This document shows positions 1-64,000 of a stretch of DNA of 64,000 bases, piece after piece. The position numbers and the translations under genes were made by a program. How positions within the stretch are numbered: the first letter of the stretch is position 1; every line of letters starts with the position of its first letter. Source of the DNA: Marsupella aquatica (Eukaryota > Plantae > Marchantiophyta). The DNA lies in NCBI GenBank assembly GCA_973895155.1, contig OZ316898.1, forward strand, positions 15,158,330 through 15,222,329, given 5' to 3'. The notes under the pieces were generated by a model. It was given only the letters and a program-made list of their open reading frames with translations. It was not told the origin of the DNA and ran no database searches.

Positions 1-700
1 TGCAGGGGGCGGTGCTGCTGCTGCTGCTCTGCTCTCCAACAATGCCCCCCTCCTTATTCGTCCCTACACAAAAAAAGATCTAATGTGAACAGGAAGACAT
101 CGTGGTTATTGTCTCCAACCTGCAGAGCAATTCAAGACGTGTATACAGCAAGGGAATTGGGGGCAGATCCAATCTAGACCTTGGAGGGGTTGGTTGGCGA
201 TGTAGGGGGCGGTGCTGCTGCTGCTGCTATGCTCTCCAACATTGCCCCCCTCCTTCGTCGCTACAAGAAAAAATTGAATGGTGACTTGAAAGACATCATG
301 GTTCTCGTCTCCAACCTGCAAAGCAATTCAAGACACGAAAATAGCAAGGGAATTGGGGGCAGATCCAATCCAGACCTTGGAGGGGTTGGTTGGCGCTGCA
401 GGGGGCGGTGCTGCTGCTAGTGCTGGGATCTCGAGGGATGCCCCCCTCCTTCGTCGCTACAAGAAAAAAAATGAATGGTGACTTGAAAGACATCATGGTT
501 CTCGTCTCCAACCTGCAAAGCAATTCAAGACACGGAAATAGCAAGGGAATTGGGGGCAGATCTATTCCAGACCTTGGAGGGCTTGGTTGGCGCTACACAG
601 TAGACCTGGAGTTCTGCTGGTGCTGGACTGTCTGGGATGTCCAGGGATACACCCATTCCTCCCTACAATGAAACAAATGCACAACAAACTTAAAAGACAA
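1..700. repeat. ~197-bp tandem repeat, ~3.5 copies; each unit is an exon plus intron on the - strand
   Basis: tg(c/t)agggggcggtgctgctgc at 1, 201 and 397; gcaagggaattgggggcagatc occurs three times. Confidence 0.9.
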
Positions 701-2349
701 GAAGGATCACATCTTCAACGTGCAAAGCAATTCTAGATGTAGGCTAACCAAAGTAATTGGGGCCCAAAGAGGTCAGAAAATGAGTTCCATACGTCGGTGG
801 GAGGCTCCAACACATGTGCATTCTGTTGAAAGCTGAGGGGGATCTCTGGATGGATAGGAACTTGAATGCCTCTTCACATAGACAGTCCTCAATAGGAGCT
901 GGTACCTCCTCCATCCCTTGGGCTTCTTGCTGTGGTTGGTCCTCTGGTGTGTTTTCTGGTACCTCCTCCTCCCCTTGGGCTTCTTGCTGTGGTTGTTCCT
1001 CTGGTGTGTTCTCTGGTACCTCCTCCTCCCCTATCTCTTCTTGTTGTGGTTGTTCCTCTGGTGGGTTCTCTGCTACCTCGTCCTCCCCTTGGGCTTCTTG
1101 CTGTGCTTGGACCTCTGCTGGCTCGTCATCCCCATGAACTGATTCATGAGGTCCATCCTCTTCATCCCCCGCCATTGTTTCTTCCGGGTCTTCCGCTGCT
1201 GCACCAGTTATAGCAGGTTCCTGTGGTTCTTCCTTGGGTCCCTCTTCATCACTTTCCTCACACAGCAAACCCCACTTTGCAGGGCCAATCTCATAATCAC
1301 TCTCATCAGAGGTGTCCTGCCACACCTCTGAGACTCCAGCCTACACAATAACACAGCACTATGAATCTCACATGGCACAGGCATACATTACAAAACAAAT
1401 AATTCATGGAGCCTAGACTTACCGCCTCCCGAGCACTTCGAACTGTCATGCCCCTCCTCTTGTATTCTTGGATGAGATTTGTAGTAGACTTTGCAAGCGT
1501 TGTGGGCTTCTGGTCTCGCTTCCATTCCCTGTAGTCAGCAGCAGCAGCTTCGAAATCTACTAGCTTGGGCGCAATCTTCCACTTCAGCAGTGCCCTTTTC
1601 TGCTTCAAGTATTCCACTGCCTGACCAATGAGGTTCTCCCGAACCTCCTCAATGTGCAGAAGATGGGGAGGTTGCACCTCCACATGCAGCTGAGGGAAAA
1701 AACATTGTAGCATGGCACTGTCCATTTTTAAAGCTACCAGTTTTTTATCCCTTGGCAGCACAATGGGCATCTGTTTGATAAGCTCAATCCATCCAAACAC
1801 AATAGGAGAAGTGCCAGCAGACTCCAAAAATTCCAACAACATCTCAAACATAGAATCATCTAGCAAACAGGACCAACCCTGGTTGCACATGGGATGAATG
1901 TGTGCAACTTTGATAACCCGAACGAGAAGCGTTTTTGTTGGGACAGTGGGCTCCTCTCCAATAACCAGATATTTCTTCTTCAGCATAGCTTTCCTCCTAG
2001 ACTTGGATTGCTTCCATCGCAGCTGAATGGTAGACCTCAGGCGCGTCCATGTTGCTTCATTAGGCTCCTTCACAGCAGCAATCCGACCCGGCTTGCGGTT
2101 CTTGTCTACACGAGCTGAGAGTTCAAATCTTGAAGCCAACCAAGGCAGGCCCGGCTCCAACAGTGCAGCTGGCAACTGCAGGTTGTGGGCAATATACATA
2201 TGGGTCTGGAATGCCTTGAAAGATGGATAGGAGCGGGGCTTATGGGTCCCAACTATGCAAAACCAGTTGTGTTTGCCCTTGCCATCAACATGGTGACGGA
2301 AGTGGACATCTTCCTTGGCTATGGAGTAATTAGTGCCCTGTGGCGCCAT
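1..2349 (-). CDS. Multi-exon gene of unknown function, probably transposon-associated: Zn-finger-like N-terminus, acidic E/Q/P repeats, tandem-duplicated small exons; runs off the window start
   Basis: ORF 2349-1423 ends at a GTAAG donor and splices in phase 0 to an acceptor at 1340 that enters the acidic ORF (EEQPQQEAQGEEEVPENTP repeats). Downstream open phase-0 exons lie at 662-573, 456-376, 260-180 and 63-<1. The join between ~900 and 662 is not resolved. Confidence 0.5.
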
Positions 2350-4224
2350 AGCAACTGTGAAGACTACAAAGCAGCCTTGGTTGGGCTCAAGATCTCACCC
2401 AACCCTCGTCTGTGCTCTTCAATTGCCACTCCACACCTAGAATGACACGCAGGAAATTAAAAAGACATACCAACATACATAGGAAATATAGCAGCATCAA
2501 AAGCTCCAAATAAAACTTCACCCTACACAAAGAGTGACCTAGCAGATGATGATAATCACACGGAACAGGGGAAGAAACCAGGCGTCAAGTTTTATTTTCC
2601 AGGTGCGCGCTTCTTAGAGTATGATAATTGAGAGTCCCGATTCCCGCACGGGAGGTGAAGTGAACTACAGAAGCCATGAACTGCAAAAGTCGTCATTGCA
2701 AAAATTCGGTTTACATCAAACTGGGGGCAGATCATGGAATGTTTGCAATGCCTGTGCATAGAGAGTGCTTGTAAAACTAAGAATTCTCTGCCAACAATTG
2801 ACTAATGATTAAACCAAATCTAGTAGCAAACAAAACGAGACAGTGCGAGTAGAACTAAGATTTATTTTAGAGAGCTTTAGAAAATGCTTTGACCTAGTTG
2901 CGAACAACTTGAAGGAGACAGACGAAGATTCAGGAACTTTTACAAAATCATTCAACCTGGGGGACTGTCGTTGCAAACGAATTGACGGGTTGAAAGAGCA
3001 CTTTTAAAGACTGAGTGAGAGAAAAAGAGAGAACAACGAGAAGCAACTATCATGCACCAACACTACAGCAAGAGGTAACGCGAATTTCCGGCCTCCCGAT
3101 GGCCGCCTGAGATCAATGTAATAGTCCAATTCTTCCTCACCTGCCTCTCTTCCAAAACCCTCTTTTGTCTCCCACCAACAAACACTACCGATATCTCTAC
3201 AGGACATTAGTTCATTCTCGTCTGCTACGTCTTTCGACTATTCTTCAACTACCAAAAATAAAGCAATGCAAGCCAAACTTAAGTATAGGAGAACGTCCAA
3301 CCTTCAGCCTGCCTACCTCGTTGCTTCAAAGCAAAACGCCCTTGAATCTCTCGTGCATCGATGAATCCTGTACGGGACCCCTGGGAGTTGGAATGGTTGC
3401 AACCTCACAGAGTCACAGGGTCACATTTGGCTCTCGCGAAACCTCAAACCTCAAAGAGCGGTTCTGACAGCTCGCTGCGGTTCTTTGCCACAGCACTGAG
3501 GGGGTCAAACAGCAATGCAAGTTTGCGCAAATAATTTATAGAGGCCAATCTATAGTCATCACCAGTGAAAACGGGGCTACATTCATTTCTGGTACTCTGA
3601 AATGATAATGTTTGGACCATCGGCAATCAGATTGACTCAATGCAACAAGACAAAACTTACAGACACATTGGGTAGCCAGTTTGAGAGGTGGGGAACGTCG
3701 TCCAGGTGGGGAACGTCGCATTTAGTGGCTGCTGCTCTGCAACCAGATTGGACCCCGCGCTTTGCTTATGCCCATGCTCCCAACAAAAAATGCAACGTGC
3801 TGCAACAGTCTTCTCCTACCGAACCCGACCATCAACAAACCCGATCATCAACAAGCAGCGACATCCACAAAAGTCGAGCATCGATTGAACCCGAGCACCC
3901 GCCCGAGCATGGCCAGCAGATCAACAAAACCCAAGAGCTTCTCTTCTCTCCAAACAACATAGACCGACGATTGTCAGGGTTTAGCGGTAGGGAACCCTAA
4001 ACCCCCCAAAACAACCGAATACATAATATAATATGTATTCAAATGTAAACCCGCCCACACCGTATTTACAACCGTGGTGTTGACTGCATTGGACACTCAG
4101 TTGGGATCACGGTAACTACGGCGCGGACCACGGAGGACTGGACACGACCACGCAGTGTACGACGTTAAGTTACGTTGTGGTAAACTGCAGAGTTTGGCCC
4201 TCACAAGAACAGTGAGTACAAATC

Positions 4225-4314
4225 ATTAAGAGGGGGCCCATTGGGTAAAACAAGTTCCATAGGGGCCCATCAGGTAAGAAAGGTTCCGTAGAGGGCCCAT
4301 CAAGCATATACCTC
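4225..4314. repeat. Three ~30-bp GGGCCCAT sub-repeats ending GCATATACCTC; possible Mutator-like TIR end of the element carrying the 1-2349 gene
   Basis: gggcccattgggtaa, ggggcccatcaggtaa and gagggcccatcaag, followed by an abrupt composition change. No partner TIR is in the window. Confidence 0.3.
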
Positions 4315-4399
4315 TGAAAGAAAGTATCGGGGAGGAGAAAGAGGAGAAAATAGTAAAATAAATTTATTTTTATTTCAAAAAATATGTATTCATTTTTGA

Positions 4400-4860
4400 A
4401 ATGGAAAACACCAGGCCATAGATCTCCTCAAGATCTTTCATTTGTGCCCTAGACTGCCTATTTATGTGGACAAAAAATATTTTTATTAGCCAAAAACACT
4501 CAATGGTATAGATTTCAGTAGAGATAGAATCACCGGCCAGGAATGCTTGGATTTGTTTTATTTCTCATTTGAAAACTGTTCAACCATTTTCAAAACGGAA
4601 AACACCCATCCGTAGATCTCATTGAGATCTTTCATCTGAGCCATAGATCACCTACTGAAGTGGACGGATGAGATTCACGGAGATGATAAGGGCAGACGGC
4701 TTAGATCTCCTCTTCCCCCCAAAATTCGAAATTTGAATTCGACCAATCATATTTCACCGTTTGTTTTTTCATATTTTCTCACAAAATATTAAATCTTTTT
4801 GTCTCATTTTTTTGTGAGACGTAGATCTCACTGAGATCTACGTTTTGAGCCATAGATCGG
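4400..4860. repeat. Diverged ~200-bp repeats with an AGATCTC-n3-(A/G)AGATCT palindrome, MITE/DNA-transposon-like
   Basis: tagatctcctcaagatctttca ~4419, tagatctcattgagatctttca ~4613, tagatctcactgagatctacg ~4823. Confidence 0.5.
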
Positions 4861-5030
4861 ATCGGATGGCATAGGATGGGCGCAGCAGTAAGTAAAAATC
4901 GAATGGCTCAGGAGAGGCACAGCTGCGCTTCCTGATGAAGGGTCACTTGATGCACGTATTAATGAGGACTCCGGGTTACCCGAAGTCCTTTGTAGTAGAA
5001 TTTGCAGTTTAAACCCTTTCTTCTCCGTTT

Positions 5031-5213
5031 ACCTCTCTTCCTTTGACCTCTGAGTGGGGAGAAGACGATCAGAGAGGGAGATGCCCGGTTTGAAGTGACA
5101 GGAAACTTGTGGAGTTACCCTGCACCTCTCTTCCTTTGACCTCTGAGTGGGGAGAAGACGATCAGAGAGGGAGATGCCCGGTTTGAAGTGACGGGCAACT
5201 TGTGGAGTTACCC
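5031..5213. repeat. 93-bp tandem duplication
   Basis: acctctcttcctttgacctctgagtggggagaagacg...ttgtggagttaccc starts at 5031 and 5124. Confidence 0.9.
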
Positions 5214-8200
5214 GACACATAAACTTGGCATTTTGCCGGACGAAAAAGCCTCTATTTGACGCATATTCGCACTTATTCCCAGGCCCGGCCCGAACTCTTC
5301 CCAACCTCCTCCCGGACCATGTCGCCCTTCCCCTCCCGGCACCCGGCCCGGCCTGCCCCGTCCTGGCCCCGGCTTAACCATAGAATTGCACCCGGCCCCT
5401 CACCCGGACCCAGCCTTGCCCCGCTCCCGGCCTCCTCCCTGCCAGCCCGGCCCCTCCCCTCTGTCGGCCCGGCCCGGCCTCCTCCTCTTCCTCTCTGCCG
5501 GCCCTCGTCCCCTCCTCCTGAACCCCCCTCCTCCCAATTGCGGTGTAGAAAAGGGTTTCTACTAATGTTCTAGCGACCCTCTATAACACTTCACATTTCA
5601 TATTAATTTATATATATATTCAAATCACATATTAGCATTCACTTAGTTTTCATCTTTCATACTCATCATTTAACAAGGTTTTCTCATCTTTTTGTTTCAA
5701 TCAAGGTCCAAGGATTGCTTCTTTCTCTTGTATTTTTATGTTAATTTGGCCTAGTCCATGTTTTAGCCATATATTATTTAAAATTTAGTCATTTTTGGCA
5801 GCCCCCTTAACTTTTTAAATTTCCTTAGTTTTTATTAGGTCCCCTACATTTTTTTTAACATTTGAGGGGCATATTTCCTTACCTGCAACTTGGTTAGACC
5901 CTTCAACCAAGCAACTAGTACATTATTCACTGATGAGTGCACCTTATATGCCATTGGTCATAGAATTTATTGGTCATAGAATTTACATTGTTCATGGTTT
6001 ATTGATGAATAGGTGTCACTTACATAAAGAGCCCCACATAGAGCAAAAAAAATTTAAAAAACACAAAGTTAAGTAATTCTCTTCTCTGTGAATCATAAAG
6101 TGTTCTACTTATACAAGTACATTAATTATTACAATACCTTGAAATTAATGCACATGTAGTATTGTACTTTTCTCACTTTTAAAAAGGTATGCAATTTTTT
6201 CATTAACTTTTTTATAATCATTCTTTCAATACTTATTTTTCATAAACTAGGGTTAAAAATAAAATGTCTCCTCGTTTCAATTCTTTCATATAAGTCAAAA
6301 TAGGTATGTCGTACGATGAACATGCTATATTAATAAAACTTCGTCGCCTTATGCAAAGCTTCACAGGCTACTAATTAACATTCCACCTTTGATCTCTGCT
6401 GCCGATTCCTTACCCTGCTATTTCACTTCTTTGAGTCCGAACATCACTTTTCCCGTTTCAGCTTTTCAGCACACGATAGTCATTTCTTTCTTTCCTTCTT
6501 CTGAAAAACTTCATCATCGATTCATTGAAATTCGATTAAATCTGAAGGCCGGGGCAATCTTCTCGATGCATATTTGCAAACCTTAGCCCGAGGCGCTTCT
6601 TCCTTTCACTCCGTTTCAGTCAAAAATCTGACTGCATTCATGATAGCAGTCCGCTCTAGTCCTCGCTCTTTCCTTTTCAAGCATTCGTTCGCCTCGTTCC
6701 AAGTTTTCAATCTCCTTCATACCTGATCGACTTCCTTCTCTCGATTTCTTCACTTTTCATGCTCACACTATTGTTTACCGTCCTGTATACTTTCTTTCCT
6801 TAGATCTCCTTTCAACAATGCCATGAGGAATTCCAATCCTTCACCACTCTTCGCCTCAGCAGACAACGTCACTCTGCCTCCCAGCATCTCCCCTTCCCTT
6901 GGATCTTCCCTTCAAACTCCTGTCACGACACTATGCCTTTCCACTCTCTAGAACTCCCGATTGTTTTTCAGAACTCAAGTTCAATTCATGCTCGAACGTA
7001 CACACCAAACTTAAGTCTCAGGTTTCTTTTCCAGATTGCACTATAGCCCTCTTATCAAGAAAAACGCCCGCTTCTTCTTTTTCTCTCTGAACTCCATCGC
7101 GTGTGCAGCATTCCCATAGTCTAATTCGGGATCAAACCTCTTTCTCTTATCACCACAGAATAATATAACTCCATTGTTCACAGAATATCCTAGCTCTCTC
7201 ACCGAAAAATTCACACAGTATTCACGGGAACATCCACTCTCTTCTTTTCAGTCAAAGTAGTTCAAAGCTCCATCGCCTTCAACTTTTCAGTACTCAAGTT
7301 CCTCCATCGGCATTTACTTCCATTCACCCGGATCCTATCAACACCTTTTTTCAGCAACACCCAAAAAAAACAATCTTCCCCAATAAAACAACAACGAGCG
7401 TTCTCCTGTGACCAGATCCCTAGAGCCAGGCAAGACTGGCTAAACCTGCGAGTCCAGGACTTTACCTCGATATCAGCCTACAATAGTGAACTCTTTAGAA
7501 TAACCTCAACCCTCGCACTATGTGGCGAGCCAGTTACGGACAAGGATCTGCTAGAGAAGACCTTGTCGACATTTCATTCATCGAATGTGTGGCTATCAAC
7601 ACAGTATCGAAACATGAAGTTCGGGCAATACTCCGAGCTCATAGCCCACCTCCTAGTCACCGAAAGAAACCAAGAACTTCTTTTCGTAAACTCTAGAAAA
7701 CGACCTGCTGGCACAATGCCCTCAGGACAACAGAATGAAACCCATAACATAGAAAATGAAGAACCCTCCACATCGAGGCAAGACATTAAACGCACTAAGA
7801 ATAGCAAACGGAGAAACACCCACAACAGGGGGAGTTTCTATAACCAACGTCCACAATATAACTCCCAACGGACCTTTAGAGGACATGGAGGACGTGGCGG
7901 ACGCGGAGGACGCGACGGTGGTAGAACATATAACAACAACCGTAGAAACGATTGGTCACAATCCCGACAACAACATGAACGACCGAAATGCCATGAGTGT
8001 TGCATGACAAACCACCTAGCGAGAAACTGTAGAATCCCACAACACCTTAGAGATCTATACCAACGGTCCATCCAGGATGGACAAACCTCTAGGCCACCAC
8101 TCCGTGAAACCCACGGGGCGTTCATGGAGTCTAGTGACCCATTCCAAGACTTTTCAGACCTACCTGTCCAACCCGAGGCACACTTAGTGGCAAGTAGCTC

Positions 8201-9681
8201 CACTACACCAGATTTAAATAGTCCAAGCACATGTATTATCGACAGTGCGACCACGCATACTATCCTCAGGGATAGGCACCTTTTCCACAAGATTACACCC
8301 TCATGTAGATCCCTGACCACTATAAATGGCCCTAGCCAAATAGAAGAAGGCTTCGGCCCAGCTTCCATTAGACTACCGCAGGGTACAGCGATTCACATAG
8401 AATCTGCCATTTTCGCCCCGAACGCAACCCGTAATCTCCTCAGTTTTAGAGATATACGAGCAAATGGACTACATGTCCAGACGGGCGACACAAGAGACCA
8501 GGAAGTGATACACTTGGTTGAAAATACCCCTACGGGGAAAATCATTAAAGAAACACTTTTCTTGTATCCTTGCGGGTTTTATGTAACTCATATTGAATAC
8601 CTGCATAACAATGCCAACACAAGCGAATTGCATGCGCTTTGGCATGCACGCCTCGGCCACCCCGGCCAATCAATGCTAACCAAAATCATTAAGAATTCAA
8701 GAGGCATTCCAATCAATACACGCCACATTCCAGCGAGCACCCCATGCACTGCATGCTCACGCGGCAAACTAATAACAAGGCCCACGGCATCAAAATTGCC
8801 AACTAAAATACCCCAATTTTTGGAAATCATCCATGCAGATGTTTGCGGGCCAATTAACCCTCCGAGCGGACCTTTCCGCTACTTTATGGTATTAATCGAC
8901 GCATCAACTAAATGGTCAAATGTGACACTGCTTTCAACGAGGAACATGGTTATGCCTCGCATTTTGGCGCAAATCTTGCGCGTGAAGGCACAATTCCCAG
9001 ATCACCCCATAAAGACATTAAGGGTGGACAATGCAGGGGAATTCACATCCGAAACATTTGACGACTTTTGCACATCACTTGGTATCGACGTACAATATCC
9101 TGTACCTCACGTGCATTTTCAGAATGGATTAGCTGAAGCGGTCATTAAACACCTTCAGTTAATTGCACGCCCATTACTAATGCAGTCAAAACTCCCTGTC
9201 TCAGCATGGGGACACGCCATATTACAGGCCAATGCATTAATCCAATACCGCCCATCAGCTTTTAATACCTATAGCCCATACCAAATTGCTAATGGTATTA
9301 AACCTGACCTATCACATCTTCGTTCATTTGGATGTCAAGTAATGGTCCCCATTACCCCACCCAAATGAACCAAGATAGGACCCCAACGACAGTTGGGGAT
9401 ATACATTGGATTCGACTCACCGTCCATAATCCGATATATGGAGCCTACAACTGGCGATGTTTTTAAAGCCAGATTTCTAGATTGTCATTTTGATGAACAC
9501 ATTTACCCACCATTAATAACCCCTGAACACCCACAACCACCTTTGGAGTGGAAAAGACACTCGCCATTTTGGCAAGACCTTAGAACGAATCAAGGGGAGA
9601 AAGAAGTTCAACGAATTTTGCAACTCCACAAGATTGTGGAAGAACTTCCTGACGCTTTCGTTGACACATCACAACTTACCC

Positions 9682-11398
9682 TGTCGTATAGCCAAAAGAA
9701 CAAAAAGGAACACTTTTTACATAAAGACTCGGAATACGATCCCTTTAAGAACAGATTTGGAAAGAATTGAATGAATTTATCTCTCTGAGTAATCTAAAGC
9801 TCTCAGCACATAGATTTCTTGTTTCTCACTAAAAGATCAAATAAACAAAACACCAAAGTAAAATAAACTTCTGTCTTATGAGTCAAGAGAGAGTCAATTA
9901 TGGTCTGAAAACTCTGATTAGCTATTGCCACTCCTTCAAAAAGGACTATGGTCTTAGAATAGACATAAAACAAGTCGCATGACTCACTAATTTCTCTCCT
10001 GACTAAATAAAATTGCATGATAAGGAATTTCCAATTTGCTAAACAAGTATTGCTCTGGTTACAAATGTAATGATATGACTTAAGATGCCGGCAACATAGT
10101 TTGACATCAGCGATACGCAATTCCGTCAAACACTAAATCATATTCCATAAACAAAGTAACGGTACTGAATACTCTGAGAACCAAACTTTACTTCTCACAT
10201 ATCAAACAACAACTCTTGAATTAGCTAGCGAATCTTGACCCTTCAAGCAAGCCTAGCAGTGAATTCAATGTAAGTCACAGAAGTTTGTAACTGAATTCAA
10301 GTATCAAGAAATTTCTTGAATTCATAAATTCAAACATAAGTTTTACTTCCATACAAGACTTTTCTTGTTAAAATGGAAGGAGGGAAACTAACAGAAGTCT
10401 GATTGGAATTGTCCCCCCTCTTCCGAATGGAAAAAACATGAGGTTTTATAAGTAAAGGTTCCCTTAACTGAAAAGGCATGACTTTTCAAACCTCATATAT
10501 CTAAAAGACAATCCTAAAAGAAATAAAGAAATACATTGGAGACTTAGTGGACGCTTTGTAGAGCGTCGGTGCTTTCCGGTAAAACTAATAAACAGTGGTG
10601 TTAATCTAATTTTAACTTCTAAACTAAAAGTCGGAATGAGCTGAGACTTTTCTAGAGTACTCTACTACACATAATCTCTATGCTGGTAAAGTTTCAGACT
10701 TCTCTGAGGTCTCTAAGTGCCTCAAATAAATCGGTGAAAGTGGCATGGTGTTATAAAAGTGCGGAAATCAGAAATATTTCTAAGTGTCGGGAAGATAGTG
10801 GACGCTTCAGAAAGCGTCCAAACCCACAAAGGACTTTTGTGGACGCTTCAGAAAGCGTCGGCTAAATTTTGAGGTTTGGTCGCGGCGTCCGTCTTCCGGC
10901 CTTCAGGTGGGACGCTTCAGAAAGCGGCGAAGTCTGTCTTGGCGGACGCTTCAGAAAGCGTCGATTCTGCTTTGTCTTCGAACATGGTTGGACGCTTCAC
11001 AAGGCGTCACTTCTCATGTGGACGCTTCAAAAAGCGTCTCATCGGACTTTGGGGTTAGCGGACGCTTCAGAAAGCGTCTTAAAGCGTCCGGTGTCTGGTT
11101 CGAATAGACATTTCACGAAGCGTCTTCTGTTCCGTGGTATCGGTGAAGGACGGCTCAAAAAGCGTCGTGGTTAAGGGGGTCGCATCTGGTTGGCAGCAAC
11201 CATGGACGCCTCAGCTGTCTTGAGGTTTATTGGCTTTGTAACTGGGGACGCTTCAGAAAGCGTCCTTAGTTAGACTAAGTGAGTTAACCGCCAAATGGAA
11301 AGTAGACGCTTCAGAAAGCGTCGTTTTTGCTCAAAAAGTTTGAAACGATTCAGATTTTTCTCTTATGGTCGTGTTTCAGCAAAAGTCTCCTTTCCACA
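9682..11398 (-). mobile_element. Solo LTR (1717 bp) of another LTR family inserted into the Copia pol
   Basis: Starts TGTCG, ends CCACA, flanked by the 5-bp TSD TACCC (9677-9681 and 11399-11403). Removing it restores the Copia frame QLT-RSHIPAA. Orientation is guessed from a TATA-like motif near 10450. Confidence 0.85.
10549..11322. repeat. ~12 dispersed copies of the hairpin motif GGACGCTTCAGAAAGCGTC inside the solo LTR
   Basis: GACGCTT-caga-AAGCGTC and variants near 10549, 10800, 10841, 10910, 10944, 10990, 11020, 11060, 11147, 11246 and 11304. Confidence 0.9.
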
Positions 11399-14300
11399 TA
11401 CCCGCTCACATATTCCAGCTGCGAGAGCATCTGTTCGCATCGAATTATCAAGTGAGCCAGCAAGTACATCCCAACCTCGTGCCAAACGAGGCAGACCTTT
11501 GGGATCAAAAGATAAACAACCGAGAAGGCGTGGTTCATCTACACCACCTTCATCTGATGTCGACCATACCGAATCTACATCCCATGAAGAGATCTCTATC
11601 CACTACGCACACACAGGTGCGATGTGGGATAGAAATACTACTTCTATAGATGATGCTTTTGCATTAATGGTGGCAACACATATCACTGACGATACACCAG
11701 AACCAATATCCATCTTAGAATGCCAAAACAGACCAGATTGGCCTGAATGGCAAAAAGCTATCAATGGAGAATTAGATTCCCTACTAAGCAGACACACTTT
11801 TGGCCCAGTCGAGCCAACATCGCAAGACGTACACCTCATTGGCTACAAGTGGACATTCGTCCGCAAAAGAAATGATAAAGGCCAAGTTGTACGTTACAAA
11901 GCACGTCTGGTAGGGAAAGGATTTACCCAACAACCGGGAATTCATTACGATGAAACTTACTCCGGTTATGGATAGCACAACATTCCGATACCTTATCGGA
12001 TTTGCCATTTTCCACCAACTACAGATGCGACAACTAGATGTTGCAACTGCATATTTATATGGTACTTTAGACACTTGTCTATACATGCGATCACCTCCTG
12101 AGTTGGAGCAATGACGCCGAGCTTTAGCTCAAGGCGCTAAATCGCATATCCCATATTTACATAAGATCATAACACAATTATCTCAAGTTACACCTCATGT
12201 GTCATCTACACATGTAACTCATAATAACGACACCGTTGTGTCAACCGTACGGAATACTCGTCGCGGACTAGCTATCCACGTGTTGAAGGCATTATATGGC
12301 CTGAAATAAAGTGGCAGAGTATGGTATCAAAGATTTACTGATAAAATGATTGCCATGGGTTTTTCCCATGATGCCATCACACCATGTTTATTTATTAAAC
12401 ATGTGGATGATGAATATGTCATCGTTTCTATTTATGTTGATGACTTAAATATATTTGGGACACCCCAACTTACAAAAGATACTATTACGAGTCTTAAATC
12501 CACATTTGAGATGAAAGACCTTGGACATACAAACTTTTGCTTAGGCTTACAACTAGAGATCCTACCCACTGGCATGATGCTCCATCAAACAACACAAACT
12601 GAAAAGATCCTAAAACAGTTCAATATGAACCTAGCACACCCATTGACGTCACCAATGGTAGTACGTTCATTAGAAAACAATACTGACGTTTTTCGTAGTG
12701 CTTACCAATATTAGGACCAGAAACTCCTTATCTTTCTGCGATAGGAGCATTAATGTACCTAGCAAATCAGACCAGACCAGACATTGCATTTGCAGTTAAC
12801 TTACTAGCCAGACATAGTGCAACTCCCACAGCCAGACACTGGAATAGAGTTAAGCACATATTTAGATATCTACGTGGAACCACCGTACCGATACCGGGTT
12901 ATTTTACCCATTCGGTGCAAACCACGAGCTCATAGGATACGCGGATGCCGGATATCTCTCCGACATTGATACCGCAAAATCCCAAACTGGATACGTTTTT
13001 ACCATAGGGGGTACCGCTTTTTCTTGGAAAAGCGTCAAACAGACCCTAACAGCAACCTCATCGAATCACTCAGAAATCTTAGCTCTACATGAGGCTAGTC
13101 GTGAAGCCGTTTGGTTACGATCCTTTATAAACCACATCAACACCAAATGCGGCCTACCACCACTAACAAAGCCTACTAACATTTTTGAGGATAACGCAAC
13201 ATGTATACAGCAGATCACAAAAGGATTCATCAAAGGCGATCGGGTGAAGCATATAGCTCCGAAGTTTTTCTACACCCACGAATTACATGGAAAAGAGATC
13301 AACATTTTACAGATTTCAAGTACAGACAACTGTGCGGATCTCTTCACCAAATCATTATCGCCATCAGTTCATCACCGACACTGTCAGGCGATTGGACTAC
13401 GGAGCGTGCGACGCATGATGACCGTGGAGGCTGCTGCTCCACATGATACTTGATGATACTGACGACATGATGCTGATGATATGCTGTTGACGATCCACTG
13501 ACGAGACAAATGTTAAAGCTAGATCTACTATAGTATCTAACTTTATTTTATATCGACATTTATTATGACGAGGACTATTAGGCTGCACTCTTTTTCCTTT
13601 AGCACTCATATTTTTCTCTGCTACATTGGTAGAGTTTTTACTAAGCTAGAGTTGATAAAGGTTTTTTAACGAGACAGTCTACCTCGCTTATACTTATATC
13701 ATGTATTTCCTATGAACATGATATAATAGGTATAGTCTATGTTGTCTATATAGTTATCACTATATATCCAAAGGGGAGTGTTAGACTCTACCTCTAGCCG
13801 GATGACCGGACCAGCCGATCACCAGACATGACTATGTACCACCACTCATGGCTATTCAGATATTCATTCTCATTCCATCATCACAATTATATAGTACATT
13901 TGATCTGATTACTTGGATCATAGTGTACCAAAAAATAGACAAAGTATTGTGGAAGCCTTTTTTTGAAATTTAGTCCACTTGAACCACTTGAACCCCACTG
14001 ATGGGGGAACGATCAGGCCAATGCAAGCGAAAAAGCACCCAGTCAGATGAGACATGCCAAAGCAGCCCAAATAGAAAACAAAAAAGGGAGGCCAGGGAAA
14101 CCCACACACACCGAGCCAGTAATCCAGTATGGTAGCCTTCGAAAAGAACTTATATATAGTGCATTTAACTAATTGGTTTGGAACTGCGTGTACGGAGAAC
14201 ATAAGCTAGTTTTTTGCGAGTCTACCCAAAAAGTAGGCAGTAATTGGTTTTGCAACATCGTGGAACGTCCGGCCGAATTGGTTGGAACGTCGTGGAACAT

Positions 14301-14599
14301 CCAGCGGAAAAACCATCTCTCTGCTACGATGGTACAGTGGCCACTGCTGGTGGTGGCAGACCATGGTTGAGAAGAGGAGGAGGGCGAGACGGCGATTTTC
14401 ACAAGAAGCGCTGGTGGATGAGAAAGGACGAACGAGAAGAGCCTATCTGGAATTGGCGGTGCCATTATAATGTTCCGTTTGCTGATGCCATGTTGCGAAT
14501 TCTTCAGGAGGACTAGTGAGTGAAAGAAAAGGCGCTGCCAGATCTAGATCGTTGACGAGGAAAGGAGATTGGAGGGGCTGGCCGATAGCGCTAGTCAAT

Positions 14600-15270
14600 T
14601 TCTGCACTCCTGCGGACGATTTGTGTTCTGGACTGGTAATTGAAGTCCAATTCGGCTTGGCGAGATCTGTTTCTGTTGGTACTGTAGATTGTGGACGAAG
14701 TGAGGAGAAGGCAGGCCCATGGCACGAACGATGTTGGAAGCGCAACGCGATGGGAGAGTGTGGACTTTGTTGTTTGAGAACGACTTGTGCGACAGGCTGC
14801 GAGTGGGAGGATTTTTTGCGGGCCATGATTCTAAGGAGGATCTGAAGAAGGAGCTGCGCAGACAGTTTTGGGAGCAGGAGCAAAGAGAGGATGGCGAGAA
14901 TCTAGGTCACTATCTCCATCCTCAGACTGGTGCCTCGCCTCCGCCCTTGGCTTCTGCCAGCTCTGAGACCAACAGGAGCGGGGTGAAGGATGTGAAGGCC
15001 GGCAGGAGGAGGAAAGCTTCTCGTGATGTGACATCTCTGGAAGACGGGCCAGGTGATCAGCATGCCCTGGACGTGTCATCACTTCCGGTGTCATACTCAA
15101 CTCGGTCAGCTGAGAGGAAGTCGAAATTGGAGGCTGCCGAGAAACGGAAATTGGCGGCATTGGAGAAACGGAGGATCTTTGCTGCTAAGAAGAAACAGAA
15201 ATTGGCCAATGATCAACTGTGTGCGCTAGGCATTCGGAGGGCGGTCACAAGATCCAGTAGTAATCTATAG
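14600..15270 (+). pseudogene. Gene fragment paralogous to the N-terminal region of the EDM2-like gene
   Basis: WTLLFENDLCDRLRVGGFFAGHDSK aligns with WTLVFKHGGYQKRLRIKGVFAGHDTK in the 22350 ORF. In-frame TGA at 14701. Confidence 0.55.
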
Positions 15271-17293
15271 TTGCTACGAGTTTCTCTCTGTAAATAGCTT
15301 GTGAGAAATCCCGATAAGATATCTGCAATTAGCGATATCGATTTTGAGACGGCATTATGGTTCAGTGTTTAGAAGATATGGTTGTCGATTCAATTGTTGT
15401 ATGCCGCTGATGGCTGCAGTATGTGAAGCTTCTTTGTGTGACATTATCATACTTAATGTTGCTGAGGTCGGCACTTTCCAATGATAGTTCACTGTCCACC
15501 GTGGCTCTGCTGCTTCTGCTTCTGAAGCATGGGGTTTCGCATGAATACTGAGAGAGCTATGATGTGTAGAGGTAAAAGTTATGCTTGATGCGTGCCTTTG
15601 TAGTCACCCAAAGTCGTCTATAAGGGAATTAGTTCGGTAACGTCTCAAAGTGACACGCTGTGACGCCAGCACAGGTAGTCGCAGAGGAAAAACAAAGTCT
15701 CAGGTTTGATTAGAGCGACACCATGCAATTGTGATGAAAAATCCTTTCAATGTCCAGGGTCTAATGCTCCCACTGGCAGCAGTACCTCCAACTTCAGTTC
15801 CACGATGGCCGTAGGAAAGCCCTCGAAGATGCTTGGCTGGATTATAGACACAGTCGCGCATACAATAAATGTGGGCTAGTCGTCAGCACGTCTAACTTGC
15901 ATGCTCCGTCGTCTGGTTTCTTGAAGAGTTAAGCTCATAGCAATGTTTACTCTCTCATCGCCGTGCGGTCTTTCCGACGAGTGGCTGTCCCTGAAATTCC
16001 CCCATCTCATCCACTATTGTCTCAAGTTCACAGGTTCCGTGCATCGATCTCCACGCCTTCCTCAGCCGCTATGCAGGCAAAACAATCAAACGCAACCAAC
16101 TCCAAAACGTTTGTAGGGCCTCTCTTGCACGGTTTAATTCCATCCCAGTCACACAGTAACTTCACAGAATAGATCATGGGCAATTTTTTTGAGTAACAGT
16201 CAGTATGGCTACTGTACAGTACTCGCCTTTCCAATTTTAACCCTTCTCGTGCTGGTGTTCTTTCGCTTTTTGCGTAAAGTATGAGCCACACTGCTGTAGT
16301 GCTGTATGCTGAGTCTTGGAATGAAATCGTAAATGGAATTTGATGGAATGTTTCAAGAGAAAAAAAACCCGTTTAGTACGAAGACAGCCAAGACATAGGC
16401 GGGGCATCATTCTTCCTCGTCCCTAATCATCCAAGCCAGGGCATTGTTCAGGTGCTATTACTATTCCAGTAATACATCTCAAGAACCGCAGCCCAACAAT
16501 TGACCAGAAAATCAGAACGAGAGGTGTAGAGCATTTCTTCGTTCCGGTCTTCGTTTGGTCAAATCCGACATGCTATTATTCTGTAAGCAGGCTCTTTTTC
16601 AGCGTTGTGGTCTCCGTTCCCGCCAAAGAAATGATTACAGTTGGACAACTGTGTAGATTTCTAATGGTGGATAACATTTCGTCTGCCTTTCTCATCAATG
16701 TCTCTTGCACACTTCGGTACCACACCAGCTTATTTTTTAAGGTTCCCTCCTCTTAGGGAGTAGAGTCTAGGAATCTTCTCTACCAGATTTGCCTGAATTC
16801 AATAAATGACCCTAACATATCCCTAGATTTAAGGAGTACCAAGGGATGTTTGCAAGGACTGCTACCACGAATAATCTACATTGAAAGGACTGCTACCACG
16901 AATAATCTCATTCTAGCAAATGGGGTCATGATTTGGTGAAAAAGTGGCAAATGGTGTTAAGAAAATCTAGCCAATATTAGCCAAAAGTGTCAAACATTTT
17001 TGGGGAGAACATTTTTGGGGAGATGGAATTTGCCGACAAGTTGCACTTCAAAAATACACACTATACAAGGAGCATTACCTCATCCCATGATGGTAATATT
17101 TATCTTTTGTTTGGTTTGTTCTAGAGTCTTGGGGGTTTCATTGGTTCTCTTATTCTAACTCATCACTCGATCCCACATGCGCACTTAGTCACCGCACTAA
17201 AGATGTATCATAAGCTCATCAGAATATTGTAATCTTTAACGCTTACTTTTTCCTCTTTCTAGGATCTAGGGTTTACATTTTCCCCATCACACT

Positions 17294-20200
17294 ATAGTAA
17301 GAATAAGGCCCCAGGCATCGATGGTCTTACTATTGAAGTGTTTTTAAGCTGTTGGAAATCTATTGCTCCGGCCTTTCTAGCGATGATAGTCTCCTTTTGG
17401 CACGATGGAATTCTGCTCCCCGGGTTCCTTGATGGAGTAATCAAGCTTGTGCCTAAATCGATAGACAAATCTAGGATTTCTAATTGGCGACCTATCACCT
17501 TGTTAAACATAGCTTATAAAATAATCTCCAAGCTAATTGCAATCAGAATAAGTAGGGTGCTGCCACATATGGTAAACAAACAGCAAACCGGATTCGTTCC
17601 CGGTAGGCAGCTTCTTGATAACATATCCTTAGCATGGCTAGCTTGTGATTGGCTAACCACTAACAATGTTCCGGCCCTTTTTCTTAAGATGGACTTCGCC
17701 AAAGCCTTCGACCGAGTGGATCACAGGTACATACGTGAAACATTACTTTCATTGGGATTAAGTGTCATGCTCACTCGTAATATAATGGGCCTTATGACTG
17801 ATGCATCTGCAAAGGTCCATGTGAATGAACAATTCACTGAACCCATTCCTCTTCTTCGGGGAGTTTGTCAGGGGTGCCCATTGGCCCCGTTGATCTATGC
17901 ACTAACCACTCAGCCTCTTATGAATTATTTTGATGAAGCACTGTTGACTGGCCCGTTGACTGGAAAGGCACATGGAATAAAAATAAATGACAAACTTACT
18001 CTTTTTCACATATTTTTTGCTGACGACCTCGGGGTATTCACTCATGCCAATGAATCATGTTTCCAAGAAATAAGACAAATAATGGAATTATACGAGCTAG
18101 CTGCAGGAGCGCGCCTCAACCTAGAAAAGACGGATGTGATCATTTATTGTCTAGATGCTCCTCCGCAGTGGCTGGTCGACTCTAATTGTATCATTATTTC
18201 TAGGGGTCAATTGTCTTCTTATCTTGGTGCACCGATAGGGCAGTCGCTAACGAGATTGCAGCTCCAAGAATATTGCATGGAAAAACTGCTTAAGAGATTA
18301 GCCAGTTGGTCAAACAAAAGCTTCTCTTTTACCGGTCGCGTAATTCTTATTAAACAGGTACTGCTATCAATGACAGTCTATCATATGATGTATTCTCAGT
18401 TTGCCGGTAGTTTTATAGATTTGATTAGGCAGACCTGTAAGGACTTCCTATGGGGGTTTAACAAAGAAGGAGGACGGAAAACTCCCCTTGTCTCTTGGGA
18501 TCGTTTGTGCAGACAAAAGAAGGACAAAGGGATTGGTTTTAAGGACATACAGACACAGGCATCGGCGTTGCTAGCCCGTTGGTCCATTCGTATGATCTCA
18601 GACCCGGAGTCGGATTGGGCTATTCTCTTCTCAGCCAATCTTCGGTTGGCTGCCTGGAAAAATTCCATTATGCTTAGGCAATCAAATTACTCAACTATGG
18701 ACCGCTTCCTGTTCTCTTCTCCATCTAGCTTTAGGGGAATGTCTTACACGGAGGGAATCTGGAAAGCATGGGCTAAGATCCGGAGCAACATGCTATGGTC
18801 ATCGGGCTCTCTCGCTATCCCAGCTAGATGGCGAATCGATGATCTTCTTATCAAATCCTTTCGCTCTCTATGTCTCCCTATTTCAGCTATACCAAGGATC
18901 ATCAGAGCATATTCACGTATAAATATTAGAGCCATCTTGGATTTGTGGAATTGGCAATCTTCTGAATGGATTGACTTCTCGTCCCGTATCTCTAGGTTGA
19001 GAGGGTATAGTGATTCCGAATTGGCTGTCTTTTCCAGAATTATTTTTCTTCTCCAGTCAGGTCCGCCACCTTCTCGATCTTTATCCTTCGTTCAATCTCA
19101 ATGGTTCTGGCAAGGTCAACAGAATCACCCATCCCCTCGTATTATGAGTAGCTCATACACGTACAAATTATTGGACAGGTCTGAAGGTGACTTCTGTGCA
19201 TTAAATACCAGATGGGGCACATCTGACTCTGGCGCCATCTGGCAGCATCAATGGAGGAGACTTTGGAGTTCTGATCTTTCGAATCGTGGAAAGATATTCT
19301 TATGGAGAGTCCTGGCAGCTGGACTATTCTTTGGCAGCTGGACTATTCTTGGACATGGAGATGGCAGGTGCCCAGCTTGCCGACAAGGAGTTGAAGATAA
19401 TCAACACATCTTTTTCTCTTGTCTGCAAGCAATTATTGCCTGGAACAGAACCATATGGTTCTTTGAGAGAATACCAGCTCTCTCTCATCTTTCGGGGGGC
19501 CATTCCTTCCCTAGTACCTTGGATCTGGCCCTTGGGCGTTCTCCAAGGCACACTGCTCGGATCTATGTAATTTATGAAACAGTGTGGCTTCTCTGGAAAA
19601 ATTGTAACCTTCGTTTGTTCCAAAACATATTTGTTGTGTATTCCCCTTTTGCTGCCGCTTCTGCCGTTGTTCAGCACCTCCACGCGGTGGCTTATTGCTC
19701 AGACACTGAGAAACAAAAAAAGCATTTGCACTCCGCAGAAAAATTCATCTCAGGCCCTCTTGCTCATCATTCTCATCGTTGATACTCTTTTGTTTATCCC
19801 AAGTATTTTTTATCATTGTTCTTAGTACCAATCGTCTATTTATAATATTCCCATACAACTTTCTTCGTACTCTTCCCCGCTGTTTGTTTGAGGTTACTAT
19901 AGGTATCCTTCCTTTCTTTCATCTGTTCCTCGATGATGGTTCCTGATCGTCCCTATTAATAATTTCCTTGTCTACCCTTGTTCATTCCCATAGCCGAATA
20001 GTCCCTGCTTCTGTCACTCAAGTAGTGATGTGTTTGTCTATGGTGTCACGTTTTGCAGCCATCTGTCGGCTGCTTCTTTTGGGTGTTGAACCCCACTATT
20101 CAGGTGGTTGTGTGGTTCTCCGATGCCCTCTCTTGCAGATTTCCACCTTGCCCTTTTCCCTGGACTCATTGATGGCGCTTGTCAACCAGTATCGGCTTCC

Positions 20201-21434
20201 TTTTTCTTTCTTCTGAAAGAAACCCAAAAAAACAAAAAACAAAAAAGTTTATAAAAAAAAAGTTAAAGTTATTTGCAGTGATAGATGTATTTTCTTTTCC
20301 TCTGAAGCATAATCTCTCTTGGATTGACTTTAATTTGAATCTTCTCTCGTAGCATGCATTATTAGAAATTCTTCTATTCACTTATTCTCTATCCAGCTAT
20401 GATTCAGATATAATGTCTGATCTGTAGGCAGGAATAAGATGATCATCTGGATAATTATAGGAATCCTTTGACTATAGATATCACACAATGTAGTCAGTGG
20501 CAATCTGAGTTAATATTCTAGTGTGGGCTTTTCGCAGTTTTCATCGCAGGGATTCTGGCTAAGACAATCAATACGGTCGACTCTCTCTGAGCTATTCATC
20601 CTCCTTTGAGCAGGCTACTTTGTATGCTGGAGAACAATTTGGATTATTGGGATAATTGGATTGGTCGGTTGCTCCATGGCAGTAAGATATTCTGTCCCAA
20701 TGAGTAGTTTCGACAATCAGGAATCTCTTCTGGCTCAGAGTAAGGTTATTCTGTCCTCTGCGGAGTATCTTTTGCTACCCACATGTTATTGGGGTGCCTT
20801 GGCTGGCAGGCGCAGAGTATTGCATCCACAGGGGAATCGCAAACCATTTGTCTTCTGGGACACCGAAGTATTCGGGGAATGCCTTAAGGCGAGTATGGGA
20901 AGGGAGGAAGTAAACATCGAATGATGGCAACTATTCGGCACAACCCCTCGGTCAGTTGGTTTCTCAGATCAATGTTTGCGGTTCGTCCCGGTTGGCGGAC
21001 CATATGGGACTGTCCTCGGCTCGCTTGACCAGTGTTCCTGGTATCATGGTCCCGGGGTTCTCTCATTGACGACAGGAGGGTTTATTTGGGTGGTCTGCCA
21101 AGGGAGGATGGAACTTGGTTGGTGATCAGTTGGATGTCTGGCTGGGTTCCATGCTATTAGTTTGCTGCTTCAGGTTCATTCTGGTTCTATGTTAGTTATA
21201 GGTACTCTCAGCCATGATCTGGCTTTGTTTGGCCCCCTCCTGCCATCTTTGACTAGCCCCTCTCTCCGGCAGTCTGGTAGGGAGGGTCCTCCTTTTTCTC
21301 TGGGTGTGCTTCTTCTCATTGGCCCCCATTAATTGGTCTTTTTCCTTGCCTCCTCCTATCAGGCAGATGTTTTCTTTTGTCCGGGTCTCCCGGTGGAATA
21401 AAGTTGTGGGGGATCTCCCCTTAAAAATAATAAA
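17294..21434 (+). mobile_element. 5'-truncated L1-type LINE with a long 3' region (3' end tentative)
   Basis: RT motifs NKAPGIDG, WRPITLLN, QQTGFVPGR, MDFAKAFDRV, GVCQGCPLAP and FADDL; C-terminal CPAC..EDNQHIFFSC. AATAAA near 21397 precedes an A-rich tail at 21423; an alternative A-rich end lies at ~20215-20260. Confidence 0.8.
17338..19782 (+). CDS. LINE ORF2 remnant (RT plus zinc-binding domain, no endonuclease)
   Basis: 814-aa open frame containing all non-LTR RT motifs. Confidence 0.9.
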   Translation: MFLSCWKSIAPAFLAMIVSFWHDGILLPGFLDGVIKLVPKSIDKSRISNWRPITLLNIAYKIISKLIAIRISRVLPHMVNKQQTGFVPGRQLLDNISLAWLACDWLTTNNVPALFLKMDFAKAFDRVDHRYIRETLLSLGLSVMLTRNIMGLMTDASAKVHVNEQFTEPIPLLRGVCQGCPLAPLIYALTTQPLMNYFDEALLTGPLTGKAHGIKINDKLTLFHIFFADDLGVFTHANESCFQEIRQIMELYELAAGARLNLEKTDVIIYCLDAPPQWLVDSNCIIISRGQLSSYLGAPIGQSLTRLQLQEYCMEKLLKRLASWSNKSFSFTGRVILIKQVLLSMTVYHMMYSQFAGSFIDLIRQTCKDFLWGFNKEGGRKTPLVSWDRLCRQKKDKGIGFKDIQTQASALLARWSIRMISDPESDWAILFSANLRLAAWKNSIMLRQSNYSTMDRFLFSSPSSFRGMSYTEGIWKAWAKIRSNMLWSSGSLAIPARWRIDDLLIKSFRSLCLPISAIPRIIRAYSRINIRAILDLWNWQSSEWIDFSSRISRLRGYSDSELAVFSRIIFLLQSGPPPSRSLSFVQSQWFWQGQQNHPSPRIMSSSYTYKLLDRSEGDFCALNTRWGTSDSGAIWQHQWRRLWSSDLSNRGKIFLWRVLAAGLFFGSWTILGHGDGRCPACRQGVEDNQHIFFSCLQAIIAWNRTIWFFERIPALSHLSGGHSFPSTLDLALGRSPRHTARIYVIYETVWLLWKNCNLRLFQNIFVVYSPFAAASAVVQHLHAVAYCSDTEKQKKHLHSAEKFISGPLAHHSHR

Positions 21435-21444
21435 TATATATATA

Positions 21445-21960
21445 TATATAGGAAAATTAGATAAGTAATATTCCTAGTATTTTTCCGTGTGTGTCACGAG
21501 GTGACATTTCTACCATGGCTCCAAAGGGAAAACCTCCCATCTAGTCAAAGACCCCATTAGCCAGAATCTGAAAGTCATTTCTAAATATGGGAAAATCTGA
21601 TGGTCAGGAAATAATAAAGAACATTAGATAATAAAGATTCCTAGCATCTTCTCCTGAGCACAAGCTAACATTCTCAACCCTGAATAAAATGAAAAATCTG
21701 TCACTTTGGCACAGACGCTATTAGCCACAATTTGGGGGGATCTGACATTTAAACATTAATAGAGGAAAAATAGATCAAGGAGTTTCCTAGCGTAATGATA
21801 CAAGCTGACATTCTCCACCCAGGAGAAAAACGAAAAACTTACAATCTAGACCACATTAACCAGAATCTGACCGTCATCCTTAAATGTAGAGAGATCTGAC
21901 GGTCCGGAAGTAATGTAGGAAAATTAGATGAGTAAGATTCCACGCATTCGCACCAGGTGA
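21445..21960. repeat. 3-4 diverged ~155-bp tandem units upstream of the EDM2-like gene
   Basis: aggaaaattagat..ttcc(t)a near 21450, 21617, 21762 and 21917; catta(g/a)ccagaatctga near 21555 and 21853. Confidence 0.55.
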
Positions 21961-22349
21961 CAGTCTCGACCCCGGCGGAAAGGAGAAACCTTCGTTACCC
22001 TGTCTCAAACCAAATGCTGTGTCTGTCCATTTCGCCCCCATCCTTCGCACAAGTTCTGTACAGTAGAGATTTGAGGTTCACTTTTGCCGTTCTGCGATGA
22101 GTGTTCGTACCCAATTCATCGGAGTGAAGGCGAATGCGACGCTGACTATTAAAAGCGCTGGAGAACCGGAGACGGCGACGACTGGCGAATCGCGAGATGG
22201 CATGTACGAACGGAAGGGAGTGCGGAATTGCGGAGCATTGTCTGAACAGTGATGGGTGTTCTCCAGCTTTTTGTTGCAGGATCAGGTTTAGTCGCTCGTT
22301 AATTTTCTTATGGTTAATTTCTACATTGCATTGATTTGCTCTGGCAAGA

Positions 22350-25300
22350 TTGGTGGCTCTCGTGCGGCGGCTGTGGTGCTGTGGCGGTATTGGGAGAGCT
22401 CAAGCTTCTGGAAACTGTTGCGGGAACTGGATGGCTCGAGTTGCAGGAGAAGCTAGAGTTGGAGGAGAAACTGAAGCCTGGCAAAGAGAATGGACCCTGG
22501 TGTTCAAGCACGGAGGATATCAGAAAAGGTTGCGAATCAAGGGGGTTTTCGCAGGTCACGATACGAAGGCCGGGATGAAGGCAAGGATTACGGAAGAACT
22601 GCGGAGGCTCAATGCAGACGACGGTAAGAAGGATGTTGTGAATTTGCAGAGCTATCTTGTACCAGAAACCCGGCCTCCCGATTCCGTGAGCAAGACTGGC
22701 GTTGAGTTCAATAATTACGACAGTAGCGACCTTAGCGGGAGGAGCACTGACACTCGTGGCCCCCGTCGGGGCCCTCCAATTTCTTCAAGTCCTCCTGCCG
22801 CCGCAGCTGATCTTCTGACTCGTGGACAAGGACGACAGATAGACAGCGAGCGGGTTGGAAGACTGGACGTTGTTATCTCCAGGGAATTGGAAGACTTCCC
22901 GGGCAGCTCTCGACAGACAACCAGCAAACGGCGGAAGGTTACCGCTGCTGCTGAAAAGCAGCTGTTACCTCTTTTGAGCACCAAAGTCCCCGTTCGAAGA
23001 CTTCTGCCTTCAGCTGCCCCTGCTGCCGGACCACTTTCAGTACAAGCATTTGCTATTTCTTCTCACATGGACTCAGAAGGTTCAGAGTCGTCTTTGGACG
23101 ACTTCCCCGTATATCGACATGAGGTCGACAATTTTGTCGTCTTCGACTTTGCGAGCTTCCAGCTCGTCTCTGTGACAGAGCTTCCGGTTTATATTGATGG
23201 AGTGCTGGTTGGGGGTGCCGGCTCGCTCGGGAAAGTTATCCTCTTGGGGACCGTTGGCCGTAAGAAGTTTAAGGAGATGGTGGAAATGTGGAGTTTGGTT
23301 CTTGATCCTGCTCACAGGCCGCAGTATCTCCTGAAGACAAAGAAAGGCGAATGGTGAGTGTCATTGTTTGTCCTTCTTCAGCTTGTACAGAACACGAATG
23401 TAGGAGTGGTCAATGACTTGCCATGTCTTTTTCACGGGATGGGTGACGTCAGATTGTAAACGGTGGGACCTTGTGGAACTTTTCGCAATCCTTAAGTGAA
23501 GAAACCACAGTTTACTAAAGTTTCTCAAAATGAAAATTCTTGTTGAGTGCGAAACAGACTGAAAACTGTCTCTTGTTTTTTATGATTCCTTACAGGGTTA
23601 GGCTTCTGAATGCGATGGGCGAGTACAGAATTTTAATGAGCGATGTTCATGCGCTCGGACATTTTCTAAACTTTGTGAAGAAGCTTCCGAATGCATCGCC
23701 GAGGGCGGCCGAGCAGGACTTGCGGAAGATGTGCAGGTGCTATTTTCAGTCGTTCACTTGAGGTTTATGGTTTCTGGAGGATATTTGTTATGTACATTTA
23801 TCAGCGGGTATCTTTTTCCAGAATTTCGAGAGTGTAGCAGAGTGTCCTTTTTCCTTATATGAAGCTCAATTGTATGGTTTTCTCACGTATTTTGCTTGTT
23901 CTCAATCTGGCAGTATGAATAACTCCAAACCTCAGCTGGATAGGCTTTCGGGATACATTAAAGTCATCAGAAGTTTTATCGAAGAAGATACAGTGTTTGC
24001 GAGAGCTTCAGTAAAGTATCAAAACCTCATACCGAAATCTGTGGAGTTGGAATTGTCCTGATTTCGGCGGGCCGTCTTGTCACTGTCCTTCTCTCTAGCT
24101 GTGCTTGCGTTGTATGAGCTCGCTCGTTCACGTTCTGAGTTTGTTGTTGTTCTTCTTTTGGTGATATGAATGGCGCGTCTAACCCATTTTTAATTTACTT
24201 GTTTTGGCTGTTTTTCGACAGATTTTGCGGGAGATTTTTCCGAATCTGTTTTCCAAGAAGTCTCCGCGGACGGACCAAGAATTTGATTGGGAGGATAAGC
24301 GAGATTCAGCAGGTGTGAAACGGAAAGCTGGAAGACTGCCATTGAAGTCTGAAGGAACCGAGAGGAAGGAGAAGCGTTATAAGGTCATGGCAAAGAAGAA
24401 TGTTCAAACGCCAAAGCTGTTGAAGACTTCAACACCTGAGCTACAGTCTGAATATGACTCTGACTACGAGCTGCACAAACGGAGAACTTCGAGGGTTGTC
24501 AACCGTGAGGCAATTGATGGTGACCGTTTGCGATTGCAGTGGGATGATAGTTCGGGGACTGACTATGAGCCTGAAAGTGATCTCAGGAGGGGGGATGCAC
24601 AAAGGAAGACTTTTACTTCAGCCGAAGTGAACGTAGAAGACCCTCCAATCTGCATCATATGTGATGACGGTGGCGATCTGATTTAGTACGTATATCTGTC
24701 GTCCATGGGATAACCTTGTTTTGAGCATTTCTACTACACTAGGAAGTTATTTTCACGAGCAAGGAGGCCCCTTGCGGAGTCTGTCTGTCTGGATGATGTT
24801 GTTGTTCTTGCCTTCTCCTGATTTCTCCTGGCGACTCTGTACCGTCCAGCTTATTGTTGTTCTTCAAGTTCCTATGCATATCGCTACGAGCAGTGTAGAA
24901 CGATGTGTTTTTCTCTTTTGCGCATTGTGTTGAAGCAGCTCATCTCGGCAACGTTCTACAGATGATACGAATTGTATCAACTTTGGAGGAAATACGATAG
25001 AAGAAGCTCTTGATAAGTTTTTGAGGGTTGTGGTTGTGTTCACAATCTCATTCATGAGGAGTGTAGTTAAGGCTGACAAGGGCCTCTAGTCTAGCTGTAG
25101 CCCTCAAAATTGTTCACAGGCGCGCGCTAATTCCTTATGATGGATACACATTAATGTAACTGAACTAATGATACACTAGACCCCGCCAACAATCCTGGAA
25201 GTTGATAGGTAAGGATATACACTGGGCCTGTGGATTAGTTTTCCTTGGGAAATACATGTGGATGACGAACCTGTGTGGGTTAGGGTCTGGCTCTGGACTC

Positions 25301-27480
25301 TCCAGAGAATGCATGTGCTCTAGGATCTGTTTCAGAGCCAAGAATTCAGATAAAGTACGGATTTGTTGCTCCCACTTTCCATTTCAGAACCAAACTTTGA
25401 TTTAATTACCATGTCCAAGATGCAGAAAGGACCAGCAACGGGTGTTGGGCGATCAGAGCAAATTTTAATCAAGAGGAGATTAGGGTAGAGAAGTTTGGCC
25501 TTAGTAAAGTAGAAGCTCAGGATTGCTAACGAATCCGTGCCTTAACTGTTCACCTTCATCTTTTCTACCTTCCTGCTGCTTGCGTCTGCTCTGCTTATGC
25601 TTCACGTGTGATTCATGAATCAATGCTACCCACTTGACTCTTTCCTCATCTTGTCATCCTCCTGCTACTGCCTTTCTCAAGAAAGTTTTTCCAAAACTTT
25701 AATGCTGCCCACTCTGTCTATTTAGGCCGCTGGTGCTGCCAATGGTGTGTGTCTGATTGGGTGAACGGAGTGACAAGACGTGGGGATCGGGAAATATGAT
25801 GACATACGAATAAATTATTTTTTTCCTTCAAGATGAGATGAGATGACAACAGGGAAGGTAGTGCGGTGTTTGCCCAGGAACAATTCAATTGAACACTACG
25901 GCATTCTGAGAGTCGCAGGTGATGAGAGAACGATGTTTATATTAGGGGGAGTAAATTGCAATGATTTGATTACGGAATCTCATGTGTTTCATGCCACTGA
26001 TTGCACTCTCTTGCAGTTGTGACGGCCCGTGTCATCGACACTTCCATGCCACCAGGCGATCAGGCGTGGATTCCTTCTGCAAAACTCTGGGGATGACAAA
26101 AGCTGAAGTGAAGGTCTGTTTCTCGCCATCTTAGTTAGTTCTGTCTTTAGCACTTGGAGGAGCCTGCGTTATTCTGCCCAGGACACTCAATTTTCGTTCA
26201 TTTCATGGTCTGATCTGTGCCTCACGTCCTAGGATGTCGTTTTGCAGGCTATCGACAAGTATTTCTGTCAAAATTGCAAGCACAACCAGCAGCAGTGCTT
26301 TATTTGCGGTGAGCTTGGATCGTCTGTTGCCACATCGGACGGCCCCCAAGAGGTAATGATAACAGTTTCAGCAATCCGTTGGGCTGAACGATTTGGTAGA
26401 TACAGGTTCACGTATACCATCACTACATTGTAGAGGAGCCATAGTAAAAGCTATAACATATATCTAATTTGCTCTTAATGAGGGATATCAATACATCGAA
26501 CCATAAAATAAAGGAACAAATTTTGGTGCTTGTAATCCGATTTCAAATGCGACCCTACTTGTTGGGGATTTCACGTTCTTTTGAAGGTTGTGTTGCCTTT
26601 CAGCTCCAATTTCTAGGGCATTGACACATGTATGTACAGGTGCGGTGCTGTGACGTTCCTTTCTGCAACAGGTTCTTCCACACTGAGTGCGTAGCTGAGC
26701 TGTTATGTGGCTCCAGTCAAGACTGGAGAGACTTTGCAGATGCTATTAACGACGGTGATACAAAACTGCTTTGCCCTCGGCATTGTTGTTGCGTTTGTGG
26801 AACGGCAGACACGGGGGAGCCGGGAATGTTTGTGCAGTGTAGACGTTGCCCAAAGGCCTGGCACCGAGATTGCCTCAAAGAGTACGTCAACCCTTCTTCA
26901 TCGGACTTTTCTTGATAGCTCACTTGCTGGGATGTGCTGATCTCCATTTTGATGTCTGTAAAATTGTCTCTTCGTGCAGCTTCTCTCGGTCTATGCAGAG
27001 GCCCTCTGTACGCATATGGAGCCAACACGGAAGAGATTTCATTTATTGCAGGTGTGTTTCTCAACCAACTGCATTCCAGTTCCACTTCTTGTACGCTCAT
27101 GTAACTTCTTGTCTTCCTTCCATAGTAACTGATGAATCTCTTTTAACCGCAGGGATCACAAGATTCTTCCGAAGACACAAACTCCTGCTCGGGATCATCT
27201 TAGATTTCCAGGAGTGGCATGGTGAGCGAAGCAGGACTCTGTATTAAGCAGTATTCTTGAGAGGAGTGTCTTTCGAAGTTGACATAGGGCGGCTTCGGAC
27301 ATTTGATAGACATACACTTTCACCGAGTGCACTTATGGACATCTCAGCTTCAGCTGGACCTTGAAGCTATGCATAATTTCGCTGAGATCGTCTTTTAGGG
27401 TTTACAGAAGAAGCTCAGCATGGAAAAGGTGGACCACAAATTCTTCAAAGCTGTTTAATACAGGTAGAAGGGGGAGTAAT
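22350..27480 (+). CDS. EDM2-like chromatin protein: RFTS(DNMT1-RFD)-like domain plus three atypical PHD fingers; multi-exon, ends approximate
   Basis: Exon peptides: VDNFVVFD..LVSVTELP...VEMWSLVL..PQYLLKTKKGEW|VRLL; CIICDDGGDLI|YCDGPCHRHFH (intron 24686-26016); FCQNCKHNQQQCFICGELGSS; CNRFFHTECVAELL; CPRHCCCVC; QCRRCPKAWHRDCL. This is the EDM2 PHD signature. Confidence 0.85.
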
Positions 27481-27689
27481 TGCTTAGCTAATTTGGGAAT
27501 TTGTTTGCTTGTCAAAGACAGGGTAATTCTGTACATTGGATTTCTGATGCTGCTCTATGTCAACTTCAAATGCTGCTCCCACCTAAACTAAATTAGATGC
27601 AGCCTAACTGGCAACCATTAACTCATAGACCAGAAGAGCAGAAATGGGAGCCTTCGGTACAAGTTGAGCATTCAAGTCACTTTCAATTT

Positions 27690-27800
27690 AGGCACGAACC
27701 TTACGCTCCTGCATTTTGCGAGTTGTCTCAGCTGCAGATTGTTTTAGGGACCACTTAGCACCATCTGCTCTTTTCTGTTCACGATTTTGAAGCAAGACAC
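27690..27800 (-). pseudogene. Degenerate duplicate of a BRF1 C-terminal exon
   Basis: NREQKRADGAKWSLKQSAAETTRKMQERK versus the BRF1 exon at 29991-30078 (DRKQKRADDAKRPPAQSAAEATRQMLESK). Intron flanks are also similar. Confidence 0.75.
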
Positions 27801-28246
27801 ATTCATTTCGTATTGGAATGATTCTGAAGACAGGATCTTGCAGATCATGGATGTGTCTGGCTTGGCTCTGTATTCCATTGAAGGAAATTGCATCCAGTGA
27901 GCAAAGCTTTGTCAAAGTAATGATTGCATGTGTGATGCAAGAAAGGTAAGTGGTTCCGCATCACACTAAACTGGTCGAACGGAATATAAAGATCTTGTAG
28001 GCCACGATCAGTACCGTTCCCTGGCGCGTCTATAATTTCAGCCTGCGCTACCTTCGTGTTTCAGTTTGGTTCATTACTTTCGAATGCGAAGGCCCAACAA
28101 TCCATAAGCGAATTGGTGACTTCAGGTCATTACGCTCTGCCAAGTGCTGCAACTCAACATCCACATGCTGTTGCCGATGATTGCTATCGCTTTGAATTTG
28201 AAAGCCCTGAAGTTACATGTGCCTATCATAAGGAATACTGAGTTTT

Positions 28247-28360
28247 CACACTCCACGTTCGGTATGGATGACCCTTGTGCACGGAACTTCAATCTTCCAG
28301 ATTCACACTCCACGTTCGGTACGAATGACCCTTGTTCACGGAACTACAATCTTCCAGATT
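28247..28360. repeat. 57-bp tandem duplication
   Basis: cacactccacgttcggta..gacccttgt..cggaac..caatcttccagatt at 28247 and 28304. Confidence 0.85.
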
Positions 28361-29118
28361 TCACTCTTAAGGATAGTAGGCACGCAAATGTTCATGATCG
28401 CACCGATCTATTAAATGCCTGTAACAAGCCCTCATTAATACCGATGGTTGCGAGGGAGGTCCTCTGTGGACTCGAGAAGGTGAGTAAATTCAAGGAAGGT
28501 GGAATTTTTAGATCTACAAAAGATGACAAAAGATTCACCGATCTGAGACCTACTCTCCGTTAATTTTAGCCTGCTTGTGTATAGAGTGAGGAGATCACTT
28601 GCTGAGTATTACGTAGTATAGAGGATAATTGTGCCTCGGTACAAATCATATTGAGACGTTTCTTTTTAGATTATGTTTTTTTCAAAGTGGGAACATATGC
28701 CAGAGGCCGCAAGTAAGTACCATGGCATACACCGGCCTCGCAGAATGATTTCAATTGTAATGTCATGGACTAAATTTCAGTAACAAGTCGTAAAGTGGTG
28801 TTTATTAATTTTGGTTTCAATTACAGGTTAACACATAATAATGGACTGAAGTACAAAAATTGCTAGCAAGTCATGATTGGCCTCTACCAGACTCGCGAAG
28901 AGTCTAGGTTGCTTTGTATCAACCTGTATCAGTGAATTTACGGAATTATATACACTCTGTCACTCTAGAAGACATGACTGGTCTACACAATCTATCCCGG
29001 CCTTTGAACAGGCTCCTACAAGGCTATAAGAATGTTATGTTATAAAATGATTTTCGCCAGGAAGAACTTACAACCTAAATCCACGAGACAATACCTGCTA
29101 CGTCGACCAAGCTGGTTC

Positions 29119-32100
29119 CTAGTATTCATCATAATAGTCATCAGGTTCTTCATAGTCATATGGTAATCCCTCAACATCAACCTCACCAAATTCAGCCATG
29201 CCATCGTCGTCTTCATCTACATCAACCTCATCCTCATTCATATCTACAGCACCTACAGAGCCGTCCTTAGAGTCAACCTCTCTCGTTAGAGACCTTCTGG
29301 CGCTGATTTGCGTAATTCCAGAATCTCCTTGGCTGCCATCCGTTTGGCTGCCAAACCGTGTTCTCTTGCTACTCATATTTAGTGCCTCACTGTCAGCATC
29401 TTCGTCTTCTGTCAGCTTAACTGTAGTCCCATGACTTTGAGATTCCTGCCAACCCAAGAAAGGAGTAACCACGATCTGATCTATAATATTTCAAAAATAA
29501 AGTTGGTAGTCACTTTGATATGGAAAAACAAAGAGCGTGTGACCTTATCCCCCTCCCCCCACCCCTAGCGCAAGAATCCAGCCCAAAGTGAAAAATCATA
29601 AAAGAATTTAGTCGGAACACTCCTCGAACCTAAAGTACTTCGGTTTTTAGGCCTGTTGTTGAGAAATGAATCTACTCAATTCAACTGGACAATAAATGTT
29701 GAGTCTCTTACATCTGTATCAAACAGTTTTGCAAGTACTGTGTAGTCCACCTTTGTGCTCAGCTTCTGCACACAAAGGAAAAGATGACTCAGCCGAAATA
29801 TGCACAGGTCCTAGTACAAATAGGGCCAAGACGTCCAGAAGTGGACTAAGTCACAGTCAGGTGCCTACACGATGAGTAAATGCATCAGTTAATTTCTGCA
29901 TAATTATTAATGACCACGTTATCGACACCTTACCAAAGCTACATGCAACCTACCTGCGTCAAAGTCATTTAAAAATTATATCAACACGAACCTTGCTCTC
30001 CAGCATTTGGCGAGTTGCCTCAGCTGCAGACTGTGCCGGGGGCCTCTTAGCATCATCTGCTCTTTTCTGTTTTCGATCCTGAAACAAGATACCCAATCCC
30101 CACAGGTACATCGTCAGAACCAAACAGTTATGTTACTGACAATTCACATCAGAAATCTCCTTTGGAAGAAACGTGACATCTTGAAGAGGATATACAGACA
30201 TAAAAGTGACACCTTGCCCATAACAATAATCTTCGAAACAGTTCTATGACAAGGGAAGCGGCCTGTCTACTTCTGTGCTACTATTTGACCCGGCAGGAGT
30301 TGATGACCTTCTTCATTTGCGCAACTGCAGCGGCGGCAGCAGCTACAAGCTCCGCCGCACTGGCTGAATTAGATGCTGCTGCTGCAACAGCAGCTGCTCG
30401 TGCCTGCTCCATGGCAGCAAGAGCAGCTTGTTTGGCCTCTTGTTCCTATAATGTCAATCACATTGACAGTTTGAGGTGCTGAACATCAATTTGTGGGCCC
30501 AATTACAAAACATTCTCAGTTGAGCACAGGTACCCAACTTGTTCACTGAGCAACATATTAGCACGAGGAAATATCAGAAGTGAATAACCCCTCAGTTAAA
30601 GTACCAGATTAGTCTGCATTGTGCAAATATGAGTACATATTCAACCTCTGCCTCCTGAAGAAATAGCCAGCACTTCAGGACGATGCAACGTATTCAGAGA
30701 TTCTACACGATACTTCACCACTTAACAAACTGACTTAATGAAATGTTCACAAACCTGAATATATTCTTTATTCATTTCCGTCCATATGATAGTCTTGAGT
30801 CGAACTTCCTCGTCATTGTTCATGTAACCTATCAGCTGCACATTCCAGACCACTTTCAAAACGACCATCGCCAATGATCGTTGTGGTGAAAATTCCTGAG
30901 CTTGTAATGAAAGTTCTTCAATTTGGATCTGAGATTTGAGGTCGTGGAAACTTAAAATCGAGAAAATAACAATCAATAGAGGAGCAGGAATAGACCTCAC
31001 TGTCGTCAATGTCAGACAGACTATCGTCGTCGAGTATGGTATCAGTTCTGTGAACGCTAAGTTTGAGTTCCCCGTTGTCATTTGATCCAGTTTTACCAGC
31101 TGGTGGATCCAAAAGTTGTGGAGACAGATTTTTGGTATTTGCAACATCTGAACTTACTAATTCTGGAGGTCCTTCAAACAAATCTTCCTTCCGATTCATA
31201 CTACCATCAGTAGCTCCCTGACTTTGAACAATTGACTTGTGTACATCTCCATCCCCTAATTTCTCCTTGATACCACTATCGTTAACTAGTGCTTCTGGTC
31301 CAGTTTTGGTACTTTGGGCAAGTTCACCCGCATTTCTGCTTTGATCATCTTTCCTCACACCTCTACCTCTTACCGTTCTACCAATGCGAAGCAATGGCTC
31401 TAAATCATCTATTTCGGCCTCCTCATTGGAGACTTGACCTCTCATCATCCTCCCTCTTCCCCTTCCTCTTCCGCTTGCTCGTTCTCTTCCTCGACCATGA
31501 CAAGTTGGGGGTAAATCGGCTGTATGGCTAACCTTGACGGAAACCAAGTCCCCTGCCTTTCCAGATAAAAGCGCTCCTTTCTTTCGCTCTTTGAGACTCT
31601 TGATTGGTGCACCTTCCTCATCTTCGTCATCAGAGTTCAGGCCTTGACTTTTTAATTGATCTCTTATAGCTTGCATTCGTTGCAACTCTGCCCGCTGAAA
31701 GGCAGGAGGTGCAGATCCGCCCTGGATGCCTCCTGAAACTCTCACAAACTATCAAACAAATTACCCCAGTTATTTACAGAAATATCTTCACCCCATGAAA
31801 CGAAACAGGTAGGCCACCCCATCTGTATTCAACTAGATATCTGCTGGAACACAACGTTTGACTGTGCACATTATGTACGATAGCCGCAACGAAAACCACA
31901 ATTCTCTACACATGCAGGAAGAATTTCAACGTAACACACCATGACATGACTACTCCGACCAGTTCTAACTAGTAAAAATACAGCAATCCCACAATGAAGG
32001 ACCAACAGAAACGAAATAGACAGCATCATGACAAAACTCACCTCCTCATAACAAGGTCGACAAAGTCCATGTGAAAAATGAGCAGTTCCTGTGTCCTTGT

Positions 32101-35100
32101 GTTCACAAGTAATCTCTGTGATTGCTGCGCTTCCTTTGCTTGAAGCAAGGTGCACTGCAGCCTTGATTTGTGCTTCCATCTCTTGTCCTTTGAGCTCAAA
32201 CTCCTCAGCCTGCGGCACCAACAAGTTTGATGAGACAGAACTCGAGCACCTGATGTACATCAAACTCCATGATTGGGTCACTCACATATGGACCAAGAGT
32301 CATGAAACATTTTACTCGAAAGGTTACGAAGACATAAATAGAGCTAAAAGATTCAAACAAATGCGTTTTGGCTATCAGGAACTGAAGAAAACAACTGTGA
32401 ATTGTGCTGATATGCCTAGGATATGGCAGATTACTTACAGTCAAACTACCAGATTCAGTACACTCAAATTCAACCAGTCGTCTTTTCAGAGTGCCCTCAC
32501 ATATGTGTACGACACTTACCTGGCCAAACCGACGAGGAAATGATAAGTAGCATGCAAAAAGTCCGCACAATCTTTGCTACAAGAGACAAACTATGAAAGG
32601 CTGCATCCTTAATGTCCTGTACGTGCGGAAGAATGACATATTGGCACACTTACCACATCGCCTTTAGATCTTTCAAACCCGTGCATATGTGCTGAAATGA
32701 AAAGTGCAGCTCCGCAGATTCCACTGGGTCGTCTTCCTGTCTGCACTAAATTAATTATGTTGACTGAAGCTGGATGCAAATTTGACTCCGTGCGAAAGGT
32801 GGACGGTACGATTTGATCAAACAGCCCATGGAGAGAAATTGAAGCATAGTCAACATACCTGCATCCAGTCACGTTTCATACTAGCCACTAAGCGCAATGC
32901 AGTGTTAGAAACTGCATGCATCTTCTTCCCAAATCGTAGACCTGCAAGACGATCAAAATCAGAGATATAATTTCCACTTCGGTCAACTTTTGTACATAAA
33001 ACTCAAGCAAAGTACATGACAGGGAAATTATGGGGGACCTACATCATCAGATCGTTATTTCTTAGCAAGAGTCTTACGATCAGCGAATCGATGAATAAAG
33101 AGGCTTGGATCCACTGGCTTCTGCATGAATGGTTGTTCTTCCAACCGCAATAAGTTGCACAATTGTAAGAAGACTGCACCCAATACATATCTGGATCGCA
33201 CAAGCACAAGCTGTCATGAAAGGCCTGACTAGAAGGAATAGAAAAATGCACACGTCTCGAGCTTCGACAGACAACAAACAATCTATTTTTGCACAGAATG
33301 AATGCATAGAGGTAGTGCACCCGCTTGGGTTTCACTCCCTGTCAAGGTTTCCTTCAAAAGAGGAGAGCATACACATTGGTCTGCAAGCAGTCGGAGAAGT
33401 CTATAAGCATGTAGGGTTTATTGTTTTGCCTGCCAGACAACCAGATACCAAAAACCTGTAAGACATGAAAATGGAGGCCTCAAAACAAATCTCAAACATA
33501 TGTATTATCACAAGCACTATTGCATATGAGCCTTTTTATGGTTTAGGGTTTACTAGACGCCTAACAGTAGGATTAATGTTCTTTTGACGCAGTGGAACAG
33601 GGGTCGACAGAATAGTGCAGTCTCTCCAGTAATAAAAAACAGCCGCTTCATTATGGATTGGAAGAAAAAATTTGAGGCCACGGTAATACACGTTATTGGA
33701 CAATAAGGAGATATTTCGGTGGCTCAAGCTCGTAATATAAAATCAATGCGTTGGATGGTTTACTCATATCTTAAGCTGAACCAACACATATTCCAGTAGA
33801 GTCAACAATAATTAAAGAAAACAAGTCAACATTAGAGTTAAGCAGGGATTTAGTCCATCTTTGTGGAGCAGGTATTCAAGGACATCCCACTTCAACAACA
33901 ATGGAAGTGCAGGTAGGAGGAACCAGGTCATTTGACGGTTAACTGAACGACCAGGTCGAATAAAAATTGAAAGCAAACCAAGTCCACTTCCATCCATCAA
34001 TAACACCTGCAATGCATGTGTGCCACAGTAGTACACGACATTGTGCCTTTCTAGGAGATCAAGAGTCAGACTCTACCACACTCACAACATTCAAGAAACA
34101 GGAAAGAAGAAGTGAGTTACCGGCATACAATGTAAATGCATGAAGCAGCAACTTGCTGTGTGCGTCGCCCTCTTGTGAAATTGCGCTCCAAAGCAATCTT
34201 TGCCCATTTGAGAAACATTAATATATCAGTTGACGCGGCCCTTGGGTCACTAGTCTGAAGTTTGCATTTCCTCAAGATGTGAAAAACTTTCGCACTCGAA
34301 AGTCGACAACGAGATCCGTAGAGAGGAGGAATGATTGTATTCCGAAGAACTAGAAAGTCAACAAACAAACCATGAATAAAACATGGGGATGACCGTACTG
34401 CAAGAATAAACTACTGTCATGAAAACCTACAGTATAAAAGCGGTGGGCTTGTGTTGCGATATCATCACGAGGGCGAACTGATAATCGCTCAAGTATCTCC
34501 ACAATCTCGTGCTTTCCTGGAGGTACACAAACAGTACATCGTAAGAAATCTCTATCGCCCAGAATTCATACATTTTCTACCCGGTATTGATCCTGAACAT
34601 TTCCTTGCAATGTAAGTGCACTGAATTCCAAAGCCGTTAATGGACATTAGTTTTCCATTAGCTGACATGTACACAATACAACATAATACTTTACAACTTC
34701 CTTCGCCTCACACGAACAAGAACCAAGTCAACCCGAGAGGAAATGCATGACAGGACGTTTTCAGAAATTGACATTGACGAAATTAGTATTGCTCGACCAT
34801 GTTACAGGCTGGGTGGCGGAGACCTTTGGCAAGGGTTTTCTCATGTGAATCTGACTGGTATCCCAAAATCCGGCCAGCTCCAGCTCCTAGTCGTCCAAAA
34901 CTGCTCTGCCCATCTTTCACAAAGTTTCCTTCCACTTGACTCTGTGACGAGCGAGAGAATCCAACCAACACTGGTAGATGGTTAAACTCAACACATGCAC
35001 TCTCCAATGGGGTCTGGGCAACATATTCCATATTTCATAAAGGTCCTATGATATCCGCATTTGAATGAAAAAAAAATGTGGGCACAGTATCTACGTGACA

Positions 35101-35612
35101 AGACTACGACGACAAAACCGAGTTCGAGTTGAAAGATGCAATATGTTCTGTGTGCTTCGAACCAGACAATTATTCTAGGATTTGCGCCTTAGTTCTTTGT
35201 TTCTCAATTCACCGACAAAATGTCTTAGCATATGCTTTGTACACTGATCATGTCCAAGATATAATCAGTTCTGCAACCTCCCGTGGGATGCATTACAACC
35301 TCAGCTAGACTTGCTTAAGAAAATCATACAGAAAACAATAGAGACGCAGGTTTCGTCGACTACCTGACCGCCGGCAGTTTTAGTAAAAGTGGGATCGCTC
35401 CCATAAACGTTGTCATCGAGTACTCGTCCACAACCAGTGCAGCAACTGCACGATTGCACCCGAACGACAGACGACAAGTGTTGTTATAACGGAAGACATA
35501 CTCCAAAAGAATGCGATGCAAGGTAATTCAAACAAAGTACGACTCACGTGAATCCATTGATATCATCGCGCTCGGCTTGCTGGTCCTTCGCGCAATAGCT
35601 GCACCACACCAT
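29119..35612 (-). CDS. BRF1: TFIIIB subunit BRF1 (TFIIB-related factor), ~17 exons
   Basis: ATG at 35612. MVWCSYC..CCTGCGRVLDDN Zn ribbon; IALERNFTRGRRTQQVAASCIYIVC; YVLGAVFLQLC..VDPSLFIHRF; RLVASMKRDWMQ|TGRRPSGICGAALFISA; LSDIDDSE; LKTIIWTEMNKEY; SAAEATRQML; acidic tail with TAG at 29119. Confidence 0.95.
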
Positions 35613-36778
35613 TGTGTCTCTTGCGGGTGGAAAGGCGCCCAGGGTAAAGTGACCACCATGAAATGGATTGAAAATGCCAGATTAAACGACGTATAATGGC
35701 AACTGTGACGAATTAGCAGGACCCCGAAACACGCTGGCACTAAAACTTGCAGCGCACGCTTCTCCGCAACCTTAAGACCTTCCACTTCGTTCTTAAAACG
35801 CTCGTAAGTCTCCAGCTGCGACGTGAGAGTAGATATTGTCCACGCAAAGTCCTTCTGCACAGCTGATTCTAATCTACAAGTTTGAGTGCAAAGCTCTTGT
35901 GACGAGACGCTCCTGAAAGGGATCTATTGTCACAAAATTCCATGAAGTACTCGACAATGTTGAGCTGGTGCGCATCTACACCTGGATTCCCGTCGATGAA
36001 CAACAGTCAGGAATTCAGCTCCGATCAGGAGGTTTAAGAGCAACCCCCGAGATGTTTTGAAACAGCAGCAGTCGGTAAACTATTTTCATAATTGTTGAAT
36101 GTCAGAGAACTAATTTATACAAGGTGCGAAACAATCCGGCGCGTCCCGAGTTTTAACACAAGTGAAGAATTCATCCATCTTTCAGTTTTCAAAGATTTCC
36201 CGTCCTCTTATAAACCTCCTACTCTAGAAATCCAACCCTAATCATCGAAAGATCTCACGTGTATTATTATAGAAACCTTGAAATTGTGCGTCACTACGTG
36301 TGTTTCCTAGGTCCTTGGAGATGTCATCAGTCAGCGCATGCTTCAGCCTACGACCCTCTGCTCCTTGGTCCGGCCCTTTGTCAGTATTTCGGGACCCCGG
36401 CTATCCTCCCTGGCACATTTATGGCGAGCGTATCGACGATAGTGATGCTGTGGGCCAAAGTTTCTAGAAATCCTGACCGTCATCCGACTAAGGACCCGCG
36501 GAGTCGAGTTCGGCTCAATTGGAGGGGGTCCTTAACCAATTTCACTGAGGATTTCGGTCTCTACAGTGGTCCCATCCTTGAACACTCCCGGTGTGCACTT
36601 AATACCGGTATCCACGTAAGTGCAAAACACGTATTTATCGACCCCTGCCATCACAATAAGTCAAGCTCATTAATTTAAATACCAAATTGTTGTAGCTCAT
36701 CAACAACTAACTCCTTTATTCATTCCTCTTCCAATACATATAGTCCCTTAGGCAGGTAGGGTAGTTAGGCGGTTAGTC

Positions 36779-38146
36779 TTAACCAACTGTGGTAGGTCTA
36801 ACCTTAGTTAGGCTAGAGTTAACTCGGGTTACAACATTGGCTCTTATGTCTCCAAAACTTAGGAGGTTCCTGGTGGCTTTGGGTGCGTATATGGCAGAGT
36901 GTATCTTTATCACTGTGCCTTGTGGTAATGTGACGGTTGCAGGTCCGTAGCCCTCCTCTAACTGATGTTGGCCCATTATGGTGGTGACCTTTCGCTGTGA
37001 TGGGGTTATGTGGGTAAAGTATTCCTTATTTTTCAGAATTGAATGTGAGGTCCCACTATCGACTATACATGAGTGAGGATTGTTTGGGTTCTTTGTGTGG
37101 TTCCTTATAATCATGTTGATCTCGGGAAGGATCTCAGCGGAGTCCATGAAAGTGCCATATGTTTCAGGTGCGTTTGTGTTCATGCTTTTCTTATAAAGGG
37201 CTACTAGATGTGAAGGTGCTCTGCAGTGTTTCTGAATGTGCCCTTTAGTTCCACAGCGAAAACAGAGAGGGGGGTTGGTGGTCATATCTCGTTGGTTGTG
37301 CTGGTCCTCGTTGAACTTCGTGCGATTCTGATTATTGTTCTCTCTCGTCCAGGTGTTCCACGAGCTCCTGCCGTTGTATCTCGATCTGCCTTGGCCGCGT
37401 CCTCGGTGGAAATTCCCTCTGCCGCCTCGTTGAAAGTTATTGCTTCGACCCCTATTCGGGCTGCGTCCCCTGGTGCCTGCGCGGCCTCGATAGTTTCTTG
37501 ATTCTCCCCTCTGTGGTGTGGCGTAGTTGGTCTCGGGAGCTGATGTGGACGGGAGGGTCCCCGGTGGGCGTTTCTGCGAATTTTGTAGTAGTAGGAGCTG
37601 GTGCTTTTCAGCCAGCAGCATATGCGCAATTAGTTCGGAGTATTTGGTAAAGGCCATATTCCTGTATTGTGTAGAGAGGATAAGGTTTGAAGAATGAAGA
37701 GTTGACAGTGTTTTTTCGATCTGCTCTGCATCGTTTATTGGTTGGCCGCAGATGGCCAGTTGTGCGATGATCCTGAATAGCTCACTGTTATAATCTGCGA
37801 CCGTCTTGTAGTCTTGGACGCGCAGATTGATCCAGTCGTGGCGAGCTGCGGGTAGGTAGATAGTTCGAATGTGATCGAAACGGGATTGTAGGTCATCCCA
37901 TAGTAGCCGGGGATTGAATTCGTTCATGTATTGTTTCTTCAATGGCTCGCATAGATGGTGCCGAATTAGTATTAAGGCCTTCGCCTTTTGTGGGAGAGTA
38001 GTTCCCGCATCTGTAATGATCGTGTCTTGGAGTTCTTTTGCTGCGAGGTGGGCCTCAATATCTAGAGTCCAGGATAGGTAATTTGCGCCGTCTATACTCA
38101 GAGGTTGAAATAGGAGTTTCTCGATGGAGTTAGTGGGTACAGCCAT
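36779..38146 (-). CDS. Copia Gag plus aspartic protease, reading into the 3' LTR
   Basis: NYLSW..D, ARHDWINLRVQDYK, CFRCGTKGHIQKHC knuckle, IVDSGTSH, APKATRNLLSF. Confidence 0.9.
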   Translation of the reverse strand: MAVPTNSIEKLLFQPLSIDGANYLSWTLDIEAHLAAKELQDTIITDAGTTLPQKAKALILIRHHLCEPLKKQYMNEFNPRLLWDDLQSRFDHIRTIYLPAARHDWINLRVQDYKTVADYNSELFRIIAQLAICGQPINDAEQIEKTLSTLHSSNLILSTQYRNMAFTKYSELIAHMLLAEKHQLLLLQNSQKRPPGTLPSTSAPETNYATPQRGESRNYRGRAGTRGRSPNRGRSNNFQRGGRGNFHRGRGQGRSRYNGRSSWNTWTRENNNQNRTKFNEDQHNQRDMTTNPPLCFRCGTKGHIQKHCRAPSHLVALYKKSMNTNAPETYGTFMDSAEILPEINMIIRNHTKNPNNPHSCIVDSGTSHSILKNKEYFTHITPSQRKVTTIMGQHQLEEGYGPATVTLPQGTVIKIHSAIYAPKATRNLLSFGDIRANVVTRVNSSLTKVRPTTVG

Positions 38147-38447
38147 CTTCTATCAATTGGTCAATTGATCCTGTGATAATAACAATATATCCGTTCGCAC
38201 TTGACTGAGTGATGATGTGGGGCTATGTCCCTTCTTGAGTCGTTGTCTCTCAAGTTGAATTCCTGGGTCTGCCTCCGCTTCTTCTATTGTCAGCCCCCTC
38301 AAATCCCAATCCGTGGAATCGTGGTCAAATTATACCACTCCCGATCGATCTGCTGCCCGAAAAATTAGTTTCTATGGTGCTGAATCAATCGCCTTGGCAT
38401 GAATGTCCCTCTGAAGCTTGTTTGAAAAAAAATTCTCGTTGCAGACA

Positions 38448-38461
38448 TCGTGCTGATAACG
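38448..38461 (-). promoter_or_regulatory. PBS CGTTATCAGCACGA (half-tRNA-Ile type)
   Basis: Directly abuts the 5' LTR. The same motif (one mismatch) lies at 51835-51848 in the other Copia. Confidence 0.75.
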
Positions 38462-39158
38462 TGTTGTAGCTCATCAACAACTAACTCCTTTATTCATTCC
38501 TCTTCCAATACATATAGTCCCTTAGGCAGGTAGGGTAGTTAGGCGGTTAGTCTTAACCAACTGTGGTAGGTCTAACCTTAGTTAGGCTAGAGTTAACTCG
38601 GGTTACAACACAAATGTATTTTTTGAATAATATAAGAGAAATGAAATGATATCCTATTGGTGAAGGAGAAGACAGAGAGGGCAGGCCTTGGGAAAGGGCT
38701 GAGAAGGTTCAATAGGGCGTCTCAAACTTGGCGCCCGCGTGCTTGGCCGCGGGCACGGGAATCTGAATATTCACGTCCGTAAATTGAGCCGGGACCGACT
38801 TTTCGGTCTTGCAGAAACAAGGGGGGGAGGTTTGACACAGGTTGCGGGCTGCAAAGAAGTTGGGTTTATCCTGAGTTAAGGATTGCCCGCCCGCTTCCGT
38901 TTGAACCCCTCCGCCAACTTTACTCTGCACCATTTTGTCTGGTGCAAATCCACGACATTTCAAAATTCAAGCTTCCCTCTCTCTGCGATACGAGAGTTTG
39001 AGCCTTCCTAATTTTCCGTGTCGAAGTCGGGCATAGACAGAGGAGATATGGCTAATTCTATGTGGGGCGATGTTAGATTTCCAGAGTTGTGTGGGTCTTG
39101 ACTGTCTTTGGATCCTGCACTAGTCGTAGATTCTCAGGTGAATCAAGGCGGAGCAGAC

Positions 39159-40473
39159 ATGGTGGCCTCCAATGCGCATCCTTTCGCTGGAAGCGATGTC
39201 AATCGGAAGCTCACAGCTTATCACTTGGGTAAGATTGTGGATTGGCTCGAAGATGCCGACAATTTTGCGATGCTCAATGGATCCTCTCGCAGGGTTCCTG
39301 TGGGGACAAGGCACCCCTCCAAGAAAACTGTGTTCAAGCTCATGCTGGTGCATCTTCATGCCAACGGTTTCCCAAAATTTGTAGCCACGGGAGACAACTT
39401 GGGAAAAAGGTTCCAACGTTACGTGAAGAAATACAAGGAGGCTCTGGCCATCAAAAATGATTCAGGAGCTGGGTTATCAATGGCGGAGCTTCGGGCAGGA
39501 ATAACGTTGGAGGACAAACTAGACAAGATTTGCCCTCACTTCGAGAGAATGCATGCGCTGTATGGAGAGAGGACCAATGTCGCTCCTCCTGCCACAACGT
39601 CTGTTGGGTTGCCTGGACACACTGAGCTCTTCGTGGATGCAGGATCAGAGGACGAAGATCAAGATGACTACGAAGGAGTTGCGGAGCAGGACTCGGTGAC
39701 ACAAGGTATGTATGAGGGATTTACATGATTTACCTGCTGGAATAAATGCATAGTCATTGCTCCCATATGAACGAGCATTTGACTTATCGTGTGTTCCACA
39801 GATTTTGGCGAAGAGGGTGGGGACTCACAATTTCAAGGCCAGCCGACTTCCACAAACAACCCACACCCACAGACGGTGCCGACTGCCACACAACCAGAAG
39901 CGAACGATGTGCGAGGGGTAAGGCCAGAAGTAGACCCAAGATGGGCAGGCTTCACAAGCCCCCACAGCTATGCCAAGTAATCCCTCTGCCGACAGATCAA
40001 ATGTCAACAGGAGGAATATAAGGAAGCAGGGTCCTTCCCAAGCTACGTCCCGGCCGAATTTGGCAGAAGTTTACATGGAAAAGCTAGCTGAGAAGAATGT
40101 TTTCAGACAGCAACTGATAGAAAGTAAAGATAAATGGAAAACATAGGAACTGGTTGACAGAAGGGAAGCACAACAGTTATCGGCAAAGGATGTTAGACAG
40201 AGGGATAGGCTACAGAGAAAACATGAGGAGAAGAGGGCTAGAATTGATCTGGAGCTTCAACTGACTCTGTTGAGAGCTCAACAGACGGCAGCACTCTTCA
40301 CCGAGCTTATCCGTTCAAACCGAACACCTGCGGAAATGCTGACCATAATGCAGGTCATTCCTGGCTTGAATGAGGGCAATATTCCAGGCCTCCATACACC
40401 AAATCAGCCATCGAGTGCTCAGACCAATGATACAACAGCCCCAACAGAAGATGAAGTTGTCGATTTGCATTAG
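39159..40473 (+). CDS. Harbinger accessory Myb/SANT-like protein (one intron, apparent frameshift near 39950)
   Basis: IVDWLEDADNF...RFQRYVKKYKEA...CPHFERMHALYGER followed by acidic and coiled-coil segments; GT-AG intron ~39705-39802. Confidence 0.7.
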
Positions 40474-41260
40474 TACTTTTTTTGCAGCACTCTCAGGTTT
40501 TGTTATAGTTTAGTTTTGATTAGTTTTGATTAGTCAAGTTCAAGTGCCGAATGGTGTGTGCGTGCACCAACACTTTTTCGGCAATGCTCGTTCTTTGTGT
40601 ACCCGTTTGTTTACTGGATGTATAAATGCAACATTCGCCTATCAAACTTCATGAGATGTTTTTTGTATTCCATCGGTCTGAAATGTGATTTAATGTGCGT
40701 CAAATATGAATTTAATGTGCATCCATACAGATCAGTTTATCAAACTGACAACTGCGGGATAAGTTCTCCACGTCAAATGCCCATCATCTCTTAGTTTATG
40801 TTTGGAAGTACTGTAATAGAGTCGTCTGGTTGACAGGTTTCATTTCATTTCTAAGAAGACATTACTAAGTTTAATTGACACACTACAAACTACGGGCAAA
40901 ATGCAAACAACTGCACTCGACTACCGATTTAACTGGCACCTATGGGTAAGACGTAAAATACAGTTGACGACTTCACAAAAGGACCAAGGTTGGCCAACAG
41001 TGGCGGTCACTTCTCTAGACAACGGCATCGTGAACTGAGCCAGTTTGCTTCATTCATGTCATTCATCGAAAGGGCAAAACAAAATGTTCATCATCCGAAT
41101 AGGGCAAAACGCAAACATCTTTACAAAAAGGGCAAAATGCAAACTTCTTTACAAAAAGGGCAGGCATTATACTTAGTCAATGCAAGGACAGTAGTGACTT
41201 TACAAAGGAACTACCGAAACTACAACTACCAAAATTACGTGCTTAACTCCTGCACTCCCG

Positions 41261-41374
41261 AAAATCCCACGATTTCACTACCAAAAATCCCACAATTTCA
41301 CTACCAAAAATCCCACGATTTCACTACCGAAAATCCCACGATGTTACTACCGAAAATCCCATGATGTTACTACC
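41261..41374. repeat. 23-bp minisatellite, 5 copies
   Basis: aaaatcccacgatttcactacc(a/g) repeated. Confidence 0.9.
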
Positions 41375-41480
41375 ATCGGTCTATGGAGCTGTGGTTGCCC
41401 TCGGATGTTATTGAACAAAACCTCCAGAGCTCATCGGCCTACCATCATTTGCATGTAGGCGGCCTCCATAAATGGGACAA

Positions 41481-41963
41481 TCATGGACTTGGGCCCTGCC
41501 AATTATCACGAACTGAAGGGCCATCGACCGATCGTTGTGTCTTAACAGAAGCACTCGAGCTAGCGATGGCCGAGTCTGCAGAACCTGTACCCCCATCACA
41601 ATCATCCGAAATGGAGCTGACCAGCGCAGTCATCGTGGAGGTAAAGCTGCATTCATCGTCACTACTCTCATCTTCCAACACTTCATGTGCAAAGGCAAAG
41701 AACTTGTCCCATTCTATGAAGCACTTGCACAGAATGCCATGTCTTCTGGAAGTTGTAAACATCTCCAAAATACTCCTGAAACCGGTTCCGGACTTTATGT
41801 GGCCAGGTGGGAAAATTCCATATGCCCAAGAAAAATTTGTCACTTGCAAAGTCCTCGGTGTCAATGAGCCACAATGGGGGACGTGGGTTCTCCATGGTAG
41901 GGCAGTTTGCAACATAAGGGCAATGCTCCTTCTTCCTCTCCGAAATGAATGACGATAAAGCAC
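41481..41963 (-). CDS. Unidentified ORF inside the Harbinger element
   Basis: 160-aa ORF with an acidic tail. Overlapping ORFs exist in other frames, so the frame is uncertain. Confidence 0.25.
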   Translation of the reverse strand: MLYRHSFRRGRRSIALMLQTALPWRTHVPHCGSLTPRTLQVTNFSWAYGIFPPGHIKSGTGFRSILEMFTTSRRHGILCKCFIEWDKFFAFAHEVLEDESSDDECSFTSTMTALVSSISDDCDGGTGSADSAIASSSASVKTQRSVDGPSVRDNWQGPSP

Positions 41964-42172
41964 GACAACCAGTAAGCAACGAATATCAGTGCCCCGAAAT
42001 CAGCTTTGCCTTCGACAACCAGTAAGCTGAAAATACTCCTTTGCCTTCGACAACCAGTAAGCGATCAACTCTTTCATAAGGCAGTCAAACTCCTTGGCCT
42101 TCGACTCATCATACCACATAATCACTGCAGTCAAACAAGTGTGTGATTGACCGGAGCGCAAATACAGTCCAA

Positions 42173-43703
42173 TCAGTGCCCTCCTGAGTTTAGGAACCTT
42201 CCTGGTCTGCGATTGAACTCAAGGGCATGGTCCATGACCCTCACAAGTAGACTATTTCCTGCCTGTACAATTGCACGCCTTGACACTGGGCCAGAAGGAC
42301 GTTGTCCCACCTCATCTTCGTTGGGCAAGATGTCTGGGTCGTTTAAAGCCTCATCTGCCTCAGTCCACAAATCATTTTGGGATATTACATAATTATGTAA
42401 CTTCCCACATAGAGAGACCCATGTTACCAACCAGGCACTATCTTTGGGCCTATTTAATTGTGTCCTAACCTCCTTAAGAGAATGCCACCGTGATTTAAGC
42501 ACTCCAATGCAATGTTCATTGGTGACATGGCACTTGGCCACACAGGTATTAAAATCCACTTTATCAACAATCATGTCAGCCCTCTTGAAGGCACACACAA
42601 CATGAGGTAATGCCTGGTACCCATTGTCCCCTAAGATGTACTGCCCCTCTCCAAATAAGTTGTTACTGTTCACCTCTGTGCAGAACTTCCATAGAGGCGA
42701 TTTTTGTAAGCAAGTCAAGTCAGAGCATGACCCAGGCATTCCTGCAAAAATGCACATCATTTCCATGTCATAAAAAGTAACCATAAGAATAGCAACAAGT
42801 ATTTACAGCCTCAATAAGAATAAGCCAAGTACGCTATGAGGGGTACCAGTACCTGAGAACATATACAGAATTCTCCTTTTGTGGTCACATACCACCTGTA
42901 CATTCACAGAGTATCTGCTCTTTCGGTCATAGTAGCATTCCCCGTGCTTAAATGGACGTTGGGCTAGGGGAAGAAGAGAACCGTCTATAAGGCCAACACA
43001 TCCTGGGAACCCATGTGCAGCAAACTCCTGGCTCAAAACAGCTCGCTCGATCTCGTGATGTTGGCCACTGTATGTAATCGTTAAGCACATTCTCCAGAGC
43101 TCTGAAACACCTATTGGAAAAGTTGATGAGACTCCCATTGCTGACCCCCCATGTGGGGATCATGTGGTTCAAGCATGCCCCATTACCGTCATGGCCTAGA
43201 CAATCTAGGCAGACAGCCAACTGACGAACAATTGGTGCCTGTTTACAAAAGGAATCATTCTGAAACATAGGACGTGGGGTTATAAGGTCCACAAGATTAA
43301 AGAATGAAGTTTTGGACATCCGAGTGAGTTGCCTGAATAATCTGTCTGGTAAATTATGGAAAAACTGAGTTGCAAATTCATTAGACTTAGGTGTTACATG
43401 CCGGGGCACCAAGTACCTTGAGTTGTACGGAACAAAGTACAACTCAAATAGGTCTGTTGGGTTTGCTTCCCAATCCCCAACATTGTCCTCCCTTTCAGAG
43501 TCAGATGAGGAATCTGCGTTAGAGGTGTCAGCATCATCTGATTTGCTGGAGACATAACCAGATGGGATATTCTCTAGAGAACCAATAGTCCCCTGGATGG
43601 AGTCCACATCAAAGTCGGATGTGGAATCCTGTAAAGCAATACTGACCTCAAGCTTTTGCTTGACAAGTCTCAACTGATTTTGCCTCTCAGAAACTCTTGG
43701 CAT
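42173..43703 (-). CDS. Harbinger (HARBI1-like) DDE transposase; intron 42742-42852, frameshift near 43060
   Basis: FRQLTRMSKTSFFNL, QLAVCL, IQWP, FPGCVGLIDGS, YYDRKSRYSVNVQVVCD, PGSCSD, YILGDNGY, NEHCIGVLKSRW, KLHNY. Confidence 0.92.
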
Positions 43704-43954
43704 GGTTTCCTGCAAGACAATTTGAAGGAATACATGTGCTAAGAAATATGGTAAATATTGCACAGAAATTGAGATGGATAAAATGACTTCAACACGCCAA
43801 CAAATGAACACACGGGAGTTTATTTCTCAACAAACTTTTATTTCTGAAAAAAACAGAGTGTAGTACTGCAGCAATAAAAGTCCCGTGCTTTTGATGTCCT
43901 TAAAACCCTATGACAACCAGCCTCAATTGTTGTTATCTCAATTAAGGGTAGAGT

Positions 43955-44760
43955 TCAGTCATCTAGATCAGCCAACTTCAACTGCTCAACGAGGTCTGCA
44001 AGTATTTTTTTGGCACTGCTACGCTTAACAGGCGTACTAGGGGAAGCGTTTTCTGGGTCCTTCTTGGGTGTCCTATAGTCAGGGCTCATGGTACTAGAAG
44101 ATCCAACATATTGGGGACCTGCCACATAGACTGGGTCATCAACAATGACCAGCCGTTGGACGTGCAATTCGTGTCCCCTAACTTCAAATGAGACCTGAAG
44201 CTTGGGACATTTTTGTACAATAGACTGAACCAAGCGTAACTGGTCTAGTTCAGCCAGTCGACTGAACTCAAATGCAGAGCTGTTCAACAAAGTGCAGGCA
44301 GTATCCCAAATTAATGCCTTCGCAGGTTTGCAAGGTCCATGTGTTGCATCAAATAAAACAAGCTGGAATCTAAACTTTGCCTGCCCTGGTAATGTATGGC
44401 CACAACGTGGTCCGAACTCAAGGGATTTCCCACAAATAAGTCCATTGTCACATACATGTGGACAAGCAGAGTATGTAAATTTCCGGGGATATGCATTTCG
44501 TGCCACATAGTTAGCCGCCCAGACCAGGGAGGGGGGGTATTTTTTGAATTTCCCAGCAACCCTGTCGTTCTCAACGGTTGAAATGGGTGTCCACTGAGCC
44601 ATGGCCTGAGCAAGAGAAAAAGAAACGCCTGAAATCAGGTAATCCATGGGCATTGTCTCCACCTAAGCCTCATTGCAAAGAAAGCAATAGGAAATGTCAA
44701 TACTGAGATGAACGACTCACCTCCGGCAAGTACTTCTTCTCAAAAACTCCCACGCGGCCT
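43955..44760 (-). CDS. RPA1 (RPA70) C-terminal-like Zn-ribbon OB-fold protein carried by the Harbinger element
   Basis: FTYSACP..C..ICGKSL...CGH....FRFQLVLFDAT....LIWDTACTLLNSSAFEF follows the Rep_fac-A_C pattern; GT-AG intron at ~44666-44720. Confidence 0.65.
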
Positions 44761-45584
44761 GCCGGTACTCCGCTCGCACACAATGTCTTGCTGCTTCAAA
44801 CCCCGCTTCAGACGTCGCCCTCGCCCTGACACTTATCACACTGATAATCAATGGTCGCACGATATGCTCGGCTGGTGCTCACTGAAAATGTCGTAGAAAA
44901 CAAAAGTTCTAGCTCGTGAGATGCGTCATTACGATACGTTCGAGTTCAAAAATGTCCAGCTGCGCTGAACGATCTCCCGATTCCTTCCTCAATGTTTGAA
45001 ACCGATATGGCTGTGTTGCGCGCGGTACGGTAGACAGAGGCATCGAGGAGAGTTAACCATGGTCATGTGCTACCTGAGCCTAAACCCATATCCGCGGCCG
45101 CCCGGGTTGGCGCAAAAACCCGGGCGCAAAAGTGCGGAAGCCAACTCGGACGGTCGCACACTTTCTGCCCGCGTCCCGCGACGCGGGCTCCCAGGCGTGG
45201 GAAAAGTCCGTGTTTCATAAAGTTTGAGGCGCCCTAATGGGGAGGGAAAGGAAAGCAAATGCAAAGGATAAGACGGGAGTGTGACAATACAAGAGTAGAG
45301 AAGGTTTTTTTAAACATTTTTTCCACTCTCCCAAACAAAGTTGTCGCCCCCTCTCTCCTAAAAGTCATTGCCACCATCACAGTCTCTCCCCACCAAAAAA
45401 CCCTCCAAGAAAACTCTAATCCCTACCTCCCTTCCAATACCCTTGGCCCCTCCCTTTAACGCATGCACCCATCCCAGTACCTTTTTCCCCTAGATTTTTG
45501 AAACATGAAGGATTCGTTGAAAAGCATCCAAGGTGAAGAAACTTAGGGCGACTTTGACAGAACGAATCCAAAGAAACAAATCCA

Positions 45585-48500
45585 TGTTACAAACCATATA
45601 CTCCAACAATGTAATGAATCTTATTCATGTGTCCAATATATATACATGAGGTAGTTGAGTTAGATCTTGGTTAGATCTTAACTCGGGTTAAGATATCTAA
45701 TCCTAGTTAGGGTATAACACTCCCCCTTGGGTGTTATAGTTTTTGATGAAATTATAACGACCAATCTAAGTTGCTATCAGTTAGATATCTTCTACCTATG
45801 TTATATTGTGAGATGATGGAGGTGCAGTCTCATTAAAACCTTCCCTACTAACATCATGGAAGGAAAGAGTATTGCCACCTTCCATCTCTTTTGTATGATC
45901 TATTTTGAATGTATGTTAGGTCTAGAATACAATATTGGTTTTATTTGTGTTTTCTATGTTGTTAGGCTCCATGGAGGTTGTTGTCTCCATTGTACTGTAT
46001 TTGAGTTATTGGTGTTCTTGGGGATGTCTTGATCTCCTTTGTGGTAGTATTGATGGTTTGCTTCTTCATAGTAAGTAGTCATTCTTCTTCAATAGTGTTG
46101 TTGTAGAAAAATCCATTCTCCCCCTCAATGTTAGAATCCTGCATCAGTTTCTTAAGACTTCGCATCCCCAAGAGGTGAGTTAGTGTTCTATGAGTAGATG
46201 GGGGTAGAGATTTTGTTAGGATGTCGGCTAGGTTCTTGTCTCCTGAAATCCATTGTATGTCGATGTCTTTTCCTTGTTGTTCATGTGAGAAAAAGAACTT
46301 GGGTGCAATATGTTTTGTGCGTTCACCTTTTATAAATCCTGATTTGATTTGAGTGATGCATGACATATTGTCTTCAAATATAGTTGTAGGCATGGTTAAG
46401 TTTTGTTTACCTGTTTGAATAAGAATATGGTCTATTACTTGCCTTAGCCATAAACATTCTCTAGTAGCCTCATAAAGGGCAATAATTTCTGAATGGTTTG
46501 AAGAAGTGGTTGCAAGTGTTTGCTTAGTACTTCTCCAAGATATTGGTGTTGATCCCATTAAGAATATATATCCTGTTTGAGATCTACCGTCATGTGGATC
46601 AGAAAGGTATCCGGCGTCAACATATCCTTTCAACTTATGGTTATCCTCATTAGGAAAATATAGGCCGAGGTCGGATGTACCATTAAGGTATCTGAAAATC
46701 CGTTTTAGCCCGTTCCAATGTCTTATAGTGGGTTGAGAACTATGTCTCGCCAGTAGGTTGACAGAAAATGCTATGTCTGGTCTTGTTTGATTAGATAAAA
46801 ACATAAGAGCACCGATAGCCGAAAGGTATGGCATATCTGAACCTAATATAGGTTTGAATTCTTCTCTTTTTCTAAACATATCCTTATCCTTATCAAGGGT
46901 ACGGATGTCCATGGGGGATTTAACAGGCTTCAACATATTCATTCTGAATTGTTGTAATGTTTTCTTTGTGTAAGTAGTTTGGTGTAAAAGAATGCCTTTT
47001 TCCAAATGTTCAAATTGGAGTCCAATGCAATAAGAAGTTCTGCCCATGTCTCTCATTTCAAATACGCTTTTTAGTGTTTGCATTGACTCATTCATCATCT
47101 TTTTCGTACCAAGGAGGTTGAGGTCATCAACATATATAGCGATGATTATGAATTCAGGTCCTTCATGCTTTATAAATAAGCAAGGAGCTATTTCAGAATT
47201 CTTATATCCCATGGATATCATTTGATTTTTGAATCTCTGGTACCATGTACGTCCACTCTGTTTGAGTCCGTAAAGGGAACTAAGGACTTGAACTGCATAC
47301 CGGGTCTTTGCTCCGGTTGCCTTATGATCCTTTCTAGGTTCTTGTAATGCAATTGCTTTGGAAGCATTGTGGAGTACCAATTTGTTCATATAGTCAAATG
47401 ATTTTGCACTATTATCATTGTGCATATGTGGATTATGTTTTGAATTTGCATGGAAGTTTACTCTCTCAATGAGTTCAGGCGGGGCTTCCATATAAATCAC
47501 GTTGTCCAGTTTACCATAAAGGTAAGCGGTAACAACATCCATTTGTTGCATTAGCAGTTTGTTGTGTATAGCAAATGCTATCAAATAGCGGTATGTGGTG
47601 ACGTCCATGACAGGTGAGTATGTCAGGGCATAGTCAGTTCCATAAACTTGTGTGTAGCCTTTAGCAACCAGCCTAGCTTTATATCTTAGTATTTCTCCTT
47701 GTGAGTTTCGCTTTTTAACAAATGTCATCCTATATCCCGTGAGGTGTTGGTCTAGGGAAGCTACGGTTATAGGTCCAAAGACTTTTCTAGATATCAAGGA
47801 GTCTAATTCGGAGTTCATGGCCTCTTGCCATTTGCTCCAATCTATTTGTTTTTGTGCTTCGGTCACTGATTTGGGATCTGGTAGGTTGTTAATATCATTT
47901 GCTACATGAGAGGCAAATATGAGATCAGGGTTGATCATCATTCTATCTAGTATGTTACCAGTGGAGTTGTAGTTAATGGCTATCTCTGGTTGGGATGGTG
48001 GTCTCGTATGGTTGGTTGGTGTAGGAGGTCTACGCTTGTTTCTAGGTTGTTTGTCGACTGCTCCTAGTGGTCTCCCTCTTTTGAGTTGTGGGAGTGTGTC
48101 AGAGGATAGTCTCTGATCTTGTATGCGGGATGGTGTATTAGCCGCTGGTATATGGGATTTAGTTACATGTGTAGCATCAGCAAATGAGTCGGGTAAGGAC
48201 TCCATGATCTTGGTTAATTGAAGTATCCTATTGACTTCTAGTTCAGTTTGGTTAGTTCGAGGATCTGGGCAAAGTGCCGGGGAAGCTTGCCATGTGAGTG
48301 TTTTGGTGTATGACTTATGTTTTCCCTCTTGCGTGTTAATGGTTGGGAAAATGTTTTCATAGAAATGGCAATCGCTGAAACGGGCTTTGAATATGTCAGT
48401 GGTTGTAGGTTCCATGTATCGTATGATAGATGTTGAGTCAAATCCTACATAGATGCCTTTCCTCCGTTGTGGTCCCATTTTGGTTCTATGAGGACCTAGT

Positions 48501-51500
48501 ATGGGGATGAGGACTTGGCATCCAAATATTCTTAGGTGTGAGATATTTGGTGGTTGCCCGAAAGCTAGGTGATAAGGTGTGTTGCTGTTAAAGGCTGATG
48601 GTCTATAAAGGAGTAGGGTTGCAGCATGTAATACTGCATGGCCCCATGCTGATGTTGGGAGTGATGATTGCATTAATAGTGGTCTAGCAATCTGTTGTAT
48701 ACGTTTAATAAGTGACTCCGCTAGTCCATTCTGGAAGTGGACATGGGGTACATTATGTTGGGAGTCAATTCCATTTATTGTGCAGAAGTCATCAAAGGTT
48801 CTAGAAGTGAATTCACCAGCTCCATCAGTTCTAAGGGTTCTAATTGGATTTTCAGGGAATTGTGACCTTAGTCTTAAGATGTGTGTAAGGATTCTGGGGA
48901 AGACTAGGTTGCGGGTTGATAATAAGGATACTCTGGACCACTTAGAACTGGCGTCTATCACTACCAAGAAGTATCGAAATGGTCCACTTGGTGGGTCGAT
49001 TGGTCCACATACGTCCGCATGGAGTCTCTCAAAGGAATGCGGGGATATGGTTTTTGGTTTTTGGGATGGAGGGGGTGGTAATCATCTTGCCCTGGGAGCA
49101 GGCAATGCATGGTTTTTGGAATGACCTTGGGTGACAGGTCTTTGGTATTCCTGTTGAGTTGTTGACTATCCTATGGAACATGCTGGTTCCTGGGTGTCCC
49201 AATCTCATGTGCCATGTCTCGGTGATATCTTTGGATTCGACCCCTAGGTTATAACATTGGTTTTGGGTGATGTAGAACCCTGAAGGGTGGGTCGAGATGG
49301 TTTCTCTAATGATTATCCCTCCTGGTGAGTGTGATGTTATTTGCAGTACTTCTTGTAAGTTTTGGATGTTTGTTTGGATATGGTAGTTGTTGGCTCTAAT
49401 ATCTTGGAAACTCAGAAGGTTCCTTCTTGCTTTGGGGGCATATATGGCTGATGGGCATCTAATTATTGTGCCTCCAGGGAGAGTTAAGGTGGCTCTTCCG
49501 TGACCTTCTTCTATTTGGCTTTCTCCGGTTATAGTGATTATTTGTCTTTGGGAAGGGATAATTTCATGGAAATATTTTCTATTTCGGAGGATGGTGTGTG
49601 ATGTACCGCTGTCTATAATGCATACATCTATATCCTCTAGCTCAGGTGGGGGGTCTACCATATAAATTTCTGGTATAATCTCAGGTGATTCCAGGTAAAC
49701 TCCATGGGTTTCAAGTTTTGATCCATCTAAACTTTGTTTGTAGAGTTTCACAAGATGGGCTGGGGCATGGCATACCTTTTTGGTGTGACCTTTTGTACCG
49801 CACCTGAAGCATGTGATTGAGCTGTTTGAGTTGTTTCTTGGCTTCTCTTGGTAGTCGTTGCGGCCTCGTTTCCATGTGGTCCTTCCGGGGAAATTGTTTC
49901 TTCCACGGCCCCTTCCGCGGTTGCTGAATCCTCCTCTGGGTCCTCCTCTGTAGGAGTAGTTCGATCGTCCTCCCTTCATTCCTCTTCCCCTATATGAGCC
50001 TCTCCCCCTGAATTTACTTGTATTTCTATCATAAGGTGTGGTCAAGTTAGCTTCTCTCAGTTTCTCGTTTATAATTAAGTTCGTCTCAGTGGTGGCAGGT
50101 ATTGGGAGTGTACCCGGGGGTCTATCCTTTGCATTTGTCATGAGTAGGATTGAGTTTTGTTCTGCCAAGAGCATGTGTGCTATTAGTGCTGAGTATTTAG
50201 TGAATGCCATGTTTCTATACTGGTTTGAGATTACTAAGTTTGTAGGGTGAAATGTTGCTAGTGTCTTTTCGATTTGTTGTTTATCATTCACTGGTTCACC
50301 GCACATTTGGAGTTCGTTCGAGATGCGGAACATCTCGCTGTTGTATAAGTCTACCATTTTGAAATCTTGCACTCTTAAGGTTACCCATGCTTGTAGCGCA
50401 TTTGGTAAGTTTATAGTTGTTATGTGTTCAAATCTCTCTTTCAATGCATCCCATAGGAGCCTTGGGTTGTATATCGTCTTATATTGATGTTTTAATGGTT
50501 CTATTAAGTGGTGTCTTAGTAGGACTAATGCTTGGGCCTTCTGGTATTGGTCCACCCCAATGTCGGTATGTATTGTTTCTGGGATTCTTTTTGCGGTGAG
50601 GTTAACCTCCACGTCTATTGTCCAATCATTATAGTTCTTCCCGTCAATTCTTAGTGCTGGGAATAATAGTTTCTCCATTGCCATCTTGGGCTAATATGGG
50701 TTCACCTTGTAAATGTATGCAATTAAGGAGGGTTCAATGGAGTTTTGCACTTAGCTATTATTTTGTGGTGGATCAGCTTCGCTTGCTCCTTTCTTTTGGT
50801 ATTCACTATTCTTCAGGTTTGGTCCCGGTATGATTGGATTCTTCCTTCTTAGGTGGGTGGAAAGGAGAATTGGGGGTCGCTGCCCTTGCTTGTACGTTTT
50901 CGGTCTGGGGCTCGCGTTTGCTCTCTTCGCTATGGTGTGCTTGGTCTTTCTCTCTCAGTCCTGCGGTGCTCTATTGCTCAGGTCTTCTTTCGTTCTCTGT
51001 GGATGGTGCTGCTTTTTTTTTTCTTGAACCCAATTCCTTCGGCTCTCTTCAGTGTGTTAATTTGCCTGGGACTCTTCTATGTTCGCGTTTTATCTCTCAG
51101 AGTCTTCTCTGCAATTTTTGTGTATTTCTTTATTCTGCTCTTCTTGTGTGGGATCGATCCGCTTTGACTTCAGTCAGGGTCCCTATACGGGTGGTTTCAA
51201 TTCGGTGTGGGATGGTGTGCCGATGAAGTCCTTATCGATCTTCTGTTTCGTTTCGTCTTGTTTCAACGCTGCGCTGTCTCAAGTGTGGGTCCGAGAGTCA
51301 GTGGCTACAGGCGGCGAAGCGTCGAATTGTGAATTCAGTGGCTACATGCGGCGAGCGTCGAATTGTGTCTGAGTTGTGTCTGGATTGTGTGGTGCTATCT
51401 GCGGAACGGCGCCTCATGGCTTTGTCCGGGGCTTGGTCTTCGTGTTGAGTTGGCGCTATCGTTCCTTCAAGTGTGCTATGCGTCGTCTGCGGGATTTGTC

Positions 51501-51983
51501 TTGAGTTGCTGTGGGTTTCAAGAAGTTCTACTCTTCTGCCGATTTCCTTTCGTTTCAATTCCTTCGGATTAGACTGCGGCTGGCCCTTCGTGTTTCTGTT
51601 TTCGTTCTGTCTCTATGGTCCTACTGTTTGCCTATTGCTGGCTGGCTCACGAGATCTCTTGATGGTGGTCTATCGTTCTCAAGCCATAGACGAACAGTGG
51701 CCCATATCATTCCACTCAAGGTTTCTATCAAGAAATGGCCCTCAAATGTGGCCAAAAGTGCTCATCTTTTGGGAAAAACTCTTCGGATCTCCCCTTATGG
51801 TTTAGCACCTCTTCGTGGAGAAAAAAAATTGCATTCATGCTGATAACGTGTTACAAACCATATACTCCAACAATGTAATGAATCTTATTCATGTGTCCAA
51901 TATATATACATGAGGTAGTTGAGTTAGATCTTGGTTAGATCTTAACTCGGGTTAAGATATCTAATCCTAGTTAGGGTATAACA
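45585..51983 (-). mobile_element. Full-length young Ty1/Copia (Bianca-like) element
   Basis: Apparently identical 135-bp LTRs at 45585-45719 and 51849-51983; TSD ATCCA; PBS 51835-51848; PPT (AAGGGGGAG) 45720-45728. Confidence 0.97.
46079..50684 (-). CDS. Copia gag-pol (Gag-PR-IN-RT-RH) with a single +1 frameshift near 49031
   Basis: ORFs 49029-50684 and 46079-48967 join as ..IPAFL-ERLHADVCGP if one T is removed. Motifs DSGTSH, TDGAGEF, RTKMGPQRR, SHIPAAN, YVDDL, IFEDN and ADILTK. Confidence 0.93.
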
Positions 51984-52305
51984 ATCCAACATATTTTTGT
52001 TTGATTAAGAAACTCAGAAGTGAAAGGAAGCTTTCAACAGTAATTTTTGGCGAAAGCAAATCCAACTAAATTCTAGCGCCACATTCCTTCCATGAAAATG
52101 GCCTGAAATTTTAGCACCATAGTTAGTACAGTATAGTTTGGAAACTTTCAGGTCAACCTGTCTCAGGTTCGGAAAATTAATCCGTGGACCCCCATGTTAT
52201 TTTAGAGACAGTTATCTAGAAAGCCTAGATGGACCTCCAAATCTTAAGAAAAAAATTTCAAAAATGGACAAGTCAATGTTTGACACTTGAAACAATTGTT
52301 AAACT

Positions 52306-52664
52306 TGTCATGCCGAGGGACAATGCCTCTTATGCACATCGGCATGTCCCTCGCCTGCCCGCTAGGTATGTAGTTAGGGCTAGTGTACTACCTGAGTTAG
52401 CGACATGTTCTTGTAGCAAGTCTGGGCCGTTCTTGAAGCAAATGTGCTTGTTAGTGTGACGCCAGGACTTTGCTTGCTTAGGGCATGTCTTTCTTTGTGG
52501 GTTTTTCAGTTCTTCTTGAATCGCTGTTGACAGAGCTCAGATAGTGCTTGTCGGTTCCGTACACGGGATTCACACAGTGATTCGTTAGATGCTCCCGGCC
52601 GATCTTGGCATCCTGCCGATTTTCGATTCGATTTCAGTACAATTGTTTCTCTTACGCCTTTTAT
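52306..52664 (+). repeat. Repeat A1 (359 bp)
   Basis: Matches A2 (60045-60403) with 11 substitutions and no indels. Confidence 0.95.
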
Positions 52665-52676
52665 TCAAGAAGAACT
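52663..52676 (+). promoter_or_regulatory. Putative self-priming PBS
   Basis: ATTCAAGAAGAACT is the exact reverse complement of 52508-52521 (AGTTCTTCTTGAAT) inside A. No TGG-type tRNA PBS follows A1. Confidence 0.75.
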
Positions 52677-53142
52677 CTGTCGCCGGGTTAGCGGTGAAGG
52701 GAAGAAGATCGGAGACGCTGTGCTTCTCAATTACTCGAGACAGTTGACGCTTTTCCGCTGATGCCGGTGCAATTTCTATGGAAAAATGCTGAGCGATGGG
52801 GTGGAAGTTATGATTTTAAGTGTATACACTTAAGTATACACTTAAGTCAAACAAGCCCCCCTCCCTCGTTTTCCTTCACGTTTTTTTTGCCCAGGCTTTT
52901 CTTTTTCGGCCACAACCTGTTTCGCGACTTGCTGTTATCGATTGCCGCATCTACGCCGACTGCACAGGGCGCACCTGTGCTCGCGTTTTTAACAACTCCC
53001 TAGTACGACTGCCTCGGCCACCGCGCGCCCCTTTTCTTTCGCCCTTTTTCGCATTGCCAAACCTCAAAGTTCCTCCCTCCGTTTGTTTTCCTGCCTTTAT
53101 CTCGCAGGCTGTGCGTATAGGGCATTGTGTCTCCCACTGCCA

Positions 53143-53615
53143 GCATTTAATTAAGGAGAGGAGGGGGAGCAAGTACAAGCCGGGAGTCGAGAGGAGAAGG
53201 CACGGAGGCCTATGAAGCATTAAAGAGGAGGGAGGGGGGAGCCGAGTACCAGCCACGGAGGGGAGGGGGAAGCGCAAGGAGGGCACAAAGCCCTATGAGG
53301 AATTAAAAGAGGGGGAGAGAGGGAGTACATACGACTCCCTTCTCAGGAGTCCTACAGGGCACGAAGCCCACTTAGCAGCATTCAAGAGGAGAGGGGGAGT
53401 TGAAGCGAAAGCAGGGCACGAGGCCCTAGGCAGCTCTGAAGCATTTAAGAGGAGGGGGGGGCAGTACATTCGAACTCCCTCACACGGGAGTCTTTTGCCA
53501 GGGCACGAGGCCCAAATTGCATTGAAGGAGAGGAGGGGGGGAGTTCGTAGCCCCTTTTCGGGAGCACATAAGGTGGGGCACGAAGCCCTATGGAGGGCTC
53601 ATGCCATTAAGAGGG
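53143..53615 (+). repeat. Array of six structured units: GCATT.AAG-polypurine / variable spacer / GGGC-ACGA(A/G)-GCCC hairpin
   Basis: Hairpins at 53198, 53281, 53357, 53414, 53501 and 53576; purine tracts start near 53143, 53217, 53300, 53378, 53441 and 53519. Confidence 0.85.
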
Positions 53616-55550
53616 CCCGGTTTCTTTGCCCCCTCGCGACGTCTTTTCTCCTCTTTCCGGCCACCTACGAGCTTGCCTCGGCTATTTGCGGGCCACTTGG
53701 AGGTAGTTTGTTTTGCCAAATTCCCCGAGAGGAAGCAGCTACGACAGCAGGCCACTCATCCTACTCCTACTTCCACTCCCCCACCAGCTAGGAAGGCTCC
53801 TACTACATCAGTTGCTCCTCCTTCCAGTGGCAAAGCATCTAGTGCTAACAAATTGCCCAAGCAGCAACAGAAGCAACCAGCTCAGAAGGAGGCTCACAAC
53901 GCACAGGCAACTCAACTCCAGTCTCTGACTCATGAGGTTGAGTCCCTACGTGCCCAATTTGCCAACATCAAAGGCAAGTCCACTGCCTCTGCTGGTCCTT
54001 CTCAACCGGCTGGTCACGTGCAACCCATCCCTGGCCCAGGCACCACTGACAGTTTAGCACCTCTACCCTGCTCTTTCTATGGCTTGCCATTTGATGCTCA
54101 TATGGGTGAGTGTGTGCTGTCCTCTGCTACACAGCCTGGCCTTGCAGTAGAATTTTCAGATTCATTCTGCCCTTCCTATTTTGCTTACCAGCAGGCCAGT
54201 ACTGCCTCCCGTATTGCTTCCACACGCCGCATTGTACAGGCTGATGGTCTTGCTGCTAGTCCTATGACTAGAGCCAGGGGAGCTCGGGCTGTCATGCCCC
54301 AATCTTTTCAGCCACTCACACTTGCTGAAGAGTGCACCTTGTTGGCGAGGGGGGAGGGAGCTGCAGCTACATCCATTCCACCACTAGGTGTTGCTGACAT
54401 TTCACAGGGAGCTGTTTTTCTTGAGCTGCTTGAGCATTTCACCTCCGGTATGGCACAAAGGATTCTTACCACTCCACTTTTCAGTTGCCATGATTTACAG
54501 CTGGATGCTAGAGTTGTCATCAGAGCGCTCGAGGGTTCACTGCATTCTTCATCAGCCCCTGTGACACCGGTTTTGGAGGTCCAATCTCATGTACATACTG
54601 GACCTTCTTCTTCTCCATCACATGTTTCCACTGGTTTGGCTGCCCCAGTACCGATTGCTGCTGATTGTGTGACCAGAGCTACACTTGATTCTGGTCATGC
54701 TGCTCCATCTTTCCTGGCTATGCTGTTGAGTGGGAAGACCGTGGACACTAACTCCCTTCACAAGGTACCTCATCATTTGCCAAAAGTGGTGCCTAGTGAC
54801 AGGACTTTAGTTTCCACCACCATTGCCATTGTTGACAACAGGAATTCAGCAGTTAAGTTGGAGGGTCACACTCCTCAGGTGGTCATGCTAGACACAGGCG
54901 CTCAACCAGTGATCTTGGGCATTCAGTTTGCCAAGAAGATGGGACTGCTGACTGATCATTTACAGCAATCCAAGTGGCACATTCGGACTGCTAGTGGCAC
55001 TGTGGAGGATGTGCTGGGTGAGAGTTCTACTTTACTCACTCTCACTTTTAATGGAGGTACAGATCAGGAACTGCATTTCCCAGTCAGATGTTTGGTTACC
55101 AATGCCACTACGTATGATGTGCTCATTGGCCAGGAGGCTTTGTTCCCACCAGGTTTTACCATTGACAACTGGCATGAGCATGCATACTACAGAGTCGATT
55201 GGCATACGGATGGCTCACACTTGGGCTACATTCCACTTGATTTGCATGGTGCCCATACTCCTATGGCTCACCACTGTGTGTTGAAAGCAGTGCACACAGC
55301 TACCTATGTTAACCACCCATTGCAGGATTGGATTGAGGAGGATGATGATGAGGTGGCTACTGCACATGCTGCTGCACGTATAGCAGCACTTTCCAGCAAC
55401 GTGGATCATCAACCAGAGGTGGTACAACGGTTCCAAGCAGCCCATGGACCTTTGATGGCTGCATTGCACAAATTTGAGGACCTTGGGTAGCATAATGGAC
55501 AACCAATAGCCCCAATCTTGAGCGCACCAGTTACATGGACTCCTCCTTCA

Positions 55551-56500
55551 GATGGCCTTACATTGCTTGAGCTTTTTGGTGGCATTTCTACAGGCCTGGA
55601 AGCTCTCCTACAGTCTGGCATGGTGGTGAAGTAGTACATCTATGTGGATATTGATCCAGGTGCAAGGCAAGTGGCTGAATCCCGTCTGCTGGAATTTTCA
55701 GAGCGATTTCCTCAGCAATTTCCACACAGTGCATGGACGTCTGCATTTTCTTTCTTTCCTCCAGATATCCAGCTTGTCCAGCACCGGCACTTAACCCTTC
55801 TTGGCTCCCTTGATTTGATCATAGCTGGTTGGGAATGCCAAGGGTTTTCAGCTGCTGGTCACGGTGCTGGACTGCATGATTCTCGTTCTGGCCTTTTCAC
55901 AGCATTGGTTCAGATTCTCACCTGGGCTCAATCCCTTTATCCTGCTGTTGGTTATATCATTGAGAATACTCTATCTTAGTTTGACCAGCGTCCACAGGTC
56001 AAAGAGGATTTTAGTGTGGTCCAGCACTACTTGGGACCACCCCTTCTCATTGATGCAGTGCACTGTGATTCTTATGCACATCGTCTTCGTAACTTTTGGA
56101 CTAACCTTGCACCACCTTCCTTGCTGGAGATGGCTCTTCACCACACATCCAGGGACACTAACCTTACAGTGGACCAGATTTTGGATCCTGACAGTTCTTG
56201 CCAACCAGTTACACGGCAAGAGCCAGCACCTTGGTATCCAGCTAATACCATTGGACAACCCCGTGCTGCTTGGCCTACATTTGTGTCCTTTCCAGGTGCA
56301 CATGCTTTTCAGGGTGATGGTCCTGGGCTGGTTTATCGACATTCTACCGGTACATGGGATGAACCTAGTCCTGAGGAGAGAGAACGGGCTATGGGCTTCC
56401 AACCCGGTACTACAGGTCACACCAAAATCACCAGGCTGGCCAGGAATGCTTTACTTGGCCGGGTAATGGATCTCAATGCTCTCACTTGGCTTCTGGTCAC
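55551..56500 (+). CDS. DNMT3-like C5 cytosine DNA methyltransferase domain within pol (two in-frame stops)
   Basis: I LLELFGGISTG, II YIYVDID, IV DLIIAGWECQGFS, V DSRSGLF, VI YIIENT, VIII AHRLRNFWTNL, IX ERERAMGF, X RNALLGR. Confidence 0.88.
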
Positions 56501-59500
56501 TTGCATCCTTTTTCAGATGTACATTCCTCCAGCATTAGGAGCTCCAGCCTTACCACTCCACAGTGCTGCTGCATGGCATCCAGACCAGGTGCACTTACCT
56601 CTGTCCAACACTCACCACTTCAGTCCAAGTGTTGGGGGGGAGGAGGTCCCTTGTAATGTGGCTGACATTATTTCTGAGTTTCATGGTGTGGACCACTTCA
56701 GATCAGCAGGTACAACAGGCCTTGGAGAGGCCTCATTACCTTATCAGCAGCATGCTAGCAGCTTGGACAGTGGAGAGGCTGGCACTTCTGGCTCTTCAAG
56801 CACGAGTACATCAGGTCCTATTCCTAGTGTTGCCAACTACACATTTATCATGGGCAACCACCTGAGTAAAAGACAGAAGGACCAGCTGCTGAATTTGCTC
56901 CTCAAGCATGAGAATGTGTTTGCTTTCTCTATGAAGGACTTGGGTAAGTGCAAGACTATGCAGTTCTCCATTGAGTTGGCTGATGAAACACCTATCTTCA
57001 GGCGGAGACACCGTTTGAGTAAGCATGAGTGGCAGCTGGTGGATGAGAGGTGCCAAGAGCTCTATGAAGCTAGTCTTATTCAGCCATCTACATCAGATTT
57101 TGCAGCAGCTACAGTGATGCCAGCAAAGAAGGATTCCAGTGGATTGTGGACAGAGAAGTGCATGTGTGGGGACTACAGGCCATTGAACCTGGTCACACCC
57201 CAGGACAGGTACCCCATGCCACGGCCAGAGGAGCTATTTGACAGTATTGGAGACTCAAACATCTTCACTCTTGTGGATCTAAGGCAAGGCTTCAACCAGA
57301 TTTTGCTGCTTGCAAAGGATCGCAAGAAAACAGCTTTCCATGGTAGTAACCAACTATGGGAGTGGTTGGTGATGCCATTTGGCTTGAAGAATGCGCCCAT
57401 ATTCTTTCAAAGAGTCATGGACCAGGTTCTTCAAGGTGCTGAGTTTCTGAAATGCTACATTGATGATGTGTTGGTCCACAGCAAAGGATTTGACCAGCAT
57501 CTACTTGACCTTGAGGAGCTATTCATGAGGCTTAAGAAGGTGAACCTAAAGATACACCCCAAGAAGTGTGAATTTGCTGTCAGATCAGTAGTATACCTTG
57601 GGCATCGCATTCTTCCAAATGGAACCATGGCTCACTGGGCCAAGGTGGTATCCATCTTGGAAATGCCCACTCCTACCGATGTTCACACTTTGAGGAGCTT
57701 TATTGGGTTGTGCAATTACTACCGGATCTACATCAAAGATTTCAGTATCATTGCACACCCATTGTACTCTTTGTTGAAAAAGAATGTGCCTTGGACATGG
57801 AGTACAGATGCTGAGGCAGCATTTGCCACTTTGAAGGAGAAGCTCTCAGAATACCCAGTGCTAAGAAGACCTGATTTCAGCAAGGTCTTTGTGCTACACA
57901 CAGATTGGAGTGCCCTTGGGATTGGTGCCATTCTGGGCCAGCATGATGAGGAAGGTAAAGAGTACGTCATTGCCTATGCATCCAGGAGCAACAATCAGGC
58001 AGAGAGTCATTATTCTTCTTATGAGGGTGAATGCCTTGCTGTTGTGTGGGTTGTCATACATTACAGGCCCTACCTCTATGGGACCAGGTTTGTTCTCTAC
58101 ACCGACCACCAACCCTTGAAGTGGTTGATGACCAACGACAAGCTTACTGGCAAGCTTGCTCGTTGGGCACTCATACTCCAGGAGTATGATTTTGAGGTAA
58201 TTCATAGGCCTGGTGTGACACATCAAAATGCTGACACTATGTCCCGCAGCCCTTTGATTGCCTCTGATGATCCCTCAGATGCACGGCAGGATTTTGACCA
58301 GGTTTCCATCCTGCCTACATTTCATGCATCTACCTATCTTGCTTTGCTGCCATGCTACATTGTTGACCAACCTGTGGTGGACATATGGGAGGACAGCGAC
58401 ACTCTTAGATTTTTGCAGGATGGGGAGTACCCCACCCATGTTACTGCTGCCCAGAGAGACCGAATTCAGCAAAGGTCCAAGCGCTACTTGTGGAAGGGAG
58501 ATCATCTTGTGCGCTGCTTGCCAGACAGGGAAGTGGTGGTTCCACCCATTCATGAGAGGGTTGGCCTTATCCGTAAAGTACATTCTGAGCTTGGTCATTT
58601 TGGTGTTAAGAGGACTTATAGCCTCTTGGTCCCCCATTATCATTGGAGAGGCATGCATGGCCAGGTTCGAGATGTTATTTCCCGGTGTGAGCAGTGTGAT
58701 AGGGTAAGGACTTCTTTCACATCTCGGCAACCCACACTTCATCCACTCCCTATTCAGGGCATGTTTATCGCTGGTCATGTGATTTGGCTGGAGAATTACC
58801 CCTCACATCTCGGGGTAATCTCTACATCATGATCATGATAGAGCATTTCTCCAAGTGGATAGAACTTGTGGCATTGCTGGATAAGACCTCCCGTAGCACC
58901 AGCCAGGCATTCCTACAACAAGTTCTCAGCCGCTTTGGAGCTTGTGCAGAATGTCTCACTGACCAGGGATCAGAGTTCAGAGGAGAGTTCCAGGAGCTGC
59001 TTGATCAGGCCCTCATTGATCATCACCGGACATCATGAGATCACCCACAGGCAGATGGCTTGGCAGAGCGCATGGTTCAGACATGCAAGAAGGGTCTCCG
59101 GAAGATCTGCCTCACCAAAAACAAGGAGGATTGGGACCTGACCTTACCCTACATTGCCATGGGGTATATGATGTCCAGACATGCATCACTGTCTAACTTT
59201 TCTCCCTACTTCTTGTTGTTTGGTCGTCACCCAATTCCACCTTCTGCTATTGCTGCTCACATGCTTCAGGTGGTGGACTTGGATTCAGCTGTGACTTGGT
59301 CTGATGTGATCTCTGAGAGGGCTGCCCTATTCAGGAGGGTTATGCCCATGGCCTTGGAGAATTTGGCCATTGCATAGCACAGGGACACACTGCGTTATGC
59401 ACACACACGAGGGGGCACTTTTCAGCCCAAGGTCAGGAAGTTTGATGTGGGAGATTTTGTGTACTTGCAGCGGCAAGCTAACGACACCCTGGACACCTCT

Positions 59501-59673
59501 ACCAGTCGTACTATTCTTAGGGTTAAAGCTATTCGACCGTCTGGAGTGCTAGAGTTACAAGGGGCAGATGGGCGCACAATTGCTGACAATGCCAAGAACT
59601 GCGCCCCTTGTCATCTGCCTAACCTAGATCCCACCATTGTGACTTCTACTTGGATTCCACCTGTGGACTACCC

Positions 59674-59812
59674 TTGCAAGGTGTGTTTGCGAATTGATGA
59701 TGCTGACCAGATGCTGCTGTGTGACAATTGCAATGAAGGGTACCATCTTTTCTGCCTTCGGCCTGAACTTACCCAGGTGCCAGAAGGGTTATGGTTTTGC
59801 CCTTCTTGTGCT
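59674..59812 (+). CDS. PHD finger at the integrase C-terminus
   Basis: CKVC...MLLCDNC..GYHLFC..P.L..VPEG.WFCPSC (C4HC3). Confidence 0.95.
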
Positions 59813-59859
59813 CCACGTGCTACCTGAATTTTCTTCAGCCCTCCTTTTGGCTATGGTCT

Positions 59860-59866
59860 GGGGGGG
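59860..59866 (+). promoter_or_regulatory. Putative PPT (G7) directly before B1
   Basis: tct-GGGGGGG|ATACAGAGG, about 30 bp after the pol stop. Confidence 0.65.
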
Positions 59867-60579
59867 ATACAGAGGTTTACACTTCCACTACGTACATACC
59901 ACTTCATTTGCTTTTTCTTGACACTTGTGAATGTGATTGGACTTTTTCTATGCATGTTGGTTGCTAGCAGCTTGCACATATGCCTTGCCGGTGACTTGTA
60001 TGTTTTTGATACACTATGGCTACGATACTATATGCCACGACAACTGTCATGCCGAGGGACAGTGCCTCTTATGCACATCGGCATGTCCCTCGCCTGCCCG
60101 CTAGGTATGTAGTTAGGGCTAGTGTACTACCTGAGTTAGCGACATGTTCTTGTAGCAAGTCTGGGCCGTTCTTGAAGCAAATGTGCTTGTTAGTGTGACG
60201 CCAGGACTTTGCTTGCTTAGGGCATGTCTTTCTTTGTTTTCTTTTCAGTTCTTCTTGAATCGCTGTTGACAGAGCTCAAACAGTGCTCGTCAGTTCCGTA
60301 CACGGGATTCACACAGTGATTCGTTAGATGCTCCCGGCCGATCTTGGCATCCTGCCGGTTTTCGATTCGATTTCCGTACAATTGTTTCTCTTACGCCTTT
60401 TATATACAGAGGTTTACACCTCCACTACGTACATACCACTTCATTTGCTTTTTCTTGGCACTTGTGAATGTGATTGGACTTTTTCTATGCATGTTGGTTG
60501 CTAGCAGCTTGCACATATGCCTTGCCGGTGACTTGTATGTTTTTGATACACTATGGCTACGATACTATATGTCACGACA
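59867..60579 (+). repeat. B1 (59867-60042) - AC - A2 (60045-60403) - B2 (60404-60579)
   Basis: B1 and B2 are 176 bp with 3 substitutions. Junctions are CACGACA-AC-TGTCATG and TTTTAT|ATACAG. Confidence 0.95.
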
Positions 60580-62410
60580 AACTTACCAAGACAACCATAA
60601 TTAACATCAATCACAAAACAAGCTGCAATGTGAACTATTGTTTAATGTGTGGGCAGCTTAATTGCCCACTTCAGCAAAACGGTGATCGATTTCCTTCACA
60701 TTATCGAAGGGATACTGGATGCATTCATGTTGCATCGAAAATAATCACTTTTCAATTCCTACATGCAGATAGACAAAGAGAGAGAAGTCATCGGTGTCAT
60801 CAAATCACTAACCTTGCATAATTGTTTAAGACAAAATTTCATGGAAACAAATTTCCAATTGTGGAATTCAGAATGGATAGAAAGTTAGAAAATTTTAGAA
60901 ATTCATGACCAATTTAGTACTTATAAAATCTCCCAATGTCACACTCATTAGAAAGCTAGAGAACATTGGAAACTTATAATCTCCTCATAACTCAACTAAA
61001 TCTATCAATGTTAAGTTCATTAAACAACTAAAGAAATTCTAAAATTCATAATCTCCTTAGTACTCGATAAAATCTATCAATTTTAGGTTTATTCTCATGG
61101 AAGGGGTCAACATTTCAGGGGTTGTACAACAAAATTTCTATTCACATTAGAGATTACAAAATCTCAGGTAAAATCTATTTTTCAAATTGTTTACTCAATT
61201 CTTATCGAATGGTGACAATTCTGAGCTCATCACGACCGTCTCTTCAAGATCTTTCCAACGCCATATTATACGTGAGTTTTCATTATGATTTGACTCAACA
61301 ATGTCAAATCAAAAATTATTGTCAGGAAAATTTTATGTTTCATTCTTTTTATCTTTTTATCTTTTGATTTGCATGTCAATTTTTTACATTCCTTTTTATG
61401 GTATGACGTCCTAGTTTTTACAGCAAAGTTGCCACAAACACGAATGTAGAAGTTAATTTTATCCAAAAACAAGTCCCTTCCTGTTTGTGACATGTCATGA
61501 TGATGTGGCACACTATGGAACCAGGAATTTTGGAAAGGACCTCTAATGGGGGTCCGTAATGAAAAATCTGCACATCCCGGGGAAGAGAGTCTTTTGAAAA
61601 AGCAATAATTAAACGGAATACATTATTGACAGGACATGCTGTTGTGATATCCGATCTGAATGGTACATACCGGTTTTTAAATGCATAGTCTTTAGACTGA
61701 TAAAACAATATACCTTTTATTTTGACAAAATGTGACAATATGGTTTGGGCCAGTTTTCAGCTCCCATTTCAAGCTGAACTTTACTTTAGCGAAAAAGAGC
61801 TACGCTACCTCCATGAGCCTCCCAGTCCCTGTACATTTTGGTCAATCCTTCCCTAAATTGTACATTCCTGCCCAAAAGGAAATCCCATACTCTACTAGTG
61901 CAATTTTTGCTCCATGGAAGAATGATAAAATGCCATGCATTAGAAAATTTAAACCAATGGAATTAGGAGCTTACTGGTAAGTGTTCATGTACACTTATCA
62001 AGATTATGCACTTATATAGTTGTGAGTTATCCAAAAAGTGCAAACTCATGGAGGAAACGTGAAGACGCAACGCCATGCAGTTAGCTAGAATTTGCACTTA
62101 AGTAATGTGCAATTATAGAGGGATGATCGTATTCCAATAAACGACAGCAAGATCCGCTAACCTTCTTGGCAAACAGAGTTTATGTTGTACAGAGCGGTAA
62201 CTTTCTGCCCGTGAATTTACCGAACTACACTATCACGTATCAAACAACCAGAGGGCTTTAATCATCGGCGTAAATCCTGTCAGGATAAGAGGTTACCGGT
62301 GTGTAACCATTTCTACAGGGGCTTGTTATAGTCATAATCTGGTGTCCTAAAACTTTGAGTAGATAACCTCTTTCCGGGCAGGAGTTACGTAAGCTAATGC
62401 AGGGCAGGGT

Positions 62411-62550
62411 TGGGGTTATAGACTGTAACTTGTTCCCAGAATATTCAAAGAAGCTTCCCGACTGCCGCAGGTCAGTTTGGGCTGGGGTTATAGACTGTAA
62501 CTTGTTCCCAGAATATTCAAAGAAGCTTCCCGACTGCCGCAAGTCAGTTT
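62411..62550. repeat. 72-bp tandem duplication
   Basis: tggggttatagactgtaacttgttcccagaatattcaaagaagcttcccgactgccgca at 62411 and 62483. Confidence 0.9.
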
Positions 62551-63504
62551 CTTTTCATATTCTGGACGCAAGGGTTGTAACCCTGCGCCCAGACCTGTGC
62601 ATTACCCTGTGCATTACCCTATACGTAATTGTGCAACTTACCCACAACTCCACAACCCCGGGGAGGAGGATAGGTTCGCGGACGGCATCGCTACGGTTCG
62701 CAAATGACACCTTAAAGTTCCCAAAGAGCCTGCTAGAGAGGCTCGGGACGAAAATTTTGCCGCGGAAAGTACTCTCTCTGTTCCTCCTTCGCCGGCACGC
62801 TCACGTCCCGCTCGCAAACCGGTTGAGGTGCCGGCTTGAATGCTTGATACTTCCCGGCGACCGGGCCACAGAGTGTCCGGAGTCGGGACGAAAGATCACC
62901 CCTGATCACTAAATCACTAAAACCTTACTGGTCGACGTCAAGCGAACGGTGATAATTATTCGTCGTTGCGAAGTGTACTGTGATGGGGCCCACAAGGCCG
63001 GAAAGGCAGGCGCATCGTGACCATCAGTATTGAAAATCGACGATGAATATCAGTGAATCATCGCTAATATAAAATAGTAGTGAATAAAGTATGTCAATCC
63101 TCTGGGTTGTATATTGGATAATTGGAAGGGTGCTGAGGCATTGGTCAGATCTCCGGTTCAAGAGCCGGGGAGACGGGATAACGAATAAGGGACGAAGGGC
63201 CGTCAGATCACAATCTGGGGGGATCGGACAGTCGGTGAAAGGAAAGATTGGCTCGGCCAATGGGTGGCCTGTAAGGCATGTATCCTATCTATCTCCGTGG
63301 GATGGGCCATGCATCTGGCGGAGGGGTTTCATTGGGGTTCGAGTTTTCTCGACTTTCATGCCTTCGGTAGAAATCAAGAGAAGACTGATCCATTCTTCCT
63401 CGGAGCCCGTCACACCTTCGTAGAAATTGGAAGGGTTGTGGAGGAATTGAGAAGGGAATTGAGTTTCTCCGTAACGCTGCAGTAGCTGTTCGCAGGTATC
63501 GAAA

Positions 63505-64000
63505 ATGGCGAGCGCCACCATCTCGGCGACGTCCGTAGCATCCAGTTTCTGTGGGTCGTGCAGAGACATCGGATCAGTCGAGAGCGTCTCCAGCGCGAAG
63601 TCCTTTGGAGCGAGCTTCAATGGCTCGAGAGTGTTCGCAGCTACTAAGATCGCGAAGAAGGCCACTAAGGCAGTGAAGACAGTGAAGTCTGCAGCTAGCA
63701 AAGTCGCGAAGAAGGCCGGCTCTGGGGACCGTCCCTTGTGGTTCCCCGGAGCGAAGGCTCCCTTCTGGTTGGATGGCACTCTCGCTGGTGATTACGGATT
63801 CGACCCATTGGCCTTGGGAAAGCCCCCGGAATACCTGCAGTTTGAGCTCGACAGCTTGAACCAGAATTTGGCCAAGAACCAATTCGGAGATGTCATTGGA
63901 TCCCGCATTGATAAGAAGAGCGAGATCAACCCCACTCCCTTCCAACCCTACAGCGAGGTCTTTGGCTTGCAAAGGTTCAGAGAATGCGAGTTGATTCACG
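63505..64000 (+). CDS. LHCB4: Photosystem II minor antenna CP29 (5' part, runs off the window)
   Basis: Transit peptide, then [49 protein letters not shown]...[21 protein letters not shown]. Confidence 0.97.

Follow-up and report, generated by a model that had tools for sequence, protein, structure and literature searches.

Split direct repeats in a decayed Ty3/Gypsy retrotransposon of the DNMT3-plus-PHD clade and a probable integration route through joined cDNA ends

The window (the whole stretch of 64,000 nucleotides analysed) contains at 52306-60579 a Ty3/Gypsy retrotransposon copy, dead and decayed, that belongs to the DNMT3-plus-PHD clade and has its terminal repeats in the order A...B-A-B rather than as two LTRs. 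The anatomy of this copy and its relatives suggests that the ends of a cDNA with the LTR B-NN-A were probably joined to each other, after which the integrase cut a palindrome inside the LTR. Split-repeat Gypsy elements are an already known but barely studied kind, noted once before in the green alga Klebsormidium. New here are a self-priming primer-binding site (PBS) with compensatory changes, a conserved palindrome at the B/A joint, a variable A2/B2 joint, an extra A-B found only at the 3′ end (16 cases against none) and the loss of A2-B2 in half of the copies.

Anatomy and coding domains of the locus

The features of the element are listed in Table 1. The coordinates of the four repeats and the AC spacer, the TG..CA outer ends and the AACT target-site duplication all agree to the base with those of a preliminary description made from the sequence alone. 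A1 and A2 align without gaps with 11 differences over 359 bp, and B1 and B2 with 3 differences over 176 bp (98.3% identity), an A...B-A-B layout far beyond chance; this part of the window contained no long direct repeats besides these pairs. In its integrated form, A-body-B-NN-A-B, the element is not bounded by two identical direct LTRs; the B-NN-A unit would work as an LTR only in the cDNA. At the A2/B2 joint (60403/60404) the U5 end is joined to the U3 start, and the last ~157 nt of A1 are predicted to be R-U5.

Table 1. Features of the split-repeat element (positions in the window)
Feature	Position	Strand	Remarks
Target-site duplication, left copy (AACT)	52302..52305	+	matches 60580-60583
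Repeat A1, 359 bp	52306..52664	+	starts TGTCATG; 96.9% identical to A2
Predicted self-primer motif within A (AGTTCTTCTTGA + AT)	52508..52521	+	exact complement of bases after A1
Predicted self-priming PBS (TCAAGAAGAACT)	52665..52676	+	adjoins A1
Gag-like region and aspartic protease (PR ~54852-55142)	53526..55487	+	PF13975, PF13650
DNMT3-like C5 cytosine methyltransferase domain	55491..56450	+	PF00145
Reverse transcriptase (57159-57612) and RNase H (57798-58188)	57159..58188	+	PF00078, PF17917, PF17919
Integrase: H2C2 zinc domain (58545-58713), DDE core (from 58766)	58545..59374	+	PF17921, PF00665
PHD finger, integrase C-terminus	59675..59809	+	PF00628
Predicted polypurine-type plus-strand primer site (GGTCTGGGGGGG)	59855..59866	+	
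Repeat B1, 176 bp	59867..60042	+	ends CACGACA
B1/A2 spacer (AC)	60043-60044		
Internal B/A joint (CACGACA-AC-TGTCATG)	60036..60051	.	putative integrase recognition palindrome
Repeat A2, 359 bp	60045..60403	+	
Repeat B2, 176 bp	60404..60579	+	
Target-site duplication, right copy (AACT)	60580..60583	+	

The broken reading frames were profile-searched piece by piece. The Pol domains are ordered PR-DNMT-RT-RNase H-integrase-PHD, with the DNMT domain between PR and RT; this domain is kept in all relatives, and its top matches among solved structures are DNMT3A and DNMT3B. An in-frame stop (55488-55490) closes the Gag-PR region, two more (55632-55634 and 55977-55979) interrupt the DNMT domain, and the integrase is broken by an in-frame stop (59036-59038) and, between ~58703 and ~58829, by a frameshift; another in-frame stop (59375-59377) lies just past the integrase stretch, and pol ends with the stop codon 59825-59827. 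The PR-RT-RNase H-integrase order with an H2C2 zinc domain and an rve DDE core is that of Ty3/Gypsy elements, as are a PBS adjoining U5, a polypurine tract adjoining U3, and TG..CA termini with a short variable target-site duplication. The preliminary description had rightly recognised a Ty3-type RT, RNase H and DDE integrase without a recombinase, but it had overlooked the DNMT3-like domain and left the PHD finger unnamed. A tyrosine recombinase (PF00589-type) was matched neither in any frame piece nor in intact relatives.

Priming sites and distribution of the layout

The self-primer motif within A is the predicted 5′ end of the genomic RNA, and the PBS, judged by its sequence, is of the Tf1 self-priming type and not a tRNA site. 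Nearly all copies have this pairing, 12-16 nt long, in the same position, and in at least five lineages, among them the Sphagnum-type and Calypogeia relatives as well as L088 and L004, changes on one side are compensated on the other. Seven consecutive G (59860-59866) stand directly 5′ of B1, and the plus-strand primer motif GGTCTG(6-8) directly precedes B1 here and in relatives. The L055/L056 lineage has a different plus-strand primer tract and a B of 314 bp in both copies, so the left edge of B2 tracks the plus-strand primer. The two priming sites thus mark B-NN-A as the probable replicative LTR, in agreement with the B-AC-A unit (ATACAG..TTTTAT) proposed earlier.

A further 14 insertions of the Sphagnum-type family, all independent, have the A...B-A-B layout, as does a copy in the chromosome-scale assembly of Calypogeia fissa; relatives from Marchantia, Closterium and metagenomes share the B-NN-A-B tail. 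Sphagnum-type contigs contain the clade in abundance, and it is also present in Calypogeia, Marchantia and Closterium; the nearest named proteins are those of Calypogeia fissa (81%) and Sphagnum. A1 and A2, like B1 and B2, are homogenised inside each copy. Loci with B-NN-A-B but no detectable A1 (L001, L003 and L006) were counted for 3′ structure only. A candidate B-A-B locus (L089) was rejected as two copies of another transposon, since its 789-bp repeats end in terminal inverted repeats of their own and lack a G-tract, and a PHD-containing Gypsy element with a Dam-like Pfam match (L087) had no terminal repeats and no C5 DNMT.

Two outcomes that the preliminary description had named as refuting it, ordinary A+B LTRs at both ends of other copies and long reads that do not support B1-A2-B2, did not materialise: the other copies lack such LTRs, and the Calypogeia fissa assembly shows B1-A2-B2. 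It is scarcely credible, and indeed already refuted, that the structure is a one-off rearrangement, an assembly artefact or an A-body-B element in tandem with an A-B element. The window does hold a single copy, and two metagenome contigs (L004, L088) have assembler-style tandem LTRs, perhaps walks through the assembly graph and not true circles, but the 14 other distinct Sphagnum-type loci and the Calypogeia copy have the same structure, one duplication flanks the entire composite, and the gap between B1 and A2 is always exactly 2 bp.

Eleven perfect 4-bp target duplications comprise 10 different sequences: AACT (window), GGTC, CCAA, CCAC, ATAA, CCAT and CACC (Calypogeia) on A...B-A-B copies, and AATT, CATC, GTAT and AACT on A-body-B copies. 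This variability counts against a DIRS-like route, in which a circle would be inserted by a tyrosine recombinase acting in trans and the integrase would be a relic, because a site-specific recombinase would leave the same sequence at every insertion (PMC7192593). Such a route would suit the repeat layout, which matches that of PAT, Ngaro and TOC1, but it is very improbable, given also the lack of a recombinase in the element and its intact relatives and the clade-wide conservation of TG..CA inverted ends, rve core and H2C2 domain.

Joints, polarity and the integration route

The palindrome at the B/A joint (...CGACA-GC-TGTCATG...) is conserved from Closterium to liverworts, unlike the remainder of A and B and the termini of the replicative LTR. 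Its spacer is always 2 bp long and is GC in all deep relatives, with AC, GT and AT as transition derivatives. The notion that AC and GT spacers mark a flipped joint was dropped, as all four spacers form a GC transition series and the allelic pair L035/L036 differs at this point. The A2/B2 joint, in contrast, varies in length or sequence in 6 of 16 loci, the B-NN-A spacer in none; the variants are losses of 2, 3 and 147 nt (the last at L026) and, at L010, an altered junction sequence of ambiguous origin. The length differences sit in an AT-AT context, and later slippage is possible.

A B-A(-B) tail was found at 16 of 31 distinct 3′ ends, and a search of 27 distinct 5′ ends for the form A-B-A-body-B gave none, a split with a chance of ~1.5e-5 under random joint choice. 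About half of the copies are A-body-B, having lost A2-B2 by later recombination between B1 and B2; L021 (B-A-B) and L029 (B only) are one and the same locus. Some A-body-B copies could instead be primary products of an integrase acting on both internal sites of a linear cDNA.

The route judged probable would begin with transcription starting inside A1 at the self-primer motif (~52508) and ending inside A2. The RNA 5′ end would fold onto the PBS past A1 and prime the minus strand as in Tf1, the G-rich tract 5′ of B1 would prime the plus strand, and ordinary strand transfers would yield a linear cDNA with the LTR B-NN-A, all of which the sequence supports. The A end of the cDNA would next be joined to the B start, giving the 2-LTR-type joint now seen as the A2/B2 junction; end joining is placed first because the cDNA termini have no integrase sites and the sole TG/CA inverted repeat is inside the LTR. 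To judge from the anatomy, the DDE integrase would then nick the palindrome of the LTR copy 5′ of gag just past each CA, and the nicks, 2 bp apart, would leave ends resembling 3′-processed retroviral ends. Insertion with a 4-bp stagger would duplicate 4 bp of the target and produce an A-body-B-NN-A-B element ending in TG..CA. Retroviral integrases (foamy virus, HIV-1) cleave palindromic LTR-LTR junctions (PMC1180852, PMC1905944, PMC4372172).

The preliminary description had proposed a circular permutation of a 2-LTR circle, closed by host end-joining and opened by integrase at either of two identical B/A joints. The element is formally such a circle opened at one B/A joint, the A2/B2 joint connects the U5 end bluntly to the U3 start and shows the small losses usual at circle junctions, and cleavage of such junctions by integrase is documented. 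A symmetric random cut, however, predicts that about half of the insertions are A-B-A-body-B, against none of the 27 5′ ends and 16 of the 31 3′ ends observed, and makes this version unlikely. As a closed symmetric circle would give both forms equally, the joined-end route too still needs a polar step that would confine the cut to the LTR copy 5′ of gag; one option is an end-to-end template switch of a late-finishing plus strand in place of host ligation.

Polarity could also arise on a linear cDNA if the left LTR alone were duplex when integrase acts. Integrase would cut the palindrome of the left LTR only and insert the A-side end together with a short B fragment, and the cell would then ligate the blunt A end to the B start, which gives the right product and accounts for the variable A2/B2 joint, including the 147-bp loss. 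On sequence evidence this version and the joined-end route are indistinguishable. It requires two separate fragments to contribute their ends to one concerted integration, for which we know of no precedent, and it is considered quite unlikely.

If the joined-end route is correct, an ancient clade of streptophyte retrotransposons with a DDE integrase may have relocated its integrase sites, once at the LTR tips, to a palindrome within the LTR and made end-joined (2-LTR-junction) cDNA its obligatory integration substrate instead of a dead end; the polar step that sets the extra A-B at the 3′ end might then also account for the split-repeat layout of PAT, Ngaro and TOC1, whatever enzyme inserts them. 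This wider proposal is tentative. In retrovirology, 2-LTR junction forms are regarded as by-products, whereas the anatomy here points to such a form, or an equivalent, as a productive intermediate for a DDE integrase. LTR finders presuppose two identical LTRs and would therefore mis-bound or miss the split-repeat DNMT3 Gypsy clade. The family offers a natural system for the origin of split direct repeats, with copies in the transformable model plant Marchantia, and its own DNMT3-like methyltransferase and PHD reader bring DNA methylation and chromatin reading into the same polyprotein as integration.

Comparison with known systems

The published example of the clade, compared here by description only, is KnitGypsy-Dnmt3 of Klebsormidium nitens, which has A-coding-B-A-B repeats in a DIRS-like order with Gypsy domains (de Mendoza et al. 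2018, PMC5890265, Fig. 4c legend); the layout had thus been noted in a Ty3/Gypsy element before, contrary to the preliminary description. That account covers neither duplications nor a PBS, integrase sites or a mechanism. The present element has both the DNMT3-type domain inside a Gypsy Pol and the A-coding-B-A-B layout, but its host has a bryophyte-type genome. Protein searches with the element returned no Klebsormidium protein among the matches, one search being dominated by generic Gypsy candidates.

The A1-body-B1-A2-B2 layout, with the extra pair always 3′, is shared with PAT, Ngaro, VIPER and TOC1, and some split-repeat tyrosine-recombinase retroelements also carry a methyltransferase. 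Elements of the DIRS order, however, encode a tyrosine recombinase and have neither protease nor DDE integrase, the opposite of the present element, and their flanking repeats, if any, are site-specific (PMC7192593), whereas the 4-bp duplications here are variable. The split repeats are thus shared, but not the tyrosine recombinase or site-specific insertion, and the present element further differs in its TG..CA ends, polypurine tract and self-priming PBS.

Self-primed reverse transcription, in which a PBS adjoining U5 pairs with a motif at the 5′ end of the RNA, is known from Tf1/Sushi and plant Tcn1 chromoviruses (PMC6317226), and the predicted RNA 5′ end of the present element is complementary to its PBS in silico. 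Those elements have ordinary LTRs, terminal integrase sites and a chromodomain, in place of which the present element has a PHD finger, together with a DNMT domain and predicted internal integrase sites. The closest parallel to the proposed cleavage is the 2-LTR circle of foamy virus and HIV-1, with its CA-spacer-TG palindrome and an integrase cut that restores integration-competent ends (PMC1180852, PMC1905944, PMC4372172). In retroviruses the palindrome forms only upon circularisation and junction cleavage is a side route, whereas in the present element the palindrome is permanent in every LTR, has a 2-bp spacer and is apparently the sole route.

Repeats and coding content of the window element

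The element has AACT at both flanks and carries its repeats in the order A1-body-B1-A2-B2, with AC separating B1 from A2 and seven G residues immediately 5′ of B1. The 5′ end of A is TGTCATG and the 3′ end of B is CACGACA; the repeat coordinates proposed in the preliminary description were reproduced exactly by alignment. A single long frame from 53526 encodes a gag-like part, an aspartic protease, a C5 cytosine methyltransferase (DNMT) domain that was found by domain search and had at first been overlooked, reverse transcriptase, RNase H, an integrase with H2C2 zinc domain and DDE core, and a C-terminal PHD finger. Because of in-frame stops (55488, 55632, 55977, 59036 and 59375) and a frameshift in the integrase between about 58703 and 58829, this is a dead copy. 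In line with the earlier statement that no recombinase is recognisable, domain search detected no tyrosine recombinase in any piece of the window element or in intact relatives.

An ordinary Ty1/copia element on the minus strand (45585-51987), 318 bp upstream of A1, provides a built-in contrast to the split-repeat element: its 139-bp LTRs have TG..CA ends and are 99-100% identical, a 5-bp duplication (ATCCA) flanks it, and its ORFs encode copia gag, pre-integrase, SH3 and RVT_2 domains. Of the other repeats located by repeat search, the 149-bp pair is possibly a small terminal-repeat element.

Coordinates of repeats in the window and in related loci
Feature	Location	Length	Remarks
Repeat A1	52306-52664	359 bp	ungapped against A2, 11 differences
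Repeat A2	60045-60403	359 bp	
Repeat B1	59867-60042	176 bp	3 differences from B2
Repeat B2	60404-60579	176 bp	
Window, tandem repeat	72-660	196-bp unit	3 copies
Window, tandem repeat	899-1177		57-bp spacing
Window, tandem pair	5031-5216	93-bp unit	
Window, repeat pair	36688-36836/38462-38610	149 bp	100% identical, 1774 bp apart
Window, repeat pair	27693-27800/29985-30092		82%, 2292 bp apart
B1 of L056	14073-14386	314 bp	
Tandem LTRs of L004	9188-11455	1134 bp each	
Tandem LTRs of L088	11634-13977	1172 bp each	
Short repeats in L090	1-3850, 8082-8300, 12155-12557, 13606-13673, 15486-15639		both orientations

Relatives and recurrence of the layout

In a protein search, the closest proteins were those of the liverwort Calypogeia fissa (81%), a plant contig in a JGI metagenome (76%), Marchantia and Closterium. 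A DNMT-alignment scan of metagenomes yielded 80 loci of a single family (Sphagnum-type), and the 93% identity of a Sphagnum magellanicum protein to part of its DNMT region points to Sphagnum or a close relative as the host. When A and B were mapped on all loci and flanks were clustered to drop loci seen twice, 27 distinct 5′ ends and 31 distinct 3′ ends were obtained (the window being in both counts); the 3′ ends comprise 14 of B-NN-A-B type (NN being the 2-bp spacer), two of B-NN-A type with B2 shortened or absent, and 15 with B only. The layout of the window is also that of a young C. fissa copy in a chromosome-scale assembly (L090; A1/A2 99.3% and B1/B2 100% identical), and the B-NN-A-B tail was found in a second C. 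fissa locus, Marchantia, an ENA metagenome contig and Closterium. The layout, for which a one-off rearrangement had been considered, is not a one-off; it recurs in distinct Sphagnum-type loci as well as in the C. fissa assembly.

A DNMT-domain profile from six relatives had DNMT3A/3B as its top structure matches (E about 5e-14), with bacterial M.HhaI and plant DRM2 behind. DNMT motif IV is ECQ in the window (55491-56450), Sphagnum-type, Calypogeia and Closterium (L006) copies and PCQ in Marchantia and in loci L005 and L004, and the catalytic cysteine is present in all copies aligned, ECQ or PCQ. In L004, a distant relative, the domain follows RNase H and precedes integrase (5471-6319), instead of sitting between protease and reverse transcriptase; either it moved or it was acquired twice in the clade.

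Many short repeats (70-350 bp, 100% identical, in either orientation) are scattered through the young Calypogeia copy and its surroundings, suggesting that a small non-autonomous transposon inserted there recently. Two 789-bp units of another locus, L089 (6554-7342 and 7892-8680, 99.7% identical), lie just 3′ of a DNMT-PHD Gypsy pol; with their own terminal inverted repeats of ~25 nt they were rejected as B repeats and assigned to a separate transposon. Locus L087 (6540-11138, protein P0070) encodes a Gypsy polyprotein with PHD and a precomputed Pfam match to PF05869, a Dam-like N6-adenine methyltransferase of a type known from DIRS elements; neither a C5 DNMT nor terminal repeats were found in it.

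Priming, the replicative LTR and its joints

The 12 bases directly 3′ of A1, TCAAGAAGAACT, are exactly complementary to AGTTCTTCTTGA at 52508-52519 within A, and the duplex of self-primer and PBS reaches 14 bp if the final two bases of A are counted. In the Sphagnum-type family the same two places are occupied by AGTTTTTCTAGA and TCTAGAAAAACT, with an additional paired change in one sub-lineage; the Calypogeia copy has a different pair again (14 nt), and the pairs of two distant relatives, L088 (16 nt) and L004 (12 nt), are unrelated. Such pairing is the self-priming arrangement of the Tf1 type, which in plants is represented by the Tcn1 clade (PMC6317226). It would put the start of the RNA within A, some 130-160 nt short of its 3′ end, and would make that end the end of U5.

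Immediately 5′ of B1 is the conserved tract GGTCTG(6-8). In the lineage of L055 and L056, another plus-strand primer tract is found 138 bp upstream and both copies of B are 314 bp rather than 176 bp long, so the plus-strand primer determines where B2 begins on its left. Within single copies, B1 and B2 are alike to the same degree as A1 and A2, so both pairs are renewed every cycle. The self-priming PBS, the G tract, the displaced edge of B and this pairwise homogeneity identify B-NN-A as the replicative LTR, in agreement with the earlier proposal.

The two joints of the 3′ end differ. The B1-NN-A2 spacer is always exactly 2 bp: GC in both Calypogeia copies, Marchantia, L005, Closterium and L088, and GC, AC, GT or AT in decayed Sphagnum-type copies and the window; it differs even between L035 and L036, one locus seen twice. 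Since every variant is a transition derivative of GC, within a CAG/CTG context, which CHG methylation is known to target in plants, the functional B|A joint is probably the palindrome ...CGACA-GC-TGTCATG..., which is a perfect 16-bp palindrome in L088. Nothing else in A and B is conserved from Closterium to liverworts; at the start of B and the end of A, which form the tips of the replicative LTR, there is neither conservation nor TG/CA. In nine loci the A2|B2 joint unites the U5 end exactly with the U3 start. Three or four loci are 2 nt short at this joint, one is 3 nt short, one has lost 147 nt of B, and in one more the joint is altered; length changes number 6/16 at A2|B2 versus 0/16 at B1-NN-A2. 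This variability fits a joint formed afresh from cDNA ends at each insertion, with the 2-nt loss attributable perhaps to AT microhomology or to a primer of 14 nt rather than 12 nt; slippage at a later time, favoured by the AT-AT context, is a possible alternative source of the length changes.

Integration and comparison with known elements

Perfect 4-bp duplications flank copies with the extra A(-B) (AACT in the window, GGTC in L002, CCAA in L021, CCAC in L026, ATAA in L050, CCAT in L056 and CACC in the Calypogeia copy L090) and B-only copies (AATT in L042, CATC in L046, GTAT in L062 and AACT in L082); in five older copies the flanking duplication agrees at three of four positions. A comparison of independent insertions had been recommended, and A...B-A-B indeed occurs with distinct duplications such as GGTC, CCAA and ATAA. 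Such copy-to-copy change is characteristic of DDE enzymes, which cut their target with a stagger. On sequence evidence, these elements undergo self-primed reverse transcription with PPT priming and a B-NN-A LTR, and insert with a 4-bp stagger at TG/CA ends.

Integration could proceed by head-to-tail joining of the cDNA tips, after which the integrase would nick both strands of the internal palindrome, in each case 3′ of CA; nicks 2 bp apart would yield two recessed CA-3′OH ends with 2-nt 5′ overhangs, the usual substrate of strand transfer. Foamy-virus and HIV-1 integrases are documented to cleave palindromic LTR-LTR junctions (PMC1180852, PMC1905944, PMC4372172). The preliminary description had proposed a permuted 2-LTR circle, but a closed circle has two identical palindromes: if one is cut, A-body-B-A-B results, and if the other is cut, A-B-A-body-B. 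A-B ahead of A1 was found at none of the 27 distinct 5′ ends, whereas extra A(-B) is kept at 16 of 31 3′ ends. The insertion process is polar. One possible route is that the plus strand, completed much later than the minus strand, switches at its 3′ end from the end of A to the finished left end and copies B, which would leave only the left palindrome of the joined molecule beside a strand break; another possibility is that the left LTR of linear cDNA is cut and the loose ends are ligated after integration. In the metagenome contigs L004 and L088, two 100% identical tandem full LTRs lie between PPT and self-priming PBS, and L088 closes on itself, its ends overlapping by 400 bp. These may be real 2-LTR circles, or may equally be assembly-graph walks via repeats present at double coverage in A-body-B-A-B copies.

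Some B-only copies could be primary products of an integrase using both internal sites of linear cDNA. At least one (L029) was produced by deletion between B1 and B2, since it has the CCAA duplication of L021 (B-A-B) and flanks 96-97% identical; L021 and L029 represent one insertion locus in two related genomes or haplotypes. Their elements are less alike (87-92%) than their flanks, as expected if methylated elements mutate faster. Solo A-B units (L001, L061) are the expected product of A1 x A2 recombination.

The structural reading of the window element in the preliminary description was right and is now much better grounded, but its claim of novelty was too strong: the layout has been on record since De Mendoza et al. 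2018 described KnitGypsy-Dnmt3 of the alga Klebsormidium nitens, in the legend of Fig. 4c, where the repeat order is likened to DIRS elements and the domain set to Gypsy (PMC5890265). The architecture is therefore already described, though hardly studied; a literature search found no second paper using that name, and the text and supplements of De Mendoza et al. 2018 contain nothing on duplications, priming or integrase sites of KnitGypsy-Dnmt3 (PMC5890265). The window element appears to belong to the same clade and is filed as a further example of this kind in a bryophyte-type host. The present analysis adds 4-bp duplications that differ between copies, a self-priming PBS that covaries with its primer, an internal palindrome that is conserved, an A|B joint that varies, strict polarity toward the 3′ end, derivatives formed by deletion, and a distribution reaching mosses, liverworts and Zygnematophyceae.

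Site-specific recombination is expected to leave a fixed short repeat (PMC7192593), whereas the duplications of the elements analysed here vary among copies. The polarity of these elements is the same as that of tyrosine-recombinase elements of A...B-A-B layout, and by this analogy a reverse-transcription step shared by the two is worth considering.

Follow-up and report, generated by a model that had tools for sequence, protein, structure and literature searches.

A Ty3/gypsy retrotransposon with A and B repeats

The window, by which we mean the whole stretch of 64,000 nt that was analysed, contains a Ty3/gypsy retrotransposon that spans positions 52306 to 60579 and carries a DNA methyltransferase (DNMT) and a PHD finger. 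It runs from an opening TG to a closing CA between two copies of AACT, a 4-bp target-site duplication whose left copy (52302-52305) lies directly 5′ of the TG and whose right copy (60580-60583) lies directly 3′ of the CA. Its repeats are found in the order A1 ... B1-A2-B2, all of them on the forward strand. The first, A1 (52306-52664, 359 nt), begins with TGTCATG, is about 97% identical to A2 at 60045-60403, and comprises the promoter region, the predicted transcription start site (TSS) and R-U5.

On the same strand, the coding region consists of a gag-protease ORF (53601-55490; PF13975, E 3.6e-7, and PF13650), part of a C-5 cytosine DNA methyltransferase domain whose frame is broken (55644-55979; PF00145, E 3.2e-7), a pol ORF for reverse transcriptase (RT), RNase H and the integrase zinc-binding domain (56016-58832; PF00078, PF17917, PF17919 and PF17921), the integrase catalytic core (rve) in a shifted frame (58784-59038; PF00665, E 3.1e-11), and a C-terminal ORF with a PHD finger (59447-59827; PF00628, E 3.3e-13). 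Because this coding region is broken, we regard the window copy as a fossil. The Pfam matches follow the domain order PR-DNMT-RT-RH-IN, with the DNMT reduced to a fragment in the window and intact in the relatives P0001, P0011 and P0013. The PHD finger sits at the C-terminus of the integrase, both in the window and in the relatives, at the place that the chromodomain takes in chromoviruses; no chromodomain was found at that position.

The 3′ part of the element, again on the forward strand, begins with a run of 7 G (59860-59866), the predicted polypurine tract from which the plus strand would be primed. It directly precedes B1 (59867-60042), which starts with ATACAG, ends with CACGACA and is 98% identical to B2. 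A 2-nt spacer, AC (60043-60044), separates the CA end of B1 from the TG start of A2 and completes an internal palindromic, att-like joint, and A2 (60045-60403, delimited by the A1/A2 alignment) is joined directly to B2 (60404-60579), which ends in CA.

Directly upstream of the element lies a Ty1/copia element on the minus strand (45585-51987), with gag, GAG-pre-integrase, rve, SH3-like and RVT_2 domains and with terminal repeats of at least 139 nt at 99% identity. Tandem repeats unrelated to the Ty3/gypsy element are found at 1-660, 899-1177, 41230-41375 and 62407-62550, with periods of about 196, 57, 23 and 72 nt.

The repeat layout is shared by relatives

Relatives were sampled as the DNA around 12 related proteins together with 80 metagenome loci. 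The best protein matches to the window pol come from Calypogeia fissa (81%) and from moss- or liverwort-associated metagenomes (up to 77%), and further matches come from Closterium (39-47%) and from K. nitens (P0013, 38% identity over 98% of the length). Outside the family, the closest pol matches, at 30-39% identity, are Gypsy elements from both animals and algae.

We found the A-coding-B-A-B layout of the window in L002, in L004 (C. fissa), in L012 (Closterium) and in more than ten metagenome copies on contigs that are long enough. In the relatives with this layout, A begins with TGTCA, B ends with ACA and a G-run stands before B1; a G-run of 7-9 G precedes B in L001, L002, L004, L005, L009 and L014 as it does in the window. 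Furthermore, the B1|A2 spacer is 2 nt long in every relative examined, and the relatives have 4-bp target duplications of their own (GGTC, AGTG, TTTA, TGAC and ATGT).

A 14-nt duplex connects the interior of A1 with its 3′ end

Within A1, the 14 nt at 52508-52521 (AGTTCTTCTTGAAT), which follow TC in the initiator-like context TC|AGTT, are the exact reverse complement of 52663-52676 (ATTCAAGAAGAACT) on the same forward strand. This complementarity had been pointed out in an earlier reading of the window from its letters only (hereafter the sequence-only reading), and direct inspection confirms it at every position. The bases that flank the arms, C/C and C/T, are unpaired, which sets the length of the duplex at 14 bp. 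We refer to the left arm as the predicted first 14 nt of the transcript, that is, the self-primer, and to the right arm as the predicted primer-binding site (PBS).

The same reading had placed the right arm precisely where the homology of A1 ends. In the A1/A2 alignment A1 ends at 52664, so that the right arm shares the last 2 nt of A1 and then runs into unique sequence; the placement is thus correct to within 2 nt. A second copy of the left arm is found in A2 (60247-60260), where it has no downstream partner.

The high AT content of the arms and the T-runs of the region could favour an inverted repeat arising as a chance match. However, none of 300 dinucleotide shuffles of the 469-nt window region reached 14 nt, the longest inverted repeat among them being 12 nt. 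The same test on seven relatives gave 0/300 in each, so that every duplex is longer than those in all shuffles of its own region. Together with a position that is conserved while the sequence differs, these results leave a chance match with a negligible probability, and a chance origin was rejected both by the shuffles and by the TATA-anchored comparison of 5′ and 3′ copies described below.

The position of the duplex is conserved and its sequence is not

A perfect duplex of 14-15 nt is found at the equivalent position in eight lineages, which comprise the window, two Calypogeia-type families, Closterium and metagenome contigs. It is 14 nt long in the window, L009, L012 (Closterium) and L013, and 15 nt long in L002, L003, L004 (Calypogeia fissa) and L005. 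Seven different arm sequences occur among the eight lineages, all of the pairs are Watson-Crick, and outside the group formed by L002, L003 and the window the arms agree pairwise at 2-9 of their 14-15 positions. In all four lineages for which the comparison of A1 with A2 sets the 3′ boundary of A, the first base of the PBS lies 1-2 nt before this boundary, so that PBS and A share 2-3 nt.

Two of the sampled loci were left out of this comparison, namely L001, an element without a direct 5′ copy of A, and L006 (K. nitens), whose contig stops short of the 5′ region. In L010 we found no duplex even when wobble pairs were allowed, and L007 and L008, in which the end of A lies outside the sequence covered, have no inverted repeat of 10 nt or more. 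L014 offers an 11-nt candidate only, which is not significant alone, as we estimate that about 0.3 such chance matches are expected in 1.6 kb.

Because the arms were found by a search for complementarity, the perfect pairing is itself partly the result of the construction, and we accordingly place the weight on the length of the arms, on their placement and on a control that sets A1 against A2. When the leaders of the 80 metagenome loci were searched without bias for their longest inverted repeat, palindromic arrays and decayed copies swamped the result. This search was for this reason replaced by a TATA-anchored test, in which the arm was anchored on the TATAAAAG box and the best 15-nt partner was sought 80-220 nt downstream. 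We found that 20 unique 5′ copies, in which unique sequence follows A, pair at 12-15 of the 15 positions, whereas 3′ copies, in which B follows A, and unrelated TATA sites reach a best partner of only 8-11 of 15. Old metagenome copies, with 84-91% identity between A1 and A2, show one-sided mismatches or G-T pairs, as is expected from decay after insertion.

Compensatory changes in related families had been suggested by the sequence-only reading as a way to check its proposal, and such changes are present at arm positions 5, 8, 10 and 11, with complementarity kept in all eight lineages. At position 8, a change from C to T is matched by G to A in the partner (L078/L079); at position 11, G to A is matched by C to T (L058); and positions 5 and 10 show compensated changes between the window and L002/L003.

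The duplex as a probable self-priming signal

The sequence-only reading had also placed the start of transcription near 52508, a claim that stands in part. The first base of the left arm is an A after a pyrimidine in all eight lineages (mostly TC|A), and a TATA box precedes the arm by 30-34 nt in L002, L003, L004 and L005, with weaker ATAAG motifs at about -30 in L012 and L014. The window copy, however, has no TATA box upstream of its arm, and there the initiator-like context is what speaks for the proposed start. Taking the YA context together with the TATA boxes of the relatives, we predict that the RNA has the arm at its 5′ end and that transcription starts at about 52508.

TGG, the complement of the CCA end of a tRNA, is absent within 25 nt of the start of the PBS in all eight lineages, and ARAGORN predicted no tRNA gene in the 64,000-nt window. 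Priming by a tRNA was rejected, as no TGG-type site follows A in any lineage.

When the RNA between the predicted start and the tenth nt beyond the PBS is folded, the full duplex is part of the minimum-energy structure in seven of the eight lineages, and in the eighth the fold constrained to contain the duplex lies within 3 kcal/mol of the minimum. When 14 more nt of 3′ context are included for the window copy, a local hairpin replaces the duplex in the minimum-energy structure, and the whole-region fold energy of this copy is not significantly low (z-score -1.35). The predicted folds, in which the duplex closes the whole R-U5 region as in the leaders of other retroelements, would also suit a conserved long-range stem of the leader RNA with a role in packaging, dimerisation or translational control, priming being left to a tRNA fragment or another RNA. 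We consider such a stem improbable. The lineages offer no alternative primer site in place of the missing TGG-type PBS, and the arms have a geometry that is specific to Tf1-type priming and not to a generic stem, with one at an initiator-like YA 30-34 nt past a TATA box and the other at the U5 boundary.

We favour instead the reading of the 14-nt duplex as the self-priming signal of a Ty3/gypsy retrotransposon of the Tf1 type, to which we give a probability of roughly 0.8. In the proposed mechanism, transcription would start at the A of TC|AGTT (52508) inside A1, and the first 14 nt of the RNA would fold back and pair with 52663-52676, where A1 ends. The RNase H of the element would then cut the RNA past the paired stretch, and the freed 3′ end would prime minus-strand DNA synthesis through U5-R. 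Removal of the primer would leave 1-3 primer nucleotides behind, and the right end of the cDNA would thereby be set at the 3′ terminus of A.

Self-priming had been deduced by the sequence-only reading from the window alone, and the wider comparison lends it support: the complementarity and its placement at the end of A are observed directly, as are the conservation across eight lineages of the position and not of the sequence, the compensated changes and the lack of a tRNA-type site. On this reading the RNase H cut would take place as outlined, and the primer may act in cis.

A proposed permuted integrated form of the cDNA

That the 3′ end of A is the true end of the cDNA, as had likewise been proposed, is made more probable by the overlap of the PBS with A in four lineages, by the G-run before B and by an A2|B2 joint that varies by 1-3 nt. 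An overlap of 2-3 nt between PBS and A is what incomplete removal of the primer would leave, and it resembles the U5 end of retroviruses, which keeps a single primer-derived base. B in turn starts right after the G-run, where a polypurine primer would set the start of U3.

Taken together, a self-primer site at the end of A and a G-run before B imply a cDNA repeat of the form B-nn-A. Standard reverse transcription would yield B-nn-A LTRs, and the termini of the cDNA would be the 3′ end of A and the 5′ end of B. The inserted form, A-PBS-genes-Gn-B-nn-A|B, would then be a circular permutation of this B-nn-A cDNA, in which the A2|B2 joint would represent the U5 end joined to the start of U3, and the ends of the insertion would come from the internal CA-nn-TG palindrome.

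Between related copies among the metagenome loci L033-L092, the A2|B2 joint differs by 1-3 nt. Its usual form is CAAT|ATACATG; L043 and L092 are without the AT, L054 has an extra G and is without one T, and L078/79 are different again. The spacer in B1-nn-A2, in contrast, is always 2 nt in these loci, as AC, GC, GT, AT or AA. A variable joint beside a constant spacer fits an imprecise joining of ends.

In retroviruses, the plus strand copies the end of the tRNA primer. A plus strand that copied the self-primer would re-derive the PBS of the progeny from the arm and regenerate perfect pairing. If this holds, the PBS would be re-copied from the primer in each cycle, and therefore the covariation between arm and PBS would come from the mechanism itself and not only from selection.

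Our joint reading of these features, which we put forward tentatively and at slightly less than even odds, is that the cDNA repeat is B-nn-A, that the cDNA ends are joined and re-opened by the DDE integrase at the PBS-adjacent CA-nn-TG, and that the covariation is made by the mechanism. If this reading is correct, the family would represent a natural lineage of retrotransposons that use a substrate of the circle-junction type for integration. Under the permutation model, linear cDNA should begin with B and finish with A, an intermediate in which A is joined to B should occur, and the integrase should cut at the internal palindrome. As a model, it leaves unexplained why the PBS-adjacent site would be chosen for opening in all full copies examined.

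The A...B-A-B order is also the layout described for DIRS-type elements (PMC5890265), and replication by a tyrosine recombinase in the manner of DIRS, PAT or Ngaro, with the inverted repeat serving at the DNA level in end alignment or recombination, would account for it. Against this, the integrase of the element is a DDE enzyme of the rve type, and the scan of its ORFs gave no match to a tyrosine recombinase. Furthermore, TG...CA ends with 4-bp duplications are found in at least seven copies, and the arms lie within the R-U5/PBS geometry of one strand, away from the ends of the element. We consider replication by a tyrosine recombinase very improbable.

Relation to known systems

To our knowledge, Tf1 is the only element in which self-priming has been demonstrated; for its relatives and a few plant clades it is a prediction. 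The Tf1 duplex of Lin and Levin is reportedly 11 nt long, unlike the 14-15 nt found in the window family. In Tf1, for which self-priming is established, and in Tj1, for which it has been proposed, a 5′ stretch of the element's own mRNA is complementary to a PBS that adjoins the 5′ LTR (PMC4600332). The window family resembles the Tf1/sushi group, Tj1 included, in that it has no tRNA primer site and that the predicted 5′ stretch of its own RNA is complementary to the PBS. It differs from this group by a PHD finger in place of the chromodomain, by a DNA methyltransferase between protease and RT, and by permuted integrated repeats; the likeness rests on the priming mechanism and not on the phylogenetic clade.

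Among plant LTR elements, self-priming has been predicted for 12%, including the Tcn1 clade of mosses and club-mosses and TAR copia elements (Neumann et al. 2019, PMC6317226). The window family shares with these Tcn1/TAR elements a range of non-seed-plant hosts and the same kind of in-silico signal, whereas Tcn1 elements, unlike the window family, are chromoviruses with ordinary LTRs. The survey makes no mention of liverworts, of Klebsormidium or of the DNMT/PHD family.

The closest description of the layout is that of KnitGypsy-Dnmt3 from Klebsormidium nitens, which was reported to combine Gypsy domains with ‘the structure of repeats of a DIRS retrotransposon’ (de Mendoza et al. 2018, PMC5890265). 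As described there, KnitGypsy-Dnmt3 has in common with the window element the Gypsy domain order, a Dnmt3-type domain in Pol and A-coding-B-A-B repeats; the passages on this element give neither a primer site nor a mechanism for the layout. The window element differs in its bryophyte-type host genome and in having its closest named relatives in Calypogeia fissa (81%). Our literature search for priming in the window family returned only this 2018 description of the layout; self-priming is a known mechanism that was not previously reported for the family in the literature searched.

In the circle junctions of IS3/IS30-type insertion sequences, abutted ends with a spacer of a few bp are cut to ends that are competent for integration. 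Cleavage by integrase of palindromic LTR-LTR junctions, as in 2-LTR circles, has been reported in other systems, where, in the accounts given, ends of a DDE enzyme abut with a few bp between them and are cut likewise (PMC1180852, PMC1905944). The window family would resemble these junctions in its abutted ends, and it differs from 2-LTR circles in that the CA-nn-TG ends lie inside the cDNA repeat and not at the joint of the cDNA ends, and in being known from sequence alone.

Conservation of self-priming between Closterium and liverworts, among elements that carry a methyltransferase and an integrase with a PHD finger, would widen the known range of this mechanism. Furthermore, it helps to explain the rearranged terminal repeats of the family, as the PBS would fix the U5 end of the cDNA and, together with the G-run before B, turns the puzzle of the split repeats into one that can be tested.

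Additional observations on repeats and leaders

A few relatives show other arrangements of the repeats. In the Calypogeia fissa element L001 (L001:3805-4381 and 13187-13942), B1-A2-B2 is found without a direct A1, and 9 kb upstream there is a solo A|B unit in inverted orientation, with 99% identity and with 4-bp flanks that do not match; this suggests an inversion or a recombination between copies.

In L010 (14786-15506), A2 and B2 are separated by a 322-nt copy, 99.4% identical, of the element's own pol region (L010:10977-11298). There is microhomology of 3-5 nt at both joints of this insert, and A2 stops about 10 nt past the TATA box. The insert has the appearance of an aberrant cDNA end trapped at the A|B joint, in a copy without the self-primer duplex.

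Three further contigs (L005:1-15825, L013:1-10898 and L014:1-11688) run continuously through pol, G-run, B-nn-A, PBS and gag, with a single B-nn-A in each unit and an order that is tandem or circular. This order could reflect a collapse of repeats in the assembly, tandem arrays in the genome, or circles.

Finally, the leader between PBS and gag contains arrays of short palindromic units, both in the window (53143-53615) and in L033, L042, L056 and L073, with units of the GCAACG type in the relatives.

Follow-up and report, generated by a model that had tools for sequence, protein, structure and literature searches.

A conserved head-to-tail pair of element ends inside the LTR of a Ty3/gypsy element from Marsupella aquatica, and its likely role as the integrase cut site

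The window, which is the whole stretch of 64,000 nucleotides of Marsupella aquatica DNA that we analysed, contains an 8.3-kb Ty3/gypsy element (52306-60579) with the order A1-internal-B1-AC-A2-B2 and with AACT on either flank (52302..52305 and 60580..60583). (The features of this element are all on the + strand, except for two junctions to which no strand is assigned.) The copies of repeat A (A1, 52306..52664; A2, 60045..60403) are 359 bp long and have 11 differences, and those of repeat B (B1, 59867..60042; B2, 60404..60579) are 176 bp long and have 3 differences. A1 was delimited by comparing the repeats and by the diverse flanks of related copies; it begins with a TG att half-site. B1 and B2 both close with a CA att half-site, and the end of B2 is also the right end of the element. 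The pol region spans 53526..59827, and a polypurine tract (PPT) of seven Gs (59860..59866) lies immediately 5' of B1.

In the window copy alone, the phase of the target-site duplication (TSD) is ambiguous, as it could be AACT or a shifted 5-mer. We therefore rely on other copies of the same family, which were taken from contigs of public sequencing runs: these start at the position of 60045/52306 and end at 60579-60580, and their flanks are unrelated. Among the loose ends listed, at least 13 and at least 15 contigs with unrelated flanks start at 60045/52306, and the flanks before 52306 are diverse in at least 13 contigs of run X3. Diverse flanks follow 60579/60580 in at least 10, at least 5, and at least 11 contigs of runs X1, X2, and X3. 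Furthermore, the element is inserted in a host repeat, and contigs from all four runs (4/4) contain uninterrupted copies of this repeat with AACT just once. Together, the start and end points of the family and the single AACT of the empty sites imply that the TSD is 4 bp. The host repeat is present in high copy and occupies about 52175-52305 and 60580-61560. It has a sharp start at 52173-52175, its end is possibly near an inverted GGACCCCCAT (around 61545-61560), and it may be a MITE.

The Pfam domains of pol are, in order, an aspartic protease (54852-55142), a C5 cytosine methylase (PF00145; 55764-55922), reverse transcriptase (RT; 57159-57611), RNase H (57798-58187), the integrase zinc finger (Integrase_H2C2; 58545-58712), the integrase core (rve; 58766-59029), and a C-terminal PHD finger (59675-59809). 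The pol of the window copy is disrupted by five in-frame stops and by one frameshift near 58750-58765. A relative that we call L081 likewise has PF00145 between the protease and RT, and it has the PHD finger too. The D, D, and E motifs of the integrase were found in 8 of the 9 relatives checked (the ninth gave no output row), and in these relatives the second D and the E are 34 residues apart. We did not find a chromodomain at the integrase's C-terminus in either the window or L081, where the PHD finger is found instead, and no Pfam gag profile matched the upstream frames of either element. None of the 31 frames that we scanned (18 from the window and 13 from L081) matched a tyrosine recombinase. 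P0002, a close homologue, has Ty3 Gag-Pol as its best solved relative (E = 1e-94). The named relatives of pol, among the 120 of 325 matches that were listed, are from the alga Closterium and from the liverworts Marchantia and Calypogeia (for the latter, 81% identity across 56% of the query). Together with an Lhcb-like gene in the window, these matches point to a host among the green plants that is probably a bryophyte. No relatives were found in the viral contigs that we searched. Another PHD-bearing relative, P0066, has PF05869 in place of the C5 methylase; we take PF05869 to be an adenine-methylase family.

By its enzymes, this is a Ty3/gypsy element: it has the order protease-RT-RNase H-integrase, a Ty3-type RT, and a DDE integrase with a zinc finger. 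It also has the TG...CA termini, a TSD in the range of 4-6 bp, a primer site that follows the 5' repeat, and a PPT that precedes the 3' repeat. By its structure, it is not a canonical LTR element. A canonical Ty3/gypsy element has two whole direct LTRs with att at the ends of the cDNA, while here the primer site and the PPT bound B+A and not the TG...CA unit, and all 23 related copies with both ends visible have the form A-int-B-A-B or A-int-B.

What the LTR is can be read from the sites that delimit reverse transcription. The run of seven Gs leads directly into the first base of B1, and this boundary is kept in 52 of 53 related loci. At the other end of the element, the 12 nucleotides that immediately follow A1 (52665..52676) are the exact complement of 52508..52519 within A (12/12, with an exact complement of 14 nt); as a control, a 13-nt match was found at 2 of 9,072 positions. 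Given the complementarity and the covariation described below, we predict that 52508..52519 is the 5' leader of the RNA and its self-primer and that 52665..52676 is the primer-binding site. An identical 12-nt primer site follows A in contigs of runs X3 (three contigs) and X5 (one contig). In a second, related family, the leader and the primer site have changed together at two positions (compensatory changes), and at least 10 of 12 positions pair in 21 of the 24 left ends that were scored (1 of 25 could not be), as compared to scores of 7-9.5 for 120 control 12-mers, one of which scored 11. In the second family, 22 of 23 left ends have a TATAAA 20-40 nt upstream of the leader. Three more distant relatives (L003, L081, and L083) have unrelated leader/primer pairs of 12-16 nt, which are 358, 361, and 444 nt away from where A starts. 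The pairing looks like the signature of self-priming of the Tf1 type, as that is described in parts of the literature (PMC4600332, PMC6317226).

Because the PPT adjoins B1 and the primer site adjoins A1, the LTR as defined by reverse transcription is B-NN-A, with B as its upstream half and A as its downstream half, and a CA-NN-TG lies within each LTR. The linear cDNA would then be [B-NN-A]-internal-[B-NN-A], and its ends would have neither TG nor CA. We also found that the two repeats of the same element share minor states far more often than shuffled pairs do (B, 156 versus 79 across 24 loci; A, 143 versus 62 across 10 loci; none of 1,000 shuffles reached the value for A or for B). The A and B repeats are both regenerated together within each element.

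Where B1 meets A2, the ends of the element lie head to tail: CACGACA (60036-60042), then AC (60043-60044), then TGTCATG (60045-60051), for a junction of 16 nt (60036..60051, no strand assigned). The first-pass annotation had reported that the two termini occur internally, 2 bp apart, and that the AC is gone from the outer ends. The coordinates confirm this: the left outer end is TGTCATG from 52306, after ...AAACT, the right outer end is CACGACA up to 60579, before AACTT, and the spacer AC is missing at both. Singly, the heptamers are no more frequent than expected by chance (6 versus 5.3 and 18 versus 12.7); the junction is non-random because its two heptamers terminate the long repeats A and B.

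Most copies of the window's family have the spacer GC, not AC. Position 60043 is G in 40,760 of 43,630, 7,519 of 8,100, and 2,016 of 2,159 units of depth (93-94%) in 18, 8, and 9 contigs from three runs; the position is not covered in the fourth run. Among 12 of the family's 24 indels that were listed, none is in the spacer. To look beyond this family, we used metagenome loci. The best 80 of 274 were confirmed, and 53 unique loci that retain B1 were kept after dropping 7 duplicates, 12 loci without A or B, 3 with a left end only, 2 with a damaged B, and 3 from other families. The internal junction is present in 27 of the 53 (these counts are from short-read metagenome contigs and mainly from one family, the second family mentioned above). 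The LTR of the second family cannot be aligned to that of the window's family except across the junction, and its spacer is 2 nt long at all 27 unique junctions (AC 13, GC 8, AT 3, GT 2, and AA 1). A 2-nt spacer is also found in distant families, with 48-54% identity to the query in pol: the junction is CACGACA-GT-TGTCACG in L003, the spacer is AT in L074 and GC in L081 and L082, and the junction of L083, CGTGACA-GC-TGTCACG, is a perfect palindrome of 16 bp. In all six families that we examined, the junction lies 60-200 nt past the PPT. (L006 and L084-L086 have no usable junction, as the contig stops near the G-run or no fitting motif follows the G-run.) The junction is a real, heritable, and family-wide feature, and the att-like reading of the first-pass annotation is supported, in that the junction behaves like an att site that is inherited.

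The first-pass annotation also considered whether the spacer is the same in every copy regardless of the TSD or instead varies with each TSD. The spacer is constant in its length but not in its sequence, and it does not track the TSD. It matches the first two bases of the flank in 4 of 26 copies, as compared to 2.1 by shuffling (P = 0.11), and it has the form R-Y at 26 of 27 junctions but at 8 of 26 flank dinucleotides. (Of the 10 complete A-B-A-B relatives, 9 have a 4-bp TSD, which is exact in 7 and has one transition in 2.) As for the likeness between A-AC-T and the AACT of the window copy, most copies of its family read GC, so this is a coincidence. GC is probably the ancestral spacer, with AT and GT as its deamination products, and the excess of AC over GT (13 versus 2, P = 0.007) suggests that AC is inherited too. 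Because the sequence of the spacer is not fixed, the center of the junction need not be palindromic.

We propose that this conserved head-to-tail pair of ends, which lies inside a gypsy LTR, is where the DDE integrase cuts. We put the probability of this at roughly 80%, given the comparisons of sequences described here. The idea that cutting both strands after CA would open the junction into two processed ends was already in the first-pass annotation, and it has a precedent in the CA-AT-TG of a foamy virus, at least in vitro and as far as the available text goes (PMC1180852). By analogy, two CA-3' ends with a 2-nt 5' overhang would have the shape of processed retroviral ends. If both strands are nicked 3' of CA, the spacer is lost at the outer ends. 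The junction at 60036..60051 would be the downstream copy, which is left uncut.

In contrast to the junction, the join between A2 and B2 (60403..60404, no strand assigned) is variable. This is where the primer-defined and PPT-defined ends of the cDNA meet. The join is exact in the window copy; the 26 joins from the second family, which we assigned to classes by eye, comprise 10 exact joins, 1 with a substitution, and 15 with indels. Of the 15, 4 have lost an AT microhomology, 3 have lost one base, 5 have gained one base (A, A, T, C, and G), and 3 are trimmed further. Indels are far more common at the join (15/26) than at the att junction (0/27, P = 1e-6) or at the boundary of the PPT and B1 (1/53, P = 2e-8). 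In L082, B2 lacks its first two bases, which are present in B1 after its G-run. These patterns suggest that A2/B2, and not the att junction, is remade in each round. Join indels are also scattered across the tree of the copies, which is suggestive only, as the tree is nearly star-like and weakly resolved.

At one locus, represented by three overlapping contigs (L065, L066, and L069) that are 99.7-100% alike, the element has an internal inversion and lies within a TSD with one mismatch. One of the inversion's breakpoints coincides exactly with the end of A2, and the other is about 15 nt into B2. This single case is the outcome that would be expected if two free ends were captured by an internal break. 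The inverted copy (L066:2234-6069 and L069:7390-15058) has also lost 647 bp at the internal break.

All of the evidence that bears on the route of integration is drawn from integrated copies. We propose the following cycle. The RNA would start inside A1 and prime itself as Tf1 does, and reverse transcription would yield a linear cDNA, [B-NN-A]-internal-[B-NN-A], with outer ends that have no TG or CA. Such ends would be unusable, so the integrase must open an internal junction. It would nick the upstream junction 3' of CA on both strands, and the resulting pair of CA-3' ends, each with a 2-nt 5' overhang, would be joined to the target 4 bp apart. The free outer ends of the cDNA would be joined to each other by imprecise end joining, either before insertion (forming a 2-LTR circle) or after insertion (as the repair of a chromosomal break). 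The product, A-internal-B-NN-A/B, would be a circular permutation of the 2-LTR form, and the surviving downstream junction would template both att half-sites for the next round. The first-pass annotation had instead viewed the junction as the point where a circle closes. Our data do not agree: reverse transcription copies the junction as an inner part of the LTR, and the ends of the cDNA meet at 60403/60404. A circular intermediate is nevertheless possible in this lineage.

If a circle had two equivalent sites, it should be opened at one or the other, which would sometimes give the mirror form, A-B-NN-A-internal-B. We found the mirror form at 0 of 26 left ends (10 versus 0, P = 0.002), so our model must assume a preference for the upstream site. 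This preference might possibly arise because the upstream LTR is made double-stranded much earlier than the downstream one. Three contigs (L003, L081, and L083), in which B-NN-A is followed by the primer site, were not counted as mirror forms or as real circles: L081 has a terminal overlap of 127 nt, and contigs like it are probably collapsed repeat cycles.

About half of the related loci (26/53) have 3' ends that stop at B1, without A2-B2. Of the 13 such A-int-B copies with both ends visible, 9 keep a 4-bp TSD within one mismatch. In the window's family, one contig of 373 nt has the PPT and B and then other sequence. A-int-B copies could arise from 1-LTR circles, from annealing repair at insertion, or from later recombination between B1 and B2, and they could partly reflect the collapse of repeats during assembly. 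(For a fly element, most of the products are circles, according to the available text of 10.1101/2022.09.25.509424.) The terminal branches of A-int-B and A-B-A-B copies have similar lengths (medians of 0.073 and 0.062, P = 0.45, on a star-like tree). Exact TSDs were found in 2 of 13 A-int-B copies and in 7 of 10 A-B-A-B copies (P = 0.013), so the TSDs of A-int-B copies are more decayed, which leans towards later recombination between B1 and B2. At four ends that terminate with B1 (L007:1994, L020:1885, L041:13002, and L078:13011), the next two bases are GC, the likely ancestral spacer (4/26, versus 0/26 at the right ends of A-B-A-B copies). Two of the four have a visible left end, with no clean TSD, and these ends were possibly joined by repair rather than by the integrase. 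We also observed a solo A/B unit with TG...CA ends and the flanks AAGT/AAAT (L038:6060-6526, - strand), next to an end of the A-int-B type.

The repeats could also be explained if the element behaved like PAT or Ngaro. That is, all of A1...B2 would be transcribed and copied, B-NN-A would be just the template for the ends or for the closure of a circle, and the A2/B2 join would be inherited. The order of the repeats does match that of PAT, Ngaro, and VIPER (PMC6681497; Fig. 4 legend of PMC5890265), the single permutation that we see would be accounted for, and 10 of the 26 joins are exact. However, the PPT at B1 and the primer site after A1 indicate ordinary LTR-type synthesis with B+A as the LTR. 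The indels at the join are scattered, albeit over a weakly resolved tree, and a breakpoint of the inversion locus falls at the join. Furthermore, PAT and Ngaro elements do not share the 4-bp TSD and the DDE integrase, and we did not find their tyrosine recombinase in the 31 frames scanned. We consider this explanation to be improbable.

A different concern is how the join is made. If RT jumped from the end of A to the start of B, host end joining would not be needed, although the integrase would still use the inner site. The one-base additions (5 copies) and the losses of the AT microhomology (4 copies) fit such jumps as well as they fit end joining, and the asymmetry between the upstream and downstream sites could be built in. 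In contrast, host repair is the better fit for the larger trims (L017, L070, and L073) and for the inversion locus, at which an internal break has been joined to both ends, and we give template jumping a little less credence than the PAT-like scheme. Finally, that the junction is the scar of a tandem insertion, or a one-off rearrangement, in an ordinary TG...CA element, with the spacer as a remnant of the target, may be suggested by the AACT of the window copy and by the likeness of A2+B2 to a TG...CA LTR, but we reject it as very improbable given the GC majority in the window's own family, the constant length of the spacer, its R-Y form and its independence of the flank, the placement of the junction 60-200 nt past the PPT in all six families examined, and the expectation that an ordinary element would have its PPT abutting A and its primer site after B.

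Returning to internal cleavage by the integrase, the A-B-A-B layout itself was already known from a methylase-bearing gypsy element, KnitGypsy-Dnmt3 of Klebsormidium nitens (de Mendoza et al. 2018, PMC5890265, the one paper with this name in the literature searched), and it is the proposed integration route that lies outside the textbook cycle. A figure legend describes the repeats of KnitGypsy-Dnmt3 as "same as that of a DIRS retrotransposon" (PMC5890265). Like the element in the window, it has a gypsy pol with an in-frame C5 methylase and A-coding-B-A-B repeats (PMC5890265). Comparing the descriptions, the two are very likely of the same lineage; no named Klebsormidium sequence is among the 120 of 325 pol matches listed. 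The available text of PMC5890265 does not mention an att junction, a spacer, a TSD, the positions of the PPT and the primer site, heterogeneity at the join, or a model for integration. Gypsy-7a_cRei, a PHD-bearing element of Chlamydomonas, has near-whole LTRs, with the left one lacking 8 bp (PMC9940879, as far as the available text goes), and the available text of 10.64898/2026.05.21.726589 does not discuss the structure of the repeats. In the literature that we searched, in which subscription journals, Repbase Reports, and book chapters are thinly covered, we found no account of an att site inside a gypsy LTR or of such a route.

The closest enzymatic precedents are retroviral. The integrase of the foamy virus PFV cuts the palindromic CA-AT-TG of the 2-LTR junction on both strands in vitro (Delelis et al. 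2005, PMC1180852), and the 2-LTR circles of HIV-1 are a reserve substrate that is reportedly linearised and integrated (PMC4372172). From the portions of these papers available, the likeness lies in the retroviral-type integrase, the CA-NN-TG junction, the cutting of both strands, and the loss of two bases. In those viruses, the att junction forms from ligated ends of the cDNA and the provirus has two whole LTRs; in the element in the window, the LTR itself contains the template of the junction, att is absent from the ligated ends, and the integrated copy has a permuted order. The elements PAT, Ngaro, VIPER, and TATE share the A1-internal-B1-A2-B2 order and an internal junction that re-creates the termini, going by the part of PMC6681497 that is available, and they have a tyrosine recombinase where the window element has a DDE integrase, a 4-bp TSD, TG...CA ends, a PPT, and a Ty3-type RT. 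Tf1/sushi elements and Tcn1 share the Ty3-type RT, the RNase H, and the integrase, and their primer site is complementary to a leader within the LTR, as is the predicted primer site here, but their LTRs are both whole and their att sites are at the ends of the cDNA, and it is the window's lineage that ends in a PHD finger (available text of PMC4600332 and PMC6317226).

The first-pass annotation had also likened the junction to the circle junctions of the IS3 family. In IS3 and IS911, the circle junction has abutted ends and a short spacer and is opened by a DDE enzyme. The spacer of IS3 is captured DNA from the flank of the donor, and the junction is made anew by the transposase in each round. 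The likeness is a loose one because the spacer here is encoded by the element and inherited, and RT copies it.

The prevailing view is that integrases of the retroviral type work on the termini of linear cDNA, and the standing of circles as true precursors has been debated for decades (PMC1180852 and PMC4372172, in the text available). If our proposal is correct, this lineage is a natural system in which that question becomes testable, and it offers an integrase that may accept donors, circular or linear, in which the site is short and internal. The proposal also accounts for the DIRS-like repeats that were noted in KnitGypsy-Dnmt3, and it suggests that split direct repeats can arise from the ordinary LTR cycle. 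Software that finds LTR elements by requiring two TG...CA LTRs (criteria as in the available text of PMC6317226) would miss the whole group. More tentatively, and at somewhat less than even odds, a gypsy lineage of green algae and early land plants moved att into its LTR, and circles are its normal route of integration, with 2-LTR circles, opened at one inner site, giving the fertile A-int-B-A-B form and 1-LTR circles giving the common A-int-B. If this is true, then circular cDNA, which is a dead end elsewhere, would be the obligate substrate of a retroviral-type integrase in a natural retroelement, and the lineage would have converged on the layout of tyrosine-recombinase elements.

We also noticed several incidental features. 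L081-L086 are eukaryotic retroelements in prokaryotic genome bins (a cyanobacterium, Mollicutes, Halanaerobiaceae, and Minisyncoccia), which is probably due to contamination. In the window, an ordinary Ty1/copia element (45585-51983, - strand) lies about 320 bp upstream of the gypsy element; its LTRs are short (about 135 bp) and 99% alike, and its 5-bp TSD is ATCCA. A 27-nt unit that is based on the near-palindrome GACGCTTCAGAAAGCGTC occurs in nine dispersed copies at 10801-11331 (family D6). At the right edge of the window (63505-64000, + strand) is the start of a gene for a chlorophyll a/b-binding protein, presumably CP29/Lhcb4-like, with a weak Pfam match that is below the cut-off.
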